The notes under the pieces: generated by a model
What the model was told of the DNA's origin: nothing
The model's input: the letters and a program-made list of their open reading frames with translations, nothing else
Database searches by the model: none
Translations under genes and position numbers: made by a program
Source of the DNA: Mustelus asterias
Taxonomy: Eukaryota
Direction of reading: 5' to 3'
Assembly: GCF_964213995.1 (NCBI RefSeq)
Contig: NC_135801.1
Span: forward strand, 11,222,001-11,286,000
DNA: 64,000 nt
Shown: positions 1 to 64,000 of the stretch, one piece after another
How positions within the stretch are numbered: the first letter of the stretch is position 1
Layout of the letters: each line of letters begins with the position of its first letter

Positions 1-806
1 TGATGGAACAAGCTGCCTTGGGAGATGGTACACAAAGACATTAATTCATTCAAATGCCAATGAGATAGATTTCTGTTAGAAAGTAACATGCATTTACAAT
101 GTATGAATAATTTGAGATATGACATGTGATAAGTGAAACATGCTTTGGAGGAACAGATGACTTTGGGAGTTGTGGCTCCCAAAGTTGTCCAACAAAGGGG
201 GGGTTTTCCTCATCCTGTGGCTGGGTACATTGTAGAGTAATTAACAGAGATCGATTGACATGATTAGTCAACAGCTCAATTATCACTGTATCAGATTATT
301 ACCAGGATATGGACTTGACCTACCTTGCATTAAGTTGATCTTTCTCTCCACCCTAACTATGACTGTAACACTACATTCTGCACACTCTCCCTTCCTTCTC
401 TATGTACAGTATGCTTTGTATAGCACACAAGAACCAATACTGTTTATTAATACATGCGACAATAATAAATCAAATCAAATAATCTTTTCGTGTTTTGCAA
501 TTGCTACATTGCAATGGAAGCCAAGAGCGTCAATGGAAAAACAGGACCAAAGAATGTCAATCATTAATAAATGTCAATTTCATATTAATAAGTGTAGTCG
601 GAATTGGACTAACAGTGCATTATTATAGGTATTTCATATGGCGAGAACCTTGTAAAGAGTTGAAACCATCAGTGGAGGTTGTTGGTGGCAAGTCCCTGGC
701 ATCCCAATGTTTTGTGTGAATGGCAGCTGTGGGAAGGGTGCGCGGTAGAAAGGAAACTGACTCTGGCACCAATACTGGCCCTGCAACAATGTCACCTATC
801 ACACTC

Positions 807-1115
807 GGGTGGCATGCTGGCACAGTGGTTAGCACTGCTGCCTCACAGCTCCAGGGACCCGGGTTTGATCCCCGGCTTGGGTCACTGTCTGTGTGGAGTT
901 TGCACGTTCTCCCCCGTGTCTGCGTGGGTTTCCTCCGGGTGCTTCGGTTTCCTCCCACAGTCCAAAAGACGTCCTGGTTAGGGTGCATTGGCCATGCTAA
1001 ATTCTCCCTCAGTTGTACCCGAACAGGCGCCGGAGTGTGGCGACTAGGGGATTTGCACAGTAGTTGCAGTGTGAATGTAAGCCGACTTCTGACACTAATT
1101 AGCAAATAAACTTAA
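807..1115 (+). mobile_element. HE1-type SINE (tail B)
   Basis: tggcacagtggttagcactgctgcc head and V-domain core. Confidence 0.85.
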
Positions 1116-1175
1116 ACACATACCCTTCACATACTCGATGGGAGAGTTGAAAAAGTCAATTTCTTTCATTTGCAG

Positions 1176-1249
1176 GAGAGTGGCTCTGATCAGAGTTCCG
1201 ATAGTGCAGGTTACATGCGGTTGTTATCACTCACTGGCTCTTTCTAAAG
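1176..1249 (+). CDS. Gene 1 exon (RCC1 repeat)
   Basis: tttgcag|...|gtaac; [24 protein letters not shown]. Confidence 0.9.
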
Positions 1250-4200
1250 GTAACATGTTATTACTTACTAAATGAATCTTTCATCACCGTATCTATTGCT
1301 GGACGGTCTGATTAAAATGTTTGTCCATTCTCTTCAGATGGTGCAATCTATTCCTGGGGACAGAATAGTTATGGGCAACTAGGACTTGGTGAAGGCGTTT
1401 ACAGCCAGCTACAACCCAAACGTGTGATATCTCTGACTGGGATCCCAGTGGCTCAGATCGCTGCAGGAGGGAGGCACAGCTTTGCCCTTTCTTTCTCAGG
1501 GGCAGTGTTCAGTTGGGGGAAAAACAGCCACGGACAGCTGGGGCTCAAGGACACAGAGGGTAAGGACACATCGGAGTACATTTCTCTCTTGAAACAATCT
1601 GGATGCCTGTAAAGATACGAGCAGGACCAATGGGATTGGGCTTCCTGTCTGTGGAGACTATGAATCTTAGTCACGCAGAGAGAATACAGTTCATGGAAAC
1701 CCTGAAGGTTTTTTTCTATATATTCTTTCATGGGATGTGAGATTTGTTGCCCATCACTAATTGCCCTTTGAGGGCAGTTAAGAGTCAACCACATTGATAT
1801 GAGGCCAGACCAGGTAAGATTTCCTTTCCTAAAGGGCCAGATGGGCTTTTGCAACAATTTAAACTAGTTTATGGTCCCTAATATAACTTTCTTTCCAGAT
1901 TTTCTTAATAATTAATTGGATTTAAATTCTACCAGCTGCAATGGTGGGATTTGAACCTGTGCCCCCAGAGCATTAGACTGGGTCACTAACCATTTTTTTA
2001 TTCGATCATGGGTCGTGGGTGCCGTTGGCTGGCCAGCATCTAAAGCCCATTCCCAGTTGCCCTTGAGAAGATGGTGGTGAGCCACCTTCTTGAATCGCTG
2101 ATACAACTGAGTGCTTGCTCGGCCATTTCAGAGAGCAATTGAGTCAACCACACGGCTGTGGCTCTGGCGTCCTACATAGGGCAGATCTGGTAAGGACGGC
2201 AGATTTCCTTCCCTAAAGGATATTAGGGAACCAGGTGGGTTTTTCTGACAGTGATATTGCCAATATTCAGTGATAGTGCCATCACACCACTATCCCCCCT
2301 GATCCTGGACCGAGATAACCACAGTGGATTGCTCCTATGTAGTTCCTGGACAGGGCAGGATCCCTGGTAAGTTAATTTTATTTTTATTAATCTTCCATCT
2401 AATATCACCTTCATAATTTGATGCAAAACCATCTTCTCCAGTTATAGTTCATTACTGCACACTTCACAGCGTGGTGAAGGAACTATTCACTACATGCACC
2501 AGTTAAGTGGCAATTTATTTGTTTCAGAAGTGAGGAAGATCACAAGTAATAATTAGCTGGTTTCCTGCCCTCCTCATTATCCAAGCAAATTGTGACCATC
2601 ACATTTAAAAAATAATTAGCACACAAAAGGAAAATATAGGCCTTCAACTTCATCTCCTTACTTCCCTTCTTATAGAATCATAGAATCCTACCGTGCAGAA
2701 GGAGGCCATTCAGCCCATCGAGTCTGCACTGACCACAATCCCACCCAGACCCTATCACCATAACGCCATGCATTTACCCTAGCTAGTCCCCCTGACACTA
2801 AGGGGCAATTTAGCATGGCCAATCCACCTAACCCGCCCATCTTTGGACTGTTGGTTTGGTGGAGAATGTGGTACCAGTATTGGGTAGAGGGCCAAGGTTT
2901 TCCCACATTCTGATGGTAAAAACGTGACATGTCGCGTAGGAACCTCCATTATTAAAACAGGTTGTTCTCTCAATAGATAAAGCCAGTCCATGTCGTGTGC
3001 ATCAAATGAAGAGGCTCAATGTCACATACATCTCTTGTGGAAACCAACATACTGCTGTACTAACAAAGGTATTCTTTCTTAGACTTATTGGGGCTTTCTC
3101 CATAGTGGCTGCAACTTTGGTATTAGGAAGTAAAGTGAAGAATGCCAATTTATTTTTGGAGATAAATTTTAAAAAAGGGCTGTTGGGGCAGTTGTTGATG
3201 TGTCAAAAAAGTGCTCCAATGGAATCACAGAATCCCTACAGTGCAGAAGAAGGCCATTCAGCCCATCGACTCTGCACCGACTCTCTGACAGAGTTTCTTA
3301 CCCAGGCCCTCTTCTCCACCTTTTCCTCGTAACCTCACACATTCACCATGGCTATTCCACCTCACCTACACATCTTGAGGCACTAAGAGGCAATTTGTTT
3401 TTACCATGGCATCTCCATCTAACCTGCACATCTTTGGACAGTAAGGGGCAATTTATCATGGCCAATCCACCTAACCCGCACATCTTTGGAGTGTGGGAGG
3501 AAACCTGAGCACCCGGAGGAAACCCACACAGACACGGGGGAATGTGCAAACTCCACACAGACAGTGACCCAAGGCTGGAATTGAACCTGGGTCCTTGGCA
3601 TTGTGAGGCAGCAGTGCTAACCACTGTGCCACCGTGCCACCCATAGTTTTCATCTGATTCTTTCATGGGATTGTCACTGACGAGGTCACTTGTTGCCCAT
3701 CTCGAATTGCCCTTTGTACTGAGTGGCTGGTGAGACCATTTCAGAGGGTAGTTAAGAACAGCCACATTACCATTTATCTGGGGTCACATGTAGGTCAGAA
3801 AATGTGAGGGCAGCAGATTTCCTTCTCTAAAGGATATTAGTGAAGCAGATAGGTTTTTAATAGCAATTGATAATAGTTGCTACGGTCACTATTACTAAGA
3901 CTAGCTTTATTTCCCAGGTCGATTAATTGAATTTAAATTCCATTAACTACCACGGTGGGATTTGAACCTAGGTCCCAGAGCCTAAGCTGCTGGATTACAA
4001 AGCCTGACATTATCATAATGCCAATACTTTCGGGAGTCCGGTGTTGGCATCAATTGTATGGAAGGGGAAAGTGTTACGCAGTGAAAGGAAAGGTTAAATG
4101 GCCACAGCAAAACTTTTTATCTGAAGGGACACATGGGTCGCTTCCATGTCCTTGTGGGTATGGAGCCAGGGGCAATGGTTGGGGAGGCTGGTTGCTTCTT

Positions 4201-7200
4201 GGAGTCATGTAGCAGGAACTTGCTTCTTCCACTGCATTCCCAACCATGACCACAGGGGGGACTCACAAGTGCATCATGCAAACACTCACAGGCGGCACGG
4301 TAACACAGTGGTTAGCACTGCTGCTTCACAGCTCCAGGGACCTGGGTTCGATTCCCGGCTTGGGTCACTGTCTGTGTGGAGTTTGCACATTCTCCTCGTG
4401 TCTGCGTGGGTTTCCTCTGGGTGCTCAGGTTTCCTCCCACAGTCCAAAGATGTGCGGGTTAGGTTGATTGGCCAGGTTAAAAATTGCCCCTTAGTGTCCT
4501 GAGATGCGTAGGTTAGAGGGATTAATGGGTAAATATGTGGGGGTAGGGCCTGGGTGGGATTGTGTTCGGTGCAGACTCGATGGGCCAAATGGCCTCCTTC
4601 TGCACTGCAGGGTTTCTATGATTTCTATGATTTCCATAATACTTCAAAGAGACTGATCTGGAAAAGATCCGAGGTTGGTGCCTGGATCAGCTGGACAGTC
4701 GAAAGTCCCACTCTGCCGCACTTAAACAGACTATTGTCACTGGAGAGAAGAAGCCTTGGCATGTTTCTCTTGCTATTTGGTTTAGTATCTAACCCATTAA
4801 TCTCCATTATGCTTTATGTTGTATATTAAATAGATGATCAAACGTGCAAACTCCTGATGCTTTGATGAAGGTGTAAGGGGTACATTTTCTCTCTCTGTTC
4901 AACTCTATCCCTGAACTGTCATTGGTTTCCATTAAGCACCTCGGGCTGTTGATCTTAAAAGAGTGATATAAATGCAAATATTGTTCAGAATCACAGAATT
5001 GTTATAGTGCAGAAGGAGGCCATTTGGCCCATCATGTCTGCACCGACTCTCCGAATGAGCAATTCACTTATGGCCATTTTACCACCTTCATCCCCATAAC
5101 TCTGCACCTTTTCTCCTCGTTAAATAAGTCTTATTGCCTTTTTGAATGCCTCGATTGAAGCTGCCTCCACCACACTCTCAGGCAGTGCATTCCAGACCTT
5201 AGCCACGCGCTGTCTGGAAGTTATTCCTCATGTTGCTTTTGCTTCTTTTGCCAATTGCCTTAATTCTGTGCCTTCACATTCTTGACCCATTCACGAATGG
5301 GAACAGTTTCTCCATATTGACTCTGTCTAGACCTCTCATGATTTAGAATGCCTTCATCATCAAATCTCCTCTCAGCCTTTGCTTCCCCAAGGAAAACAGT
5401 CACTTTCTCCAATCTATCTTCCTATTTGAAGTTCCTCATCTCTGGAACCGTTCTCTTGAATGCTTCCTGTCCTCTCTCCAATGCCTTTGCGGGCATCATT
5501 TTCCATTGATCTGAGCAGTGGAAAAGTCCAGTTCCTGGAACAATAGATGTGGGATGCCTTCAAATCCAGTTGCTGTGCTAATAACAGTATGATTTTGTGA
5601 GTGACAGAACATTAAGTCCAGCCCCTGTGAAAGGGGCAGTATCCAAATGTGGAGTGCAACATAACTGTCTGGACCCACACTGCTATGTTTACAGATGCAG
5701 GGCATCTGAATTGAAATGGGGAACGAGGAACTCACATTCTCACGTTTAGAATTAGTGCCTATCATGTCCCAAACTGGGCTGGAAGATGGTGAAGAGAGAT
5801 TCCAGATTTCCTCTACCCTCTGCGTCAAGAAGTGCTTCCTGATTTTAGCCTGGCTCTGATTTTCAATGTGATGTCCCCTTGTTGCAGGACGGAAGAGTTT
5901 TCACGTGCGGAGATGGAAGTGCTGGGCAACTGGGACTGAACACGACAGCCAATGTGAGCACCTTTGAAAGGGTGGAGAAGATTGAGGGCGAAGTTTCACA
6001 GATAGCCTGTGGCAGGTGAGTGACAACAGGAGCTTGGAACACATTCTGTCCTTCTCCTCAAAGCTGGCTTTCGTTTCAGCCTACTCTGATCACATTCAGA
6101 ATACTGTGCAATGCAGTATTTTAAAAATACCCCGTTTTATTTACTATATTTTGCCTCCAGCATTGGGATCTACGTTCAGATGTGAAAGGTGACATTCTCC
6201 TGAATATTCTCCACTATGAGTTAGCATTGGGCAGTTCAGCCCATACTTATGTGCATTAATTACCAAACTTAGGAGGGATTTCTCTGCACAGAGAGTGGTG
6301 AGAATGTGAATACCCATTGTTCATAAGTTCATAAGATACAGGAGCAGAATTAGGCCATTCGGCCCATCGAGTCTGTTCCGCCATTCGATCATGGCTGATA
6401 TGCTCCTCATCCCCATTTTCCTGCCTTCTCCCCATAACCCTTCGTCCCATTACCAATTAAAAATCCATCTAACTCCTCAAATTTTACTCACTGTTCCAGC
6501 ATCCACCGCACTTTGGGGTAGCGAATTCCACAGATTCACAACCCTTTGGGAGAAGTAGTTTCTCCTCAACTCTGTTTTAAATTTGCTATCCCTTATCCTA
6601 AGATTATGACCTCTCATCCTAGAATGCCCTTCCAGCGGAAGCATCCGCTCCACAACTACTTTATCCATACCTTTTATCATCTTGTATACCTCAATTTGAT
6701 CTCCCCTCATTCTTCTAAATTCCAGAGAGTATCGGCCTAAACTGTTCAATCTCTCTTCATACGACAAACCCCTCATGTCTGGAATCAATCTAGTGAACCT
6801 CCTCTGAACTATCTCCAATGCCACTACATCTTTCCTCAAATAAGGGGACCAAAACTGTGCACAATACTCCAGGTGCGGCCTCACCAATGCCTTGTATAGT
6901 TGCAACAATACTTCCTTACCTTTATATTCTATTCCTTTAGCTATAAATGCCAACTTTCCATTTGCTTTCTTTATTATCTGCTGTACCTGCATTCTAGTTT
7001 TCTGTGATTCATGAACGTGGACACCCAGATCCCTCTGCACCAGAGCACCCTGACATGGTGACATGGAGTAGTTGAAGTTAGTAGCATAGGCACTGTTAAA
7101 GGGCGGGTTGGTACCTGCATTTCTATTTTATGGGATATGGCTGTGAATCTGGAGTCTCACAAAGGCCAGACCAATTATGGATGGTAGATTTCCTTCTCTA

Positions 7201-10200
7201 ACAGGACATTAGCGAACCAGATGGGTTTTTTTTAATGGCACTTATAATATTCATCCTGGTCACCAATACTTGAGACCAGCTTTATATTTCCGATTTATTA
7301 ATTACATCTAAACCTGGGTCCCCAGAGAGAACCAGCCTGAGTCTCTGGATAATTTGCGTCCCTCCCACTGTGCCACCATCACCTCCCATTAAATAATGGG
7401 GCAGTAACTGAGAGAGGAGGTAACAGAATGGGAGGAGACTTGTGTTGAGTATAAACAGTGGCATAGGCATATTGGATTGAATGGCCTCTTTCTTTGCTGT
7501 GGAATTGATGTAATCACAGGTAATTTTGATTGGTCTGTGTTCGTAGCATAAATCGTCTCTAATTGGCTCTCTTAATTAAAGAGGTCATAAAGATGACTTC
7601 AACTGTGAAGACAGAACTAAAGTAGTCATTTAATTGCTCTGGCATTTCCTTGTTCTCCATTATGAATTCTCCCATTTCAGATTGTAAGGGACCTACATTT
7701 ATCTTCACTAATCTTTTTCCTTTTACATACTTAGAGAAGCTATCATGTTCCTTGCAAGTTTTCTCTCATACTCTATTTTTCCTTCTTAATCAATCTCTTG
7801 GTCCTCTCATTTGTTGAATTCTACATTCCCCCCCAATTCCCAGGCTTACTACATTTTCTGACTATTTTATATGACTCCTCTTTGGATCTAATACTGCCCT
7901 TAATTTATTTTCATAGAATCATAGAATCCCTACATTGCAGAAGGAGATCATTCAGCCCATCGAGTCTCCACTAACAGCAATCCCACCAAGGCCCTATCCC
8001 CGTAACCCCACATATTTACCCCGCTAATCCCTCTAACCTACGCATCCCAGGACACTAAGGGGCAATTTAGCATGGCCAATCAACCTAACCTGCACATCTT
8101 TGGACTGTGGGAGGAAACCGGAGCACCCGGAGGAAACCCACGCAGACACGGAGACAACGTGCAGACTCCGCATAAATAGTGACCCAAGGCCGGGAATCAA
8201 ACCCGGGTCCCTGGTGCTGTGAGGCAGCAGTGCTAATCACTGTGCCACCATGCCGCCCCAAAACTCCATGAAGTTCTAACCAGAGCAGGAACAAGGATTG
8301 CAAATTGTGTGGCAAGATTATTTATTATCTATAAAATGGGCCACTTTTCCCGTTATGTTTTTGCATCAGGAAGGAATGTATAACTGTTGCAACACATACA
8401 TTTGTTCCTTAAATATTAGCCATTGCCTATCCACCACCATCTAATGAAGTTCCCCAATTAATCTTAGCAACTCACCCCTCCTATCTTCATAGTTTCCTTT
8501 GCTAAGATTTACGACCCGAGTTTCAGATTGGGCTACTTCATTTTCCATCCCAATGAACAATTCTATCATGTTATAGTCACGTTCCCTTAAAAAAAACACC
8601 TGCAACACGATTATTTATTAACCTTATCTCAATGTACAACACTAAAATTAGGTAGCTTGTTCCCTAGTTGGTTCCTCGAGGTAATGGTCTAAAAAGAAGC
8701 TCGTACACTCTGCACTTGTGATAATGGAACAGATTGAACACTCTTACTTAATGCAAATCCTCCCTTCCTTGATGTCTGAACATAAGAACATAAGAAATAG
8801 GAGCAGGAGTAGGCCATCTAGCCCCTCGAGCCTGCCCCGCCATTCGATAAGATCATGGCTGATCTGAAGTGAATCAGTTCCACTTATCCGCCTGCTCCCC
8901 ATAACCCTTCATTCCCTTACCGCTCAGAAATCCATCTATCTGTGACTTAAACATATTCAACGAGGTAGCCTCCACCACTTCAGTGGGCAGAGAATTCCAG
9001 AGATTCACCACCCTCTGAGAGAAGAAGTTCCTTCTCAACTCTGTCCTAAGCTGAGCCCCCTTTATTTTGAGGCTGTGCCCTCTAGTTCTGGTTTCCTTTC
9101 TAAGTGGAAAGAATCTCTCCACTTCTACCCTATCCAGCCCCTTCATTATCTTATATGCCTCTATAAGATCACCCCTCAGCCTTCTAAACTCCAACGAGTA
9201 CAAACCTAATCTGCTCAATCTCTCCTCATAATCTACACCCCTCATATCCGGTATCAACCTGGTGAACCTTCTCCGCACTCTCTCCAAGGCCAATATATCC
9301 TTTCGCAAGTAAGGGGACCAAAACTGCACACAGTATTCCAGCTGCAGCCTCACCAATGCTTTGTACAGATGCAGCAAGACTTCTCTGCTTTTATATTCTA
9401 TCCCCCTAGCGATAAATGCCAACATCCCATTTGCCTTCTTGATCACCTGTTGTACTTGCAGACTGAGTTTTTGCGACTCATGCACAAGGACCCCCAGGTC
9501 CCTTTGCACAGTAGCATGTTGTAATTTTTTTCCATTTAAATAATCATCCAATTTGCTATTATTTCTTCCAAAGTGAAAGGTTATTTACTGCAAGGTTATT
9601 GTCTTTTTTCACAGCTAAACCAGTCTTCTTATTGCTTCTATCTTAAATACGATAGTTTGTGGAAACCAGAAAAGAAAGTCCTGTGCTTTTTGTAACCTCT
9701 ATGCTCAACTATTCTGGCTGGCCTCCCATCTTCCACCCTTCATTAACTTGAGTTCATCCTAAGATAAAAGCAAAATACTGCGGATGCTGGATCCCAGCTG
9801 ACGAAGAGTCATCCAGATTCGAAATGTTGCCTTTGTTCTCTCTCCGTAGATGCTGTCAGGCCTGCTGAGATTTTGCAGCAAACTCATCCTAACATCAATC
9901 CCATTCACCCATCATCCACCCCCTATACTTGATGATCTACATTGGTTCCCAGTCGACTAATGCCTGCATTTAAAGGTTCTCACCCCCATGTTTAAATCCC
10001 TCCATGTCCTCACTCTTCCCCTGTTACTTCCTTCAGCACTACAACCCCACAAGAACATTGCTTTCCTCCATCCTCCTCTCCATTTGCTCCACCATTGGCA
10101 GCTCTGTCTTAAGCCAAGCTAAGCCATAGGCTCTGGAACTCCCTCCCTGAACCTCCCCACTTCTCCTCCTTTAGGATGCCTTTTAAAACTTACCTCTGAG

Positions 10201-13200
10201 CAAATTTTGGATCGCTAGTCTGCTAACTCCTTCTACAGGTCAATGTCAATTTTTGGCTCTCGTGTGCATTTTGCGAAATTAAAGTCGCTCAAGAAGTTCT
10301 TCCTCTTGATTATCCCACCAGCAGTCACAGATGCAAAAGAAGAGACCTCAGTGGATTGGTTCCCATGCGTAATCCTTCCCAGTTTATAGATCTCCCATTA
10401 CCAAAGCAACAGAGAGTGTGTTGTTGCTTCTGTTTTCATTTGGTAAACAGTTAAGAAGATTCTTTGGAATACCATTACCAAACAATGCTTCATGATCTAA
10501 ATACAACCTTTAACTATAAAGCCAGTGACATGTAAATCATTGTGACGTATAGTTATTCTCAACATTCAATGATCTTTTGATTGGATTTTTGATACCAACA
10601 TCCAAAAGGTGGCACAGTGGTTAGCAGAGATCTGGGTTCGATTCCCAGCTTGGGTCACTGTCTGTGCAGAGTCGGCACATTCTCCCCGTGTCTGCGTGGG
10701 TTTCCTCCAGGTGCTCCGGTTTCCTCCAACAGTCCGAAAGACGTGCTGGTTAGGGTGCATTGGCCACGCTAAATTCTCCCTTGGTGTTACCCGAACAGGC
10801 GCCGGAGTGTGGCGACCAGGGGATTTTCACAGTAACTTCATTGCGGTGTTAATGTAAGCTTACTTGTGACACTAATAAATAAACTTTAGTGAACTTTAGT
10901 AAAACAAACCTGTCATCTAAGTGCAAAGCTAGGAAGCAGCCGGGCTGACTGTGAGACACAAACAAGCTGATTTTGCCCATCAACTTCTGTTATTTAGCTA
11001 TCACACCCTCGCCTACATCCCATCCTCCGATCTGGTCATTTCATTTGGCTCTGCAAGCCGTGGGAAGTTAGAGGAGGATTCAACAAGCAACCACATTAAT
11101 GCAGGTAATTGAACAGCAGCCAATCACACAAGATGTCACTTTTAGCTTGACTACAAATGCTATTTTAACCAAATTAACATCATGTACTCATTCTTGTTGA
11201 ATGTAACCACCATTTCAGTTGAGTCCTTCTGCGTGCTATTTAGCTGTGGTGCGACTGGTAGCACATTTACCTCTGAATGAAGAGGTTCTTGGTTCGAGTC
11301 CAACTCCAGGGCTGGCGTGGAAAAACTCAGGCTGACACTCCAGTGGATTTTTGACTGAGATGTTAAGCTGAGGCCCCATCGGCAAGATCAGGTGGAAGCA
11401 AAAAGGCCACATAGCGCTATTTTGAAGAGGAGTTGGCTAGATGTCCCCGGTGTCCTGGCTAATATTTATCCCTTGATCACCATCACAACAAAACGTTAGC
11501 TGGTCATTATCACATCGTTGTCTGGGGGAGTTTGCTGAATGCACATTAGCTGTCACAGCCTGCTAGAGGTCTATAAAATTATGAGAGACGTTGATAGGGC
11601 GGATAGTCAGAGGCTTTTTCCCAGGGTGGAATGGTCAGCTACAAGAGGACACGGGTTCAAGGTGAGAGGGGAACATTCAGTGGAGACATATAGGGAAAGC
11701 TTTTCACACAGAGTGTGGTGGGTGTCTGGAACACACTGCCAGTGAGGTGGTGGAAACAGGTACGTTAATAAGATCATAAGAACTAGGAGCAGGAGTAGGC
11801 CATCTGGCCCCTCGAGCCTGCTCCACCATTCAGTAAAATCATAGCTGATCTTTTTGTGGACTCAGCTCCACTTACCTGCCCACTCACCATAACCCTTAAT
11901 TCCTTCACTGTTCAAAAATCTATCCAGCCTTAAAAGAATTCAATGGGTAGCCTCAACTGCTTCATTGTGTGAAGAAGTTCCTCCTCAACTCAGTCCTAAA
12001 TCTGCTCCCCCTTATTTTGAGGCTAAGTCCCCTAGTTCTAGTTTCACTTGCCAGTGGAAACAACTTCCCTGCTTCTATCTTATCTATTCCCTTCATAATC
12101 TTATATGTTTCTATAAGATCTCCCCTCATTCTTCTGAATTCCAATGAGTATAGTCCCAGTCTACTTAGTCTCTCCTCATAAGCCAATCCTCTCAAATCCG
12201 GAATCAACCTAGTGAATCTCCTCTGCACCCCCTCCAGTGCCAGTATATCCTTTTTCAAGTAAGGAGACCAAAACTGTATAAAGTATTCCAGACGTGGCCT
12301 CACCAGCATCTTATACAGCTGCAACATAACCTCCCTGTTTTTAAACTCCATCTCTCCTCCAATGAAGGACAAAATTCCATTTGCCTTCTTAATTACCTGC
12401 TGCACCTGCAAACCAACTTTTTATGATTCACGCACAAGGACACTCAGGTCCCTCTGCACAGCAGCATGCTGCAATTTTTTTACCATTTAAATAATAGTCC
12501 ATTTTGCTGTTATTCCTACCAAAATGAATGACCTCACATTTACCAACATTGTACTCCACCTGCCAGACCCTCGCCCACTCACTTAGACTATCTATATCCC
12601 TTTGTAGATTTTCAGTGTCCTCTGCACACTTTGCTCTGCCACTCATCTTAGTGTCATCTGCGAATTTTGACACACTACATTTGGTCCCCAACTCCAAATC
12701 ATCTATGTAAATCGTAAACAATTGTGGTCCCAGCACTGATCCCTGAGGCACACCACTAGTCACGTTAGCAACTGTCAAGGCGTATCTTGATAGACGCATG
12801 AATGGGAGGCGAACAAAGGGATAGAAACCATTGTATGGGCAATAAGTAGAGGGTCTAAATACAAGGATTAGGAATCGGCACAAGCTTGATGGGCCGAAGG
12901 GCCCGTTCCTATGCTGTATTGTTCTTTGTTTTCTTTTACAATAATTACACTTCAATAAAGTATTTCATTGGCTGTGAAGCACTCTGAGACATGGGGTGGT
13001 TGCGAAATAATATGTTGAACAAATGCAAATCTGTTTTTCCCTTCATAATGCTGAAGGTGAAAATGATTTTAGATCAGCAGGGGTTTTCCAGTCGGAATTC
13101 GCTGAGGATACAGGTTCCAATATTGCTATTACCTAATTTTCAGCCACCCCTTAGCACTTTCCCTTCCTTTTCATGCCAACATTTCTAGAATTGCTCGTCA

Positions 13201-16200
13201 TTAGCTAATCACCCCATGGTACTGCTCATTCATATTCAGGACAAAGTCCGATGTGCCAGTTCCATTCATGTTGCGATAGGTGTAGGTAGGAGGATCTGCA
13301 GTTCCTGAAGCTGCCTTGCTCCATCCAGCGATAGAAGCCTGCACCCAATTGGCACGAACCTCTTCGCTGTTGGTTCACAACAGAAAAATAACGTCAAGCT
13401 GTCATCTTGAGGGAATAGTGATGCCTAAATGAAGAGTGTGCAGCATGCCGAATGGAACTAATATACTATCGGAGATCATTATTTTATCTTAAGTATTTAT
13501 TGTAACACAAATATCTGCTTCCGTCAGGATCACTTAGAATCTGTAACTAAAAGCTAGTCTTAGTAACGGTGATCATCACTTGTCATAAAAACACATCTGG
13601 TTCACTGATGTCCTTTAAGGAAAGAAATCTGCCATCCCTACCTGGTCCCTAAATGTGAATCCAGACCCACAGCAATGTGTCTGGCTCATAACTGCCCCTC
13701 TGAAATGGCCTAGCAAGCAAACAGCAACAGAGATGGGCAACAAATGTTGGCCTTTCCAGCGTCGCCCACATTCTATGACAGAATAAAAAAAGAAAGTATC
13801 AAAATTTCTGGTATATTTGCTGATTTGCTTTTGCTTCTGTGAGGGAGTGTCCGGTCAGATCTTGTTCTACCAAAATAGGGGAGTCTAAAACTAGAGGGCA
13901 TAGGTTTAAGGTGAGAGGGGAGAGATACAAAAGGGTCCAATTTTTTCACACAGAGGGTGGTGAGTGTCTGGAACGAGCTGCCAGAGGCAGTAGTAGAGGC
14001 GGGTACAATTTTGTCTTTTAAAAAGCATTTAGACAATTACATGGGTAAGATGGGTATAGAGGGATATGGGCCAAACGCGGACAATTGGGACGAGCTTCGT
14101 GGTTAAAAAAAGAACGGCATGGACAAGTTGGGCCGAAGGGCCTGTTTCTGTGCTGTAAACCTCTATGACTCTAAAATGTATCTTTGTTGCAGAGTCACAA
14201 AACGCCAAAGTTTACAAGATTTTTTCAGGAGCAAATGCCAATTTCATTCAGACTCAGGTAATCTTGCTGACTATCAACATAGTTCAATATTAACACAAAA
14301 CAACCTCGTACTTTAGTCCCCAAACCTTAAGAGATTAAGCGAGCCTGGGTTGACGTACTTGTCTAACTTGACAATATCTTAGAGACCCTCCTTTAACATG
14401 AAGCAGCGACCATACATTTGAGTCAAGCATTTGTTCATTTCATTTCTTTTGACATGTCATCAACCCGGACTTTTCTCAGGAGTGAGACTGTAAACCCATG
14501 TCTGGCCTCTCAAATGGATGGAAAAGATCCCACGGCACTATTTCTAAAAGCAGGGGAGTTCTCCCCAGTGTCCTGGCTGATATCGTTCCATTAACATTGC
14601 AAAAAACAGATCATCTTGTCATTATCACTTTGCTGTTTGTGGGAGATTACTGAACAGAAGCTGGCTGTCATACTCCTGACATTACAAGAGTTACCACACA
14701 TCAAAAATATTCATTAGCTGTATGCGATAACCCAAGGTTGTGAAAGGTGCTACATAAATGCACACCTTCCTTTCCTTTCCTTCCCTCTAAAGGCATTTGC
14801 TTGCTTTGTGGGTGATATGGTGGCACAGTGGTTAGCACTGCTGCCACACAGCGCCAGGGATCCGGGTTTGATTCCGGCCTTGGTTGACTGTCTGTGTGGA
14901 GTTTGCACATTCTCCCTGTGTCTGCGTGGGTTTCCTCCGGATGCTCCAGTTTCCTCTCACAGTCCAAAGATGTGTAGGTTAGGTGGACTGGCCATGCTAA
15001 GTTGCTCCTTAGTGTCTCAAGATGTGTAGGTTAGGTGGATTAGCCATGCTGAATTGCCTCTTCGTATCCAATGATGCATAATTTAGGTGGGTGAGCCATG
15101 GTAAATGCGTGGAGTAATGGGGTTGGAGGGGGTGGAGGTGGTGGGCATGTGTAAAATGCTCTTTCGGAGATGGTACAGACTCGATGGGTCGAATGGCCAC
15201 CTTCTGCACTGTCGGGATTCTATGGTGTCATCAATAGGCTGTATAGGTAAGAGGCATCCTCACGTTATCTTTCGTAAGAATGATCTTACGTGTGAGGTGA
15301 CACAGTGGTTAGCACTGCTGCCTCACAGGGCCGGGGACCCAGGTTCAATTCTGGCCTCGGGCCACTGTCTGTGTGGAGTCTGCACATTCTTCCTGTATCT
15401 GCGTGGGTTTCCTCCGGGTGCTCCGGTTTCCTCCAACAGTCCAAAGATGTGCGGGTTAGGTGGATTGGCCACGTTAAATTGCCCCTTAGCGTCAGGGGGA
15501 CTAGCTAGGGTAAATGTGTGGGGTTACAGGAATAGGGCCTGGGTGGAATTATGGTCGGTACAGACTCGAAAAGCCAAATGGCTTCCTTCTGTACTGTAAG
15601 GATTCTATGATTCTATGCTCCCAATTACTCTCTTGGAACGCACTTGAATAATGGACATGAGGATGCCTCTTGCCAGTACAGCCTAATGACGACACCATAT
15701 ACACATTTCTTGTACATTTTAACTAAGGTCACACGGGTTACCTTGAATCAAGTTACTATTGTTCTACAACTTTCCCGGTTCACTGTCTAATCACCTGACT
15801 TGCTTTTGTAGCTTTCAATTCCTGCAGCTGATTTCCGCTGCAGAGACAGCACCCAGCAAATTCTCACGATGGACAAAAGCGTTATCGACAAATGGATCAA
15901 CACAGCTGATTTCACCAGCGAAAGACATGATGCAGAAAGGTCAGCGCTGTTTATATCGCTTCAATGGTTTCTGCACAAAGTATCATTTTAAGGATACATT
16001 TTCACTCACTTTGAAGCTGGAAATATTGGTATATGTGATGCTCCCTCTTCTCATAGCAGTAGACCACTTTCATGGCATGGCCTATTAGGGAACAAGCCAT
16101 CTGTTCCACGCAATATCGTACAGCACACAAGAAAACCATTCGGCCCATTGAGCCAGTGCCAGCTCTTTGAAAGAGCGATCCAATTAGTTCCACTACCGTT

Positions 16201-19200
16201 GCTCTTTCCCCATAGACCAACAATTATTTTTTCTTTTTCACGTCTATATCCAATTCCCTTTTCACAGTCACTATTGAATCCGTTTGCATTGTCCTTTCAG
16301 GTAACACGTCCCAGATCATAACAACTGGGTGTGCAGCCTTCTGCTTGTGATTCCCCATGTGGTGAGTTCACTGGCGTAGTGGTCATGTCACTGGACTAGC
16401 AACCCAGAGGCCCAGACTATGTGCTGGGGGCATGGCTTCAAATCCTTTTAAATTCAAATTATAAAGTCTGGAGTTGAAAGTGAGCCTCGGTAATGGGGAT
16501 CATGAAACTCTCATCGGTTGTGGTAGAAACCCAGAGAATCATAGAATCCCTACAGTGCAGAAGGAGACCATTCAGCCCATCAAGTCTGCACCGACCACAA
16601 TCCCACCCAGCCCCTATCCCCGTAGCCCCACATATTTACCCCACCCTGTGGGCGGCACGGTGGCACAGTGGTTAGCACTGCTGCCTCACAGCGCCAGGGA
16701 CCCGGGTTCGATTCCCGGCTCGGGTCACTGTCTGAGCGGAGTTTGCACATTCTCCCCATGTCTGTGTGGGTTTCCTCCAGGTGCTCCGGTTTCCTCCCAC
16801 AGTCTGAAAGACGTGCTGGCTAGGTGCATTGGCCATGCTAAATTCTCCCTCAGTGTACCCGAACAGGCGTCGGAGTGTGGTGACTAGGGGATTTTCACAG
16901 TAAATGTAAATCTACTTGTGACTAATAAATAAACTTAAATCAGTTCCCCCTGATACTAAGTGGCAATTTAGCATGGCCAATCAACCTAACCCGCACATCT
17001 TTGCACTGTGGGAGGAAACCGGAGCACCCGGAGGAAACCCACGCAGATACGGGGAGAACGTGCAAACTCCACACAGACAGTGACCCAAGCCGGGAATCAA
17101 ACCCAGGTCCCTGGGCATCTGGTTCTTATATGCCCTTTCAAGGAGGATCTCTGCCATCCTTACCCGGTCTGGCCTACATGTGACTCCAGACCCACAACAA
17201 TGTGATTGGCAAGCAACTGGGCAATTAGGGATGGGCCACAAATGCTCACCTTGCCAGTGACGCCAACATCCATGAAAGAATTTTAAAAACTTATTTTGGT
17301 GTTACCACCAAAGTTGTTACTTTGCCAATTAGGAATAACATGAAGTTCAATCCAGGATTCTCATGTGCCACACAATAGTCAGCTATTGGGCAGCGGTGGC
17401 ATCTAGATGTCTCAGTCGAGTAATGTGAGTACTCAATGAAGGGATGCAATGTTTTCAAAAATATAGTAATCAAATTAACACATTAGAGAAAGAAAGGACT
17501 TAATGAGAAGTTAATGGATTGGGCCTCCCCTTTGTTGAATTGTTTTAAACAGAAGACAATCTGCGGCACGGTGGCACAGTGGTTAGCACTGCTGCCTCAC
17601 TAGAACCAGGGACCACCGCCTGTGCGGCATTTGCACCTTCTCCCCGTGTCTGCGTGGGTTTCCTCCGGGTGCTCCGGTTTCCTCCCACAGTCTGAAAGAC
17701 GTGCTGGTTAGGTGCATTGGCCATGCTAAATTCTCCCTCGGTGTACCCGAACAGACGCTGGAGTGTGGTGACTAGGGGATTTTCACAGTAACTTCATCGC
17801 AATGTTAAGCCTATTTGTGACACTAATAAATAAACTTAAACTGTTAGAATTAATTTGTAATTTTTTTGTTGAAAAATATCAGTCTTACATGAGGACTACT
17901 CTTACTGACTGTTAACACCTTTTGTCTTTCATATGATAGAGAAATTGGCTTAATCTTTTCCTCCTCATCCTGCCTGACTGGGAGCTTTCTGAGGAAAAGG
18001 TGAGTCGGAGAGAAGCTAAGCAACTGAGTCAATCTGAAATGTAATCGATTTATTATAGTCTGAATTCAATGCATGATAATTACCAGAATTTAAGTACCAC
18101 CACCTTTCATATAACCAGGACCTTCCAGAGTGCTTCACAGCCCGTGAGGTACTTGGAAAGTGTTGGGACGTAGGAAATGCAGCAGCAAATTTGTGCACAG
18201 CAAGATCCAACAAACCTCTCAATATTCCGAACAGCCAGCCCTGCTCTTGTGTCATGTTACTGGATTTTACCCTCCTGAGATTGAAGTCACATGGCCGAAA
18301 AATGACCGCCTCATTTGTTTTAGCGATGGTGCCAGGACATTAGGAGAACTCACTTGCTTTTCTTCAAAATAGCATCGTGGGATATTCTAGGCCCAGCTGA
18401 GGAGTTTCCAATTAACATCATATCCAAATGACAGCACTTCTGTCAGTACAAATCTCCCTCAGCACTGCACTGAAGTGTCAATCCACGTTTTGCGCTGAGG
18501 CTTCCGGAATGGAACTTGAACTCATGATCTCGTAACTCAGGGATGAGGATGGTACAGGCTGTACCATAGCTGACAATGCGATGGAAGTGTGCTTGGAAGG
18601 CTAATTATTGCTAAAACTGAACTGATTTTTTAATAAGGTTTTTACAGGGAACAGTCAATGTTAGCTATTTGTCATGTCCAAACTAAAATGCAGCTCATTG
18701 TAAGAATGGCCCATAGGTTAAAATCAGGTTCACACTTACTGTTATAGGGAAACAGTTGGCCAATAATTAACACAAACATAAGGAATAGAAGCAAGATTAG
18801 ATCATGTGACCCATCAAGCATCCTCTGCCATTCAGTAGGATCATGGCTGATCTTGGATTTCAATTCCACTCTCTTGCTGGTTCCAACAGCCCTTGATTAA
18901 CTGAGAGATCAAAAATTTGTCTATTCCAGCCTTAAGTATATTCAGTGATGGAGCATCTACAGCTCTCTGGCGTAGAGAATTCCACAAATCTACAACCCTT
19001 TGAGTGAAGTCATTCCTCCTCATCTCAATCCGAAATAATTGGCCCTGGGGTGGTACAGTGGCGCAGTGGTTAGCACTGCTGCCTCACAGCGCCAGGGACC
19101 TGGGTTTGATTCCCAATTTGGGTCACTGTCTGCAGAGTCTGCATGTTCTCCGCGTGTTTGCGTGGGTTTCTTCCGGGTACTCCGGTTTCGTCCCACAGTC

Positions 19201-22200
19201 CAAAAGACGTGCTGGTTAGGTGCATTGGCTATGCTAAATTCTCCCTCGGTGTGCCCGAACAGGTGCCGGAGTGTGGCGACTAGTGGATTTTCACAGTAAC
19301 TTCATTGCAGTGTTAATGTAAGCCTACTTGTGACACTAATAAATAAACTTCTTAAAAAAACCTTATCCTGAGACTGCGTCCACGTGTTTTAGATTCTCTG
19401 ACCAGCTGAAACAATCCCTTAGCGTCGACCTATCAAACTCCGACAGAATCTTGTATTTCAATGAGGTATCGTCCCTCGTTCTTCTAACGACTAGGGGATT
19501 TTCACAGTCACTTCATTGCAGTGTTAATGCAAGCCTACTTGTGACTAATAAATAAACTTTACTTGAAATTCCAAAGAACATAGACCCAATTTACTCAGCC
19601 TCTCATCATGTTTCAGGAGCAGTCTTTCTGTAGACAGAAAATATTTTGAATTTGGATCAGAGTATGCTTGAATGAAGGGCTTGGAATGATTTCTTGCGGC
19701 AACGTTTCTTTTGTTGCCAAGCGGTTGTATTAATAGTGTTGATTTTTGCCTTATAGCGATGGGAACCAGCCTAAGGCAGGGAGCGACATTTTGAGTGTTG
19801 ATGTGGAAGCAGCAAGGGAGTTACTTGGCAAGCTTACCTCAAAGGACTGGATTGTGAACGTGGTAACTATTCACACTGTTTCACCGGGATGTCCAAATGT
19901 GTTCTGCCTTCACCCTGTGAATATTGGAGATCCCTCAGTGTGTACAATGCAAATCCATCTTGCAGTGTTTAGTCTTGTTACTTTTTCACACTAATTGTAA
20001 TTAATGTAATGAAGTTATAAAGCCCTGCCAGATGGAACATCCTAACACTCCAAATATAAAGGTGGAGGCTCAACACCTAGGCCGGAATTTTACCCTCGCA
20101 GAACAGATTTCTCCGTTGGCCTTGGGAAGGAATTTACGATCTTGCCCAAGCAATGTCACCTCTCAAATCCTGCCCCTTGTGTCCCTTTTACTGGACAGAA
20201 GGAACATAAACTTGGAAGACATCATGTTTCCTCCATACTTACCTTGTTCATGTTATCATAGAATCATAGAACCCTACAGTGCAGAAGGAGGCCATTCGGC
20301 CCATCGGGACTCCACCGACCACAATCCCACATGACCCTATCCCTATAACCCCATGGATTTAGCCTGCCCCTGACACTAAGGGGCAATTTAGCACAGCCAA
20401 TCCACCTAACCCGCACATCTTTGGACTGTGGGAGGAAACCGGAGCACCCGGAGGAAACCCACACAGACACGGCGAGAATGTGAAAACTCCACACAGACAG
20501 TGACCCAAGCTGGGAATTGAATCCAGGTCACTGGTGCTGTGAGGTAGCAGTGCTAACCACTGTGCCAGTTACGTACCCCCTGTCCGCTCAACTCTATTCC
20601 CACTGTACTACTGACCACCAATCTCCCTTCCTGGCCACCATGTCAGTCGATGTTAATGGTTCTCTTCCCTCAGTTACTGTCCTCCTCCTCGTCCACCTTG
20701 CCTTCCTCAACCCTCACAAAAATCCTACTCTTGCTCGCAACGTCTTTGCAAATTACCACCCCATCTCCAGTCTATCACTGAAATCTTGCGGCCCTTTACA
20801 CCGGCGGGATCTTACAGTCCTGTCGATGGTGCACGCACCGCCACAGGGTTTCCCAGCAGAGAGGAGTGCGTTCGACGGGGTACCTCACTGATAACAGCGG
20901 GACCACAAGATCCCACTGCCAGCGAGCGGCACACTCCCTCCCACCCCTGCGAAACACGCCGTGGAGGGGAGAGGAAAATCCCACCCTATATTTCCTCTCG
21001 AAAGTGCCGGCAAGTACTGTCACCTCTCAAATCCAGTTTTGCTAGAACTCTGTGTCTGAGTCCCTGCCGTCAGGTTCCTGCCACTGTCACAGTTCCGAAA
21101 CGGCTCTTATTAAAAAAACATGCTATGGACCTATGACAATGGCGAATTATTCCCCTTCATGACCTATCGACAGCCTTTGACCCAGTTTGCCACATCATCC
21201 TCCTCTAACATCTCTCCTCCATCATCCAATGGGATGGAACTTCATTTGTCGAGTTCCGTCCCTATCTATCCAGTTGTAGCCAGAGAATCACCAGCAATGG
21301 TTTCCTTGCTGTAATAACTCCACGGAAACAAAAGTCCCGTCACCAAGTTACTTTATTTATACCATACACCTGTACACAGCCAGCTCTCCAATTGCTCCCT
21401 GCTGAATGCAGGCTTTAAATAGGGAGCATGAGGCTCCTTGACTTAACCATCAATTAAGATTCATCAGGTATGTCTTTTCACACATTAAGATTCATTAGCC
21501 TGGCTGAAGTCATCACACTTGCCCATTCCTGGGTTGTTACCTTTGATGTTCCCCAAGGGTCTATCCTTGGACTTCCTCCTATTACTGATCTATGTCCTGT
21601 TCCTCAGCAACGTCACTCAATAACACAACAGCAAGTTCTATGTGTACAGTGATGACACCCAGATCCACCTCACAACCAGCTCCCTCCCCACTGTGTTTGA
21701 ATTGTCTGACTGTTTGTCTAACATGCAGTACGAGATAAGCAGAAATTTCTTCCAGTTAAATATTTGGAAGATTGAAGCCATTGTCCTCAGTCCCCACTAC
21801 AAACTTTGTTCCCTAATCAACTCCATCCCTTGCCCTCGGAACTCTCTGGGCCTGAACCAGGCTGTTCACAGCATTGTTAAGTTAAGTTTTATTTATTAGT
21901 CACAAGTAAGGCTTACATTAACACTGCAATGAAGTTACTGTGAAATTCCCCTATTCGCCACATTCCAGCACCTGTTCGGGTCAATGCACCTAATCAGGCA
22001 CGTCTTTCAGACTGTGGGAGGAAACCGGAGCACCCGGAGGAAACCCACGCAGACACGGGGAAAACGTGCAAACTTCACACGGACAGTGACCCAAGCCGGG
22101 AATCGAACCCGGGTCCCTGGCGGTGTGAGGCAGCAGTGCTACCCACTGTGCCACCGTGCCATCCCCCATTGGTGTCATATCTGACCCTGAGATGAGGTTC

Positions 22201-25200
22201 CGACCACCTATCTGCACCATTACTAAAACAAACTGTTTTCTTCTTCATGACACTTTGCCGCTGAAACCCACATCCCTGCATTTGTTACCTCTAGATGTGG
22301 AGCCATACAGGGTAGAAAAGGCCCTTCAGCCCATCAAGTCTGCACTGACATTAACTACCACTAAAGGCGCACTAATCCCATTTTCCTGCACTTGTCCCAA
22401 TAGAGACTACTATAATGCACTCTTGGCCAACCGTCCATCTTACATACTCCATAAACTCAAGCAAACTCTGCTGCCCAAATCCAATCACACACCATGGGAA
22501 GGATTGCCCGGACTTGTCCATGGCGGGACCTGTTGTGAGCGAGAATGGAGAATTTGGCGATCCAGTCAAAATTCCATTCACTTTCAGCAGCACCAGAAAA
22601 TCCCAGCCGCGATCAAGAAGCGAAAATTTCGGCCCATCTCATTAATCATCACTCCTCTGCTCACTGACTGACATTGGCTCTCATAGAGTCATCGAGGTAT
22701 ACAGCCTGGAAACAGGCACTTCGGCCCAACTTGTCCATGCCGCCTTTTTTTTAGCCACTAAGCTAGTCCCACTTGCCCGCGTTTGGCCCATCTCCCTCTT
22801 GACCCACATTACCCATGTAACTGTCTAAATGCTTTTTAAAAGACAAAATTGTACTCGCCTCTACTACTGCCTCTGGCAGTTTGTTCCAGACGCCCTCTGT
22901 GTGAAAATATTGCCCCTCTGGACCTTTTTGTATCTCTCCCCTCTCACCTTAAACCTATGCCCTCTGGTTTTAGATTCCCCGACATTTGGGAAAAGATGTT
23001 GACTAACTGATCTATGCCCCCCATTATTTTATAGACCTCTATAAGATCACCCCTAAGTCTCCTGCACTCCAGGGGAAAAAAGTCCCAGTCTATCCAGCCT
23101 CTCCTTATAACTCAAACCATCAAGTCCCGGTAACATCCTAGTAAATCTTTTCTGCACTCTTTCTAGTTTAATAGTATGCTTTCTATAGTAGGGCGACCAG
23201 AACTGTACACAGTTAAGCAAAACCTCGATTCTAACATTCTCATTGTTGTTTCCAAAAACCCCCCCATGGCGTTGCCCCTCCTTTTCTCTGATACTTCCTC
23301 CAGCCCTACAACCCTCCATGATACATACACTCATCCAATTCTGTTCTCTTACACAGTCTCAATTTTAATCACTTCAACATTGGCAGCTGTGCCTTCAGAT
23401 ACCGAGACCCTAAATCTCTCCATCTCTACCTCTCTTCCCTCCTTTAAGATGCTCCTTAAAATGTGCCTCATTGACCAAACTCGCTGAGACTGCCTTATGA
23501 GGCTCAGTGTCAAAAGTTGTCCCATAGTGCTCCCGTGAAGTGTTTTACAACACTTTACTACATCAAAGCAATATTAAGTGCAAGTTTTTGTTGCTATTTA
23601 GATGGCGCCTTTTAGGGGTTCAGGATGACCTACAGCTTTTTATAGCTGCATTTTTAAAGTCTGTGATGCCTGTTTAAAGGAATGAATTAGTTATATCTTG
23701 GCTCACAATTTCAATAAATGTGTTTCTTTTACAGGTAGCTTCAAGCCTCACATTACTCTTATCCCCAAATCTTCAGTATCTGCGTCATGACAAAGAAGCT
23801 TTGATGATTTACTTGATTCTGCCAGAGTGCTCTGCAATATACCAAGTTGAGATCATCCAAGAAATGGTTGTTATCTGCGCAGAAACCATTGTGAGGCTAG
23901 ATCAAGCTTCAAAAAAGACTCTGGGTGAGAGGGTGAAAAGTAATCCAGGCTGTAGCTCTTGTGCAGATATTCAGTGACAAAGGTTGAATTGGGTTTGGAG
24001 AAAAGGTAGTACACTGCAAAGGATATTGATTGATAAAAGAACCAGAAGCAACATGAGCATATGGTTAGGATCTGGAATTCATAGTCTGAGAGTGTGGTGG
24101 AGGCAGATTCAAACATAGCCTCAGAACGGAACTGGATAAGCACCTGAAGAGAAGGCATTGTAGAACTGTGGGGGAAAGACACAACTAGCTGACTGGAAGA
24201 CAGAACAGGCCGAATAGCTTCCTTCTGTTCAGTAACCATTCTAATGAATGGACCCTTCAAGTGAAGTAGGAATCTGCAATTGTCTGAAACAGTGGGACAT
24301 TTGTCTATTGATGCCTACTAATTCTATTGGCCTGTGAATCTCAAACACAATTGGCACCAAACCTCTAGTCTAAGTTACTTAGCATTATTGAACAAAACTC
24401 AAGGTGCAAACTGAGACAGGGATGTTATACAAAGATGCTCATATCCTTTAATATCACTGACAGCATTTTCTAAGCTTGTCTTACATGACTGTTTTATTGC
24501 TGGTGGGCAGTTAATTGCAAAGTTGTTAACATGACGTGTTCTTAATAACTAGAGAAGTGCTGGTCGGTGCTGAAATCATCGTATTTGAACAATGTGGCCC
24601 AGATGTTTAGGACTTCAGCAGTAGTTGTGCTTATAAGCCTCCATGCTGTGCATAATGAAATTACAATGCATCCTTTAATTAAGACAATGGAAACAATTTT
24701 AAAGGCAATCCTGGAAGTTCTAGAACTGGTGTACAACGTAAGTATCCAAAAAGTCGACTGTAAACAGAGCACTTGCATCATTTTCTACCATTTTCTGTGT
24801 TTCCGATTTTGAGCATAGATTTTAATCTCAGTTCCTCATGCATTCTATCTCAGGCAAATATGAAAGCACATCATAATATCCCACAGAACAAATTCTACAT
24901 CGATGAAGTTCTCCTGTTTGATGTTGGTTATGACCTCATTAGGTTTAGACAATGTCAGCAGATCATGGTGAGTCTCCAACAATATCCTTACATGGGGGTG
25001 GGGGATAAGTTGAAGGGAGATGATGGGAAGGGCAAAAACAACAGCGATTTGAGGGTGGGTGGATGTGGGGGGAGGTGTGGAAGACTGTTGGCACGGAAAC
25101 AGCAGAGGACACAGTGGGATGGAGGGGCTGAGGCAGTGGAGGGCTGAGGGTGGGGAGCGGAGATGGGGGGATGAGGTGGCAGTGGGCTGAGGTGGCAGTG

Positions 25201-28200
25201 GGGTGAGGTGGCAGGGTGAATTGGCATAGGATGAGATGATGGGATTTCATCAGTGTCCCACCATTAAAAGAAAACAGAACAACGATTGGATAATTCTAAA
25301 ATTAAGTCAAAAGGAGATCTAATGGAGATTTTAACTAGTAATAAAACCAGAAAATGCTGGAAAATTTCCACAGATCTGGCAGCAAATCTATGGAGAGAGA
25401 AACCGGGTGCGATCTTACCAGCCGTTCACTGCAGCGGGATGGGAAAATCCCACCAGCATGAATAGCCGGAATGTTACGCAACATTCTGGCCACAGAGTTA
25501 GTTGGCGGTTTCTCTGGTCTCCCTGTAGTGTTTTTCTTGGCGGTGGGAGGCAGCACGCCATTGGCCAACGGATTTCACTCCACACCACCAGAAAAAGCGC
25601 AGCAGGGGTGCTCTGTTGGCGGGACCAGAAGATTCCGCTGACACGAAGAGCCAGGGATCTCGCCCAATGTTTTCAGAGAATCATACAGTTCAGAAAAGGC
25701 CCATCGAGTCTGCACTGAGAAACATCTGAACTATCACCTAATCCCATCTACCAGCACTTGGCCCATATCCTTGAGTGTTATGATGTGCCAAGTGTTCATC
25801 CAGGTACTTTTTAAAGGATGTGAGGTAACCCCACCTCTACCACCCTCCCAGGCAGCGCATTCCAGATCGTCACCACCCTCTAGGTAAAAAAGCTTTTCCT
25901 CACATCCCCCCCTCCTAAACCTCCTGCCCCTTTTGAGTCCAATATGATTCTCCTCTGGAACTTTTTGCTTGTATCTTAATTAGGAAAGTTTGTTAAAACT
26001 ATTTTCACTGCTCAGTGACTTTTAAAGTCAGACAATATAAATGTCAGGACACACAACGGCAAAGAGGTAGTTTGAGAGAATTTTGTAACGATGAGCTTTG
26101 CTAGGGCAGATTCAAACAACTATGAGCAAAGGGCAGAGCAGCTTATCGAAATGAAGCAGAGGACAGGATTTTCCACTCCTGCGACAAGTCAACAGACCTC
26201 TGGTTGGTGAAATTTTCCAGCCCACCTGCGATGAATCCCACTACAGCCAGGACCGAAAAGTCCTGGCCAGAGAGTCCACACCAGCATGATGGGCTGAATG
26301 GCCTCTTTTTTTCTCTCTCTCTGCAGTGAATTTTGATTAAATTAATCACTTTTGAGTAAAATTCCTTCCCTTTTATCCAGGAAACATGGAATACTGAGAC
26401 TCTGTGGTTGGAAGCTCAGCTCAGGCAATGGTGCAAAGTGGGTGCTATCAGAACAGCTGTCCACCACTCAGCACTGCAGTCATAGAATCATAGAATCTCC
26501 ACAGTGCAGAAGGAGGCCATTCGGCCCAACCTGCGCCAACAACAATCCCACCCAGGCCCTATCCCCATAACCCCATGTATTTACCCTGCTAGCCTCCCTG
26601 ACACTATGGGGCAATTTAGCACGGCCAATGCACCTAACTTGCACATCTTTGGACTGTGGGAGGAAACCGGAGCACCCGGGGGAAACCCACACAGACACGG
26701 AGTGAACATACAAACTCCACACAGACAGTGACTCAAGGCCGGAGTTGAACCCGGGCCCCTGGCGCTGTGAGGCAGCAGTGCTAACCACAGTGGAATTAAA
26801 TGTTAGACTACGTGGAAAAGGAAGCCGCTCTGATATCACCCTGTTTGTGTCACAGCCCAGGGCTCAATTGCTGGCCCATTGCTTTTATTATTGGTACATC
26901 GCACACCTTTATTATTGAATCCAAACTGCGGGCAATGCTTGACAACTTCTCTCCTGCTAACTTTCACTCAGCAAAGAAGTTTGTGGAGCTAAAACTACAT
27001 CACAAAATTAATTTTAGATAGCAGGCAGTAATCATAAATGTAACATGTGATCCTAGACAAACTAAAGCCTTGGTATGGTAGATATCCTTTGGTGATGTTA
27101 CTCAGGTGATTACACCAAACAACTAAGCTGTTGACTGGTTGTGAATTCTCAGAACCAACAATAGCACACTCATTGGTCGGGTCTGAAATAATCAGAGCAC
27201 TTCCAGCAAATAGGAAAATCTCAAGCAAAAGGTAGAGCAGTGTATCCAAATGAAGACATAGTCCCAACCTCATCATGTCTCTAAAATGATCATAAAAACA
27301 AACTTTAGAGATGTACACCTGCATGCACTGTACCATTTATGATTTGATCTGATTTATTATTGTCACATGTATGAGTATACAGTGAAAAGTATTGTTACTT
27401 GCGCGCTATACAGACAAAGCATACCGTTCAGAGAGAAAGAAAGGAAAGAGTGCAGAATGTAGTGTTACAGTCATAGCTAGGGTGTAGAGAAAGATCAACT
27501 TAATGCGAGGTAGGTCCATTCAAAGGTCTGACGGCAGCAGGGAAGAAACTGTTCTTGAGTCGGTTGGTACGTGACCTCAGACTTTTGAATCTTTTTTCCC
27601 AGCGGGAGAAGGTGGAAGAGAGAATGTCCGGGTTGCGTAGGGTCCTTAATTATGCTGGCTGCTTATCTGAGGCAGCGGGAAGTGTAGACAGAGTCAATGG
27701 ATGGGAGGCTGGTTTGCGTGATGGATTGGGCTACACTCACGACCCTTAATAGTTTCTTGCGGTCTTGGTCAGAGCAGGAGCCGTGCAAAGCTGTGATACA
27801 TCCAGAACGGACACTTTCTATGGTGCATCTGTAAAAGGTGGAAGAGAGAATGTCCGGGGTGTGTGGGGTCCTTAATTATGCTGACTGCTTTGCCGAGGCC
27901 CCAGGATTTACTTTTACATTTACCCCATCGAAAAAATGTTCCATCACAAAAATGCAAAAATAAATCAAACTGCCAAGTATGCATTTTATTTATAACTTCC
28001 CTAAAATGTCAAAACATATTTACATTTAATTATTTTATATATGTGTGGCTCATTCAAAATGGAATGGCTGAATATTCTAGAAAGGTCCGCAAACATGCCA
28101 TATGCCCTCCATTAACATGTCCACTTTTGCCAGGGACCAGTGAATATTGTCCAACTGATCTTTGGGGATCAGTCGTATTTTAGGCAATATGGAGCACTGG

Positions 28201-31200
28201 GCATTTTGTCCTGAAGCTTGTCCTTCTTTGTCCCTGGTTTTAGTCAGTAAATGGGAACAATGAAAATCAGTTTCTCCCTTGCGTTGTCCACGCGAAACAG
28301 CTGGCTTCTGTAAAATTGGTTACCTGCTTGAATTTGTGAATGGAGCTGTCATGAATGTTGTGCTTTCTTGTCCCACAGCCTGATGCACTGAAAGAGAAGA
28401 AGGCTCCAGTGATGTTTTGCTGCTATCCGTTTATCCTTAATCTAGTTGCCAAGATTCAGATACTTCACGTGGATTCATTTTTGAAGAAAAATGTAAAGAA
28501 TTTTATAAATATAGGACAAAAGCAACAGTTATGTGATTGTAAACCACTCTGCTCCTTTCTCCCTCTTTAAATGTTCCTTAAAATCCACCTCAGCTTTTGA
28601 TCACCTCTCTTAATATCCCTTTATGTGACTTTTTGCCAGAGTTTGTCTAGCGTGTTCCTGTGGCATTTTGACAGGTGCATCTTAAGTACAAGATTCTGTT
28701 GTTTCAAACTCCCTTTCTTTGCTCCCTTCGTCTCACTGATCTCCTTAAATGCTGCACCCCTCTCCAGCTGAAAGGGTTAACACATTATCTGTGGATAGCC
28801 ATGAGTGGCCCTTAGCCCCGCCACTGAAATGTGCAGCAATGATTTATCTCCTAGGCACGGCTGTGAGCAGTCTGGAAGTAAAATCGGTCGAAAGATTTTC
28901 TTCTCGCATTTCTCCGTAGCTTGCTGGGCTGTGACATGCACCGGATGCAGTGCAGCCCCCGGTGCATTTAGACTCTGGTGAAACCATGCGATGGGCTGCA
29001 TCTGGAGCACAGAGGGTTGTGGATTTTACACAGAATGTCCAGCTCAGAAGCAGCCCAACAGGTTCATGCAGGTTCTAATGCTCCACGTGAGCCTCCACCC
29101 ACATAGGAACATACAAATGAGGAGTAGGCCATTCGGCCCCTCAAGCCTGCTCCACCATTTGATGAGATCATGATCTAATTGTGTCCTCAATTCCTGCCTG
29201 TTCTCCAAGACACTTTGACTCCTCTGTTGGTCCAGAATGTATTTACCTCAGCCTTAAAAGTATTCAATGTCTACTTCCACTGGGGAAGAGTGTTCCACAG
29301 ACGCAGGGCCCTCTGAGAGAAAAAAATTCTCCTCATCTCTGTCTTAAATGGGAGACCCATTGTTCTTAAACAGTGTTCCCTAATCCTAGTCTCTGTCATG
29401 AGAGGAAACGTCCTGTCAAGTCCCCTCAGGATGTTATCTTTTGGAGAAGATCACCTCTCATTCTTCTAAACTCCAATGGATATAGGCCAACTTTTCCTCA
29501 TAAGACAAATCTCCACACACGTATCTTTCCATTCCTTTCTCCCTCATATTTATCCAGCTTTCCCTTCAATGCATCTTTGCTATTTACAACAACTGCTGCA
29601 TGCGGAAACAGATTCACATTGGCATCACTCTCTGATAAAGAAGTTTCTCCTGAATTATCCATATTCAGTCTATTGGTGATGCTTTTATCTTTATGGCCTT
29701 TAGTTCTGGACTCCTCCACAAGGGATCAGGCTATTGAATTTCATAGAATCCCGACAGTGCAGAGGGAGGACATTCGGCCCATCGAATCTGCACCGACCAC
29801 AATCCCACCCAGGCCCTATTCCCATAATCCCACATGTTTACCCTGCCAATCCCCTGACACCAGGGTCAATTTAGCATGGCCAATCCACCAAACCCACCCA
29901 TCTTCGGACTGTGGGAGGACACCGGAGCGCCCGGAGGAAACCCACGCAGTCACAGGGAGAACGTGCAAACTCCACACAGACAGTGACCCGAGGCCGGAAT
30001 TGAAGTTCCTTGGCGCTGTGAGGCAGCAGTGCTAACCACAGTGCCACCGTGCTGGTGATGATTAACCATGATCAAAATGAATGGCAGAGCAGGCTCGAAG
30101 GGCCGAAAGGCCTACTCCTGCTTCTATCTTCTATGTTTCTATGGAGGTATCTTCACCCCTCAAATGGTTTAGGATTATTGTTGAAGTTGTCAGTTTATCA
30201 TAGAATCTTAGCAGTGTTTAGATCCTAGTTTTGTTAATATTTTCTTTAACAAGATGCTAATGTGCAGTATCTTTGCTCTTTTTCTAATTTTTATTCTTCA
30301 GAAAGCCTTCATTGAAGCAGTGAATTTCACACAGCTCAACGTCTGCATGGGAAACCCTGAACCTCCCAAATATCCTACATTCAACTTGAAGGTTAATCGC
30401 CAAGACTTGGTTTCCGATACTTTTAAAAAGTTGAAAAATGTGGATGAAGTTGACCTGAAGAAGGAACTTACGGTAAACAGAAATTCTCTTCATCACTCTA
30501 TTATTATGAATGGAATCAGCTCTTTGAGGTACGGTAGTGCAGTGGTTATGTTATTTGAATCATAATCCCTAAGAATGTTAGTTCGAATCCTACCATGGCA
30601 GTTTGAGAGATGCAATTGTTCAAAACATCTAAAAACAGGTAGCAGTAAAAAGTGACCTTGAGGCTGTTGGATTATAAAAACTCAACTGGTTCAAATACGT
30701 CCTTTAAGGAAGAAAATGTGCTGTCCTTTGCCAATGTGGCCTAATTGTGTCTCCAACATCAACATGAATCCTGCGGTGAGTAACACACCTCCTAACTCCC
30801 CAAAGTCTGTCCACCATCTACAAGGCACAAGTCAGGAGTGTGATGGAATACTCTCCACTTGCCTGGATGAGTGCAGCTCCAACAACGCTCAAGAAACCCA
30901 ATACCATCCAGGACAAAGCAGCTCACTCAATTGCTACCCCTGCCACAAACATTCACTCCCTCCACCACCGATAAACAGTGACAGCTGTGTGTACCATCTA
31001 CAAGATGCACTACAGGAACTCACCAAGGTTCCTTAGGCAGCACCTTCTAAAGCCATGACCTCTACCATCTAGAAGGACAAGAGCAGCAGATACCTGGGAA
31101 CATCACCACCAGGAGGTTCCCCTCCAAGTCACTCACCATTCTGACTTGGAAGTATATAGCCGTTCTTCACTGTCGCTGGGTCAAAATCCTGAAGCTCACT

Positions 31201-34200
31201 TCCTTAACAGCACTGTGAGTGTACCTACACCGCATGGACTGCAGGGGTTCAAAGGGGAGCTCACCACCACCTTGTCAAGGACAGTAAGAATGGGAAATGA
31301 ATGCTGGCCTAGCCAGCAATGCTCACATCCCTTGAAATGTATACATTTATAGATATAAAAAGATTCGCTATTAACTGATCACTCAGTGGTTTGAAAAGAC
31401 AATGCCAATGATTTCAGAAAGCAAGTGTGCAACAGTGTTTCTGCACTAATATTTGCATTTGCTTTGATTTCTTTAGGTGAAATTTGATGGCGAGCCAGGA
31501 ATGGACTTCGGAGCTGTAAGACAGGAGTTTTTCCTTTCTGTCTTCAAAGAATTGATTCGACCAGAATCCAAAATGTTTATTTATCGTCAGGATTTCAGAA
31601 ACATTTGGTTTCCCTCCAAGGTGAGCCCTTGTAACGTAACTTGCTTAAGAAAACAGTTTGTCGGTGGATGGAGATGGTACATGGAGGCACAGTGGTTTGC
31701 ACTGCTGCCTCACTGCGCCAGGGACCCGGGTTTGATTCCTGGCTTGGGTCACTGTCCGTGCGGAGTCTGCACGTTCTCCCCGCGTCTGCGTGGGTTTCCT
31801 CCGGGTGCTCCGGTTTCCTCCCACACTCCAAAGATGTGCGGTTTAGGTGGATTGGCAGTGCTAAATTCTCCCTCAGTGTACCCAAATAGGCGCCAGATTG
31901 TGGCGACCAAGGGATTTTCACAGTAACTTCACTTCAGTGTTGAGGTAAGCCTACTTGTGACTAATAAATTAACTTTAACTTTTTACTTTCATACTCCAGA
32001 TCTTGTAAAGTGATCTGAAAATATGATGTGGCTCCAAAGTTCCAATCACCCTCTAAACTGCAAAGGTTTCTCATTAAAAGTGTTCAGTTCGGAATATGTA
32101 AGCCTTTACTTAGTTATCAGATGATGTGGAGATGCTGGCGTTGGACTGGGGTGGCATCGTAAGAAGTCTCATATCACTAGGTTAAAGTCCAACAGGTTTA
32201 TTTGGAATCACGAACTTTCGGAGCGTCGCTCCACTGCTCCACTCACCTGATGAAAGAGCAGCGCTCCGAAAGCTTGTGATTCCAAATAAATCTGTTGGAC
32301 TTTAACCTGGTGTTGTGAGACTTCTTACTGTTACCTATCAGAGCTCAATCTTGTGACCGTAAAGAGACACAACTCTACCTTAGGAGAAGAATAATGCATC
32401 ATGCATTGTTTGGGCCTTATATCTTAGCGTATATCCACAAGAACTAGGAGCAGAAGTAGGCCATTCAGCCCCTCAAGCCTACTCCACCATTCGGTAAGTT
32501 TATGTCTTCCCTGACTGTGGCCTCAACTTCACTTTCCTGTCTAACCCCCCATAATTCTGACTCCCTTTTCAAACAAGAAACTATCCAACTGAGCCCTGAA
32601 TATATTCAATAACCCAGCCTCCCCTGCTATCTGGGGAAGAGAAGTTCCACAGACTAGAACACTCTGAGAGGAAAAAACTCTCCTCATCTCAGACTTCAGT
32701 GGGAGGCCCCTAATTTTTAAACTGTGTCCCCTACTTCGAGAATTTCCCACAAAGGAAAACAGCCTCTCGGCACCCACCCCTCAGAATTTTATCTACTTTA
32801 ATGAGATCACTTCTCCTTCCTCTAAATTGCAATCAGCCTGTTAAACCTTTCCTCATAAGACAACCCTGCCTCATTCCGGGATGAGGGGTGGTGGGGATCC
32901 CAACCATTCTCTGCTAATGCGATTATATCCTTTCTTAACTGCACCCAGTACTCCAGAGGTGATCTCACAACTGCAGGGGAGGCTGGGTCATTGAATATAT
33001 TCAGGGCTCAGTTGGATAGTTTCTTGATTGAAAAGGGAGTCAGGATTATCGGGGGGGGTCGGGGGCGGAGACAGGAAAGTGAAGTTGAGGCCACAATCAG
33101 GGAAGACATAAACTTACCGAATGGCGGCGTAGGCTTGAGGGGCTGAATGGCCTACTTCTGCTCCTAGTTCTTGTGGATATACGCTAAGATATAAGGCCCA
33201 TACAATGCATGATGCATTCTTTTTCTCCTAAGGTAGAGTTGTGTCTCTTTACGGTCACAAGATTGAACTCTGATAAGTAACAGTAAGAAGTTTCACAATA
33301 CCAGGTTAAAGTCCAACAGGTTTGTTTGGAATCACGAGCTTTCGTAGCGCTGCTCCTTCATCAGGTGAGTGGGGCAGCGGAGCGGCACACCGAAAGCTCG
33401 CAATTCCAAATAAACCTGTTGGACTTTAACCTGGTGTTATGAGACTTCTTACAACTGCAGCATACTTTCCCTACCTTATGCCCCACTCTACTTTAAAGTT
33501 TATTTACTAGCGTCACAGGTAAGCTTGCAATGAAGTTACTGTGAAAATCCCCTAGTCGCCACACTCTGGCACCTGTTCAGGTACACTGAGGGAGAATTTA
33601 GCATGGCCAACGCAGCTAGCCAGCACGTCTTTTGGAATGTGGGAGAAAGCTGGAGCACCCGGAGGAAACACAGGCAGACAGAGGGAGAGATGCAAACCCC
33701 GCACGGACAATGACCCAAGCCGAGAATCGAACCCAGGTCCCTGGCACTGTGAGACAGCAGTGCTCACCACTATGCCACCGTGCCGCCCCATTTACTTGTA
33801 GCAAATTTGAAGGTGATTTGTTATGGCTTCAACAAGGAACAGATTATTAATATAATGTATATACAGGAAAAGGATCTGGTAGAACTAATACACAAGTCTA
33901 CTCTTTTCTCCTCCCTGGCTCCAACTGAGGTTCCTCCCCGTCCCAGGACACGTGCCCTTGTTCCCAATTGGATTGGCTTCCGGCGCAGCCTCTTCATAGG
34001 GTCCAACTCGATCACGTGGCCCTCAAAGGACCTAAAGGTGCAACATTACCACACTACTTGTAATAATTGCCAGCATTTTGTTTGCCTAACTAGTCATTTG
34101 GTGTCGCTGTGTACTAACTAACTTCTTGTGGTTCATGTACCAGGACACCCAGATCTTTCTGTACCGTAGATTTCTGTAGTCTCTCTCCATTTAAATAACA

Positions 34201-37200
34201 TACCGTTTTTCTATTCTTCCTGCTAAAGTGGACACGTTCACATTTTCCCACATTGTACTCCATCTGCCAAATCTTTGCCCATACATCTGTCATCAGCAAA
34301 TGTAGTTACACTTGGTCCCTTCATTCAGGTCATTGATGTTGCTTGTAAATAGTTGAAGCTTCAGCACTGAACCCTGTGGCACTCCATTAGTTCCAGTTTA
34401 CCAAACCAAAAAAAAAAAATGGATTCTAGTATTGTCCCTATGACATATGTTAGGCCCACTGGCCTATAGTTCCTTGCTCTCCGTCTCCCTCCTTTCTTGA
34501 ATAGTGATGTTACATTTGCAATTTTCCAATCCGCTGGAACCTTTCCTGATCCTCGGGGATTTTGGAAGATCGGAACTATTGGATCTTCCTGCCGGGATTT
34601 TACGACCTCGCTCAGGTGAGGCTCATAAATTCCCACCCGAGGCCAACAGAGAATTCCGTTCTGTGAGCCTCGCCTGCCCCAGAATCGGGGCTGTAACATT
34701 CCGGCCACTATCTCTGCAGCCAGTTCTTTTAAGACATTCAGGTGTAAGGCCACCAAGTGAGGGGACAAATGCAAGAAATGGCAAGGTTTCCAGTAGGGAA
34801 CGCACCTACCACATCCCAGAAAAAGTAATATCCATCAATTTTCATCGTGGAACAACAGAGACATATATAAGCAATTATCCAGCAAAGATCTACCATCAAG
34901 AAAGGAGATGAATCAGTAAATTAAGGTTGCCACATTACAGGAAGAATGTGGAGGCTTTGGAGAGGGTGCAGAATAGGTTTACCAGGATGCTGCCTGGATT
35001 AGAGGATGTGACCTATAAGGAGGGGCTGGACAAACTCGGGTTGTTTTCTCTGGAGCGGCGGGGGCTGCGAGGAGACCTGATAGAAGTCTATAAAATTATG
35101 AGAGGTATAGATAGGGTTGACAGTCGGAATCTTTCACCCAGAGTTGAAATGTATAATACTAGAGGGCATGCACTTAAGGTGAGAAGGGAATGTTCAAAGG
35201 AGTTGTGAGGAGCAGGTTTTTTACACAGAGAGTGGTAGGTGTCTGGAACTGCCAGGGGTGATGGTGAAGGCAGATATGATGGGGGCGTTTAAGGAGCTTT
35301 TAGATAAGCACATGAATATGCAAGGTATAGAGGGATATGGACCAAGGGCAGGCAGAAGGGATTAGTTTAAATTGGCGTCATGTTCAGCACAACATCGTGG
35401 GCCGAAGGGCCTGGTCCTGTGCTGTGCTGCTCTATGTTCGGTTTTTTATGGTTGAAACTCCTTTCCACTGCTATCTTGGATTTGCATGAATCTAAGCAAC
35501 TGAATATCGGGTTTGCAATTGAACAACCGTGTAAAATTATTAACTGTACAGGAAAATGATCAAACTTATCAATATAGTAGCATTTAGTATGTTTGATATG
35601 TGTGAACCACCATTTTCATTGGCAGGTCAGTATCTCTTTCAGATGTCCAGGGTTTGAGAATTCCAATAATTTCTATCTTTAGCAATTAACAGTTTTGTTA
35701 TATTCTGTTGTCTTCCACACTCTAGATCTCAGTGCCTCTTGAGAACTACTTCCTGCTTGGAATATTGTGTGGTCTTGTTGCGTATAATTCCAGTGTCATC
35801 TACATCCCCTTCCCACTTGCGCTCTTCAAGAAGCTACTGGGTGAGAAGCCCACTTTGGAGGATCTGAAGGGTCTGGATCCTGAGTTGGAGATGTAAGTTC
35901 CTAAGTCTGCAGACGGGTTGTTCACAGAAAGGTTTTAAGCTGTTGCTGTTCATATGTTTGTTTAATGACATATCTGCGTGGGTACAGCATCAGACACAAT
36001 GTGGGAAGAGGGAAGAATAGACAACCGGAACAGCAGGAAGATCAGGTCACAAGATGAAATGACAGTGCCATCGCTTTATTACAGGTACAGATCCTAGATT
36101 AGCTGCAAAGCATTTGATTCTGAGGACTATGTCCAAATACAACAGGGTGAGAGCTAAGCTTTTTTTCTAACGTAGAGCTCTCTACTGTGATGGTACCATC
36201 CCTTTAAGAAATGTATTTACATCATGTTTCTTGTGAGGGGTATGTTTAAAGTTCAGTTCTGGTTTTCCTGGTGCCGATCTGTCTGCAATCCAGGCATCAC
36301 CCTGCTGAGGATGCAGGAGAATAATTGATTCTAGATAATGGGGTGTTCGTTTTAATCTGAGGGAGTGCATTTTTTTGTTTATTTTTCCCCTGGGGTTTCA
36401 GAGTAAGGTTTAATTAGGTCGATTGACAAAACACAGGGTCGTGTGAATGGACGGAGCTAAGCTTACAGGGAAAACAGTTTAGTTTCTGCTTGATCCTGAA
36501 AACAGCAAGAGGTGTTTTTCTCTCTCTCTCTGGAGGCTGCTGTTTGAGTGTCAAAAGACAGGTATCTCTGTCTCTCTATCTCCAGAAGTGTTCAAAGGTT
36601 TGAGGACTGGCAGCCCACATTCCAGCACATATGCCTGTGTTGTTTGCTAACTGATGTTGAAGAGGAGCTTAAGTCTATGAGGAGTATTGCTTAACTTGGA
36701 ACTTATTGTGATTGTTAGCCACTAAGAATTGTATCTCGCCTCCTTTAAGTATTTCAACTGATAAAAGTTAAGCTAATTAAGTTGTTATATTTAAGCTGTA
36801 TTGTTAAAATAAAGTTTGTTTTGATTAAAAAAAACGTTCTCGTGGGTCAACAAAATCACACCTGGGGTGAAACACCTTATTCTCACAGTAATGCCAAAAT
36901 CAAAAATAGTTGGAATCTATTCTAACTTCAGAATACACCTTGGGGTTTCTGATCTAGTCCCTCACACTACCTTCACCTGTATAAACATTGCAGTTATTGA
37001 AATTGATTTTTGCTGAAAGGCTATCATTTTTGTATTCTTTCCTGAGATGCGAACACCACTGAGGCCAACATTTGTTGCCCATTTCTAATCGCCCTTGAAA
37101 AGGTGCAGGTCATCTGGTGTGGGTACACCCACAGTGCTGTTCGGAAAGGAGTTCCAAGATTTTGACCCAGTGACAGTGATGGAACGGTGTTACACTTACA

Positions 37201-40200
37201 AGTCAGGATGATGTATGACTCAGAGGGGAACTTGTAGGTGGTGGTGTTTCCCATGTGTCTGCTGCCCCTGTCCCTCTAGGTGGTAGAAATTGTGAGTTCA
37301 GAAGATGCTGACAAATGATTGGTGATTTGCTGCAGAGTATCTTGCACATTGTGCCCTGGTGATGGGGGAAGTGGTGTTTCGGATGGTGGATGAGGTGGCC
37401 CAATGCAGATCAAGTGAACTGCTTTGTTCTGGCTGGCATCAAGCTTCTTGATTGTCATTGGAGCTATACTCAACTAGGAAAGTGGAGAGTATTCCATTAC
37501 ACTTCTGTGCATTGAGGATGGTGGATTGGGAGGACAGGAATGAGTTATTCCCCTCAGAATTCCCAGCGACTGACCTGCTCTTGGTAGCCACAGTATATAT
37601 GTAGCTGATCCAGTTCAGTTTCTGGTCAATAATAATGTCCATGATGTTGATAATAAAGGAATTCAGCAACGGTAATGCTATTGAATGTCAAGGGTAAATG
37701 GTAAGATTCTCTCTTGTTGGAGGTGGTCATCACGTGTGTGGCACGAATATTACTTGTCACTTATCAGTACATGTCTGAATGTTGTCCAAATTGTGTTGAA
37801 TATGGACATGGACTGCTTCAGTATCTGAGGAGTTGTGAATGGTATTAAATATTGTGCAATCATCAGTGACCTTGTGATGGAGAGAAGGTCAGTGATGAAG
37901 TAGCTGAAGATAGATGGGCCTAGGACACTGACCCTGAGGAACTCCTGCAGTGATGGCCTGGGACTGAGATGATTGCCCTCCAACAACTACAGCCATCTTG
38001 CTTTGTGCCAGGTATGACTCCAACCAGTGGAGAGATTTCTCCTGATTCCCATTGACTCCAGTTTTGCGAGGACCCCTTGATGCCATACTCGGTCGAATGC
38101 TGCCTAGATGACAAGGGCAGTCACTCTCACCTCACCTCACCTCAAATTCATTGATTCAAACAACAGGTGGAGTGGGCAGTTAATAAAGCACACAGTATTC
38201 TGGGTTTTATTAATAGGGACATCGAGTACAAGAGCAAGGAGGTTATACTGAACTTATACAAGACACTAGTTAAACCACAGCTGGGGTATTGTGTACAGTT
38301 ATGGGCGCCACACCATAGGAAGGATATGAAAGCATTGGAGAGAGTGCAGAAGAGGTTTACAAGAATGGTTGCAGGGATGAGAAACTTCAATTATGAGGAT
38401 AGATTGGAGAGGTTGGGACGGTCCTCATAGAATCCCTACAGTACAGAAGGAGGCCATTCAGCCCATTGAGTCAGTACCCATCACAATCCCACCCAGGCCC
38501 TATTCCTGTACCCCACGCATTTACCCCGCTAATCCCCTTGACACTGGGGTCAATTTAGCATGGCCAATCAACCTAACCCACTGAGGCCAACATTTGTGGC
38601 CCATCTCTAATTGCCTTTGAGAAGGCGCAGGCATTTTAAATCTGTGCCCCCTTGTTCTTGATCCTTTTACGACAGGAACAGTTTCTCTCTATCGACTCTA
38701 TCCAACCCCGTCATGATTTTGAACATCTCTATCAAATCATCTCTTAACCATCTTCTCTCCAAGGAGAAGGATGGCACGGTGGCACGGTAGTTAGCACTGA
38801 TGCCTCACAGCACCAGGGACCCAAGTTCAATTCCGGCCTCGCGTGACCGTCTGTGTGCTGTTTGCACGTTCTCCCTGCGTCTGTGTGGGTTTCCTCCGGG
38901 TGCTCCAAAGGTGTGCAGGTTAGGTGGATTGGCCATGCTAAATTGCCCCATTAGTGTCAGAGGATTAGCAGGGTAAATACGTGGGGTTACGTGGATAGGG
39001 CCTGGGTGGGATTGTGGTCGGTGCAGACTCAATGGGCCAGATGGCCGCCTTCTGCACTGTAGGGATTCTGTGAAGTAACCCATTTCTGTCAAACTATGCC
39101 TGCTCCATTTTAAACTCTGACGGTGGTTTTAGGGGCTCCACTCTAGTTTGCGATATACTTTGTGAATTTATTCAGATGTCTTCCTTGTATTCCAGATCCC
39201 TGCAATCTATTTTGGACACTGAGGAGATCCAAGATCTGGATATGGACTTTTTTGTGAGTGGAAAACAATTCTTTAAGCCAGTTCACATTGGAAGAGCTCC
39301 ATACAGCTGACACACAAATCAGAAAATTGTATTTTTGAATTATGTGATTTGTATCAGCAAAAGGAGCATTTTAAAAAAAAAATCCATTTTGCAGTCTCGC
39401 CAATGTAAATAAATACTTGTACTTGTATAATGCTTTGCATGTCAGAAGAACTCACATCTTTACAGTAAAGTCCTTTTTTAAGTTGCTCCTGGGTCACAGA
39501 ATCATAGGGTAGAATTTTATGTCCTCGGCACCCAGCCCGAAAGTCTATTAAATAGTGCGCAATGATGTCATGTGCGGATCCCATCACACTGTACAATATT
39601 TTACAATGCGGGCACAGGCATGGATCTCCCCGCACATCCCGCTGTACGTCCAGCATTTACCGCCTTGTGGACAACTCCAGAGACTCATCATCTCCCTCAG
39701 ACTCAGCATGACCCTCGCCCCCAGCTGTCCTCCTCTGATCGAGTGCTGGCGATCTGGACACTCCTTACCTCTGCCATGTGTCCATGCGAGCCCGAAGTAC
39801 CCTCACTGCTGTGTTCTAGCAAAGCTCCTGACATGGTCCCAGCCACTGACTTGAATGTATCTGCACTGGTGCTGGGTGCTAAAAACTGGTGTGCCACGCA
39901 TGCATCCCTGATGTCTCGAGGGTCAAGGAAGGGGGTCAACATCTACATGCTGGCTGGTTCTGAGGGACGGTTCCTGTGAGGGATGGAAACAAAATCTCAG
40001 CACGTATGGCAGCATCAGTGGAGAGAGAAACGGAGTGAATGTTTCGAGTCCGTATGATCATGTATGAGTTCCTCCAACAATTTTTATTTTTATTCCAGAT
40101 CATAACTCTCTGTGCAGTTTTTCATTCCTCATGTCTCCCTTACTTATTTTGCCAATGACCTTAAATTTGTGTCTCCGTGGTTACCAACCCTACTGCCACT

Positions 40201-43200
40201 GGAAGGAGTTTCTCCTTATTTATTCTGTCAGAATCTTTCAGGGCTTTGAACACCTCTGTCAAATCTCACCTTAACTTTCTCTACTCTAACAGAATAAGCC
40301 TAGTTTTTTCAGTCTCTCCAAGTAACTGAAGGCTTTTATTCTTGGTACCATTCTAGTAAATCACCTCTGTATCATCTCTAAGGCCTTCCTGCCTAAAGTG
40401 TGGTGCCAAAATTGCCCACAATATTCCAGCTGATCCCTGTTTTGTGAAGGTTTGACAGAATGTTTCCGTTTTCCTATTCTTGGCTTCTCTTTACAAAGCC
40501 AAGGACCCGCATATTGATCTAACAACCTTCTCAATTTGTCCTGCCAGTTTCAAAGTCTTGCGCACTTCCGAAAGACGTGCTGGTTAGGTGGATTGGCCAT
40601 GCTAAATTCTCCCTCAGTGTACCCGAACAGGCACCGGAGTGTGGCAACTAGGGGATTCTCACAGTAACTTCATTGCGGTGTGAATGTAAGCCTACTTGTG
40701 TCACAATAATAAATAAACTTTAAAACTTGCACCCTCAAGATTTTCTGATCCTGTGCCCCTTTGGAATTTAGCAGCAAATCTTGCAATGATTTTTACAACC
40801 GCTGGATCTCTATGCATTTTACAGTCAATGAAGTACTTTTGAAAAAGTAGTCACAGTTGTTACGTACAAAATGACCTTTAGTTTATCTTGCCTCTCCTGA
40901 TTCTTCCAATGCCAAGGAATCTTGGTGTTGTCAGAGTCAATCACTGTTAGCTGAAGAACAATGATTTACGCTCAAGGCTCGGAAGAAATTGTAACTAATT
41001 ATTTTTGATGTAGGTTTGCTGGGATGAACAGGATGTCGAGCTCATTCCAAATGGCAGGAATCAGTTGCTGACTAACAAGAACAAGTAAGTTATAATTAAA
41101 CAATGGAGCTACGGTGAAGCCTCCATTCAGATGTTTTAGATCCATTCCTTTGTCTTTCCATCTCACACACCTCTCTTCCCCACTTCCAAAAAAGAGCCTC
41201 GCCTGTTCTTTTTTTCAATCTCAGCCTGAAAGCTATAAGCCCCAGTTTCTCAGAAGAAAGAAAAATCACATGTTTTACCTTCTGCAGATGTGATCTCCTG
41301 GTGTCAATTTGAATGCAGGAAGTGGTGTAGAACAGTGGTGGTGTCCCTGATGCTGGATCAGAAACTCTAGGTTCAAATCCCACACCGAGGGGGGTGATAA
41401 TATCCATACTAATAATCATGAAGAGGAATAATAGCTGTATTAATAACCGTGTCCAGTGGAAGGGTTAGAAGAGGCAAACTGAGTAGCAAAGGTTTAACTG
41501 CAAGGATGAGCATATCAGGACACCAAACTGTAAACTGTGAGTTTTAGATGGAAAGACAAAGGAAGACTGTCCCAATGACAGATGTGACCTTCAGATAAAT
41601 GTAGGGAGGAGGGCTCTATAGTGTGGGATTGTTTGTGTCTCAGGCTGGGAGAGGCCATTAAACCAGACATTTGGACATGGGAGGATTGATTGCGATCTAA
41701 AAACTCAGACGCAAGCTGGGAGGTCAAAAGATAGTGTGAACAATAGCCTCCTAATTCAATTAAGCCTCACACTGATTGGATATTATAATTAAGTAGACGT
41801 GCAATGATTGTGATTGGTTTTAATATCTATCTTACGCATGATGTAACCTTAATCAATAGTTGTGAATGGATAGAGATAACGCCGATACCTTGATTGGTAT
41901 ATGGTAATTACTTGTAATCAAATTTGAAACTATATCTGCTTGTGCATTCCTGAATTCTTGTACTCCGGCTTAGTTACAGACTGTGACCTGTGACTTTCCA
42001 GAATCCTCACTATAGCTTGCATTAAAACAGCTGTTTTAGAGAACTCTGACTTGGTCTGGTTACTTGAAGGGAAAAAAGTTGTGATCGATTAAAAGGCTGA
42101 ACATCAAAGCCCATAACACATACAATGTTTTGTTGGGTACAGAAGGAGTCTACACGATGTAGTTTGATGAGTTGATACAGCATGGGAACCCTTCCCACCA
42201 TCCACCAAAGAGGATAAATGTGTGTGTGTGTGAAGATGCGCTTTAAATTAACATGAACTCTGAGGGCAGTTTCTTCTCTTGGCTCTGGTATTTTCTTTGT
42301 TCTTTTGTCTCTCTCAGAAGGTTGTGTGGCTGATCGGGGTTAGGTAGTATCTAGTTATGATGGTGCACACATCAGGAGGCAGGTTTGATGGAGCTGCTGG
42401 TCTCTACTGCCCAATACTTGTAATGTTGCACACATCTTCTCTACCAGGTTTTGAGTGGCTTCTACCCAGCCAGGGCTGAAATTCCAGCCTACTCCATGCT
42501 TCCCTGAATGCTTGCCCTCCAGCCCTGGCCAATGTTCGGTTCATGGTCGCATGCACGACCTACAGCAGAGTTGCACTTAGATAAGGCCTGTTTTGGGTTG
42601 GCCTTCCATGTCAGCAGAGCCACACCACCAATGTACTGCCCATTATTAGCAGAGGTCAAAGGTCGCCTAAGCTCCATAGTAACATTATCATCGAACTCCT
42701 TTGGCATCTGGCTGTTCTCATCTGGTTATATTTTAATATTGCTTTCTTCTTACAATCAAAGGGAGGAATACGTGAGGGCCTATGTGAATTATGTTTTCAC
42801 TGCGTCAGTCAAGGAACCCTTCAATGAGTTTCGAAGAGGATTCTACAAGGTTTGCGACAAGGAACTACTGAAGTTCTTCCAACCTCAAGAACTGATGGAC
42901 ATATTGATTGGAAATGACGACTATGACTGGAAAGTTCTGGAACAGGTTTGCAAGCCATTTACATTGTGTGCAGATATGGCGCCACCGAGTATCTAACTCT
43001 CTGGGAGGGGGTCATTATACTAATAAAAGGTAATATAGTGGGCAACTTGCATATAGCAAGAATAAACTGGCCTGGGAAAGATGCTCTGTTGGAGAGTCAG
43101 TGCAGACTCGATGGGCCAAATGGCCTCCTCCTGCACTGGCGGAATTCTATGAATAAACTTGCTCAGCATTAATGTGAGCATTTGGGTACCCGAAATACAA

Positions 43201-46200
43201 ACTTATCTTGAATAAACTGGGATTGTTCTCCCTGGAAAAATGGAGGCTGAGGGATGACCTGATAGAAGTTTATAAAATTATGAGGGGTATGGATAGGGTG
43301 AACAGTTGCAAGCTTTTTCCCAGGGCAGAAATGACAATTACAAGGGGGCACAAGTTCAAGGTAAGGGGGGAAAGGTTCAGTGGAGATGTGCGGGGGAAGC
43401 GTTTTGCACAGAGGGTGGTGGGGGCCTGGAATGCACTGCCAAGTGAGGTGGTTGAGGCAGATACATTAGCCACATTTAAGATTTATCTTGATAGGCATAT
43501 GAACAAATGGGGAATAGAGGGATATGAGTCCCTGGTTAGATAGGTAAGTGTGAGCGGCACAGGCTTGGAGGGCCGAAGGGCCTGTTCTTGTGTTGCACTG
43601 TTCTTTCTTCTTTGTATAGAAAGACTCCACACACAACGAGAGATAAAAACACCGAGGGGGCACCATTATCTTAGAAAAAGTACCAGTGAAACACGATCAG
43701 TTTATAATATATAGAGAGTGCAGACTGGTCTTCTCTCCTCTGTGAACACCACAGATTATTCAGGAATCAGGCGGCGCAGTGGTTAGCACTGCTGCTTCAC
43801 AGCAACAGGGACCCGGGTTCGATTCCAGCCTTGGGTGACTGTCTGTGTGGAGTTTGCACGTTCTCCCCATTTCCTTGTGGGTTTCCTCCGGGTACTCTGG
43901 TTTCCTCCCACACTCCAAAGATGTGCAGGTTAGTTGGACTGACCATGATAAATTGCCCCTTAGTGTCCAAAGATGTGTGGGTTAGCTGGATTAGCGAGGT
44001 AACTGCATGGGGTTATGTGGTGGGGAGGGGGGTTGGCCTGGGAAAGGTGCTCTGTTGGAGAGTCAGTGCAGACTCGATGGGCCAAATGGCCTCCTTCTGC
44101 ACTGTCGGGATTCTATGAATAAACTTGCTTAGCATTAATGTGAGGATTTGGGGAATTGAAATACAAACTTATCTTGAAATTGTATTATATTGTTTGTGAA
44201 ATGCTAACGATGTTTATGTAACAGAATACCACATATGAAGGCATCTACAGCAGATCACATCCAACCATTAAGATGTTCTGGAAAGTATTCCATGAGCTAC
44301 TTTTGGATGAGAAGAAAAGATTCCTCTGTAAGTATCTCACTGAGCAATGGTTATGTCACAAAATTAAGATGGAATTCAGTTATATCCCATATGAGCTTCC
44401 AGAGGGAACCTCCCCTCCCCCAAAGGGTCTCATAAACTCATTGGGCGGTGGAGGCGGTGGGGTCTTGCTCATTCAAGAGCCTCAATTGGCAGCAGGGTAA
44501 GGAGGCCATCCATATGTTTTCCTGCCATGTATTTAATCCGGGTGGAGGAGGCCTTGTGGCGTAGCGCCCTTCCCACTGGACCTGAAGCTCGGGGTTCGAG
44601 TCCAGTGCCAGGACTTGTTGGTCACGGAAGGAATGTTCAATATGGTTCAACATTGATTCAACAAGGCTGATAGCCAACTCTGGAATCCTTCCACCACTTC
44701 CCCCACTATTCCCCAAAGGATACAAAACAGTATTGGTGTGAAGATATGCCAACTATAATAATTGGAATAGAGACAGGAAGGATTGAACATTTCCCTGCCA
44801 CCGTACTAAATTTCACCCATAGAGTCATTATGGCATAAAAGCAGGCCATTTGGCTCATCGAGTCCACACCAAATCCAGTCTGTCCCATTCCCCCACTCCA
44901 TTTCCATCGCTCTAAGTTTATTTCCCTTGTGTGCCCATCCAATTTCCTGTGAAATCATTGACTGCCTCCGCTTCTACCCTGATAGGTAGCATGTTCCAGA
45001 CCCATACCTGATTTCGTACACTTCTCCTTTAGCGGCCGTGCTTTCAACGTAGGACATGGGTGTTGCTGGTTAGCCAGCATTTATTGCCCATCCCCCTAAT
45101 TGTCCTTGAACTGAGTGGCTTGCTAGACCATTTCAGAGGGCAGCTAAGAGTCAATCACATTGCTGTGGCTCTGGAGTCACATGTAGGCCAGACCGGGTAA
45201 GGACGGCAGATTTCCTTCCCTAAAGGACATTAGTGAACCAGATGGGTTTTCCCAACAATCAACAATGATTTTAGATCATCAGTAGATTCTTAATTCCAGA
45301 TATTTTTTATTGAATTCAAATCCCATCTGCCGTGGTGGGATTCGAACCCAGGTCCCCAGAACATTAGCTGAATTTCTGAATTAATAGTCTAGCGATAATA
45401 CCACTAGGCCATCACCTCCCCCTTATGAAAGTATGATGTAAAGATGTCGGCGTTGGACAGGGGTGGGCACAGTAAGAAGTCTCACAACACCAGGTTAAAG
45501 TCCAACAGGTTTATTTGGAATCACAAGCTTTCGGAGTGCTGCTCCTTCATCAGGTGAGTGGAAAGGTAGGTTTCACAAACATAAGACCATAAGACCATAA
45601 GACATAGGAGCGGAAGTAAGGCCATTCGGCCCATCGAGTCCACTCCACCATTCAATCATGGTTGATTTCAACTCCATGGCATATATAGACAAAGACAAGT
45701 TTGAAGACTTGCATTCCAACCATTATGTTGCAATTGTGTCTTTTTCTATATATGCCGTGTTTGTGAAACCTATCGCTCCACTCACCTGATGAAGGGGCAG
45801 TGCTCCTAAAGCTCATGATTCCAAATAAACTTGTTGAACTTTAACCTGGTGTTGTGAGACTTCTTATTATGAAAGTATGTCAAACAAAATTATGAAAAGA
45901 TGTGGTTGGGCAGATAGGAACAAACTGGGTTTATAAGATCATAAATGCCTTAACATTTACGGGTTAATTTAGATATCTCAGGCTTGAAGTTAGGTTAGGC
46001 ATGAAGTTTTTGTTCTGGATGTTAATGAAACAGTTCAGAATACTGTCTTTTAGGAATCATTCATCTTGCGATATGGTAGTTGGTGCTTTGCATAAGGAGC
46101 GGGGACACTGGGTAGGAAAGCATTTAGTCATTATGTTATGGCCATTCTGGTGAGGGACAGGTTTGACGGGCCAATTCGTCTTTTCCTGCCTGCCATCTTT

Positions 46201-46495
46201 GCTTGCTGACATGTCAGAACAGCTGCGTACATAAAATGTCATTGATATGTTTCTTACAGATAGTGCAATGTAAACTCTTTTCTCAGCGTTTCTCACAGGA
46301 ACTGATCGCATTCCGGTGTTCGGGATGGCATGTGTCAAGATAGGTATTGTCCCGAGTCAGCTGACTGAAGACAATTACCCGGAAGCAAACGTATGCTTTA
46401 GTATCCTGAGCCTCCCTGAATACACCAGCACTGAAAACCTCAAAACGAAGCTGGTGACAGCTATTTTCACGGAGAAAAGATTTGACAAATTGTGA
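1176..46495 (+). CDS. HERC6: Gene 1 (5'-partial, spliced, 21 exons): small HERC E3 ligase, HERC5/HERC6-like (RCC1-like domain + HECT)
   Basis: Exons 1176-1249,1338-1559,2977-3068,5888-6015,10998-11104,14193-14257,15812-15939,17940-17999,19757-19862,23735-23924,24553-24737,24854-24967,28379-28492,30302-30472,31477-31620,35726-35892,39196-39253,41014-41084,42762-42945,44225-44327,46287-46495. All GT-AG, phases compatible, 2692 nt, no internal stop. Motifs [42 protein letters not shown] resemble HERC5/6 more than HERC3/4 (from memory). Exact orthology is uncertain. Confidence 0.88.
1338..1559 (+). CDS. Gene 1 exon (RCC1 repeats)
   Basis: 222 nt; [18 protein letters not shown]...[33 protein letters not shown]; cag|...|gtaag. 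Confidence 0.95.
2977..3068 (+). CDS. Gene 1 exon (RCC1 repeat)
   Basis: 92 nt; ...[17 protein letters not shown]|gt. Confidence 0.92.
3222..3640 (-). mobile_element. HE1-type SINE (CR1 tail)
   Basis: Reverse complement of the HE1 pattern. Confidence 0.85.
4291..4632 (+). mobile_element. HE1-type SINE (CR1 tail)
   Basis: Full length, (ttctatga)n tail. Confidence 0.9.
4988..5490 (-). mobile_element. CR1 LINE 3' fragment (degenerate)
   Basis: Similar to the other CR1 3' ends. Confidence 0.7.
5888..6015 (+). CDS. Gene 1 exon (RCC1 repeat)
   Basis: [18 protein letters not shown]...VSQIACG; gcag|...|gtgag. Confidence 0.92.
6320..7050 (-). mobile_element. CR1/HER1-like LINE 3' fragment
   Basis: ORF ...[20 protein letters not shown]...VVNLWNSLP plus microsatellite tail. 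Confidence 0.9.
7912..8258 (-). mobile_element. HE1-type SINE
   Basis: Full length. Confidence 0.88.
8778..9575 (-). mobile_element. CR1/HER1-like LINE 3' fragment
   Basis: 225-aa CR1 ORF2 C-terminus; (taagaaca)n tail. Confidence 0.9.
10607..10890 (+). mobile_element. HE1-type SINE (tail B)
   Basis: Head partly deleted. Confidence 0.85.
10998..11104 (+). CDS. Gene 1 exon (degenerate RCC1 repeat)
   Basis: [36 protein letters not shown]; ttag|...|gtaat. Confidence 0.85.
11243..11555 (+). mobile_element. DeuSINE-like element (tRNA head + Deu core); 3' part resumes at about 12938-13040
   Basis: ggttcgagtc B-box; gtgtcctggctaatatttatccct core. Confidence 0.7.
11768..12761 (-). mobile_element. 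CR1 LINE fragment (RT motifs [15 protein letters not shown]) nested in a + strand CR1 (11560-11767 / 12762-12930)
   Basis: ORFs 11962-12411 and 12428-12955; ACGTTA duplicated at the junctions. Confidence 0.88.
13850..14172 (+). mobile_element. CR1 LINE 3' fragment
   Basis: [13 protein letters not shown]; ctctatgact tail abutting an exon acceptor. Confidence 0.8.
14193..14257 (+). CDS. Gene 1 exon (end of RCC1-like domain)
   Basis: [22 protein letters not shown]; gcag|...|gtaat; phases fit both neighbours. Confidence 0.8.
14470..14770 (+). mobile_element. DeuSINE-like fragment
   Basis: aaaagatcccacggcactattt...ggggagttctcccc core. Confidence 0.7.
14811..15617 (+). mobile_element. Two tandem HE1-type SINEs (14811-15224, 15295-15617)
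   Basis: HE1 pattern match. Confidence 0.85.
15812..15939 (+). CDS. Gene 1 exon (spacer)
   Basis: [28 protein letters not shown]..., HERC-type DFRC..I.T...KW. Confidence 0.85.
16536..17113. mobile_element. HE1 (+, 16650-16938) nested in HE1 (-)
   Basis: Host sequence resumes after the insert. Confidence 0.85.
17563..17841 (+). mobile_element. HE1-type SINE (tail B)
   Basis: HE1 pattern match. Confidence 0.85.
17940..17999 (+). CDS. Gene 1 exon (spacer)
   Basis: 60 nt; [19 protein letters not shown]|gtgagt. Confidence 0.9.
18095..18570 (-). mobile_element. DeuSINE-like element carrying a foreign 85-bp insert
   Basis: Reverse complement of the Deu core on both sides of 18216-18300. Confidence 0.7.
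18216..18304 (+). pseudogene. Captured Ig C1-set (MHC class II beta2-like) coding fragment
   Basis: [29 protein letters not shown] matches the CxVxGFYPxxIxVTW signature. Confidence 0.7.
18775..19610 (-). mobile_element. CR1 LINE fragment interrupted by an HE1 SINE (19047-19352)
   Basis: [12 protein letters not shown] motif. Confidence 0.75.
19757..19862 (+). CDS. Gene 1 exon (spacer)
   Basis: ...[23 protein letters not shown]|gtaac. Confidence 0.88.
20256..20567 (-). mobile_element. HE1-type SINE
   Basis: HE1 pattern match. Confidence 0.85.
21310..21517 (-). mobile_element. Short solo LTR inserted in an L2 element
   Basis: TG...CA termini, 5-bp TSD CTTGC, minus-strand AATAAA at 21342-21347. 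Confidence 0.7.
21877..22160 (-). mobile_element. HE1-type SINE (tail B)
   Basis: HE1 pattern match. Confidence 0.85.
22682..23211 (-). mobile_element. CR1 LINE 3' fragment
   Basis: [11 protein letters not shown]...[15 protein letters not shown]. Confidence 0.85.
23735..23924 (+). CDS. Gene 1 exon (spacer)
   Basis: 190 nt; VASSL...[12 protein letters not shown]...KKTL|gtgag. Confidence 0.9.
24553..24737 (+). CDS. Gene 1 exon (spacer)
   Basis: [24 protein letters not shown]...LELVYN|gtaagt. Confidence 0.85.
24854..24967 (+). CDS. Gene 1 exon (spacer)
   Basis: [19 protein letters not shown]...QQIM|gtgagt. Confidence 0.87.
25120..25220 (+). repeat. G-rich minisatellite, about 16-bp unit (tgaggtggcagtgggc)
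   Basis: Three adjacent units plus degenerate copies. Confidence 0.7.
25405..25666. mobile_element. MITE-like element (similar ones at about 20783-20986, 22496-22635, 26159-26268, 34590-34707)
   Basis: Imperfect terminal inverted repeats gggtgcgatct / gatctcgccc. Confidence 0.45.
26480..26791 (-). mobile_element. HE1-type SINE
   Basis: HE1 pattern match. Confidence 0.85.
27338..27900 (-). mobile_element. Rex1/Babar-like LINE 3' fragment
   Basis: [13 protein letters not shown] motif and (atcaa)n tail; related tails at about 290-480 (+) and 57250-57400 (-). Confidence 0.65.
28379..28492 (+). CDS. Gene 1 exon (spacer)
   Basis: [38 protein letters not shown]|gtaaag. Confidence 0.87.
29741..30052 (-). 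mobile_element. HE1-type SINE
   Basis: HE1 pattern match. Confidence 0.85.
30302..30472 (+). CDS. Gene 1 exon (HECT N-terminal)
   Basis: ...[20 protein letters not shown]...DLKKELT|gtaaac. Confidence 0.9.
30775..31340 (+). mobile_element. LINE 3' fragment (CR1/L2-superfamily, second family)
   Basis: [18 protein letters not shown]-type frame; related copies at 37025-38130 (-) and 50780-51400 (+). Confidence 0.7.
31477..31620 (+). CDS. Gene 1 exon (HECT)
   Basis: [19 protein letters not shown]...IWFPSK|gtgag. Confidence 0.93.
31683..31985 (+). mobile_element. HE1-type SINE (tail B)
   Basis: HE1 pattern match. Confidence 0.85.
32121..32330. mobile_element. Penelope-like element remnant (inverted pseudo-LTR palindrome)
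   Basis: Arms gtaagaagtctc...ttcggagc and gctccgaaagc...gagacttcttac, with a hammerhead core. Confidence 0.65.
32243..32279 (+). ncRNA. Hammerhead ribozyme motif (stem II mismatch)
   Basis: TCAC-CTGATGA-A-AGAGC-AGC-GCTCC-GAAA-GC-TT-GTGA. Confidence 0.55.
33332..33368 (-). ncRNA. Hammerhead ribozyme motif (copy within the inverted duplication)
   Basis: Minus strand reads TCAC-CTGATGA-A-GGAGC-AGC-GCTAC-GAAA-GC-TC-GTGA. Confidence 0.55.
33490..33790 (-). mobile_element. HE1-type SINE (tail B)
   Basis: HE1 pattern match. Confidence 0.85.
34926..35440 (+). mobile_element. CR1 LINE 3' fragment
   Basis: [24 protein letters not shown]. Confidence 0.85.
35726..35892 (+). CDS. Gene 1 exon (HECT)
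   Basis: [14 protein letters not shown]...[25 protein letters not shown]|gtaagt. Confidence 0.93.
36186..36966 (+). mobile_element. Solo LTR (Gypsy-like)
   Basis: TGTGA...TCACA termini, 4-bp TSD CTAC on both sides, AATAAA at 36808. Confidence 0.8.
37025..38130 (-). mobile_element. LINE fragment (same family as 30775)
   Basis: [12 protein letters not shown]...[10 protein letters not shown] remnant. Confidence 0.75.
38165..38420 (+). mobile_element. CR1 LINE fragment
   Basis: [19 protein letters not shown]. Confidence 0.8.
38771..39070 (+). mobile_element. HE1-type SINE
   Basis: HE1 pattern match. Confidence 0.8.
39196..39253 (+). CDS. Gene 1 exon (HECT)
   Basis: [19 protein letters not shown]|gtgagt. 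Confidence 0.88.
41014..41084 (+). CDS. Gene 1 exon (HECT)
   Basis: [23 protein letters not shown]|gtaagt. Confidence 0.9.
41386..42118 (+). mobile_element. Probable solo LTR interrupting a tRNA-derived SINE
   Basis: Ends ...TAACA, imperfect TSD CACAC/CATAC, ATTAAA near 42021; the host SINE resumes afterwards. Confidence 0.45.
42762..42945 (+). CDS. Gene 1 exon (HECT)
   Basis: [12 protein letters not shown]...[10 protein letters not shown]...[23 protein letters not shown]|gt. Confidence 0.94.
43068..43212 (+). repeat. 145-bp direct copy of 44034-44178
   Basis: SINE tail plus unique flank duplicated. Confidence 0.85.
43210..43610 (+). mobile_element. CR1 LINE 3' fragment
   Basis: [22 protein letters not shown]...WNALP. 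Confidence 0.85.
43769..44118 (+). mobile_element. HE1-type SINE
   Basis: HE1 pattern match. Confidence 0.85.
44225..44327 (+). CDS. Gene 1 exon (HECT C-lobe)
   Basis: [34 protein letters not shown]|gtaagt. Confidence 0.93.
45055..45420 (-). mobile_element. tRNA-derived SINE, second family (other copies about 1720-2290, 3660-4020, 58848-59360)
   Basis: tRNA-like head gatggcctagtggt...ggttcgaatccc; tail shared with the 30775 LINE family. Confidence 0.65.
45442..45866. mobile_element. Penelope-like palindromic element with a nested CR1 tail (about 45581-45675)
   Basis: Same family as 32121; both arms carry hammerhead cores. Confidence 0.7.
45521..45557 (-). ncRNA. Minimal type I hammerhead ribozyme motif in a Penelope-like element
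   Basis: Minus strand reads TCAC-CTGATGA-A-GGAG-CAGCA-CTCC-GAAA-GC-TT-GTGA. Confidence 0.7.
46287..46495 (+). CDS. Gene 1 terminal exon (HECT C-lobe, catalytic Cys codon 46394-46396, stop TGA)
   Basis: [13 protein letters not shown]...[39 protein letters not shown]. Confidence 0.94.
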
Positions 46496-46799
46496 AGCAG
46501 TAAAACACTCAGAGGAACAAGAGCATTGCATCGCATTTGGACTGCAGTTCAACTTTTAACACTATCATCTCCAACTATTGCACCATCCTTGCTTATCACA
46601 GACACCCACCTGTACCAGGCAAAGGACACTGAGCACTTGCCCTTATCACAGCCACCAATTACTAAGGTGGGGCATAAACCATACTAACCGTGCTAGTTAT
46701 TTTGGACATTACAAGCAGCTTAGTTGGCACTTTATTAAAGTAGAACTCATTGCATTCCACTGAATTCAGGTGAAACTGATCAGAATGCGATGTATCTAT

Positions 46800-47387
46800 A
46801 GGAACTTAGGAAACATAGGAATTAGGAGCAGAAGTGGGCAAATTCAGCCCTTCCAGCCTGCTCCGCATTCAATCAGATCATGGCTGATCTCTCCCTGGTC
46901 TCAAATTCACCTGTGTCCCATATCCCCGATCCCTTTTTTAAATTAGAAATATATCTTATCTCCTTCTTGAAACCATTCAACAATTCAGACTCCACTGTGC
47001 TATGGGGCAGCGAGTTCCACAAATTCACCACCCTCTGTGCGAAGTAGTTCCTCCTCATCTCAGTGTTAAATCTACCGCCTCTCAACTATATCTGTGACCT
47101 CTTGTTCTAGATTGTCCCATAAGAGGGAACCTTTGGTCCACATTTACTTTATCAACTCCTTTTAGTATTTTATATATCTCGATCAGATCCCCTCTCATCC
47201 TAAACTCCAGCGAGTACAAGCCCAAACTGTTTAGTCTCTCCTCATACATCAACCCCTTCATCCCCGGAATCAATCTGGTGAACCTCCTCTGAACTGCCTC
47301 CTATGCCACCACATCCTTCCTCAAATAAGGAGACCAAAATTGGACACAATAATCCAGATGTGGTCCCACCAGCACCCTATACAATTG
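46800..47387 (-). mobile_element. CR1 LINE 3' fragment in the probable 3' UTR of gene 1
   Basis: [17 protein letters not shown]; VVNLWNSLP. Confidence 0.85.
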
Positions 47388-47587
47388 CATCTACCCTTCA
47401 TATAAGCTGTGTTTTTTTATTTAGTTTTTTTTCGACACTCCTGGTTGTTAGTAAGAAAAATATTGGCGATGGAAGAGAAGCTGTCCGACTGGCATTTGGA
47501 GTTGAGAGTTCCTTGGGTGACATCTGCAGGAAGATGTCCAACCAGAGCTGGCAAACTGATAGATTACAGATTCCACCGGTAGCCAAT

Positions 47588-47701
47588 AATAAAAATGTGG
47601 CAAATACCTTTGTGTTTAATAGTTTGCGTTAATAATCTCTGTGACCTTATGTAATAGATTTAAAGCAAAGAACAGTTGAGAATTCATGTATCACAAATAA
47701 A
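47588..47701 (+). terminator. Candidate polyadenylation signals of gene 1 (AATAAA at 47588 and 47696)
   Basis: AATAAA hexamers downstream of the stop, followed by GT/T-rich sequence; an ATTAAA also occurs near 46734. Confidence 0.4.
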
Positions 47702-48241
47702 AGATAATTTAAAATCCTCTGTTCCGTTTCCTTTGTGCCCCAGAGAAGGCATCCAAAGAGCTGTCAAAAGAATATTCATATTCAGTTAACAATCTTTTAC
47801 CAAATCATTTCAGTAATTTCCACCTTTTAACATGCTAATAACCACAGCATTTAAGCAACACATGCACAGAAATCTCATGAGTCTACGTACAACTCACGTT
47901 TTTACTCATGGATTGAAATTTAAGATGTACAGACAGTGCATGTGGCAAATTTGTTAGTCTTCTGGATTGGCAGTGGCAGTGAAGCATTGATAAATTATCC
48001 GACGGGAATTTCCGACACGTGCCTTAAGGGTTTGGAAATATTTCAGCCCTTACTGTTTTTAACATATTGGTTTTTATGCTTGCAGCAAGACATCAATCGA
48101 CATGTGTGTTTCTGTAAGAAAGCTTCTCGCAATACTTTTTCCATTCTCTGATCTCTTCCTATCAAGCACATCTTAGCACCTAGCTCTCTAGTTAGAACTA
48201 TTTTACACAAATCGTATTATCCTAGTAAAATATACATATCT

Positions 48242-50615
48242 GGGCAGCACGATGGCACAGTGGTCAGCACTGCTGTCTCGCAGCGTCAGGGACCCGAGTT
48301 CAATTCCAGCCTCGGGTCACTGTCTGTGTGGAGTCTGCACGTTCTCCCCATGTCTGCATGAGTTTCCTCCAGGTGCTCCGGTTTCTTCCCACAGTGCGAA
48401 AGACGTGCTGGTTAGGTGGATTGGCCATGCTAAATTCTCCCTCAGTGTACCTGAACAGGCGCCAGAGTGGGGTGACTAGGGGATTTTCACAGTAATTTTG
48501 TTGCAGTGTTAATGTAAGCCTACTTGTGACAATAATGAATAAACTTTAAAACTTTGAACAGGCACTGGAGTGTGATTTTGACAGTAATTTCAATGCAGTG
48601 TTAATGTAAGCCCACTTGTGACACTAGTAAATAAACAAATATGTGCGCAAGTATGCCTTGATAATAGATGTTAGCTATCGATCTGTGTTAGATGTGTGTA
48701 GATTTGTGACTGTTAGGAAGCTAGGTGTTTCAAGTTCACTGCAGTGCAATATTAAGGGAGTGCTACACTGTTGGAAGTGCTGACTGTCAGATGAAACATT
48801 GGACCACCCTTGTCATTGTCTGCTCCCTCTCTGGCAAATATAAAAGATCCCATGGTGCAATTTGAAGAAGTTTTCTCCGCAATGGCCTTGCCAATACACC
48901 AACCAAAATCACAAAGAGAGATTATCTGGTCATTATCACATTGCTGTTTGTGCCTCCCAAGTTGGCAGTCACACATCTGATGTTGTAACAGTGAAGTACT
49001 TCAGGACATTCTGAAATTGGGAAAAGCACTGAATAAATGTACATATTTCTTTTGGAACACTCCAGCACCTAGAAGAAGAAGAAATTATCATAGAAACCCT
49101 ACAGTACAGAAAGAGGCCATTCGGCCCATCGAGTCTGCACCGACCACAATCCCACCCAGGCCCTACCCCCTACAAATATCCCTACATATTTTACCCACTA
49201 ATCCCTCTAACCTACACATCTCAGGACACTAAGGGCAATTTTTAGCATGGCCAATCAACCTAACCCGCACATCTTTGGAGTGTGGGAGGAAACCGGAGCA
49301 CCCGGAGGAAACCCATGCAGACACGAGGAGAATGTGCAAACTCCACACAGACAGTGACCCAAGCCGGGAATCGAACCCAGGTCCCTGGAGCTGTGAAGCA
49401 GCAGTGCTAACCACTGTGCTACCGTGCCGTGTCCCACCTAATCTTCAACCTCTAGTTTATCACTATTGTGGATATGTGGTTAAATTTTTATATTTATTCA
49501 CGGTATGTGGGCATCGCTGGCAAGGCCAGTAATTAGTGCTCATCCTTGAGAAGGTGATGGTGAGCAGTTTTCTTGAATTATATTGGGCAACACAATGGCA
49601 CCGTGGTTAGCACTGCTGCCTCACAACGCCAGGGACTCGGGTTCAATTCCGGCCTTGGGTGATTGTAGTGGAGTCTGCATGTTCTCCCTGTGTCTGCGTG
49701 GGTTCCCTCCGGGTGCTCTGGTTTTGTCCCACAGCTGAAAGATGTGCAGATTAGGTGGATGGGCCATAATAAATTGCCCCTCAGTGTCCCAAAATGTGTA
49801 GATTAGGGGGATTAGCGGGGTAAATACATAGGGTTATGGGGATAGGGCAGGGGAGAGGACCTGTGTAAAATACTCTGTCAGCGAGTCGGTGCAGATTCGA
49901 TGGGCATTGTAGGGACCCTATGATTCTATTATTATGATTCCATGTTGTGTAGGTATAGCTACAGAGCTGTTAGGGAGGGAGTTCCAGGATTTGACCCAGC
50001 AACAGTGAAGGAACGGTGATGTATTTCCACATCAGAATGGTGCCTTTTGAGATTCCCTCATATAGTTCTGCCAAAGGGGCAATCAACATGGTCAATTCAA
50101 GATATGCCTTGGGCTAAATTAAAGTTCAGCAAATAAAATCTCAATTATAGCTTCTTCATGAGATAAGCCACAAATGTTTTTCTCAAATCCTTAGACTGAA
50201 GTCTGTGCTCAAGAAAAAAATATCGGGTGGAAGTTCAAATAAAGTAAAGCTTATTTATTAGTCACAAGTATCATAGAATCATAGGAATCCTACAGTGCAG
50301 AAAGAGGCCATTTGGTCCATCGAGTCTGCACCGACCACAATCCCACCCAGGCCCTACCCCCATATCCCTCCATATTTACCCACCAATCTCTCTAACCTAT
50401 GCATCTCAGGACACTAAGGGGCAATTTTAACCTGGCCAATCAACCTAACCCGCACATCTTTGGACTGTGGGAGGAAACCGGAGCACCCGGAGGAAACCCA
50501 CGCAGACACGAGGAGAATGTGCAAACTCCACACAGACAGCGACCCAAGCCGGGAATCGAACCTGGGTCACTGGAGCTGTGAAGCAGCAGTGCTAACCACT
50601 GTGCCACCATGCCAT
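48242..50615. mobile_element. Intergenic cluster of four HE1 SINEs: 48242-48555 (+), 49087-49430 (-), 49585-49930 (+), 50271-50615 (-)
   Basis: HE1 pattern matches. Confidence 0.85.
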
Positions 50616-51934
50616 GATAAAATGGGTATATTAGAATCAAATCAGGGACAGAAAGAGAAATAAAGAGGAAAAGAATGACTGAGATTCCTTCGCAGATATT
50701 AACGATCAGCAGATTGCTGACATGGTATCACACTATCAATTATTAGACTTTATTGTGCAATTAATTTGAAAACCCAGCTGACCTTGGGGGTTACCATTGA
50801 TCAGAAACTAAACTGGACTTGTTTAATGTGGCTACAAGAGCAGGTCTGAGGTTAGGAAGTGGGTAACTTACTTACTGATTCCGCAAGAATAAGTCAGGAG
50901 TGTGATGGAATACTCTTTCCTTACTGGTTGAGTGCATCTCCAACAACACTCAAGAAGCTCGACACCTTCCAGGGCAAAGCAATCCACTCGATTGCTATCA
51001 CTTCCACAAGCATTCACTCCCTCCACCATCGACGAACGGTGGCAGGTGTGTCTACCATCCACAAGATGCACTCCAGGAATTCACCAAGGCTTCTTAGGCA
51101 GCACCTTCCAAACCCACGAGTGCTACCATCTGGGAGAATATGAGCGGCAGATACCTGGGAACACCACCCATCTGAAAGTTCTCCTCCAAGCCGCTCACCA
51201 TCCCAGTCTGGAACTATACCATCATTCCTTCACTGCCACTGGGTCAAAATCCTGGCATTCTCTTCCTAACAGCACCGAGGGTGAACCAAATGCAGCGGTT
51301 CAAGAAGGCAGCTCACCACCACCTTCTCAACAGATACTAGGGATGGGTGATAAATGCTGGTCTCGCCAGCAATGTCCATATCCCATAAATGAATAGAAAA
51401 ATAAAGTTCTTATTAATAACGGGGAGGCTAAGGGAGGATTGATGTTTATGCAAAGCAAATTGGAGCACTATAAATTGTCCAGCGAGTTACGAAGATTTGC
51501 ACTTGCCGCATTTCTCTGGATCACCTTAACTTTTGGGCCGATTTGCACATTAATAACAGCATGCATCATTCACACATGGCTATTTATTCACAAGTTTCAA
51601 CCCATTGCTTAGCAACTCTATCCTAGACTGCTTGCAAAGGTGTTAAAAATACTCCAATAGTTCCTTCTGAACTGTAGGGATTCAATGAATAAAACAGAGG
51701 AGTGACAGGTCTTTGCCTTGGCAATGCCACATGAAGAGGTGGCAAGGGAAATGCGATGGTGCATCTATTTTTGAGGTGCCCTCATAGGGGTGGCAAGGAG
51801 TTGTTTGTTTTTGGCAGTTCCAAGCAGCTCATTGGGAAGCTTTCAGTTAGAGGGCAGTTGAGACACAGCCATGCCCGGCATGAGAACTAGTTGTCCCAAC
51901 AGGCCTCCCTGCCATTTTACTGCCTATGGTATTC

Positions 51935-52092
51935 ATGATGTGGAGATGCCGGCATTGGACTGGGGTGAACACAGTAAGAAGTCTCACAACACCAGGTTAA
52001 AGTCCAACAGGTTTATTGGTATTAATGGTTAATGGTATTTGCTACCAAATAAACCTGTTGGACTTTAACCTGGTGTTGTGAGACTTCTTACT
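51935..52092. mobile_element. Penelope-like palindromic remnant
   Basis: Perfect 45-bp inverted arms at 51973-52017 and 52048-52092. Confidence 0.7.
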
Positions 52093-52364
52093 ATTTGCTG
52101 CCTCCCAGGGGAGGCACAAACCACGACCCAGGGGCTGGTTAAAAAAAAACACTGCCCATTGTTTAGTGCTCACTTTCAAAAGGGCACTGGACAATATTTT
52201 AAAACCAAAAAGTATGCAGGGGTATGGGGAAAGAACAGGGATGTAGCCAACTGGATACCATGATGGGCTGAATGGCCCTTTTCTCTGCTGTATGATATGG
52301 TTTCGAGATCAGAGCACAGGTCAGTTCCTGTAACAAACCAAATCCTGCTTTACAGCATGGCCGT

Positions 52365-52617
52365 TTCCCCGCTTGGGTCACTGTCTGTGCGAAGTCTGCA
52401 CGTTCTCCCCGTGTCTGCGTGGGTTTCCTCCGGGTGCTCTGGTTTCCTCCCACACTCTGAAAGGTGCAGTGGTTAGGGTGCATTGGCCGTGCTAAATTCA
52501 CCCTCAGTGTACCCGAACAGGCGCCGGAGTGTGGCGACGAGGGGATTTTCACAGTAACATCATTGCCGTGTTAATGTAAGCCTACTTGTGACACTAATAA
52601 ATAAACTTTTAACTTTA
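52365..52617 (+). mobile_element. 5'-truncated HE1-type SINE (tail B)
   Basis: HE1 pattern match. Confidence 0.85.
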
Positions 52618-52740
52618 GCTCCAACCGCTCTGTAATAACAGTAGACTGGCTTCCTCCTTGATTCAGTGTTTCTTGTTTATATGTCATCAGCTGTCACCTT
52701 TCAGCAGATTCATTCCACATTCATGATGCGGCTAGCGGTT

Positions 52741-52755
52741 CAGTTTCGGTTTCAG
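52741..52755 (+). promoter_or_regulatory. ISRE (interferon-stimulated response element)
   Basis: CAGTTTCGGTTTCAG matches AGTTTCNNTTTC, about 350 bp upstream of the gene 2 ATG. Confidence 0.8.
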
Positions 52756-52788
52756 TTGCCTTTCATCACTCTGCAACAACAAATGTTG

Positions 52789-52802
52789 GGAAACGGAAAG
52801 TG
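52789..52802 (+). promoter_or_regulatory. IRF-binding element
   Basis: GGAAACGGAAAGTG matches GAAANNGAAA. Confidence 0.7.
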
Positions 52803-52892
52803 ATGGGTGCAGAGGAAAGGGCACTTCCCAAAACAATCCGGGTCTTGTTGCCATTGGCTCGCACCGTTGGTTCAGAGGCGGAGCCAGAGAAA

Positions 52893-52902
52893 GGGAATTC
52901 CC
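52893..52902. promoter_or_regulatory. NF-kB site
   Basis: Palindromic GGGAATTCCC, near a GC-box-like GAGGCGGAGC (52875) and an inverted CCAAT (ATTGG, 52853). Confidence 0.7.
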
Positions 52903-53101
52903 CAAATAAACAAATACATTGTGTGTCAGAGACAGAGAGTGTCAGAGGCAGCCACAGTGAATCTGCAGCTACAGAAAAGGAGCCACTTTATCTGTCTGGC
53001 AGCTAAGTCTCTGCGGTGAATAGAGTTCTCTCTCTCTCTCTGGTTTGAAAGAGGAATAATTTCGAGGAGCTCAGTGCTCAGAGACAGAGACAGAGAGGAA
53101 G

Positions 53102-53282
53102 ATGTTGCATTGGGGGGAGCTGGGCTCAAAGATCCGGCACAAACCCGCCTCACAGACAGTGGATGTTTTCCAAGAGGAGAGAACTCAGCATGTTTGCAGC
53201 CGGGACACAGTCACTGTGTTTGTGTCGGAAAATGGAAAAGTTTACACCAGCGTCCGTGTGCGGAAGAGGAGAACAGAACCTG
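53102..53282 (+). CDS. Gene 2 exon 1 (start codon)
   Basis: aagATG; MLHWGELG...VCSRDTVTVFVSENGKVYT...EP|gtgag. Confidence 0.8.
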
Positions 53283-56200
53283 GTGAGCAAACCCTGTCTG
53301 CAATAGGAAAGAGAATGTTTTAAAATTAAATTATTATTGCTAACATTGACACACATGACAATGTATTAATTTAGACATATTAAAGTGTTCAGAGTTTGGA
53401 ACAAACTCTATATTTGATAGAGATCCTGTATTATCTATATAAGTTTCTTGTGTGACTCTTGTTAAAGTCTGGTATTTCTTCCAAACAGATTGGCATCAGG
53501 AATTGTATTTAATGTTTAATTTAATGTTTCTGCGTTTCCCCCGCATTGCATTCATCTTCAATGTGGTTGTGGTTTGGGTTAGAATCTGGGTGATGATTCT
53601 AATGTGTGAGTACAGTGTCTGGGGGTGAAATGCTGGATTTATCCAGAGCGGTGCAGTTTCGTTTCCCTTCATTCTCTCCTCCCCTTCCCCACCCCAAACA
53701 ACTCTGTCCGTTTGATTTTGCTCACTTTCAGTTTCATTTCTCTCAGTCACAGTGAGAGCAGCAGCAACACTGAGCCTGGCTCGGAATAGAAACCTTAAAC
53801 CCATTAACCCAATACTTGTAAAACCAACACACACCATTGGCAGGAAAAGCTTGGTTAACTGAGTGGATCTTGCTGCGAGTTTCATTAAGGAGCATTGTAT
53901 TATTATTGGAGGAGACAAGTTGACCAGGAGAGAGAATATTTTAATACCGACCTCATTTTTTATCTGAATTGTTTTAATGTAAATTTTACATGATTTAAAA
54001 TTGCCCCCTTTTAAAAAATGTTGCTTTCTCGCTCACTTAACTTCCTGCAGCCAATTGCTATTCAATCAAAAGTGAATTGACTGTAGTGCATAACAGGGTG
54101 GCATGGTGGCATAGTGGTTAGCACTGCTGCCTCACAGCTCCAGGGAATCGGGGTTCGATTCCCGGCTTGGGTCACTGTCTGTGTGGAGTCTGCACGTTCT
54201 CTTTGTGTTTGCGTGGGTTTCCTCCGGGTGCTCCGGTTTCCTCCCACGATCCAAAGATGTGCTAGTTAGTTGCATTGGCCATGCTAAATTCTCCCTCAGT
54301 GTACCCGAACAGGTGGCGACGAGAGGATTTTCAGAGTAACTTCATTGCAGTGTTAATGTAAGCCACTTGTGGCTAATAAATAAACTTTACTTTTTATTTC
54401 TTGCTGTCAACTATTACTCCCATTGTCAGAGAAGCTGTAAAGTGACAGTTACATTTTGGCACAAGCAGCAGATTGAGTTAAAGTTTATTTATTAGTCACA
54501 AGTAAGGCTTACATTAACACTGCAATGAAGTTACTGTGAAATTCCCCTAGTCGCCACATTCCGGCACCTGTTCAGGTCAATGCACCTAACCAGCGCGTCT
54601 TCCAGAATGTGGAGGAAACCGGAGGAAACTCACACAGACACACACAGGGAGGACGTGCAGACTCCGCACAGACAGTGACCCAAGCCGGGAATCGAACCCA
54701 GGTCCCTGGCGCTGTGAGGCAGCAGTGCTAACCACTGTGCCACCGTGCTGCAGAAGCAGCTGGTAACTTTCAAGCTTTAGGTATAGAGAGCCTCATGTAA
54801 CTGGGACATTCTGAGGAACAGGTTTGATTACTGAGCAAAAGAGGAGGAGGAGATGAATTCCAAATGGGAAATGTTTCTTTTATGAATATCCTTACCTCGA
54901 TGAACGCAAAGTCAGCAACTGGATAGTCAGAAGCTTTTCCCTAGGGTGGAAGAGTCAATTACTAGGCGGCATTGGTTTAAGGCCTGAGGGGCAAGGTTTA
55001 AAGGAGATGTAAGAGGCAAGTTTTTTTACAAAGAGGGTGGTGGGTGCCTGGAACTCGCTGCCGGGGGAGGTAGTGGAAGCAGATACGATAGTAACCTTTA
55101 AGGGACGTCTTGACAAATACATGAATAGGATGGGAATAGAAGGATATGGTCCCCGGAAGGTTGGGGGGGTTTTGGTTCAGACGGACAGCATGGTCGGTGC
55201 AGGCTTGGAGGGCCGAAGGGCCTGTTCCTGTGCTGTAATTTTCTTTGTTCTATTATTTTGGTGAGAGGTGGGAGTTGAAAAGTTCACACTAGGGTTTACA
55301 AGTGTGTAAACTGCTGTTAGTGGCTAACAGCTTTTTCATGTGGTTTCGCTGCATGAATTGATAGGGACAGGGTTAGACTGACCAGCCCCTGAAATGTGTT
55401 CCACCATTCAGTTAGATGACCGCTGATCTGTACCTCAATTATATTTACTCAACTATTCCACAATACCCTTACCTACTAAAATTCATCAATCTCTGTCTTG
55501 GAAATTTTAATTGACTTAACAACCACAACCTATTGGGAGTAGAGTTCCAAATCTCTACTACTCATTGTTTAAGAAGTGCTTCCTCATTTCACACATAAAT
55601 GGCCTGAATCTGTTCATGACCCGTACTCAACTGAATCTTTTAAACTTTGGCATATTTCCAATGAAGTGATCACTGTTGCGACAGCTCCATTTGCAAGTAA
55701 ATCAACAGCAGCAAGACACAACTTCTCCTTTGAATTAGTTGGTATATTCTTTGCATAGATTTTTTTTACATTCGCTGCTGGAATCCAGGTGTCACTGAGG
55801 AAGGCTGACAATCATGGTACATTGTTGTCCTGCGAATGCGCCGCTGAGTCATGTTTTGACATGACTGTGTAGTAGCTCTCTGGGCTATTTCAGTGTCAAC
55901 CACATTGGTGTGGGACTGGAGTCACTTATATAAATTGCCTCTTAGTGTCCAGGGATGTGTGGGCCAGATGGATTAGCCATGGGAAACGTGTGGGGTTGCG
56001 AGGATGAGGGCTTGGATAAGATACTCAGTCAGAGAGTCAGTGCAGACTTGTTGGGCAGAATGGCCTCTTCTGCACTGTAGGGATTCTATGATATAGACAA
56101 GCTATGGACAGCAGGTCTCCTTCCCTAAACTACTTTAGAGAATCAGATGGGTTTTGACAATCAAACAGCGTCATGGTAACCAATTTTTAAAACTGAATTC

Positions 56201-59200
56201 AAATTCTCAAGCGCTAATGGTGGGATTTCAATTCTCATTCTCTGGATTATTAATCTAGTCACATAACCGTTGTACCACCAAATCCTTAAATATTAACACT
56301 GTGTTTACATTCTTTTCCTGCAGGACAATTTATTCACTTCAAGAAACAAAAGATCTACTTTGCGGACAGCGGAATGTCCCACATCCTGTTTCTCTCTACA
56401 ACAGGAAGTCTTTTTTGTAGTAAAATTAAATCAAAGGAAACTGTAGCTAAAACAAAAGAATTTCCCATAATGGAACCACAGTAAGTTAAATAAATCAATT
56501 AAAATAATAAACCACACTTTATGCACTTTACAGCAGGCATTACATTAGTCTGGCGGTTTTTAAGGATTAAAAAAATGATGCTTTTGTTTGATTCTGCGCA
56601 ATGGTAATTAAATTGAGTTGTTGACTAAATAGATGTCAGAAGTAATGATAGAATTTCGCCCTTCGATCCCAACAGGTGCAAGGATATTATTGTCAAAATT
56701 GTAATAAAAACAGAAAATGCTGGAAAGTCTCAGCAGGTCTGGCAACACCCGTGGAGAGAGAACAGCACTAACGTTTCTGGTTGCCACATTACAGGAAGGA
56801 TGTGGAGGTTTGGAGAGGGTGCCGAAAAGGTTTACCAGGTTGTTGCCTGGATTAGAGGGTCCGAGCTATAAGAAGAGGCTGGAGAAATGAGAGTTGCGTT
56901 CTATGGAGCGGCGGGGGCCGAGGGGAGACCTGATAGAAGTCTATAAAATTATGAGAGGCATAGATGGGGTTGACAGTTGGTATCTTTTTTCCAGAGTTGA
57001 AATACCTAATACTAAGGGGCATACACTTAAGGTGAGAGGGGAAAATTCAAAGGAGATGTGAAGGGCAAGTTTTTTACACAGAGAGTGGTAGGAGTCTTGA
57101 ATGTGCTGCCAGGGGTGGTGGTGGAGGCAGATACGATAGGGGCGTTTAAGGGGCTTTTAGATAAGCACATGAATATGCAAGGAATGGAGAGATATGGACC
57201 AAGGGCAGGCAGAAGAGATTAGTTTAATTTCAAGCCTGGATGACTCAGTTTTTGATTTGATTTGATTTATTATTGTCACATGTATTAGTATACAGTGAAA
57301 AGTATTATTTCTTGCGCGCTATACAAACAAAGCATACCATTCATAGAGAAGGAAATGAGAGAGCGCAGAATGTGGTGTTATAGCTAGGGTGTAGAGAGCA
57401 TTGTTAGAGAGTTTAAAAGAGTTAGACTTAATTTTAGAAGCATAGAACGAGAGTAAAAGATAGAATTAGAAGGTATGCTGGGCACAGCTTGCGACAAGCC
57501 GCCTCACTCCGGCGCCATCTTGAAAAAGAAATTCTATTCTCTCTCCACAGATTCTGTCAGACCTGCTGAAACTTTCCAACATTTTCAGTTTTTGTTTCAG
57601 ATTCAAGCATCTGTAGTAATTTGCTTTTGTCAAAATTGTAATGTCTCACTTGAAAGACAGTGCTGCACTCCACTGAAGGGTCAGGTTTGATTACGTGCTG
57701 AAGTCTCCAGGGTGGGACTTGAACCATAAACCTCAAAATCAGGAGGCAAGAATGCTACCAGCTGAACCAAGACTGACTTGCTAGGGCGGATTTGGCTATT
57801 GATTACCCAGTGGCCTATCTCTGATAAACTATAATATCCCGTAGGTTCTGTAGTTGTTCAGATTGTTAATGTAGAGATACAAAGACAAGAGCCTATAGTT
57901 GCATCCTGAAGTCCAATGTTAACAAGAACAAAGAACAGTACAGCACAGGAACAGGCCCTTCGGCCCTCCAAGCCTGCGCTCATCACGTTTACCTATCTAA
58001 ATCAACCGCTTATATCCCTCTATTCTCCGTTTGTTCATATGCCTGTTCATATAACATGCTATAACTTCCATTAAAACATTACAAAATAGCCTCTTATAAA
58101 ATGAATTAGATGTATTTAGGAGAGATTTATGTATGATGTGTCATTATGTTTATGCTTTGTTTATGTTTAGGTTACTTAAGGGTTTGAGTACCAGAAATAT
58201 AATTCAAGTGGCTTGTGGAAACAATCACTCACTGGCACTGTCGAAAGGTATGAGTTAAGCTAAAATATATTTGTTGTAACTTAATCACAAATAGATTAAA
58301 ATTAAGAAGCTGTGGACCTAGCCGTGTTGTACCAGGCCTGAGTTTAGCATGATATGTAACATGATTGTCATATCCATGGTTAATATTGGGATGTTTGCAT
58401 TTCGTCAAATACCGAATTGGCAACAAAAGCCAAGCCATTAAGTAAATCAAACTTGAAAAAAACATCCTTCTGTTTAATATTTTCCTAATTTACCTCAGTG
58501 AGAAACTGAGAAGGAATCGGAACGTATTGTCAGTTTTTTGTAACGCCATCTACTTGGTCATACTTATCACTGAACAAATGTGTCAGGAACACACTTTTGC
58601 TTCTGGCTCAGAAGATTGTGGCTTCAAATCCCACCTCAGGACTTATGCACAGAAGAATCAAGGCTGTCACTCCAGTACAGTACTGAAGGAATATCCAAGT
58701 TGCCTTTGGCCTTCAACATGAGAAGGATCAGCTCAGTATATTTCTATCCCTGGGATATGGGCATTGCTGGCACATCTCATCTTTACTTGCCCTGATGTAA
58801 TGATTTGGCACAGTTGAGTGGGTTCCAACGCCACTTCAGAGAGCAATGGGGGGGCGATGGCCTAGTGGTATTATCGCTAGACTATTAATCCAGAAACTCA
58901 GCTAATGTTCTGGGGACCCGGGTTCCCGTTTGGGGGGAATGGGAGCAAAGATTATGGGGCGAAAGCAGGATTAGGCTATTGAGTTGGACAATCAGCCATG
59001 ATCGTGATGTTTAGCAGAGCAGGCTCGAAGGGCCAAATGGCCTCCTCTTGCTCCTATCATCTATGTTTCTATGTTTCAAATCCTGCCACAGCAGATGGGG
59101 AATTTGAATTCAGTAAAAAATATCTGGAATTAAGAATCTACTGATGACCATGAAACCATTGTCGATTTTCAGAAAAACTCATCCGGTTCACTAATGTCCT

Positions 59201-62200
59201 TCAGAGAAGGAAATCTGTTGTCCTTACCTGGTCTGACCTACATGGGACTCCAAAGCCACAGCAATGTGGTTGACTCTCAATTGTTCTCGGGCAACTAGGA
59301 ATGGGCAATGAATGCTGACCAGCCAGTGACACCCATGTCCCACGAATGAATTTAAAAAAATCAACAGATCTACATATTTGTTTAAAATGGATTCAAATTT
59401 TCAAATTGCCCTGTTGGGATTTGAACTCACAGTTGGAAAAGGAGCTTGATATTACTCGGCTGTCAGAAAGAGATAATCAAGAACAATGTCCATCCATCAA
59501 TCTCTTCTGTTCTGCCCGAGGGCAGGTGTTAACTCAAGCCCTGCACACATGACTTTTGAGCCATCTACGCAGGAGTTTACCATCCTGAGGCCCAAAGAAC
59601 GTACCTGTTCCTGGAATCCAGGGTGTTCAGCGCTGGGGACTGATTGCAGTTCCACTCCTGTCCAGTAACGTTTCTGGTGATGCAGAGACTAGAGAGCTGT
59701 CACCCAAGCAGATTGGCTGGGAGCTCGCTTCTGGTGGGACTTCCTCCTGAGCGAGTGGTGGAAATTCCACTTGAAGCCAGTTAAGGCTTGTTGGAGCGTG
59801 AAATCGCTGCGGGACAAACACTGTTGTCGGGGAACTGGATGCGGGAAGGGAAAGCCCACCAAACTAAAAATCCTGACCCACATACTAGTCTCTACTTAGC
59901 GGGGCTGTCCAGAGTGGTACACACACACTTCACCTTCTGATTCAAAGCTGTGTGTATCACTGAGCGGAATAGTGTATATTGAAGTATATGTACTGCAAGA
60001 GAAATGGTTTGTTGGCCATTTATGACTTAATATTTAATACCCTGAACATTATCCATATCCAATACAGTATAGACATTGACCTAAAGTCGAAACCAGTTTT
60101 TGTATTTCTCAGTCTCATTGTAAGAGTTAAACATAATCATTTCAAACCTGAAGTAATTTTTTTCTCAAATGTCTTTTGCTGAAAGATGGTGAAATCTTTG
60201 CCTGGGGACAGAACACTTACGGCCAGCTCGGTCTTGGTACACAGGAAGCCTCCCAGAGCGTCCCTCAGAGTGTGATATCTCTCACTGGGATGCCAGTGGC
60301 TCAGATCACTGCAGGAGGGGAACACAGCTTCGCCCTGTCTCTCTCAGGTGCCGTCTTCGGTTGGGGAAGGAACAATCACGGGCAGCTGGGGCTTAAGGAC
60401 ACAGAAGGTAAGAAAGTTTCCAAGAACTATTGCCCTTCCTTACCCTTTATGCTGCTTCCATTAACAAAGCCTGGCATCCTGTCCAAAAGGAGAGAATAAT
60501 TTAACGATCGGATTTGCAGTCAGTGGCATTATATCTGAAATAGCCAGGTGGTGAAGGATAGCACCAGAGTCAAATCATTACACTCATCGTAGCTTTTATT
60601 TACAGAGATACATTTTAAAAATGTGCACTTCCAAACACAAGCAGCACAGTGGCACAGTGGTTAGCACTTCTGCTTCAAAGTGCCAGAGGCTGGGGTTCGA
60701 TTCACAGCTTGGGTCACCGCCTGTGCGGTGTCTGCATGTTCTCCCCGTCTCTGCGTGGGTTTCCTCCGGGTGCTCCAGATTCCACCCACAGTCCAAAAGA
60801 CGTGCTGGTTAGGCACATTGGCTGTGCTACATTCTCCCTCAGTGTACCCGAACAGGCGCCGGAGTGTGGCGACTGGGGGATTTTCACAGTAACTTCATTG
60901 CAGTGTTAATATAAGTCTACTTGTGACACTAATACTTAAACACACAGTTCCAGTCCGTTCGTATATGTAGGGTCTATCAGCATCTATAGAGAGAGAAACT
61001 GAGTTAACGTTTCGAGTCCAATATAACTCCTCTTCAGGACATTTCAGACCACTCCGATGTGACAGCTGTGAGATTCAATGTGTTGAGATATCACTCCTCA
61101 ATACTGTGTACCATTGAGGTTCAAGGTTACATACTGGGTAAATAATGTGGTGCCCATCAATACATGCAGTTGGATCAAATGTGTAATCGTCACCCGATAC
61201 AGTGTGACCGGGTTTCACTCCTCAGGCTGCAGTTATCTGTACAAGCGTTTTTTCTGGGTTCAGCAGCTGGCCAAAAGATTGGGACAGAAAATCCTCAATC
61301 TTGCTCACTGTTCTGTATTGAGAAAGCCAGATGTGGACCAGTTGAATGTTTTGTTTTAACATTTACATAACACCGATATGTCTGATTCTGAACTCTCAAT
61401 GGTTTGTCAGTTTAATTTCTGTGGTCTTTCTCAATCTGGGTGCTCATTGTTAGACTTCCTACATTTCTTCAACCAAGCCCACACAAACTGCAGAAAATAT
61501 TGCATCTTCTTGCTCTTCTGAGTCTTTGCTTTGAACTTTTCCTTCAGAATAATTGGATTTCATTTGTCCTCGACTCACATGTTTATATTCAGTTTTAAAG
61601 TCCCGTGCGCACCAGACATTCATCGTCACAGCGCTTTTTTACTCAACCCATTCCGAAATAGACTCATAACACAGAATGGTTTACAATAGAATAAATATTA
61701 TCCCCTCACATCACACCCAGGCTGAATGAGTGTTTCTAACACTCCCTGGACTGACGTTTACAACAATATCAAGTGCAATAAAGTCAGAATCATTATACCC
61801 TTAACTCAGTTAATAACGTTTACATGCAATCTTCATGATTAAAAATCTTCTTGTTCTGCACCATACTTTGGAAAAGGGGGAGGAATGTGAGTTGATTTCT
61901 CTTTCCATCCTTCTTACAGATAGATATGAACCCAACCACGTGAAGCTGTTGGAGTGTAAGAAGACCATCCATATCTCTTGTGGGGAAGAGCACACTGCTG
62001 TCCTGACAAAGGTTTGTTCAGGAAGAATTTGTCATTAGAATCTCAATCATTCCTTATTGGGATGGGAGATAGCCGCCATTGTAATTACAACCACTGCTTT
62101 TTACCCTTGGTGCAGCCCACCTAGGGCATAGCCTGATTAAAAACTGTGAGGTAAGTGGCAAGGTGGCACAGTGGTTAGCACTGCTGCCTCACAGCGCCAG

Positions 62201-63405
62201 GGACCCAGGTTCAATCCTGGCCTTGGTGACTGTGTGGGTTTGCACGTTCTCCCCGTGTCTGCGTGGGTTTCCTCCGGATGCTCTGGTTTCCTCCCACACT
62301 CCAAAGATGTGCAGGTTAGGTGAATTGGCCATGCTAAATTGGCCCTTAGTGTTCCAAGATGTATTGGTTAGATTTTTATTAGTGTCACAAGTAAGCTTAC
62401 ATTCATAGTGAAATGAAGTTACTGCGAAAATCCCCCGGTCGCCACAATCCAGTGCCTGTTCAGGTACACTGAGGGAGAATTTAGCATGGCCAGTGCACCT
62501 AACCAGCACGTCTTTCGGACTGTGGGAGGAAACCAGAGCACCCAGAGGAAACCCATGCAGACACAGGGAGAATGTGCAGACTCTACACAGACAGTGACCC
62601 AAGCCAGGAATCGAACCCGGTTCTCTGGCACTGTGAGGCAGCAATGTTAACCACTGTGCTACCATACCGCCCAAGCCATGGGAAATGTGTGGGGTTATGG
62701 GGATAGGGCAGGAGAGAGAGCCTGGGTAAGATATTCTGTGAGAGAGTGGATGCAGGCTCAATGGGCCGAATGGCCTCTTATTGATTCTATGATTCCAAGC
62801 AATGGAGTACCACCTTCCTCAGTAAGTAACTTAAGAATCTCATGTGTGAGGTTTGAGTTCCATCCAGCCCTGGAGAAAAACACAATGGATGGACTAACCT
62901 TTAGTTACCGCTCGCGGATTAGAAAAAAGTTAGATCTTCAATCTGCTGCCTTGGGACAAATAGATAACTAATGTTTGAGCAATGTTTACAGCCAATGGGC
63001 TATATTTTCTGACTGCACTGCTTCCCGTACAATATTTGACATTCTCATTCTGGATATCTCTGAGAATCGAGAATAAATTAGAATATAGAAAATGGCAGCT
63101 GAGAAAAGATAGAATCAGTTAAAGTGACAAAGGTCCATCACTAGATTCTGACAATGTTATACCATGTGCTAATTAGCAATAATAAAACGATCCTAGACCG
63201 CTGACACTTCAGTACCAAAGGCTTTCCTTGTGATCCAATGTAACATGTCCTTAAGATATTGTCTTCTCCTCCAGGATGGGTTTGTTTACACCTTTGGAGC
63301 TGGGAGTTACGGGCAACTTGGACACAACTCCACAATGGATGAGATCAAGCCTCATCTGGTCGGCTACCTGTTTGGAAATAAAGTTTCTCAGATAGCGTGT
63401 GGGAG
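53102..63405 (+). CDS. Gene 2 (3'-partial, spliced, 6 exons visible): small HERC paralogue, HERC7- or HERC5-like, RCC1-like domain
   Basis: Exons 53102-53282,56324-56480,58171-58247,60186-60407,61920-62011,63275-63405 join in frame. MLHWG start resembles the HERC MLCWG start. Exon sizes 77/222/92/131 parallel gene 1 (74/222/92/128). Confidence 0.87.
53655..53740 (+). promoter_or_regulatory. Intron-1 ISRE/IRF cluster
   Basis: AGTTTCGTTTCC (53655) and ACTTTCAGTTTCATTTC (53724). Confidence 0.6.
54096..54750. mobile_element. Tail-to-tail inverted HE1 pair (54096-54393 +, 54477-54750 -)
   Basis: HE1 pattern matches. Confidence 0.85.
54921..55255 (+). mobile_element. CR1 LINE 3' fragment
   Basis: VVGAWNSLPGEVVEA. 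Confidence 0.8.
56324..56480 (+). CDS. Gene 2 exon 2 (degenerate RCC1 blade)
   Basis: ttttcctgcag|GQFIHFKKQKIYFADSGMSHILFLSTTGSLF...EP|gtaagt; phases 1 and 2 fit neighbours. Confidence 0.8.
56778..57227 (+). mobile_element. CR1 LINE fragment nested in a Penelope-like remnant (about 56705-57630)
   Basis: Closely similar to the 34926 copy; host arms cagaaaatgctggaaa and its inverse near 57560-57600. Confidence 0.75.
58171..58247 (+). CDS. Gene 2 exon 3
   Basis: LLKGLSTRNIIQVACGNNHSLALSK|gtatg. Confidence 0.92.
60186..60407 (+). CDS. Gene 2 exon 4
   Basis: DGEIFAWGQNTYGQLGLG...[31 protein letters not shown]|gtaag. Confidence 0.95.
60643..60940 (+). mobile_element. HE1-type SINE (tail B)
   Basis: HE1 pattern match. 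Confidence 0.85.
61003..61040 (-). ncRNA. Hammerhead ribozyme motif, second Penelope-like family
   Basis: Minus strand reads GTC-CTGAAGA-G-GAGTT-ATATTG-GACTC-GAAA-CG-TT-AA. Confidence 0.5.
61920..62011 (+). CDS. Gene 2 exon 5
   Basis: DRYEPNHVKLLECKKTIHISCGEEHTAVLTK|gt. Confidence 0.93.
62155..62795. mobile_element. HE1 (-, 62372-62672) nested in HE1 (+)
   Basis: Host tail resumes at about 62678. Confidence 0.85.
63275..63405 (+). CDS. Gene 2 exon 6
   Basis: DGFVYTFGAGSYGQLGHNSTMDEIKP...KVSQIACG|gtgag. Confidence 0.94.
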
Positions 63406-64000
63406 GTGAGCTTGTCAGACGTCAGCAAATCAAAATGTAGCTATATCTCTTTCACTCTGTTTTATGTGTGAACCAGAAAGATTTAAATTTATGTAACTCT
63501 TTAGTTCCTGCACATTGATGGCTCTTTGCTGTGTGAGTCTGTTCAACCAGTTTATTATCTGTAGAATTCAGTGACATTTTTAGACGGCTGAGATCTAAAA
63601 GGTTCTTATTTCCCACTTGGAAATAAATAATGGGCAAAATCTTGTCTGTGTGGAGTCTGTACGTTCTCCCCATGTCTGCGTGGGTTTCCTCCAGGCGCTC
63701 TGGTTTCCTCCCACAGTGCGAAAGACATGCCGGTTAGGTGCATTGGACATGTTAAATTCTCCCTAAGTGTATCCAAACAGGCGCCGGAGTGTGGCAACTA
63801 GGGAGATTTTCACAGTAACTTCACTGCAGTGTTAATGTAAACTTACTTGTGACACTAATAAATCAGAAGGACATATTTTACACAGAGGGTGGTGGGGGCC
63901 TGGAATGCGCTGCCGGGCAAGGTGATTGAGGCGGACACACTGGGAACGTTTAAGACTTATCTAGATAGCCACATGAACGGAGTGGGAATGGAGGGATACA

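Follow-up and report, generated by a model that had tools for sequence, protein, structure and literature searches.

A family of dispersed MHC class II beta fragments sharing one 3′ end point in a shark genome

The usual view of stringent LINEs is that they reverse-transcribe only those RNAs bearing their own tail. Several described systems leave short copies close to those analysed here, which are pieces of MHC class II beta sequence scattered through a shark genome. Tailless retropseudogenes (Noll et al. 2015, PMC5322556) are likewise RNA-derived and devoid of poly(A), have a defined internal 3′ end beside a single-stranded A-rich stretch, and show complementarity between the target and the RNA end. 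In the accessible parts of that study, the published cases have TSDs, rely on a relaxed L1, come from therians and the anole, and derive mostly from small RNAs, whereas the shark fragments stem from a protein-coding immune mRNA, have no TSD and accompany short target deletions (11 nt and ~18 nt). Class 2 templated insertions and break repair with reverse-transcribed products, as outlined in PMC5110952 and PMC4516963, resemble the shark fragments in drawing on a brief stretch from the interior of a distant gene, which some copies carry in spliced form, and in showing microhomology with neither TSD nor tail; their donors come from across the genome, whereas the shark fragments come from one mRNA and have one end point. 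The shark fragments thus resemble class 2 insertions in target deletion and microhomology, but their donor is not a random choice.

The tails shared by stringent CR1/L2 LINEs and SINEs, as described in the portions of PMC4176376 and PMC3747384 available, look modestly like the exon-3 site, with a loop-like motif and a stem that closes at GC(T), followed by AAATG and the 3′ end, and insertions of L2 type may show target truncation and microhomology (PMC2666801, in part), as the shark fragments do. The shark tail-like site differs from CR1/L2 tails in lying within a coding exon, in its unrelated wider stem and in its supposed chance origin. U6/L1-type chimeric retrocopies (PMC11838501, in the sections available) have a fixed RNA 3′ end located 5′ of a same-sense retro-element, as do three of eight shark copies; however, the shark fragments show no TSD, five of the eight stand alone, and the partners are of HE1/CR1 type, not L1. 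Searches of the open-access literature turned up neither dispersed class II beta fragments in sharks nor an mRNA that mimics the tail of a stringent LINE, and the accessible parts of two papers on shark class II genes (PMC8010645, PMC9992475) do not mention such fragments.

The window, meaning the whole stretch of 64,000 nucleotides that was analysed, contains one of these fragments inside a SINE. The features at and near the site are listed below.

17940–17999, plus strand: candidate 60-nt exon of a putative RCC1+HECT (HERC-like) host gene, with AG before it, GT after it and open frames
18120–18211, minus strand: 3′ part of the host SINE, to its decayed tail (outer limit approximate)
18212–18215, plus strand: 5′ junction overlap AAAC, common to the SINE and donor-type sequence
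18216–18300, plus strand: 85 nt captured from exon 3 of MHC class II beta, of the TSQYS donor type
18301–18304, plus strand: 3′ junction overlap AATG, common to the SINE and the donor; putative priming site
18305–18560, minus strand: 5′ part of the host SINE (outer limit approximate)

The preliminary description of this DNA had reported 85 nt of foreign sequence in a minus-strand SINE, and this was borne out at 18216–18300. Together with its overlaps, the insert occupies 18212–18304 (plus strand), 93 nt that correspond to exon-3 nt 28–120, and it is antisense to the host SINE, which lies on the minus strand. The host SINE, presumably DeuSINE/SacSINE1-like, is a member of a repeat family that occurs at scattered sites and has kept its tail conserved (a 34-nt pattern matched 212 times); copies of the family stop a few nt past AAATGCAAG (30 loci). 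When 20 SINE copies were aligned, approximately 16 had a spacer of ~11 nt (majority AGCAATGTGAT) at the insert position, three did not reach that position, and none of the 20 carried the 85 nt. Because the other copies show this spacer and none shows the 85 nt, the insert does not belong to the SINE family, and it replaced 11 nt of the host copy; it is thus foreign to the SINE rather than part of its consensus. The two junction overlaps proposed earlier fared differently: AATG was found as described, but CAAAC was not, since the donor-type sequence reads ...AAAAC and the overlap is reduced to the 4 nt AAAC. Poly(A) is absent at the insert, no splice-site exon ends flank it in the sequence, and a scripted search of fragment ends detected no TSD above chance level, all in agreement with the earlier account. 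The site is also probably intronic, as had been stated, being located between an RCC1-like exon (2940–3329, plus strand; E 4e-4, slightly below the Pfam cut-off) and a HECT exon (42700–42993, plus strand) of the putative host gene. The RCC1 and HECT exons at window positions 2940–43000 and 60152–60496 (plus strand) suggest two tandem HERC-like genes.

The insert is free of stops in the frame 18217–18303, and the 29-residue peptide encoded there matches the C1-set domain with E 1.5e-8 and 35.3 bits (cut-off 21), which upholds the translation first proposed. A search of solved structures also identified the peptide as a C1-set domain, at a resolution that leaves class II beta and beta-2-microglobulin undistinguished. 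Searching the genome with its own insert gave ten matches, comprising the window, three exons on contig G000:C8 and six dispersed pieces. All three exons on G000:C8 lie between AG and GT; the reading frame is intact in two of them and shifted in the third. Over 81 nt, the insert matches the genuine, AG/GT-flanked exon of one of these genes, gene A, at 93% identity (E 2.7e-25). This gene has leader, beta-1, beta-2 and TM exons, with exons 1–4 forming a single open frame; exon 2 matches PF00969 (class II beta domain; E 8e-5), and the beta-2 domain is 100% identical to a houndshark protein labelled class II beta chain-like at NCBI. In a protein search, in which 150 of 519 candidates were scored, the three beta-2 exons were the only ones that had both more than 70% identity and the downstream half. 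The donor of the insert is the beta-2 exon of MHC class II beta, as the preliminary description had held. The insert reads TSQYS at a position where the three beta genes have TMPHS, TLSHS and TSSHS; the exact TSQYS donor allele was not among the three beta genes found in the assembly, and the nearest forms, TSQHS and TSQRS, were seen in proteins of other sharks (2 of the 29 listed).

Further observations were made on the MHC contig. The third class II beta locus (L005, G000:C8:34778005-34778276) has a 10-nt deletion in exon 3 and a frameshift, and no match for this locus was obtained with the exon 2 query. At the start of intron 1 of gene A, there are 44-nt tandem units (L025–L026, G000:C8:34675075-34675420), each of which repeats the end of exon 1 together with the GTAAG splice donor. 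Exon 3 of a class II alpha gene (L088, G000:C8:34565027-34565308) is followed by GGTTAG, a splice donor that looks weaker than the GGTGAG of its paralogue L089. Extensive tandem arrays made up of nearly identical C1-set exons are found on G000:C8 at 21.6–24.7 Mb and 50.1–51.1 Mb.

The genome contains at least ten dispersed class II beta fragments, including the window piece. With the 5′ half of exon 3 as query, 11 matches were obtained, representing three genes and eight dispersed pieces, whereas the 3′ half gave four matches, representing three genes and one fragment. One further fragment was present among five matches to exon 2. The exon 4 query gave no fragment among three matches, at a sensitivity that missed the diverged exon-4 part of fragment L014. 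The counts are lower bounds from queries with exons 2, 3 and 4, and they exclude class I exons, which cross-match to the same C1-set end. No further copy was retrieved with the longest fragment, L003, as query. One of 11 pattern matches (L078) was dropped as a chance match in repeat DNA.

The 3′ ends of eight fragments are located at exon-3 nt 120, 120, 120, 124, 125, 125, ~130 and ~132 (on the strictest reading, the end of L009 is at 118), and the AATG overlap at 18301–18304 is the exact end of three of them. Their 5′ starts vary from −110 to +63 relative to exon 3. This clustering of 3′ ends was reached in none of 200,000 random placements in which the lengths and the query overlap were kept. 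All eight fragments covering the region of nt 120–132 stop there; the remaining two of the ten, L014 and L043, end elsewhere. We considered whether the shared ends are an artefact of C1-set conservation, with similarity stopping at KNG, and rejected this because five of the eight right flanks are repeats and none of the eight continues as a C1-set frame. Two control exons gave no fragments: both matches to class II alpha exon 3 and the single match to beta-2-microglobulin exon 2 were genes. These controls are two exons only, both from immune genes, and were named from a reading of their translations.

Splice junctions are crossed by three of the ten fragments, namely, L003 and L006 (exon 2–3) and L014 (exon 3–4). 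The intron between exons 2 and 3 is 13.4 kb in gene A and 2.8 kb in gene B. Because L003, L006 and L014 join exons without the intron, the template was spliced RNA. The cDNA origin raised in the preliminary description is therefore supported at the level of the family; the window piece itself lies within one exon, and its sister fragments point to an RNA origin for it as well. The 3′ flanks of the copies are unrelated and their 5′ ends differ; the window piece, L003 and L004 are of the TSQYS donor type, and L006, L008 and L024 are of other types. Since the flanks are unrelated and the donor types differ, the fragments represent separate events. The scripted search of fragment ends detected no TSD above the null for any of the ten. 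L009 replaced ~18 nt of a CR1-type element, with overlaps, and thus has the same anatomy as the window insert, as judged from one empty copy. The elements adjoined in the same sense by three of the eight fragments are ones that we take to be HE1 and CR1.

Individual fragments have features of their own. L003 (G000:C6:95819992-95820226, minus strand) and L006 (G000:C15:18624295-18624500, minus strand) keep the end of the peptide-binding beta-1 domain, and their exon 2 parts, at 73–77% identity, represent alleles that differ from those of genes A and B. L014 (G000:C26:9607133-9607304, minus strand), the exon 3–4 fragment, has a diverged TM segment, lies within a SINE and ends after TGGAGTG, the same seven letters that are found downstream of the exon-3 hot spot. 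L043 (G000:C25:3381505-3381652, minus strand) consists of exon 2 alone and ends 15 nt past AAATGG. At L010 (G000:C17:57744724-57744786, minus strand), an antisense LINE piece is followed by a 61-nt MHC piece and then by ~640 nt of a 5′-truncated CR1-type LINE with its tail, a three-part junction that a double template jump may have produced.

The window insert was also present in four other species labels, on contigs spanning the site, with a divergence of 5–7%, and its left junction was present in two further labels, giving six in all; several sister fragments are likewise common to other species labels. The preliminary description had advised a search for the empty site in relatives, and none was found in any of the four relatives' contigs compared with the window. 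A 10-nt deletion within the insert was detected in two of these four relatives and gaps totalling 10 in a third, with none listed for the fourth. Because of this deletion in two or three relatives, the insert is not a working exon, and in sequence comparison the window copy appears to be old, unconstrained and inert DNA with no sign of function. The SINE copies differ from the column majority by 11–37% (host SINE, 16–20%), whereas the window insert differs from its sister fragments by ~4–6%, indicating that the insert is younger than the SINE burst.

Two elements predicted or recognized in the window copy bear on the position of the shared end point.

18251–18295, plus strand: predicted RNA hairpin with arms at 18251–18257 and 18289–18295
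18273–18285, plus strand: TCCTGAGATTGAA, a stretch resembling the loop in the 3′ tail of the SINE, in register with AAATG

In the predicted fold, the hairpin arms pair exon-3 nt 67–73 with nt 105–111, and the hairpin closes just 5′ of an unpaired GAAAAAUG. Across 11 sequences, pairing in the 7-bp stem is preserved in 70 of 77 cells, with two double changes, and the stem pair counts are weakly above those of shuffles (reached by 15 and 44 of 500). Relative to shuffles, the hairpin has no excess stability in genes A and B (z −0.4 and −0.3; window copy, −2.5), and part of the loop-like motif is paired in the minimum-energy fold. A TGA in the +1 frame is located at exon-3 nt 112–114, just 5′ of the fragment ends. 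Priming by a tRNA at TGG was provisionally set aside on the basis of tRNA ends.

The likeness of this site to the SINE tail was first spotted by eye, and the statistics given for it are partly post hoc. The motif TCCTGAGATTGAA in its gene A copy has 12 of the 13 letters of the model consensus. With a covariance model based on 18 SINE tails, the best local hit in exon 3 was the loop motif at nt 89–101 (E 0.72 in 282 nt), and the tail AAATG was placed within 1 nt of the AAATG of the exon. When a profile of the loop and all positions behind the stem was used, nt 89 was the top site in both intact genes; the score of gene A was reached by 27 of 2000 shuffles and that of gene B was only 5.6 bits, and L024 had only 3.1 bits in tail-profile scoring. 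A hand-picked version of the profile, made post hoc, gave 27 bits and was reached by none of 2000 shuffles. With the stem arm included (last 38 nt), the exon did not stand out from shuffled sequences (8 of 25 reached its score), and the best end was nt 126. Exon 3 was not found in full-tail searches, and plain alignments of the tail to the exon gave p values of 0.05–0.28. Leaving out the stem arm is defensible because, according to the portions of PMC4176376 available, the stems of zebrafish L2 are exchangeable and the loops are not. When element ends were used as mimic models, one of ten tail families landed in the hot spot and the nine others did not. Taken as sequence likeness, the resemblance between the exon-3 site and the DeuSINE-type tail appears modest (p about 0.01, partly post hoc). 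No autonomous LINE with a SINE-like tail was found among 83 tails in ~1 Mb (overlaps included) of the 3.7-Gb genome; a CR1-4_DR-like partner is given for the dogfish DeuSINE in the available part of PMC3747384. A second old repeat family (L171:8780, L174:9547, L086:7346, L100:952) has the stem of the SINE tail and the AAATGCAAG end, but differs in its loop (about GGGAC-TTTTACTACGTT) and finishes in a GTT repeat.

The reading that we prefer, at a probability of roughly 0.4, is that the eight tail-less copies arose from a LINE reverse transcriptase that repeatedly primed inside spliced mRNA and was drawn there by the likeness to a DeuSINE-type tail. The parts of this reading differ in strength: internal priming at the nt 120–132 site by an enzyme of any kind is probable, whereas recruitment by tail mimicry is tentative. 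The reading is weakened by the younger age of the insert relative to the SINE burst, by the failure to find an autonomous partner among the 83 tails and by the two of ten fragments with other ends. In its wider form, the reading would hold that the class II beta coding exon accidentally mimics the tail of a stringent CR1/L2-type LINE, and that in the shark germline the mRNA has acted, at low copy number, as an ‘accidental SINE’ whose fossils record lost alleles; this we regard as a shade more doubtful still.

The preferred priming mechanism would require class II beta mRNA in the germline or early embryo. Such access is plausible because class II beta transcripts are reported from bulk tissue in catshark ovary, testis and embryo datasets, as described in the sections of PMC9992475 available. 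A non-LTR reverse transcriptase, presumably of CR1/L2 type, would load onto the spliced mRNA, and a nicked or broken target end would anneal to AAUG or GAGU behind the hairpin. Copying would then run for 60–240 nt toward the 5′ end of the mRNA, producing 5′ truncation, and the 5′ side would be joined by microhomology with the loss of few target bases. Insertions of ZfL2-2 include target truncation and microhomologies (PMC2666801, in the part available), so both break repair and LINE integration could account for this anatomy.

The strongest alternative, although an unlikely one, is ordinary tailless retroposition, in which a break end or the enzyme of any retro-element primes behind the hairpin, at the A-rich single-stranded stretch, and the likeness to the SINE tail is due to chance. 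This would agree with fragment ends that come after the unpaired GAAAAAUG, with the modest tail-mimic statistics, and with the defined 3′ ends generated at internal single-stranded A-rich sites in the cases set out in the available text of PMC5322556. However, all eight ends sit 1–13 nt beyond the A run and none lies in it, and ten class II beta fragments against none for the two control exons are left unexplained. TSDs were detected in none of the ten fragments, whereas the cases in that part of PMC5322556 were selected by TSD and are tied to L1.

Less probable again is the use of ready-cut RNA, in which class II beta mRNA was cleaved or stopped near nt 120–132 and its free 3′ end was primed, template-jumped or ligated, as in U6/L1 chimeras. 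This would suit the same-sense neighbours of three fragments: the 5′ start of an HE1-type SINE comes immediately after L006, a 3′ piece of HE1 after L004, and the 5′-truncated CR1-type LINE after L010. These abutting fragments count against tail mimicry, because a free RNA end is the simpler explanation for them. The +1-frame TGA at nt 112–114 would also suit decay cleavage, the activity of SMG6, in frameshifted alleles; however, L003 is in the normal frame for ~240 nt up to its end. Recurrent same-sense chimeras are known for L1 (PMC11838501, in part), but the putative shark chimeras have no framing TSD in the scripted search of fragment ends, insertion into or beside existing repeats is common in this genome, and truncated templates are absent from the cases of PMC5322556 itself, as far as its accessible text goes.

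Independent random patching of double-strand breaks with MHC cDNA or genomic DNA is very improbable. The deletion, the two overlaps and the absence of TSD and tail do fit class 2 templated insertions (PMC5110952, in the part available), the capture of spliced mRNA is known (PMC4516963, likewise), and L014 and L043, which end elsewhere, may be such events; nevertheless, random patching is strongly disfavoured by the one 3′ end of all eight copies covering the region, and the control exons gave no copies. The earlier proposal of a break patched from a distant immune gene or its cDNA thus stands with respect to the donor and to the anatomy of deletion and overlap, but not as a single chance patch, given that eight of ten fragments have one 3′ end and the controls have no fragments. 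The weakest reading is one early capture, or a single truncated pseudogene, that was then copied around the genome: the TSQYS donor type common to the window piece, L003 and L004 and the age of all copies, which are present in relatives, would agree with it, but it is opposed by the unrelated 3′ flanks, the differing 5′ ends and the other donor types of L006, L008 and L024, and no such locus was among the genome matches.

The interest of these fragments lies in a family of eight with one end point that is specific to one immune mRNA. A host mRNA captured repeatedly from one internal site would show template choice by stringent LINE enzymes, or by break repair, outside mammals, and the exon-3 site provides a defined 60-nt substrate. 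The copies are a potential source of error in MHC PCR or annotation. Their existence implies that class II beta mRNA gained access to the germline or early embryo, and they retain beta-1/beta-2 sequence from class II alleles that the present genes lack, so that they could serve to date MHC turnover and as presence/absence markers in sharks.

What the first reader, a model, noticed from the sequence alone, without database searches (positions are those of the whole stretch)
32159..33460. About 470-bp inverted duplication with template-switch scars, predicting a long intronic dsRNA hairpin
Seen: 32973-33452 is the reverse complement of 32159-32627 (Penelope palindrome, apparently unique DNA and a CR1 tail; roughly 90% identical by eye). 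It interrupts a CR1 fragment and is flanked by a direct repeat ACAACTGCAG (32967-32976 and 33451-33460), with GCAG and AC overlaps at the junctions. Inference: FoSTeS/MMBIR or polymerase-theta templated insertion. The pre-mRNA of a likely interferon-induced gene could fold a long duplex, a substrate for ADAR or dsRNA sensors.
Basis: partly seen in the sequence, partly recalled or inferred. Interest (0 to 1): 0.7.

Follow-up and report, generated by a model that had tools for sequence, protein, structure and literature searches.

The report
Old inverted duplication in shark intron
A 470-base piece of a shark gene's intron was copied backwards right next to itself long ago, probably as a by-product of a jumping gene trying to insert there; it can fold the RNA into a long hairpin, but nothing suggests that this has a function.

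Summary
The duplication is real. Positions 32159-32627 and 32973-33452 are inverted copies (440 matches, 29 substitutions, 11 gap columns) with a 10-nt direct repeat. They interrupt a CR1 fragment in a 4.1-kb intron of a shark HERC5/6-like gene. Contigs support the left junction in the same organism and, short of the tool's bridging rule, the right junction in a relative. The unique middle is low-copy, so the unit is not a transposon.

New here: the copy stops exactly at the Penelope pLTR/tail boundary, where 3 of 3 independent tail-less Penelope ends in the window stop. The direct repeat points to a staggered cut, not a replication-fork switch.

Best reading (0.45): a Penelope insertion attempt cut the site and fixed the outer end, and repair copied nearby DNA through the older Penelope copy.

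The RNA duplex is predicted but ordinary: it is one of 20 inverted pairs in this gene and shows no sign of selection for pairing. Editing could not be tested. The scan noted fold-back Penelope ends in other shark windows, but not this flank copying.

The parts
31477..31620 (+). Upstream HECT-domain exon of a HERC5/6-like gene (aa 714-763 of the closest named protein); donor GT at 31621
   Evidence: tblastn 98% to P0001; donor position
31621..35725 (+). 4105-nt intron holding the whole structure; next exon starts at 35726
   Evidence: Pfam HECT hit on 35726-35893
31680..31978 (+). SINE copy (HE1-like; name recalled) forming a 79% inverted pair with 33493-33782 that encloses the duplication
32121..32158 (-). 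38-nt Penelope tail of the older (donor) insertion; not copied. Differs from the two other window tails by 1 deleted and 2 changed bases right at the copy boundary
   Evidence: alignment of window Penelope ends
32159..32235 (-). Outer half of the donor Penelope palindrome; start of the left arm
32236..32331 (+). Inner, inverted, tail-less half of the donor Penelope palindrome, with a minimal hammerhead-like core starting at 32247
   Evidence: motif read by eye, no Rfam hammerhead hit
32332..32435 (.). Low-copy host DNA inside the arm; begins with the likely right target-site copy of the donor Penelope
   Evidence: no other window match; contig depth 8-23 in four runs
32436..32627 (-). CR1 3' tail, copied part; 32624-32627 is the 4-nt microhomology
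32628..32972 (-). 345-nt spacer (loop): the same CR1 fragment continuing
   Evidence: contigs run from the left arm into the spacer in X1 and X3
32967..32976 (+). Left copy of the direct repeat (target-site duplication, 4 to 10 nt, 14 with one mismatch); a 13-nt CR1 deletion lies at its left edge
32973..33452 (-). Inserted inverted copy (right arm); its outer end is at the Penelope pLTR/tail boundary
   Evidence: left junction in X1 contig 32837-33007, right junction in X3 contig 33425-33546
33451..33460 (+). Right copy of the direct repeat
33461..33492 (-). Remainder of the interrupted CR1
33493..33782 (-). SINE copy, partner of 31680-31978

Best explanation
A selectively neutral scar of a Penelope insertion attempt beside an older Penelope copy. 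Shown: an older Penelope fold-back insertion sits at 32121-32331; a later event put a reverse copy of 32159-32627 into the neighbouring CR1, duplicated 4-10 (up to 14) nt of target, and used 2-4 nt of microhomology at each join. Inferred: (1) the Penelope endonuclease made a staggered cut at about 32967/32976, giving the direct repeat; (2) the bottom-strand end was primed at the family's tail-less reverse-transcription start, which fixes the outer end at 33452; (3) this short end paired with the homologous Penelope copy about 800 nt away, or with a fold-back strand that had copied it, and host DNA synthesis copied the local palindrome, unique DNA and CR1; (4) the other end was joined through GCAG. 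The intron RNA can form a long duplex that ADAR probably edits, like other shark inverted repeats, without a role of its own.
For: The donor continues for 38 nt of tail beyond 32159, yet the copy stops there; 3 of 3 independent tail-less Penelope ends in the window stop within -1 to +3 nt of the same base. In vitro a Penelope-like protein cuts both strands and starts reverse transcription at two internal sites that define the 30-40 nt tail (PMC11167929). Penelope target duplications of 8-10 bp, microhomology joins and capture of host DNA are described (PMC3846280); another window copy has a 13-nt duplication. For L1, inverted duplications of local DNA with a TSD-like repeat arise at retrotransposon-cut ends (bioRxiv 2024.12.14.628481). 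A 9-nt perfect microhomology for the return (32312-32320) and three nearer GCAG sites, one with a 5-nt match, were passed over, which fits synthesis starting from the Penelope end. The family was active then: by inspection only 2 changes are shared by both arms against 7 and 8 arm-specific ones, and the copy at 51933 has 0 differences from consensus in 87 nt.
Against: No fresh Penelope sequence is visible: the copy shares local variants 14 and 69 nt from its outer end. The observed end is also the second-best imperfect microhomology (5 of 6 nt; 2 of 828 positions reach that) if the 13-nt deletion is older than the event, and it is the base of the donor hairpin, so DNA repair alone could pick it. 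The target is 53% AT, against 56% for the window and 64-68% at two Penelope sites. The L1 cases have small hairpins, this one a 345-nt loop. SINE and CR1 insertions far outnumber Penelope ones here, which lowers the prior. It is a single event, with no genome to count similar cases.
Confidence: 0.45

Rival explanations
1. Break repair without Penelope enzymes (MMBIR- or polymerase-theta-like, the first reader's idea). A staggered break of other origin was resected, the top-strand end folded back on CTGC 345 nt upstream, copied 480 nt, was released where the palindrome's symmetry ends and rejoined through a 5-of-6 microhomology.
For: Microhomology at both joins. The end point is one of only 2 of 828 positions with at least 5 of 6 matches and is the base of a stable DNA hairpin (partial fold z -10). 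The copy carries only local variants. A 13-nt deletion sits next to the site.
Against: It treats the match to the tail-less Penelope end as a side effect. It passes over a 9-nt perfect microhomology and nearer fold-back sites. A polymerase should stall at the near side of the hairpin (32328), not the far side (inference). 480 nt is long for polymerase-theta inserts (recalled).
Confidence: 0.38
2. True flank transduction. Penelope reverse transcriptase copied an antisense read-through RNA (CR1, unique DNA, Penelope end), starting internally at the tail-less site, and inserted the cDNA close to the transcription site.
For: Internal initiation ignores extra 3' RNA. Penelope mobilises host DNA in trans. 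It explains the local variants, the exact end and the target duplication in one step.
Against: Insertion 345 nt from the source needs a tethering step with no precedent that I found. The anole protein needs ORF nt +20 to +172 in its RNA, more than this fragment is likely to offer.
Confidence: 0.08
3. Replication-fork template switch (FoSTeS, four-point model): exit at 32976, copy the opposite strand from 32627 to 32159, return at 32967.
For: It gives exactly this sequence, with 2-4 nt of microhomology.
Against: The return lies before the exit by at least 4 nt, an order not seen among 794 filtered events (PMC5453318 section 6). That survey covered short events only, so it is not a strict test here.
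Confidence: 0.05
4. Two steps: a second Penelope end inserted at 32967-32976, and later gene conversion from the older copy extended it into the flanks.
For: The outer Penelope half is more diverged between arms (9 of 77) than the rest (20 of 392; Fisher p 0.038).
Against: The left join falls exactly on the target repeat, which one event explains more simply. The outer half is CpG-rich and both arms carry 4 private changes each.
Confidence: 0.04

Closest known systems
L1-induced inverted duplication at the reciprocal break end (bioRxiv 10.1101/2024.12.14.628481, section 9)
   Same: Local genomic DNA copied in inverted orientation, short microhomology at the fold-back, TSD-like repeat between the two break ends.
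   Different: Here germline and old, Penelope rather than L1, a 345-nt loop instead of a small hairpin, no distinct cDNA insert or poly(A); the outer end lies in a homologous older element.
Complex insertions of endonuclease-positive Penelope-like elements (PMC3846280, PMC8557442, PMC11167929)
   Same: The donor element has the inverted truncated copy, a tail at one end and a target duplication; the copy has a tail-less end and a repeat of similar length; capture of host DNA is described.
   Different: The captured DNA comes from 345 nt away, and only one end of the insert is Penelope sequence.
Four-point template-switch mutations (PMC5453318)
   Same: Reverse-complement copy of nearby sequence creating an inverted repeat.
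   Different: Far longer, and the return precedes the exit, an order not observed in that survey.
Intronic inverted-repeat dsRNA hyper-edited by ADAR (PMC5625713)
   Same: A long imperfect duplex in an intron, partly made of CR1 and Penelope, both reported as edited repeat classes; elephant shark brain has 200,171 unique hyper-edited sites, 81% in repeats.
   Different: Made by local duplication rather than by two independent insertions, so it is closer to perfect (92% against 74-87% for the other window pairs); editing is not shown here.

Membership tests
Penelope-like element insertion (donor 32121-32331) | Inverted 5'-truncated copy adjacent to the pLTR end | tested here: met
   73-nt inverted halves, 89% complementary; same layout at 45433-45866 and 51933-52093
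Penelope-like element insertion (donor 32121-32331) | 30-40 nt tail at one end only | tested here: met
   38 nt at 32121-32158; 39 nt in the other two copies
Penelope-like element insertion (donor 32121-32331) | Minimal hammerhead ribozyme in the pLTR | tested here: inconclusive
   Core motifs present by eye at 32247; no Rfam hammerhead match at E up to 10; cleavage not tested
Penelope-like element insertion (donor 32121-32331) | RT plus GIY-YIG endonuclease ORF | not testable with these tools
   Only end fragments seen in the window; no genome held; the motif was absent from three collections. The family label rests on structure, on recall and on two earlier notes.
Penelope-made insertion (the copy 32973-33452) | End at a reverse-transcription start site | tested here: met
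   Offset 0, against -1, +1 and +2/+3 for three independent tail-less ends
Penelope-made insertion (the copy 32973-33452) | Target-site duplication of about 8-13 nt | tested here: met
   10 nt exact, 4 nt if both overlaps come from the template, 13 of 14 extended
Penelope-made insertion (the copy 32973-33452) | AT-rich target | tested here: not met
   53% AT over 30 nt against 56% for the window; small sample
Penelope-made insertion (the copy 32973-33452) | Sequence from an active element at the primed end | tested here: not met
   Shares local variants with the donor from nt 14 inwards
FoSTeS / short-range fork template switch | Inverted local template with junction microhomology | tested here: met
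FoSTeS / short-range fork template switch | Return point at or after the exit point | tested here: not met
   Return 4-10 nt before the exit; order unobserved in PMC5453318
MMBIR / polymerase-theta templated insertion | Microhomology at both joins, template near the break | tested here: met
   4 nt and 2 nt (5 of 6 imperfect), template 345 nt away
MMBIR / polymerase-theta templated insertion | Dependence on POLQ or POLD3 | not testable with these tools
   Ancient single event
Multicopy transposable element (whole unit) | Many copies of the full 470-nt unit | tested here: not met
   Bin 33211-33263 has depth 23, 7.9, 9.3 and 16.1 in 4 runs, against 4e5-6e6 in Penelope bins; depth is no exact copy number
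ADAR substrate | Long RNA duplex in the transcript | tested here: met
   Predicted: -939.9 kcal/mol for 32121-33460; longest runs with G-U 72, 68 and 47 bp
ADAR substrate | A-to-G clusters in RNA | not testable with these tools
   All runs laid were contigs
Interferon-stimulated HERC5/6/7 gene | RCC1 repeats plus HECT, closest to HERC5/6 | tested here: met
   Pfam; listed hits outside cartilaginous fish are mostly named HERC6 or HERC5; no tree built, HERC7 not excluded
Interferon-stimulated HERC5/6/7 gene | ISRE promoter or measured induction | not testable with these tools
   The 5' end of this gene (aa 1-128) is outside the window; the next paralog has an ISRE-like cluster

The most novel reading that the evidence does not exclude
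In sharks, Penelope insertion attempts beside older Penelope copies regularly recruit the old copy as a repair template and duplicate hundreds of bases of flanking host DNA in inverted orientation. With so many Penelope ends in these genomes, this would be an undescribed germline source of local inverted duplications and of near-perfect long intronic dsRNA.
Probability: 0.2. Interest if true: 0.6.

Novelty: new member of a known kind. Interest (0 to 1): 0.3.

Why it matters
As a single event it is a well-preserved mutation scar with no shown function. If the Penelope trigger holds and recurs, it would extend retrotransposon-induced fold-back duplication, so far shown for L1 in cell clones and tumours, to a germline Penelope system. 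It would also give a countable genomic signature (tail-less end plus target repeat plus inverted flank) for testing how Penelope integration intermediates are resolved in vivo, which the papers read here call undefined.

Tried and rejected
Assembly or fold-back library artefact: rejected, since the arms differ at 29 positions plus indels and a relative's contigs carry parts of the structure. Whole unit as a transposon: rejected. Selection for sense-strand pairing: 10 G-U-compatible against 11 A-C changes, p 1.0. miRNA precursor: all 9 Rfam matches are far below gathering scores and reflect the palindrome.

No whole genome held. The Penelope motif found nothing in viral, metagenome or prokaryote collections, so no outside insertions could be counted.

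Empty site: none among the 15 joints shown, with 990 hidden, so undecided for organisms C and D. No listed X1 piece covers the right junction; a hole proves nothing. Piles of loose ends at 33452 (462-1015 contigs per run) were not used, because any Penelope contig must leave the reference there. Depth ratios in organisms B, C and D for two arms were too noisy to use.

Gene conversion between arms: only one non-CpG site (33202) hints at it; not claimed. The script printed 3 and 1 shared changes because of consensus ties; by inspection they are 2 and 0. The distances printed from the hammerhead ATG are one base off and are not used. A match of end positions to the anole element's 111-118 nt was dropped, because the text read does not say which of the two start sites this is. 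The gapped CR1 control was not significant and was replaced by an in-register test.

Literature: no paper held all of Penelope, inverted duplication, flanking, endonuclease and microhomology; some searches gave only the precedents cited. Earlier scan notes: nothing by sequence or by two word searches.

Full report
Observation. The two arms, 32159-32627 and the reverse complement of 32973-33452, give the strongest self-match in the window (91.7% over 480 columns). They show 440 matches, 29 substitutions and 11 gap columns, mostly in one C-rich tract. The direct repeat and the GCAG and AC overlaps are as reported, so the duplicated target is 4 to 10 nt, or 14 with one mismatch. The left arm runs on into the spacer as one CR1 fragment, so it is the source. 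The CR1 resumes after the insert in a single register, with a 13-nt deletion at the left edge of the repeat (57 of 88 identities against at most 33 for 21 other offsets; 38 of 10000 shuffles; a gapped control was not significant).

Reality and age. No genome is held. Four runs were laid on 32628-34200, all as contigs. In X1 (organism A, possibly the window's own source and so not independent) a contig with 0 differences spans 32837-33007, across the left junction. Another carries 7 left-arm alleles at depth 23, against 17.3-19.8 for single-copy contigs; two merged arms predict 23.5 and one arm 18.0 (the merging of bubbles at k=31 is recalled). In X3 (organism B, another study) one contig joins the left arm to the spacer and one covers 33425-33546 with 6 differences. 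The latter has only 28 letters left of 33452, under the tool's 31-letter rule, so it is strong but not formal support for the right junction. No listed piece spans the whole stretch. B differs from the window by 22 of 711 bases (3.1%), the arms differ by 6.2%, and C and D by 6.4-8.5% on single pieces. The event is thus about twice as old as the A-B split; its state in C and D is undecided. The unique middle has depth 8-23 against 4e5-6e6 for Penelope bins, so the unit is not a mobile element.

Host gene. Exons from 1174 to 46492 match a Mustelus asterias protein (P0001), mostly at 75-100% identity, with RCC1 and HECT domains. Outside cartilaginous fish the listed relatives are mostly named HERC6 or HERC5, at about 40-50% identity (best 120 of 659 listed). 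No tree was built, and HERC7 is not excluded. Members of this group are interferon-induced in mammals and zebrafish (passages of PMC10003058). This gene's promoter is outside the window. The structure lies in intron 31621-35725, 538 nt from the donor and 2.3 kb from the acceptor.

The Penelope boundary. The donor palindrome is a standard Penelope-type insertion: a tailed end (32121-32158), an inverted tail-less end (about 32331) and a probable target repeat (passages of PMC8557442 and PMC3846280). The ORF could not be seen, so the family label rests on structure and recall. The copy does not include the tail. It stops at the base where the three independent tail-less ends in the window stop (offsets -1, +1 and +2/+3). 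PMC11167929 (main text read, parts 1-2 of 4; supplements not seen, and they hold the exact start positions) shows that a Penelope-like protein cuts both strands, starts reverse transcription at two internal sites, and that the tail is the sequence between them. Only 2 changes are shared by both arms against 7 and 8 private ones (corrected by inspection), so the duplication followed the donor insertion closely, while the family was active.

Mechanism. A return point lying before the exit point was not seen among 794 filtered short-range switches (section 6 of PMC5453318; short events only, supplement not seen), which favours a staggered cut. For L1, such cuts give inverted duplications of local DNA with a TSD-like repeat (section 9 and passages of bioRxiv 2024.12.14.628481). 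I therefore read the event as a Penelope insertion attempt whose primed end was completed on the neighbouring older copy (0.45). The steps cut, priming and pairing are inferred.

Against this reading: the copy holds only local variants, the target is not AT-rich, and the L1 cases have small loops. If the 13-nt deletion is older, the end point is also the second-best microhomology of 828 positions, and it is the base of the donor hairpin, so enzyme-independent repair remains close (0.38). Both readings must pass over a 9-nt perfect match and three nearer fold-back sites; a start from the Penelope end explains that more easily. Direct copying of antisense RNA (0.08), a fork switch (0.05) and two steps (0.04) are less likely.

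RNA. The sense RNA folds into one long duplex (-939.9 kcal/mol), 66 kcal/mol better than two local hairpins plus the inner stem, and it is enclosed by an inverted SINE pair. It is the best of 20 inverted pairs of at least 150 nt lying within 5 kb of each other in this gene (32 in the window). Substitutions show no preference for keeping pairs in the sense RNA (10 vs 11). Hyper-editing of repeats is extensive in elephant shark, and Penelope is a heavily edited class in lizard (passages of PMC5625713). Editing here is likely but untested and would be ordinary. Sensing by cytoplasmic receptors is unlikely for a spliced-out intron (established knowledge, not tested).

Novelty. Local inverted duplications, Penelope fold-back ends and intronic dsRNA are all known kinds. 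I found no paper on Penelope-triggered duplication of adjacent flanks (the library lacks most subscription journals). PMC6155905 was seen as passages; all other papers were seen as listings only. Two earlier scan notes describe fold-back Penelope ends in other shark windows as ordinary. Verdict: real, old, probably neutral, with one testable mechanistic twist. Interest 0.3.

Noticed in passing
window 52742-53740: Five of the nine ISRE-like matches in the window (chance mean 1.8; 0 of 100 shuffles reach 9) cluster around the probable first coding exon (about 53102-53284, weak match to P0001) of a second HERC-like gene on the + strand; likely an interferon-responsive promoter.
   Followed up: partly
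window 53102-64000: Second HERC-like paralog in tandem; its RCC1 exon at 60176-60412 is 73% identical to P0001, and the exon at 63260 scores better against mammalian HERC5 and coelacanth proteins than against P0001.
   Followed up: partly
window 45433-45866: Penelope fold-back insertion with a perfect 13-nt target duplication, holding a CR1 3' tail piece and other sequence between its two ends.
   Followed up: partly
window 51933-52093: Young-looking Penelope fold-back (0 differences from consensus in 87 nt); its probable target repeat is offset by about 10 extra bases on the tailed side.
   Followed up: partly
window 32151-32158: The donor tail differs from the two other tails by one deleted and two changed bases directly beside the copy boundary; possibly a scar at the donor, unexplained.
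   Followed up: no
window 33202 and its partner 32409: Both arms share one allele while contigs of organisms B, C and D have the other; a single-site hint of gene conversion between arms.
   Followed up: no
window 28379-28540: A second stretch matching P0001 aa 619-671 (81%), overlapping the match of the exon at 30254-30475; possibly a duplicated or alternative exon.
   Followed up: no
window 1-46492: Several inverted SINE pairs flank exons of the HERC gene, a layout that favours back-splicing or exon skipping in other animals.
   Followed up: no

Follow-up and report, generated by a model that had tools for sequence, protein, structure and literature searches.

With regard to the palindromic element lying in an intron of the shark Mustelus asterias, the main question is whether this ribozyme-bearing fold-back belongs to a mobile family of its own or was left behind by a larger retroelement. 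The window, i.e., the whole stretch of 64,000 nucleotides that was analysed, had been assigned in a preliminary description a Penelope-like fold-back with a near-intact hammerhead, taken as a member of a high-copy and possibly non-autonomous, retrozyme-like family. In our analysis, the unit is very probably a dead-on-arrival single insertion of an autonomous Penelope-like element, in which two 5'-truncated 3' ends stand head to head, and its hammerhead was inherited from the pLTR of the parent.

The fold-back unit comprises 431 bases (45436-45866) and is flanked by 13-bp direct repeats, the 13-mer occurring only twice in the 64-kb window, both times at a border of the unit (Table 1). The right end initially proposed (45866) was retained, but the start had to be moved from 45442 to 45436, at the 13-bp repeat. 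An inverted repeat of 114 nt (89%) links the arm segments 45468-45581 and 45758-45871, and the arms face outward when read in the element sense. The 5' truncation of the left arm falls about 50 nt ahead of the ribozyme core, and that of the right arm 82 nt ahead of it. The left arm finishes with the tail, which in a tandem copy extends as far as the ATG of the ORF; neither arm lies wholly within the other. Compared with the majority of 30 gap-free near copies, which were chosen by likeness to the left arm and bias the majority accordingly, the left arm shows 2/108 differences, both at CpG, and the right arm 10/108. The LINE stub inserted in the left arm is young. It matches two sampled copies at 93/93 positions; both of these are preceded by an RT C-terminus, a motif found upstream in 34 of the 50 matches to the stub. 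The stub ends in an 8-nt repeat tail, the tandem 8-mer occupying 45580-45603.

Table 1. Coordinates of the fold-back unit, its parts and the neighbouring host exon (positions in the window).
Feature	Position	Strand	Remark
Left target-site duplication, 13 bp	45423..45435	.	identical 13-mer at 45867-45879
Left arm: 5'-truncated 3' end (pLTR) of Penelope-like element	45436..45698	-	LINE stub within
35-nt tail, between short and long 3' end	45436..45470	-	left arm
AATAAA	45510..45515	-	10 nt past predicted cut site
Minimal type I hammerhead motif	45521..45557	-	core intact, two CpG changes
CR1/L2-type LINE 3' stub, later insertion in left arm	45580..45677	-	edges +/- ~3 nt
Head-to-head junction	45699..45703	.	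between arms
Right arm: 5'-truncated 3' end, stops at short (untailed) end	45704..45866	+	
Broken hammerhead motif	45782..45818	+	G12->T at 45807; stem I pair lost at 45815
Right target-site duplication, 13 bp	45867..45879	.	second copy of left 13-mer
Last coding exon, HECT-domain E3 ligase gene (host, outside element)	46287..46495	+	Pfam HECT E 1.4e-15, 46289-46492

The near-intact minimal hammerhead reported on the minus strand was found as described. From 45557 to 45521, it reads TCAC (stem I), the CTGATGA core, an extra A, GGAG/CTCC (stem II), GAAA, GC, TT and GTGA, with C3 at 45553 and the predicted cut between 45525 and 45524. A descriptor of minimal type I hammerheads with a 4-bp stem I matched this motif alone in the 64-kb window, where 0.01 matches per window are expected from 100 order-2 Markov simulations. 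The Rfam search returned no hammerhead family match at E up to 10 in the region 44500-47000, which takes nothing from the reading as a minimal variant, because such variants are defined by descriptor. In the opposite arm, the change from GAAA to TAAA noticed earlier is present, and stem I is broken as well. The AAGCTT stem III with its CUU triplet, also put forward in the preliminary description, exists in the letters of this copy but does not characterise the family. Since H17 is a C in 27/30 of the gap-free near copies and the first base of the stem II 3' strand a G in 26/30, the CUU triplet and the 4-bp stem II of the window represent two CpG transitions; judging from these copies, the AAGCTT six-mer would be accidental and the conserved palindrome AGCT.

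Folded alone, the left-arm motif adopts the structure as drawn; the monomer folding z-scores, from -0.5 to +0.35, are uninformative. The transcript of the whole unit is predicted to form a hairpin of -229 kcal/mol (z -18), in which the hammerhead stems have a predicted probability of 0, and the ribozyme of this copy is thus predicted to be locked in the long hairpin and unable to fold. The idea that the palindromic unit supplies its own dimer partner was abandoned: each strand of the fold-back carries one sense ribozyme only, and the motifs of the two arms, lying on opposite strands, are ruled out as partners. A double-hammerhead fold reaches -15.5 kcal/mol for the left arm, vs a predicted minimum of -21.9 kcal/mol, and -21.3 vs -30.3 kcal/mol for a majority-type copy. 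A hammerhead dimer can therefore be drawn, yet according to the folding model it would differ from the predicted minimum.

HECT-like reading frames were recognised by eye upstream of the element (42508-42996 and 44222-44500), which sits in the intron preceding the last HECT exon. The host gene being on the plus strand, the broken motif is sense and the intact motif antisense to it. In this one case, and against a biased majority, the core is knocked out in the arm that is sense to the host gene, which departs from the majority at 10 positions, compared with 2 in the antisense arm. On the plus strand, the segment 45548-45556, i.e., the reverse strand of the 5' part of stem I, resembles a splice donor, CAG/GTGAG; each fold-back presents this donor-like sequence on both strands, here within a host intron. 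In other respects, a very abundant, SINE-like repeat with a tRNA-like head (by eye) occupies 45042-45422 on the minus strand, and the element landed at its edge. A contig of another organism spans 45840-46438, but has just 27 letters within the element, fewer than the 31 that the comparison requires, and gives no more than a hint of a shared insertion.

The population of fold-backs was surveyed in 175 evenly spaced 10-kb stretches (1.75 Mb) of contigs C1-C25, taken in two batches, and five additional chosen stretches were left out of the sample counts. The survey yielded 175 arms in 77/175 stretches, that is, about 100 arms per Mb (79-122, bootstrap), in agreement with the high copy number first supposed; the family makes up about 2.6% of the sampled bases, and the extrapolated genome total is about 370,000 arms. 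Neighbouring arms within 300 nt are head-to-head in 56 cases, tail-to-tail in 4 and direct in 6. Both ends were classifiable in 41/56 head-to-head pairs (15/56 not), and all 41 have distinct junctions; a fixed palindromic MITE-like unit is ruled out by these unique junctions. Furthermore, each of the 41 pairs combines a tailed with an untailed end (20/20 in the first batch and 21/21 in the second; P ~1e-6 per batch against 50:50). Exceptions to this one-tail rule came from search-picked loci, 18/21 of which follow it (two are tailed-tailed and one untailed-untailed), and from the window (3/4). Target-site repeats, mostly of 12-13 bp, border 34/41 pairs, compared with 0/242 flank-swapped controls of the first batch.

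Arm length varies without a break up to arms that extend into the ORF (40/154); the other 114/154 carry none of it. In 15/41 pairs, the arms are non-nested, the untailed arm extending at least 20 nt further 5' and the tailed arm further 3', and hence neither is a copy of the other. Both arms belong to one subfamily in 19/22 pairs (shuffled mean 4.3); the class differs in 3/22, one of them by a 1-nt indel, and a single-RNA model leaves these mixed pairs unexplained. At the loci L102 and L134, the arms of the pair come from different subfamilies, which would imply two templates per insertion or a later conversion. Arm 5' ends cluster at -14..-3 from C3 (31/154, a hazard about 10x that of the flanks); near the cut site, any excess is weak (13/154 starts at +22..+33, not aligned on one base), and the 154 starts, tested against the predicted cut, did not line up with it. 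Head-to-tail arrays of a short fixed unit were not seen in 1.75 Mb, which contain only 6 same-strand neighbours, two of these being partial tandems that reach the ORF.

Other loci of the family occur in the window. An earlier fold-back at 32121-32331 is repeated in inverted orientation, together with about 295 nt of its flank, at 32977-33450 (92% over 480 nt). This copy terminates precisely at the short 3' end of the family and is flanked by a 10-bp direct repeat found only there. From these letters, 32977-33450 looks like a dead fold-back recopied in trans from a read-through transcript. The fourth locus, 51935-52092, is a tailed and untailed fold-back too short for the ribozyme, at which a target-site repeat was not found.

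The parent element was sought in the same genome, as the preliminary description had advised, and the Penelope-like origin of the fold-back was confirmed. A genome search gave 41 matches among the 40 scored of 554 candidates. When near copies were followed upstream, the C-terminus of a GIY-YIG endonuclease appeared about 215 nt ahead of the core, and RT beyond it. Pfam recognises RVT_1 (E 1.4e-09) and GIY-YIG (E 0.00068, below the curated cut-off), the frame of L173 runs from RT through endonuclease in a single ORF, and homologous proteins carry PF00078 and PF01541. The parent layout is assembled from partial loci. At locus L242, endonuclease frame, 3' region, ribozyme, tail and ATG follow one another in a head-to-tail tandem, with C3 at 803, the short end at 895 and the ATG at 933; the frame is open to the stretch end, and L242 may be part of an intact tandem. 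Partial tandems are present in L102 and L126. In the parent, some 130 nt separate C3 from the ATG, which is located at the tail end. Long fold-backs, with arms of up to 1.5-1.9 kb containing RT and endonuclease, have a layout like that of the short ones, and 3/5 long loci are fold-backs with ORF-bearing arms.

The translations show ADKGG (the DKG motif), a CCHH motif (YLIRCKKGC..WYIGE..EH..EHF) with two cysteines between GIY and YIG, and an RT-endonuclease linker CHSNLCKTC, i.e., Cx4CxxC. In the excerpts of PMC8557442 used here, DKG and a CCHH motif with two cysteines are traits of EN+ Penelope-like elements, and a CX2-5CxxC linker one of Neptune or Nematis. These protein motifs point to a parent belonging to the Neptune or Nematis clade, Neptune appearing the likelier from the vertebrate distribution. 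Among named proteins, the nearest relatives are uncharacterised ones from sharks (90-95% in Mustelus asterias, about 80-85% in Heptranchias and Scyliorhinus), in line with the shark host deduced from the letters of the window, and the next ones are found in turtles and alligator (40-47%). Copies of the RT-proximal segment with 97-99% identity are numerous, which indicates a young subfamily that may have been active recently.

Variation across the family bears on the identity of the ribozyme. A looser hammerhead descriptor gave 69 matches in 1.75 Mb, vs 0-2 in three simulations, and 63/69 were assigned to the same Penelope-like family on reading the list by eye. Minimal hammerheads with other stems and a CG-type spacer were seen at L226:8151 (+), L171:6704 (+) and L118:2756 (+), and probably represent other Penelope-like families of the same genome. 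Arms were parsed without an integrity requirement (98/99), with fuzzy anchors that did include core letters, and stem I was counted by this parsing rather than from the MAFFT alignment, in which the columns of the 3' strand differ by subfamily. Across the 98 parsed arms, N7 occurs in four states, H17 as A, C or U (G in 1/98), and the AGCT palindrome is nearly invariant. Stem I, which family-wide retains three pairs only, reads CAC/GTG in 58/98 arms and CAT/ATG in 23/98. Pairing in stem II reaches 93%, and double-change cells number 8 vs 2.4 in shuffled data; the count of stem II pairs with double changes shows no excess over shuffles (113 of 500). The core is intact in 71/98 arms, 54 of the 98 having the stems and the palindrome as well, and core losses are mostly G->A at CpG. 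The covariation that the preliminary description had named as a check is therefore present, and it reflects a few subfamily events and not independent ones. The hammerhead identity is supported by this family variation, namely, the compensatory stem changes, the free N7 and the H17 rule. Variation confined to the hammerhead-free positions (N7, H17 and loop II), with core, AGCT and stems kept, fits selection for cleavage in master copies.

The anatomy of the unit, the parent with its RT, C-terminal GIY-YIG and tandem pLTR, the unique junctions, the target-site repeats and the tailed and untailed ends are directly established, and the fold-back was likely built anew at insertion. The element protein would cut the target with a stagger, and reverse transcription would be primed from both 3' overhangs, each at its own RNA site: the distal site would give the tailed end and the proximal site the untailed end. 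The template RNA would usually be of one subfamily, and the two unfinished cDNAs would be joined head to head, the LINE stub and CpG decay arriving afterwards. The hammerhead, for its part, would act as a dimer on tandem transcripts like that of L242, and not in fold-backs. In L1 twin priming, both target 3' ends also prime cDNA and an inversion within the TSD results; however, the L1 pieces cover different parts of the RNA, whereas the shark arms copy one 3' segment from two fixed sites 35 nt apart.

The retrozyme-like alternative holds that the palindromic unit constitutes a separate non-autonomous family, transcribed, self-cleaving, perhaps circular, and copied as a unit by Penelope-like enzymes. 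Such a family would explain why most arms lack an ORF and why the window segment 32977-33450 resembles a fold-back recopied in trans with its flank, and the part of the preprint 10.64898/2026.07.22.740005 used here derives animal retrozymes from pLTRs and includes one chondrichthyan. Nevertheless, we consider it highly improbable, given junctions that differ in every classifiable pair, arm lengths continuous into the ORF, the lack of short fixed-unit head-to-tail arrays in the sample and a single, predictedly buried sense ribozyme per strand; the autonomous parent and the long fold-backs sharing the layout of the short ones likewise led us to drop the distinct family initially suggested. With regard to occasional non-autonomous mobilisation of fold-backs, one window locus suggests one recopying in trans. 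Self-priming, proposed in the portion of PMC3846280 available, keeps the same parent, and one cDNA or antisense template would fold back so that the second arm copies the first. It accords with the shared subfamily of most pairs, with the correlation between the 5' ends of paired arms (Spearman 0.60; 19/41 within 20 nt) and with the short palindromes at some junctions, but the non-nested arms, in the window's unit as in 15/41 pairs, the few pairs mixing subfamilies and the target-site repeats closing both ends make it decidedly unlikely.

Another alternative concerns the hammerhead itself, which could survive as a structural relic, or serve as a landmark for protein binding or transcription, without being cleaved in transposition. 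The clustering of 5' ends at -14..-3 from C3, away from the cut site, and the difference between the dimer fold and the predicted minimum are compatible with this, as are two results on the anole element in the excerpts of PMC11167929 used here, where ribozyme mutants had no effect on in vitro insertion and none of the RNA reads had its end at the cut site. Across subfamilies, however, only hammerhead-free positions vary and core, AGCT and stems hold, so we regard this reading as unlikely. The origin of the unit by a single insertion of the autonomous element, with two separately primed arms, remains the preferred explanation.

The fold-back is a known sort of Penelope-like insertion. In the excerpts of the cited papers on which these comparisons draw, Penelope-like elements leave inverted 5'-truncated copies, a one-ended tail of 30-40 bp and, in rotifers, TSDs of 8-10 bp (PMC8557442, PMC3846280). 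The shark family shares with canonical EN+ insertions the RT and GIY-YIG ORF, the pLTR, partial tandems, an inverted 5'-truncated neighbour, the one-end tail and the TSD; it differs in that its insertions are mostly tiny (both arms <200 nt), that its copy number is very high at about 100 arms per Mb, that its TSDs are mostly 12-13 bp instead of the 8-10 bp of the rotifer cases, and that the one-tail rule can be counted in it. Similarly, the minimal type I hammerheads of metazoan PLEs, as presented in the part of PMC4209133 used, have a short helix I, an extra nucleotide after A9, G10.1-C11.1 and a palindromic 15.2-16.2, and occur as single dispersed copies or opposite-strand pairs 100-700 bp apart, as here, but the stem I of the present family has only 3 bp and its stem II 5-6 bp, and sharks are not named in that part.

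The anole PLE protein PAc cuts and extends both strands, and it initiates RT at two internal sites, by which the tail is defined (PMC11167929, in part). Poseidon PAc of Anolis carolinensis thus resembles the shark element in its two internal RT starts, the cutting and extension of both strands and the pLTR hammerhead. In the same excerpts, however, the PAc ATG lies inside the ribozyme and the start sites are at least 111 nt inside the ORF, whereas the shark ATG follows C3 by about 130 nt; the shark protein also has the Cx4CxxC linker, which Penelope/Poseidon lack. Animal non-LTR retrozymes, in the portions of PMC7229834 and bioRxiv 10.64898/2026.07.22.740005 considered, have in common with the shark unit the type I hammerhead, the non-coding short copies and the link to PLE pLTRs. 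They are recognised as head-to-tail tandems of a fixed short hammerhead unit, in arrays giving circular RNA, whereas the shark fold-backs are not such tandems, their units being head to head, variable in length and continuous with the parent ORF. The literature search, outside of which lay supplements, Repbase and most subscription papers, returned no description of the shark family or of a counted one-tail rule; shark motifs may stand in the supplements of PMC4209133 or of the preprint 10.64898/2026.07.22.740005.

A single unit such as this one is ordinary, being one of roughly 370,000 arms of one retroelement family, and its value lies in the data that the family provides. About 130,000 motif-intact minimal hammerheads, as an order of magnitude, are implied in one shark genome, most of them predicted to do no harm, being either single or hidden in hairpins. 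The steps of Penelope-like integration that follow priming are called unvalidated in the portion of PMC11167929 used here, and the family offers countable constraints, namely, a stagger of 12-13 nt, a single start site for each end, arms that are not nested and a shared subfamily. We can tentatively propose, with less than even confidence, that shark fold-backs are a fossil record of Penelope-like integration, in which one complex may prime both 12-13 nt overhangs with one RNA start site per end, most short arms may result from run-off at a transcript 5' end immediately preceding the ribozyme, and completed fold-backs may, together with their flank, be recopied in trans, which would open a route to non-autonomous elements.

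Follow-up and report, generated by a model that had tools for sequence, protein, structure and literature searches.

A Probable Interferon-Stimulated Promoter Upstream of a HERC7-Family Gene in the Shark Mustelus asterias

Introduction

Positions 52735-52910 of a 64,000-nucleotide stretch of the Mustelus asterias genome (the window) probably serve as proximal promoter to a shark gene of the HERC7 E3 ligase family, here called gene 2, and, judging from the sequence, this promoter would work as a standard interferon-stimulated-gene (ISG) promoter. A first-pass annotation had placed seven motifs in this region, at 52741, 52789, 52819, 52853, 52875, 52893, and 52904, and all seven are found there. 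Their weight as regulatory evidence is discussed below, together with that of a second cluster located in the first intron. The architecture is a textbook one and will be unsurprising to specialists, the HERC7 family being already known as an ISG family in teleosts.

Identity of Gene 2

Gene 2 is read on the plus strand and has six coding exons in the window. They lie at 53102-53282 (with the ATG at 53102), 56324-56480, 58171-58247, 60186-60407 (which carries RCC1 repeats and follows an AAG acceptor), 61920-62011, and 63275-63405, and the gene extends past the window end. With GT-AG borders, the six exons give an open frame of 286 residues, all of which (286/286) are identical to residues 1-286 of P0123, a Mustelus asterias protein of 1021 amino acids named “putative HERC3.” According to Pfam, P0123 is composed of a WD40_RLD domain (4-331) and a HECT domain (728-1019), which is the architecture of a small HERC. 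A cysteine of the HECT domain occupies what we take to be the catalytic place. Two further Mustelus asterias proteins, P0124 and P0128, are paralogues of P0123.

In a protein search made with exon 4, HERC3 and long RCC1 proteins took up much of the list, and a search of representative proteins returned mostly long RCC1-repeat proteins. Trees were built with FastTree from 59 rows and with IQ-TREE (LG+G4) from a subset of 29 rows, the other 30 being dropped. The groups obtained are HERC4, HERC3, a group in which gene 1 joins coelacanth, gar, and tortoise proteins labeled “HERC6” (100/100), and the gene 2 clade (100/100). This last clade contains 16 rows, with C. milii XP_007900727.1, carp, striped catfish, salmonids, gar herc56.4, paddlefish, lungfish, tortoise, and goose. 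Grouping the six chondrichthyan and the four HERC3 rows as one clade is rejected by the AU test (p=1.3e-33), the tested group having been named after the tree was seen; on the same test, we discard the database label “HERC3” for the gene 2 protein.

The HERC7 family was reportedly defined in a J Immunol paper of 2022. It is described as a non-mammalian clade apart from HERC3, HERC4, and HERC5/6, having elephant shark, teleost, and bird members (PMC10003058), and the taxon make-up of the gene 2 clade agrees with the HERC7 of that description. The coelacanth provides an anchor: XP_014354293.1 falls in the other, HERC6-labeled clade, and XP_014354291.1 would be the HERC7 protein of PMC10003058, given our mapping of XM to XP accessions. 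By taxon composition and this anchor, gene 2 is a predicted member of the HERC7 family, the trees being built without mammalian HERC5/6 and without accession-published HERC7 sequences, none of which was met among the 30 proteins looked up.

The gene 2 product has the same RCC1 plus HECT architecture as mammalian HERC5 and HERC6, which are interferon-induced ISG15 ligases and belong to the sister clade. In the present trees, made without the mammalian proteins, gene 2 nevertheless lies outside the HERC5/6-like clade and gene 1 inside it. Gene 1 (1174-46495), which the trees place as HERC5/6-like, is likewise a small HERC and adjoins gene 2 upstream in the same orientation; its stop is near 46495 and its promoter is outside the window. 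The position described for HERC7 is next to HERC3, between FAM13A and PPM1K; in the window, gene 1 is the sole neighboring gene to be seen.

Two ISRE-Type Sites Upstream of the First Coding Exon

The first site, ISRE1 (52738-52765, minus strand), is made up of IRF half-sites repeated with a 6-bp period around the core AGTTTCGGTTTC at 52742-52753, and its extent exceeds that of the site first annotated. It is a tripartite GAAA array with one mismatch. Such arrays (3 of 23 matches) are found at two places in the window only, ISRE1 and 57583, the latter inside a repeat. ISRE1 scores 14/16 on the ISGF3 consensus WBVGGAAANNGAAACT and does not satisfy the strict RGTTTCNNTTTCY consensus. The first-pass reading was of an ISG15-type ISRE core at 52741. 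ISRE1 and the human ISG15 EMSA probe, as given in PMC7405385, have 14 consecutive identical bases, TCAGTTTCGGTTTC. However, the human probe ends with CCC, which is absent from the shark site; ISRE1 reads AG there and adds further IRF half-sites. The 5′ GG that the complete ISGF3 consensus requires is therefore missing from it.

The second site, ISRE2 (52786-52802, plus strand), reads GGAAANNGAAA and is of the EIRE type. Over 52786-52801 it is the only one-mismatch match to the ISGF3 consensus in the window, among 20 sites with two mismatches at most. No perfect match to WBVGGAAANNGAAACT occurs in the window, ISRE2 being the best with 15/16. The full consensus is apparently not required, since it is reported in less than 1% of IRF9-dominant regions (PMC6954429). 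In the same study, EIRE, tripartite ISREs, and NF-kB motifs are enriched at IRF3-dominant and not at IRF9-dominant sites, and a variant, GAAANNGAAACT, is enriched at IRF9-dominant sites (PMC6954429). ISRE1 includes this variant.

The ISRE consensus AGTTTCNNTTTC has a single copy in the 64 kb, at 52742 (expected, 0.23-0.32 per window), 360 bp 5′ of the gene 2 ATG. The pattern GAAANNGAAASY has three copies in the window, at 52742, 52790, and 53724 (expected, 0.9-1.0), all of them in a 1-kb interval (52742-53735) surrounding coding exon 1 of gene 2. In simulated Markov windows, two GAAANNGAAA together with a kB consensus within 176 bp were found in 0/150 cases at order 1 and in 0/150 at order 3. 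Without the kB consensus, two GAAANNGAAA within 176 bp were found in 7/150 and 5/150 cases, respectively. A trio of GAAANNGAAASY sites inside 1100 bp was seen in 0/300. These figures flatter the cluster, because the patterns were chosen post hoc and the site was already known. GAS sites (TTCNNNGAA) are absent from 51690-59199. Elsewhere in the window, TTCCNGGAA sites occur at 5532 and 59608.

kB, ETS-Like, CCAAT, and GC-Box Sites

The kB site GGGAATTCCC (52893-52902) is a perfect palindrome and the sole exact copy in the window. It satisfies the consensus GGGRNWYYCC, whose frequency is at chance level (8 starts in the window for 9-10 expected). A lone match at 48004, 3′ of gene 1, falls within this chance expectation. 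The kB-like site initially proposed at 52819-52829 on the minus strand, GGGCACTTCCC, fails GGGRNWYYCC and is no longer considered a kB site. Its minus-strand GGAAGTG at 52822-52828 is presumably an ETS-type core, and the site would more likely be used by ETS factors. The NF-kB case of this promoter would rest on one perfect site, at 52893, of a consensus class at chance frequency, and it is weaker than the IRF part. NF-kB bound there would probably provide synergy or a basal/inflammatory input, in a secondary role. The earlier proposal that gene 2 is an ISG under ISGF3/IRF and NF-kB control has two unequal halves: the former is indirectly supported by the animal being a shark (from the 286/286 identity) and by membership of the HERC7 clade, in which teleost herc7 genes are interferon/virus-induced, whereas the latter is reduced to this one site.

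The other elements carry less information. The inverted CCAAT (ATTGG; 52853-52857, minus strand) belongs to a motif class at chance level, with 195 occurrences in the window for 176-202 expected. This is also the case for AAATAAA, with 47 copies, and for the GC-like pattern, with 2. With such counts, and since both are altered in a related sequence (run X16, see below), CCAAT and AAATAAA were not retained as promoter evidence and are probably incidental. The GC-box-like site GAGGCGGAG (52875-52883, plus strand) is a plausible candidate. CpG o/e amounts to 0.69 for 52720-52920 vs. 0.38 for the whole window at 48% GC, the promoter stretch being too short for this value to weigh.

Interferon Control in HERC7 Relatives

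Teleost herc7 genes are described as induced by interferon or virus (PMC10003058, PMC11277259, PMC12234341). In zebrafish, a 248-bp herc7c promoter containing two ISREs is reported to be sufficient, the proximal ISRE being needed, and dominant-negative STAT1 and IRF9 reduced herc7c activation (PMC10003058). ISG status of gene 2 is to be expected, since the proximal ISRE drives zebrafish herc7c. By our tree, herc7c belongs to the same clade as shark gene 2, and both have two ISRE/IRF-E sites near the 5′ end and a family that grew through lineage-specific tandem duplication. There are also differences: herc7c was studied with reporters and mutations whereas the shark promoter is known from sequence, and the available text on herc7c mentions neither a kB site nor an intronic ISRE cluster (PMC10003058). 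The herc7 promoter of the European sea bass likewise has two ISREs (AGTTTCN2TTTCN) predicted close to the start of the gene, at -52 and -152. Their spacing is 100 bp, vs. 48 bp and an opposite orientation in the shark (PMC11277259). In salmon, HERC7/9 are said to be strongly induced and HERC3/4 not (PMC12234341). As for the signaling side, the presence in sharks of all three interferon types (PMC6640115) and of IRF9 (PMC10107944) has been described.

One may ask whether the same sites could serve another program, namely, an IRF1/IRF8/ETS and NF-kB promoter through which leukocytes would express the gene constitutively or upon inflammation, ISGF3 playing little part or p50 dimers acting as a restraint. 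We hold this to be quite unlikely. The EIRE-type sequence of ISRE2, GGAAANNGAAA, and the enrichment of EIRE, tripartite, and NF-kB motifs at IRF3-dominant sites are in its favor, as are the ETS-like core at 52822-52828 and the constitutive and wide expression reported for sea bass herc7 (PMC11277259). However, ISRE1 holds the IRF9-dominant variant GAAANNGAAACT, ISRE2 retains 15 of the 16 ISGF3 bases, and zebrafish herc7c activation was lowered by dominant-negative STAT1 and IRF9. For the interferon-driven promoter that we prefer, ISGF3 (STAT1/STAT2/IRF9) would bind ISRE2 and ISRE1 after interferon. Upon sensing of viral RNA, IRF3/7 or IRF1 could bind the same half-site arrays directly.

Repeat Setting and Start-Site Zone

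The upstream boundary of the promoter is a SINE-like repeat (52362-52618, plus strand) with up to 31 self-matches in the window, and this 31-copy repeat ends about 120 bp 5′ of the motif cluster. The cluster had been presented as free of transposable elements over 175 bp. This is true, but it is weak evidence and was not retained as such: 41% of the 176-bp windows are free of self-repeats, repeat-free stretches so short being common. Taken as a whole, the repeat-free island (52619-54088; 1470 bp) ranks third in length among those of the window, and the intron-1 cluster described below also lies within it. About 40% of the window is self-repeated. From the list of open reading frames, the repeats are presumably SINE-like copies for the most part, with LINE-like reverse-transcriptase fragments.

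The AT-rich stretch 52904-52945 (plus strand), with AAATAAA at 52904, is the likely start-site zone, and transcription would start near 52925-52945. The motif cluster ends 200 bp 5′ of the gene 2 ATG. There is no ATG between 52803 and 53102 (296 bases), and 9 of the 1161 ATG gaps in the window are as long; an ATG-free stretch is as expected of a promoter followed by a 5′-UTR. A possible 5′-UTR intron of 95 nt (52957-53051) has a weak donor at 52957 and an AAG acceptor candidate at 53052, where 17 of 20 positions are pyrimidines (true acceptors score 14-19).

The Intron-1 Cluster

A second ISRE/IRF cluster, which the first-pass annotation does not contain, lies on the minus strand in intron 1 of gene 2 (53655-53741). 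At 53655 it has AGTTTCGTTTC, and a tandem site occupies 53724-53741. Two of the three window copies of AGTTTCNTTTC are located in this cluster. This cluster may act as a nearby enhancer. An additional pair of IRF-like half-sites is observed at 53783-53793.

Related Sequences in Other Sequencing Runs

Four of the 21 listed runs (X3, X5, X16, and X18) were aligned to 52620-53850 at 80% likeness, no RNA run being among those listed. The whole promoter is present and colinear in X16, which is from another organism, and in X18, with about 92% identity. In X16 it is covered by one contig (52623-53072; 37 differences and 45 gap letters), as it is in X18 (52623-53208; 46 differences and 46 gap letters). 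Both contigs run upstream into the same repeat tail, which indicates orthology. Run X3, labeled with the organism of the best-matching runs, covers 52720-52963 with one difference and no gap; it comes from the same study as those runs and is perhaps not independent. X3 covers the intron and shows library-adapter ends; it is DNA and gives no start-site information.

Among the X16 and X18 differences listed (26 of the 37 for X16, and a minority of those specific to X18), none changes the ISRE cores 52742-52753 and 52790-52799. For X16, 18 substitutions are listed over 206 bases and the two cores, 22 bases in all, contain none of them, which is not significant (P=0.12). The X16 changes among those listed include 52855, which breaks CCAAT, 52906, within AAATAAA, and 52829, which makes the kB-like site worse and the ETS site better. 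The flanks of ISRE2 are changed at 52800 in both runs and at 52789 in X16. Depth bins show, in X16 and X18 alike, three bases missing in 52704-52745 and three in 52746-52787. This fits equally a single gap of 6 bp (52743-52748) that would take one unit out of ISRE1 and two separate gaps, for one of which a CAA repeat near 52775 offers a natural position. Since another contig overlaps 52866-52902, any X16 and X18 differences within the GC-box and kB elements may be masked. In X5, X16, and X18, a different locus matches just this GC-box plus kB segment, 52866-52902, with similar unrelated flanks in all three. This locus may represent a diverged paralogue promoter, or else match by chance.

The intron-1 cluster is found in X3, X5, and X18. 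Among the changes listed, one at 53665 (one contig each in X5 and X18) creates a perfect AGTTTCNNTTTCC. Another, at 53736 (one contig in X3, four in X5, and two in X18), leaves the tandem site intact. Several of these contigs probably correspond to paralogues. The exon 1/intron 1 junction (53170-53380) has at least three distinct contigs in X5, X16, and X18, whereas X16 and X18 have a single contig over the promoter. This is a hint that paralogues may resemble one another more in exon 1 and intron 1 than in the promoter. No contig covers most of the promoter in X5 or 53670-53850 in X16, such holes being uninformative.

The retention of the intron-1 sites in several X5 and X18 contigs, with one listed change leading to a perfect AGTTTCNNTTTCC, bears on the possibility that gene 2 is interferon-responsive while 52735-52910 is an enhancer, or part of a split control region, the true first exon being elsewhere or the intron-1 cluster being dominant. 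ISRE1 may moreover be shorter in relatives, and the pyrimidine-rich AAG acceptor candidate at 53052 could accept an upstream exon. This arrangement nevertheless seems unlikely to us. The weak donor at 52957 gives only a 95-nt UTR intron, which leaves the start in the zone proposed above, and the sequence further upstream consists of repeats and the gene 1 stop near 46495. In addition, the spacing to the predicted start would fit the usual position of ISREs, within 200 bp of the start, as described in an IFIT promoter survey whose figure legend includes no shark (PMC3688568).

The same comparisons are relevant to a second doubt, that the motifs are due to chance or have decayed beside a non-induced gene, for example a paralogue that lost its regulation after tandem duplication. 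The patterns were defined post hoc, core conservation is not significant, and CCAAT and AAATAAA are altered in X16. Against this, the simulations gave 0/300, and exon 1 lies between two separate ISRE clusters. The teleost family is ISRE-driven, the six exons preserve an uninterrupted reading frame, and the complete protein model retains its HECT domain. We regard this explanation as very improbable, and a proximal ISG promoter as by far the better account of 52735-52910.

A more tentative idea, possible but on the doubtful side, is that shark HERC7 genes have a two-part interferon switch. A promoter turning over between paralogues and species, in which ISRE1 gains or loses a 6-bp half-site unit, would be combined with an ISRE module in intron 1 that is more constant and travels with every tandem duplicate. 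If this were true, ISRE control of HERC7 would predate the split between sharks and bony fish, and the locus would constitute a natural reporter for ISGF3 signaling in cartilaginous fish.

Significance

In the titles and abstract openings searched, subscription journals being mostly outside, no tested ISG promoter from a cartilaginous fish was found. A 480-bp fragment would make a cheap reporter with which to ask whether the ISRE code goes back as far as the jawed vertebrates themselves. If fish HERC7 is a guide, gene 2 may encode a ubiquitin/ISG15 ligase that is induced and either restricts viruses or dampens the interferon response. Zebrafish and carp HERC7 are reported to damp interferon signaling, and the coelacanth protein to restrict SIV (PMC6002735, PMC10003058).

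Finally, sharks and rays possess an expanded set of HERC7-like genes, with three in Mustelus asterias and several each in Scyliorhinus, Cetorhinus, and Rhincodon. The corresponding proteins (P0123-P0157) carry HERC3 or HERC4 labels in the databases; this expanded shark family would be HERC7-like and probably antiviral.
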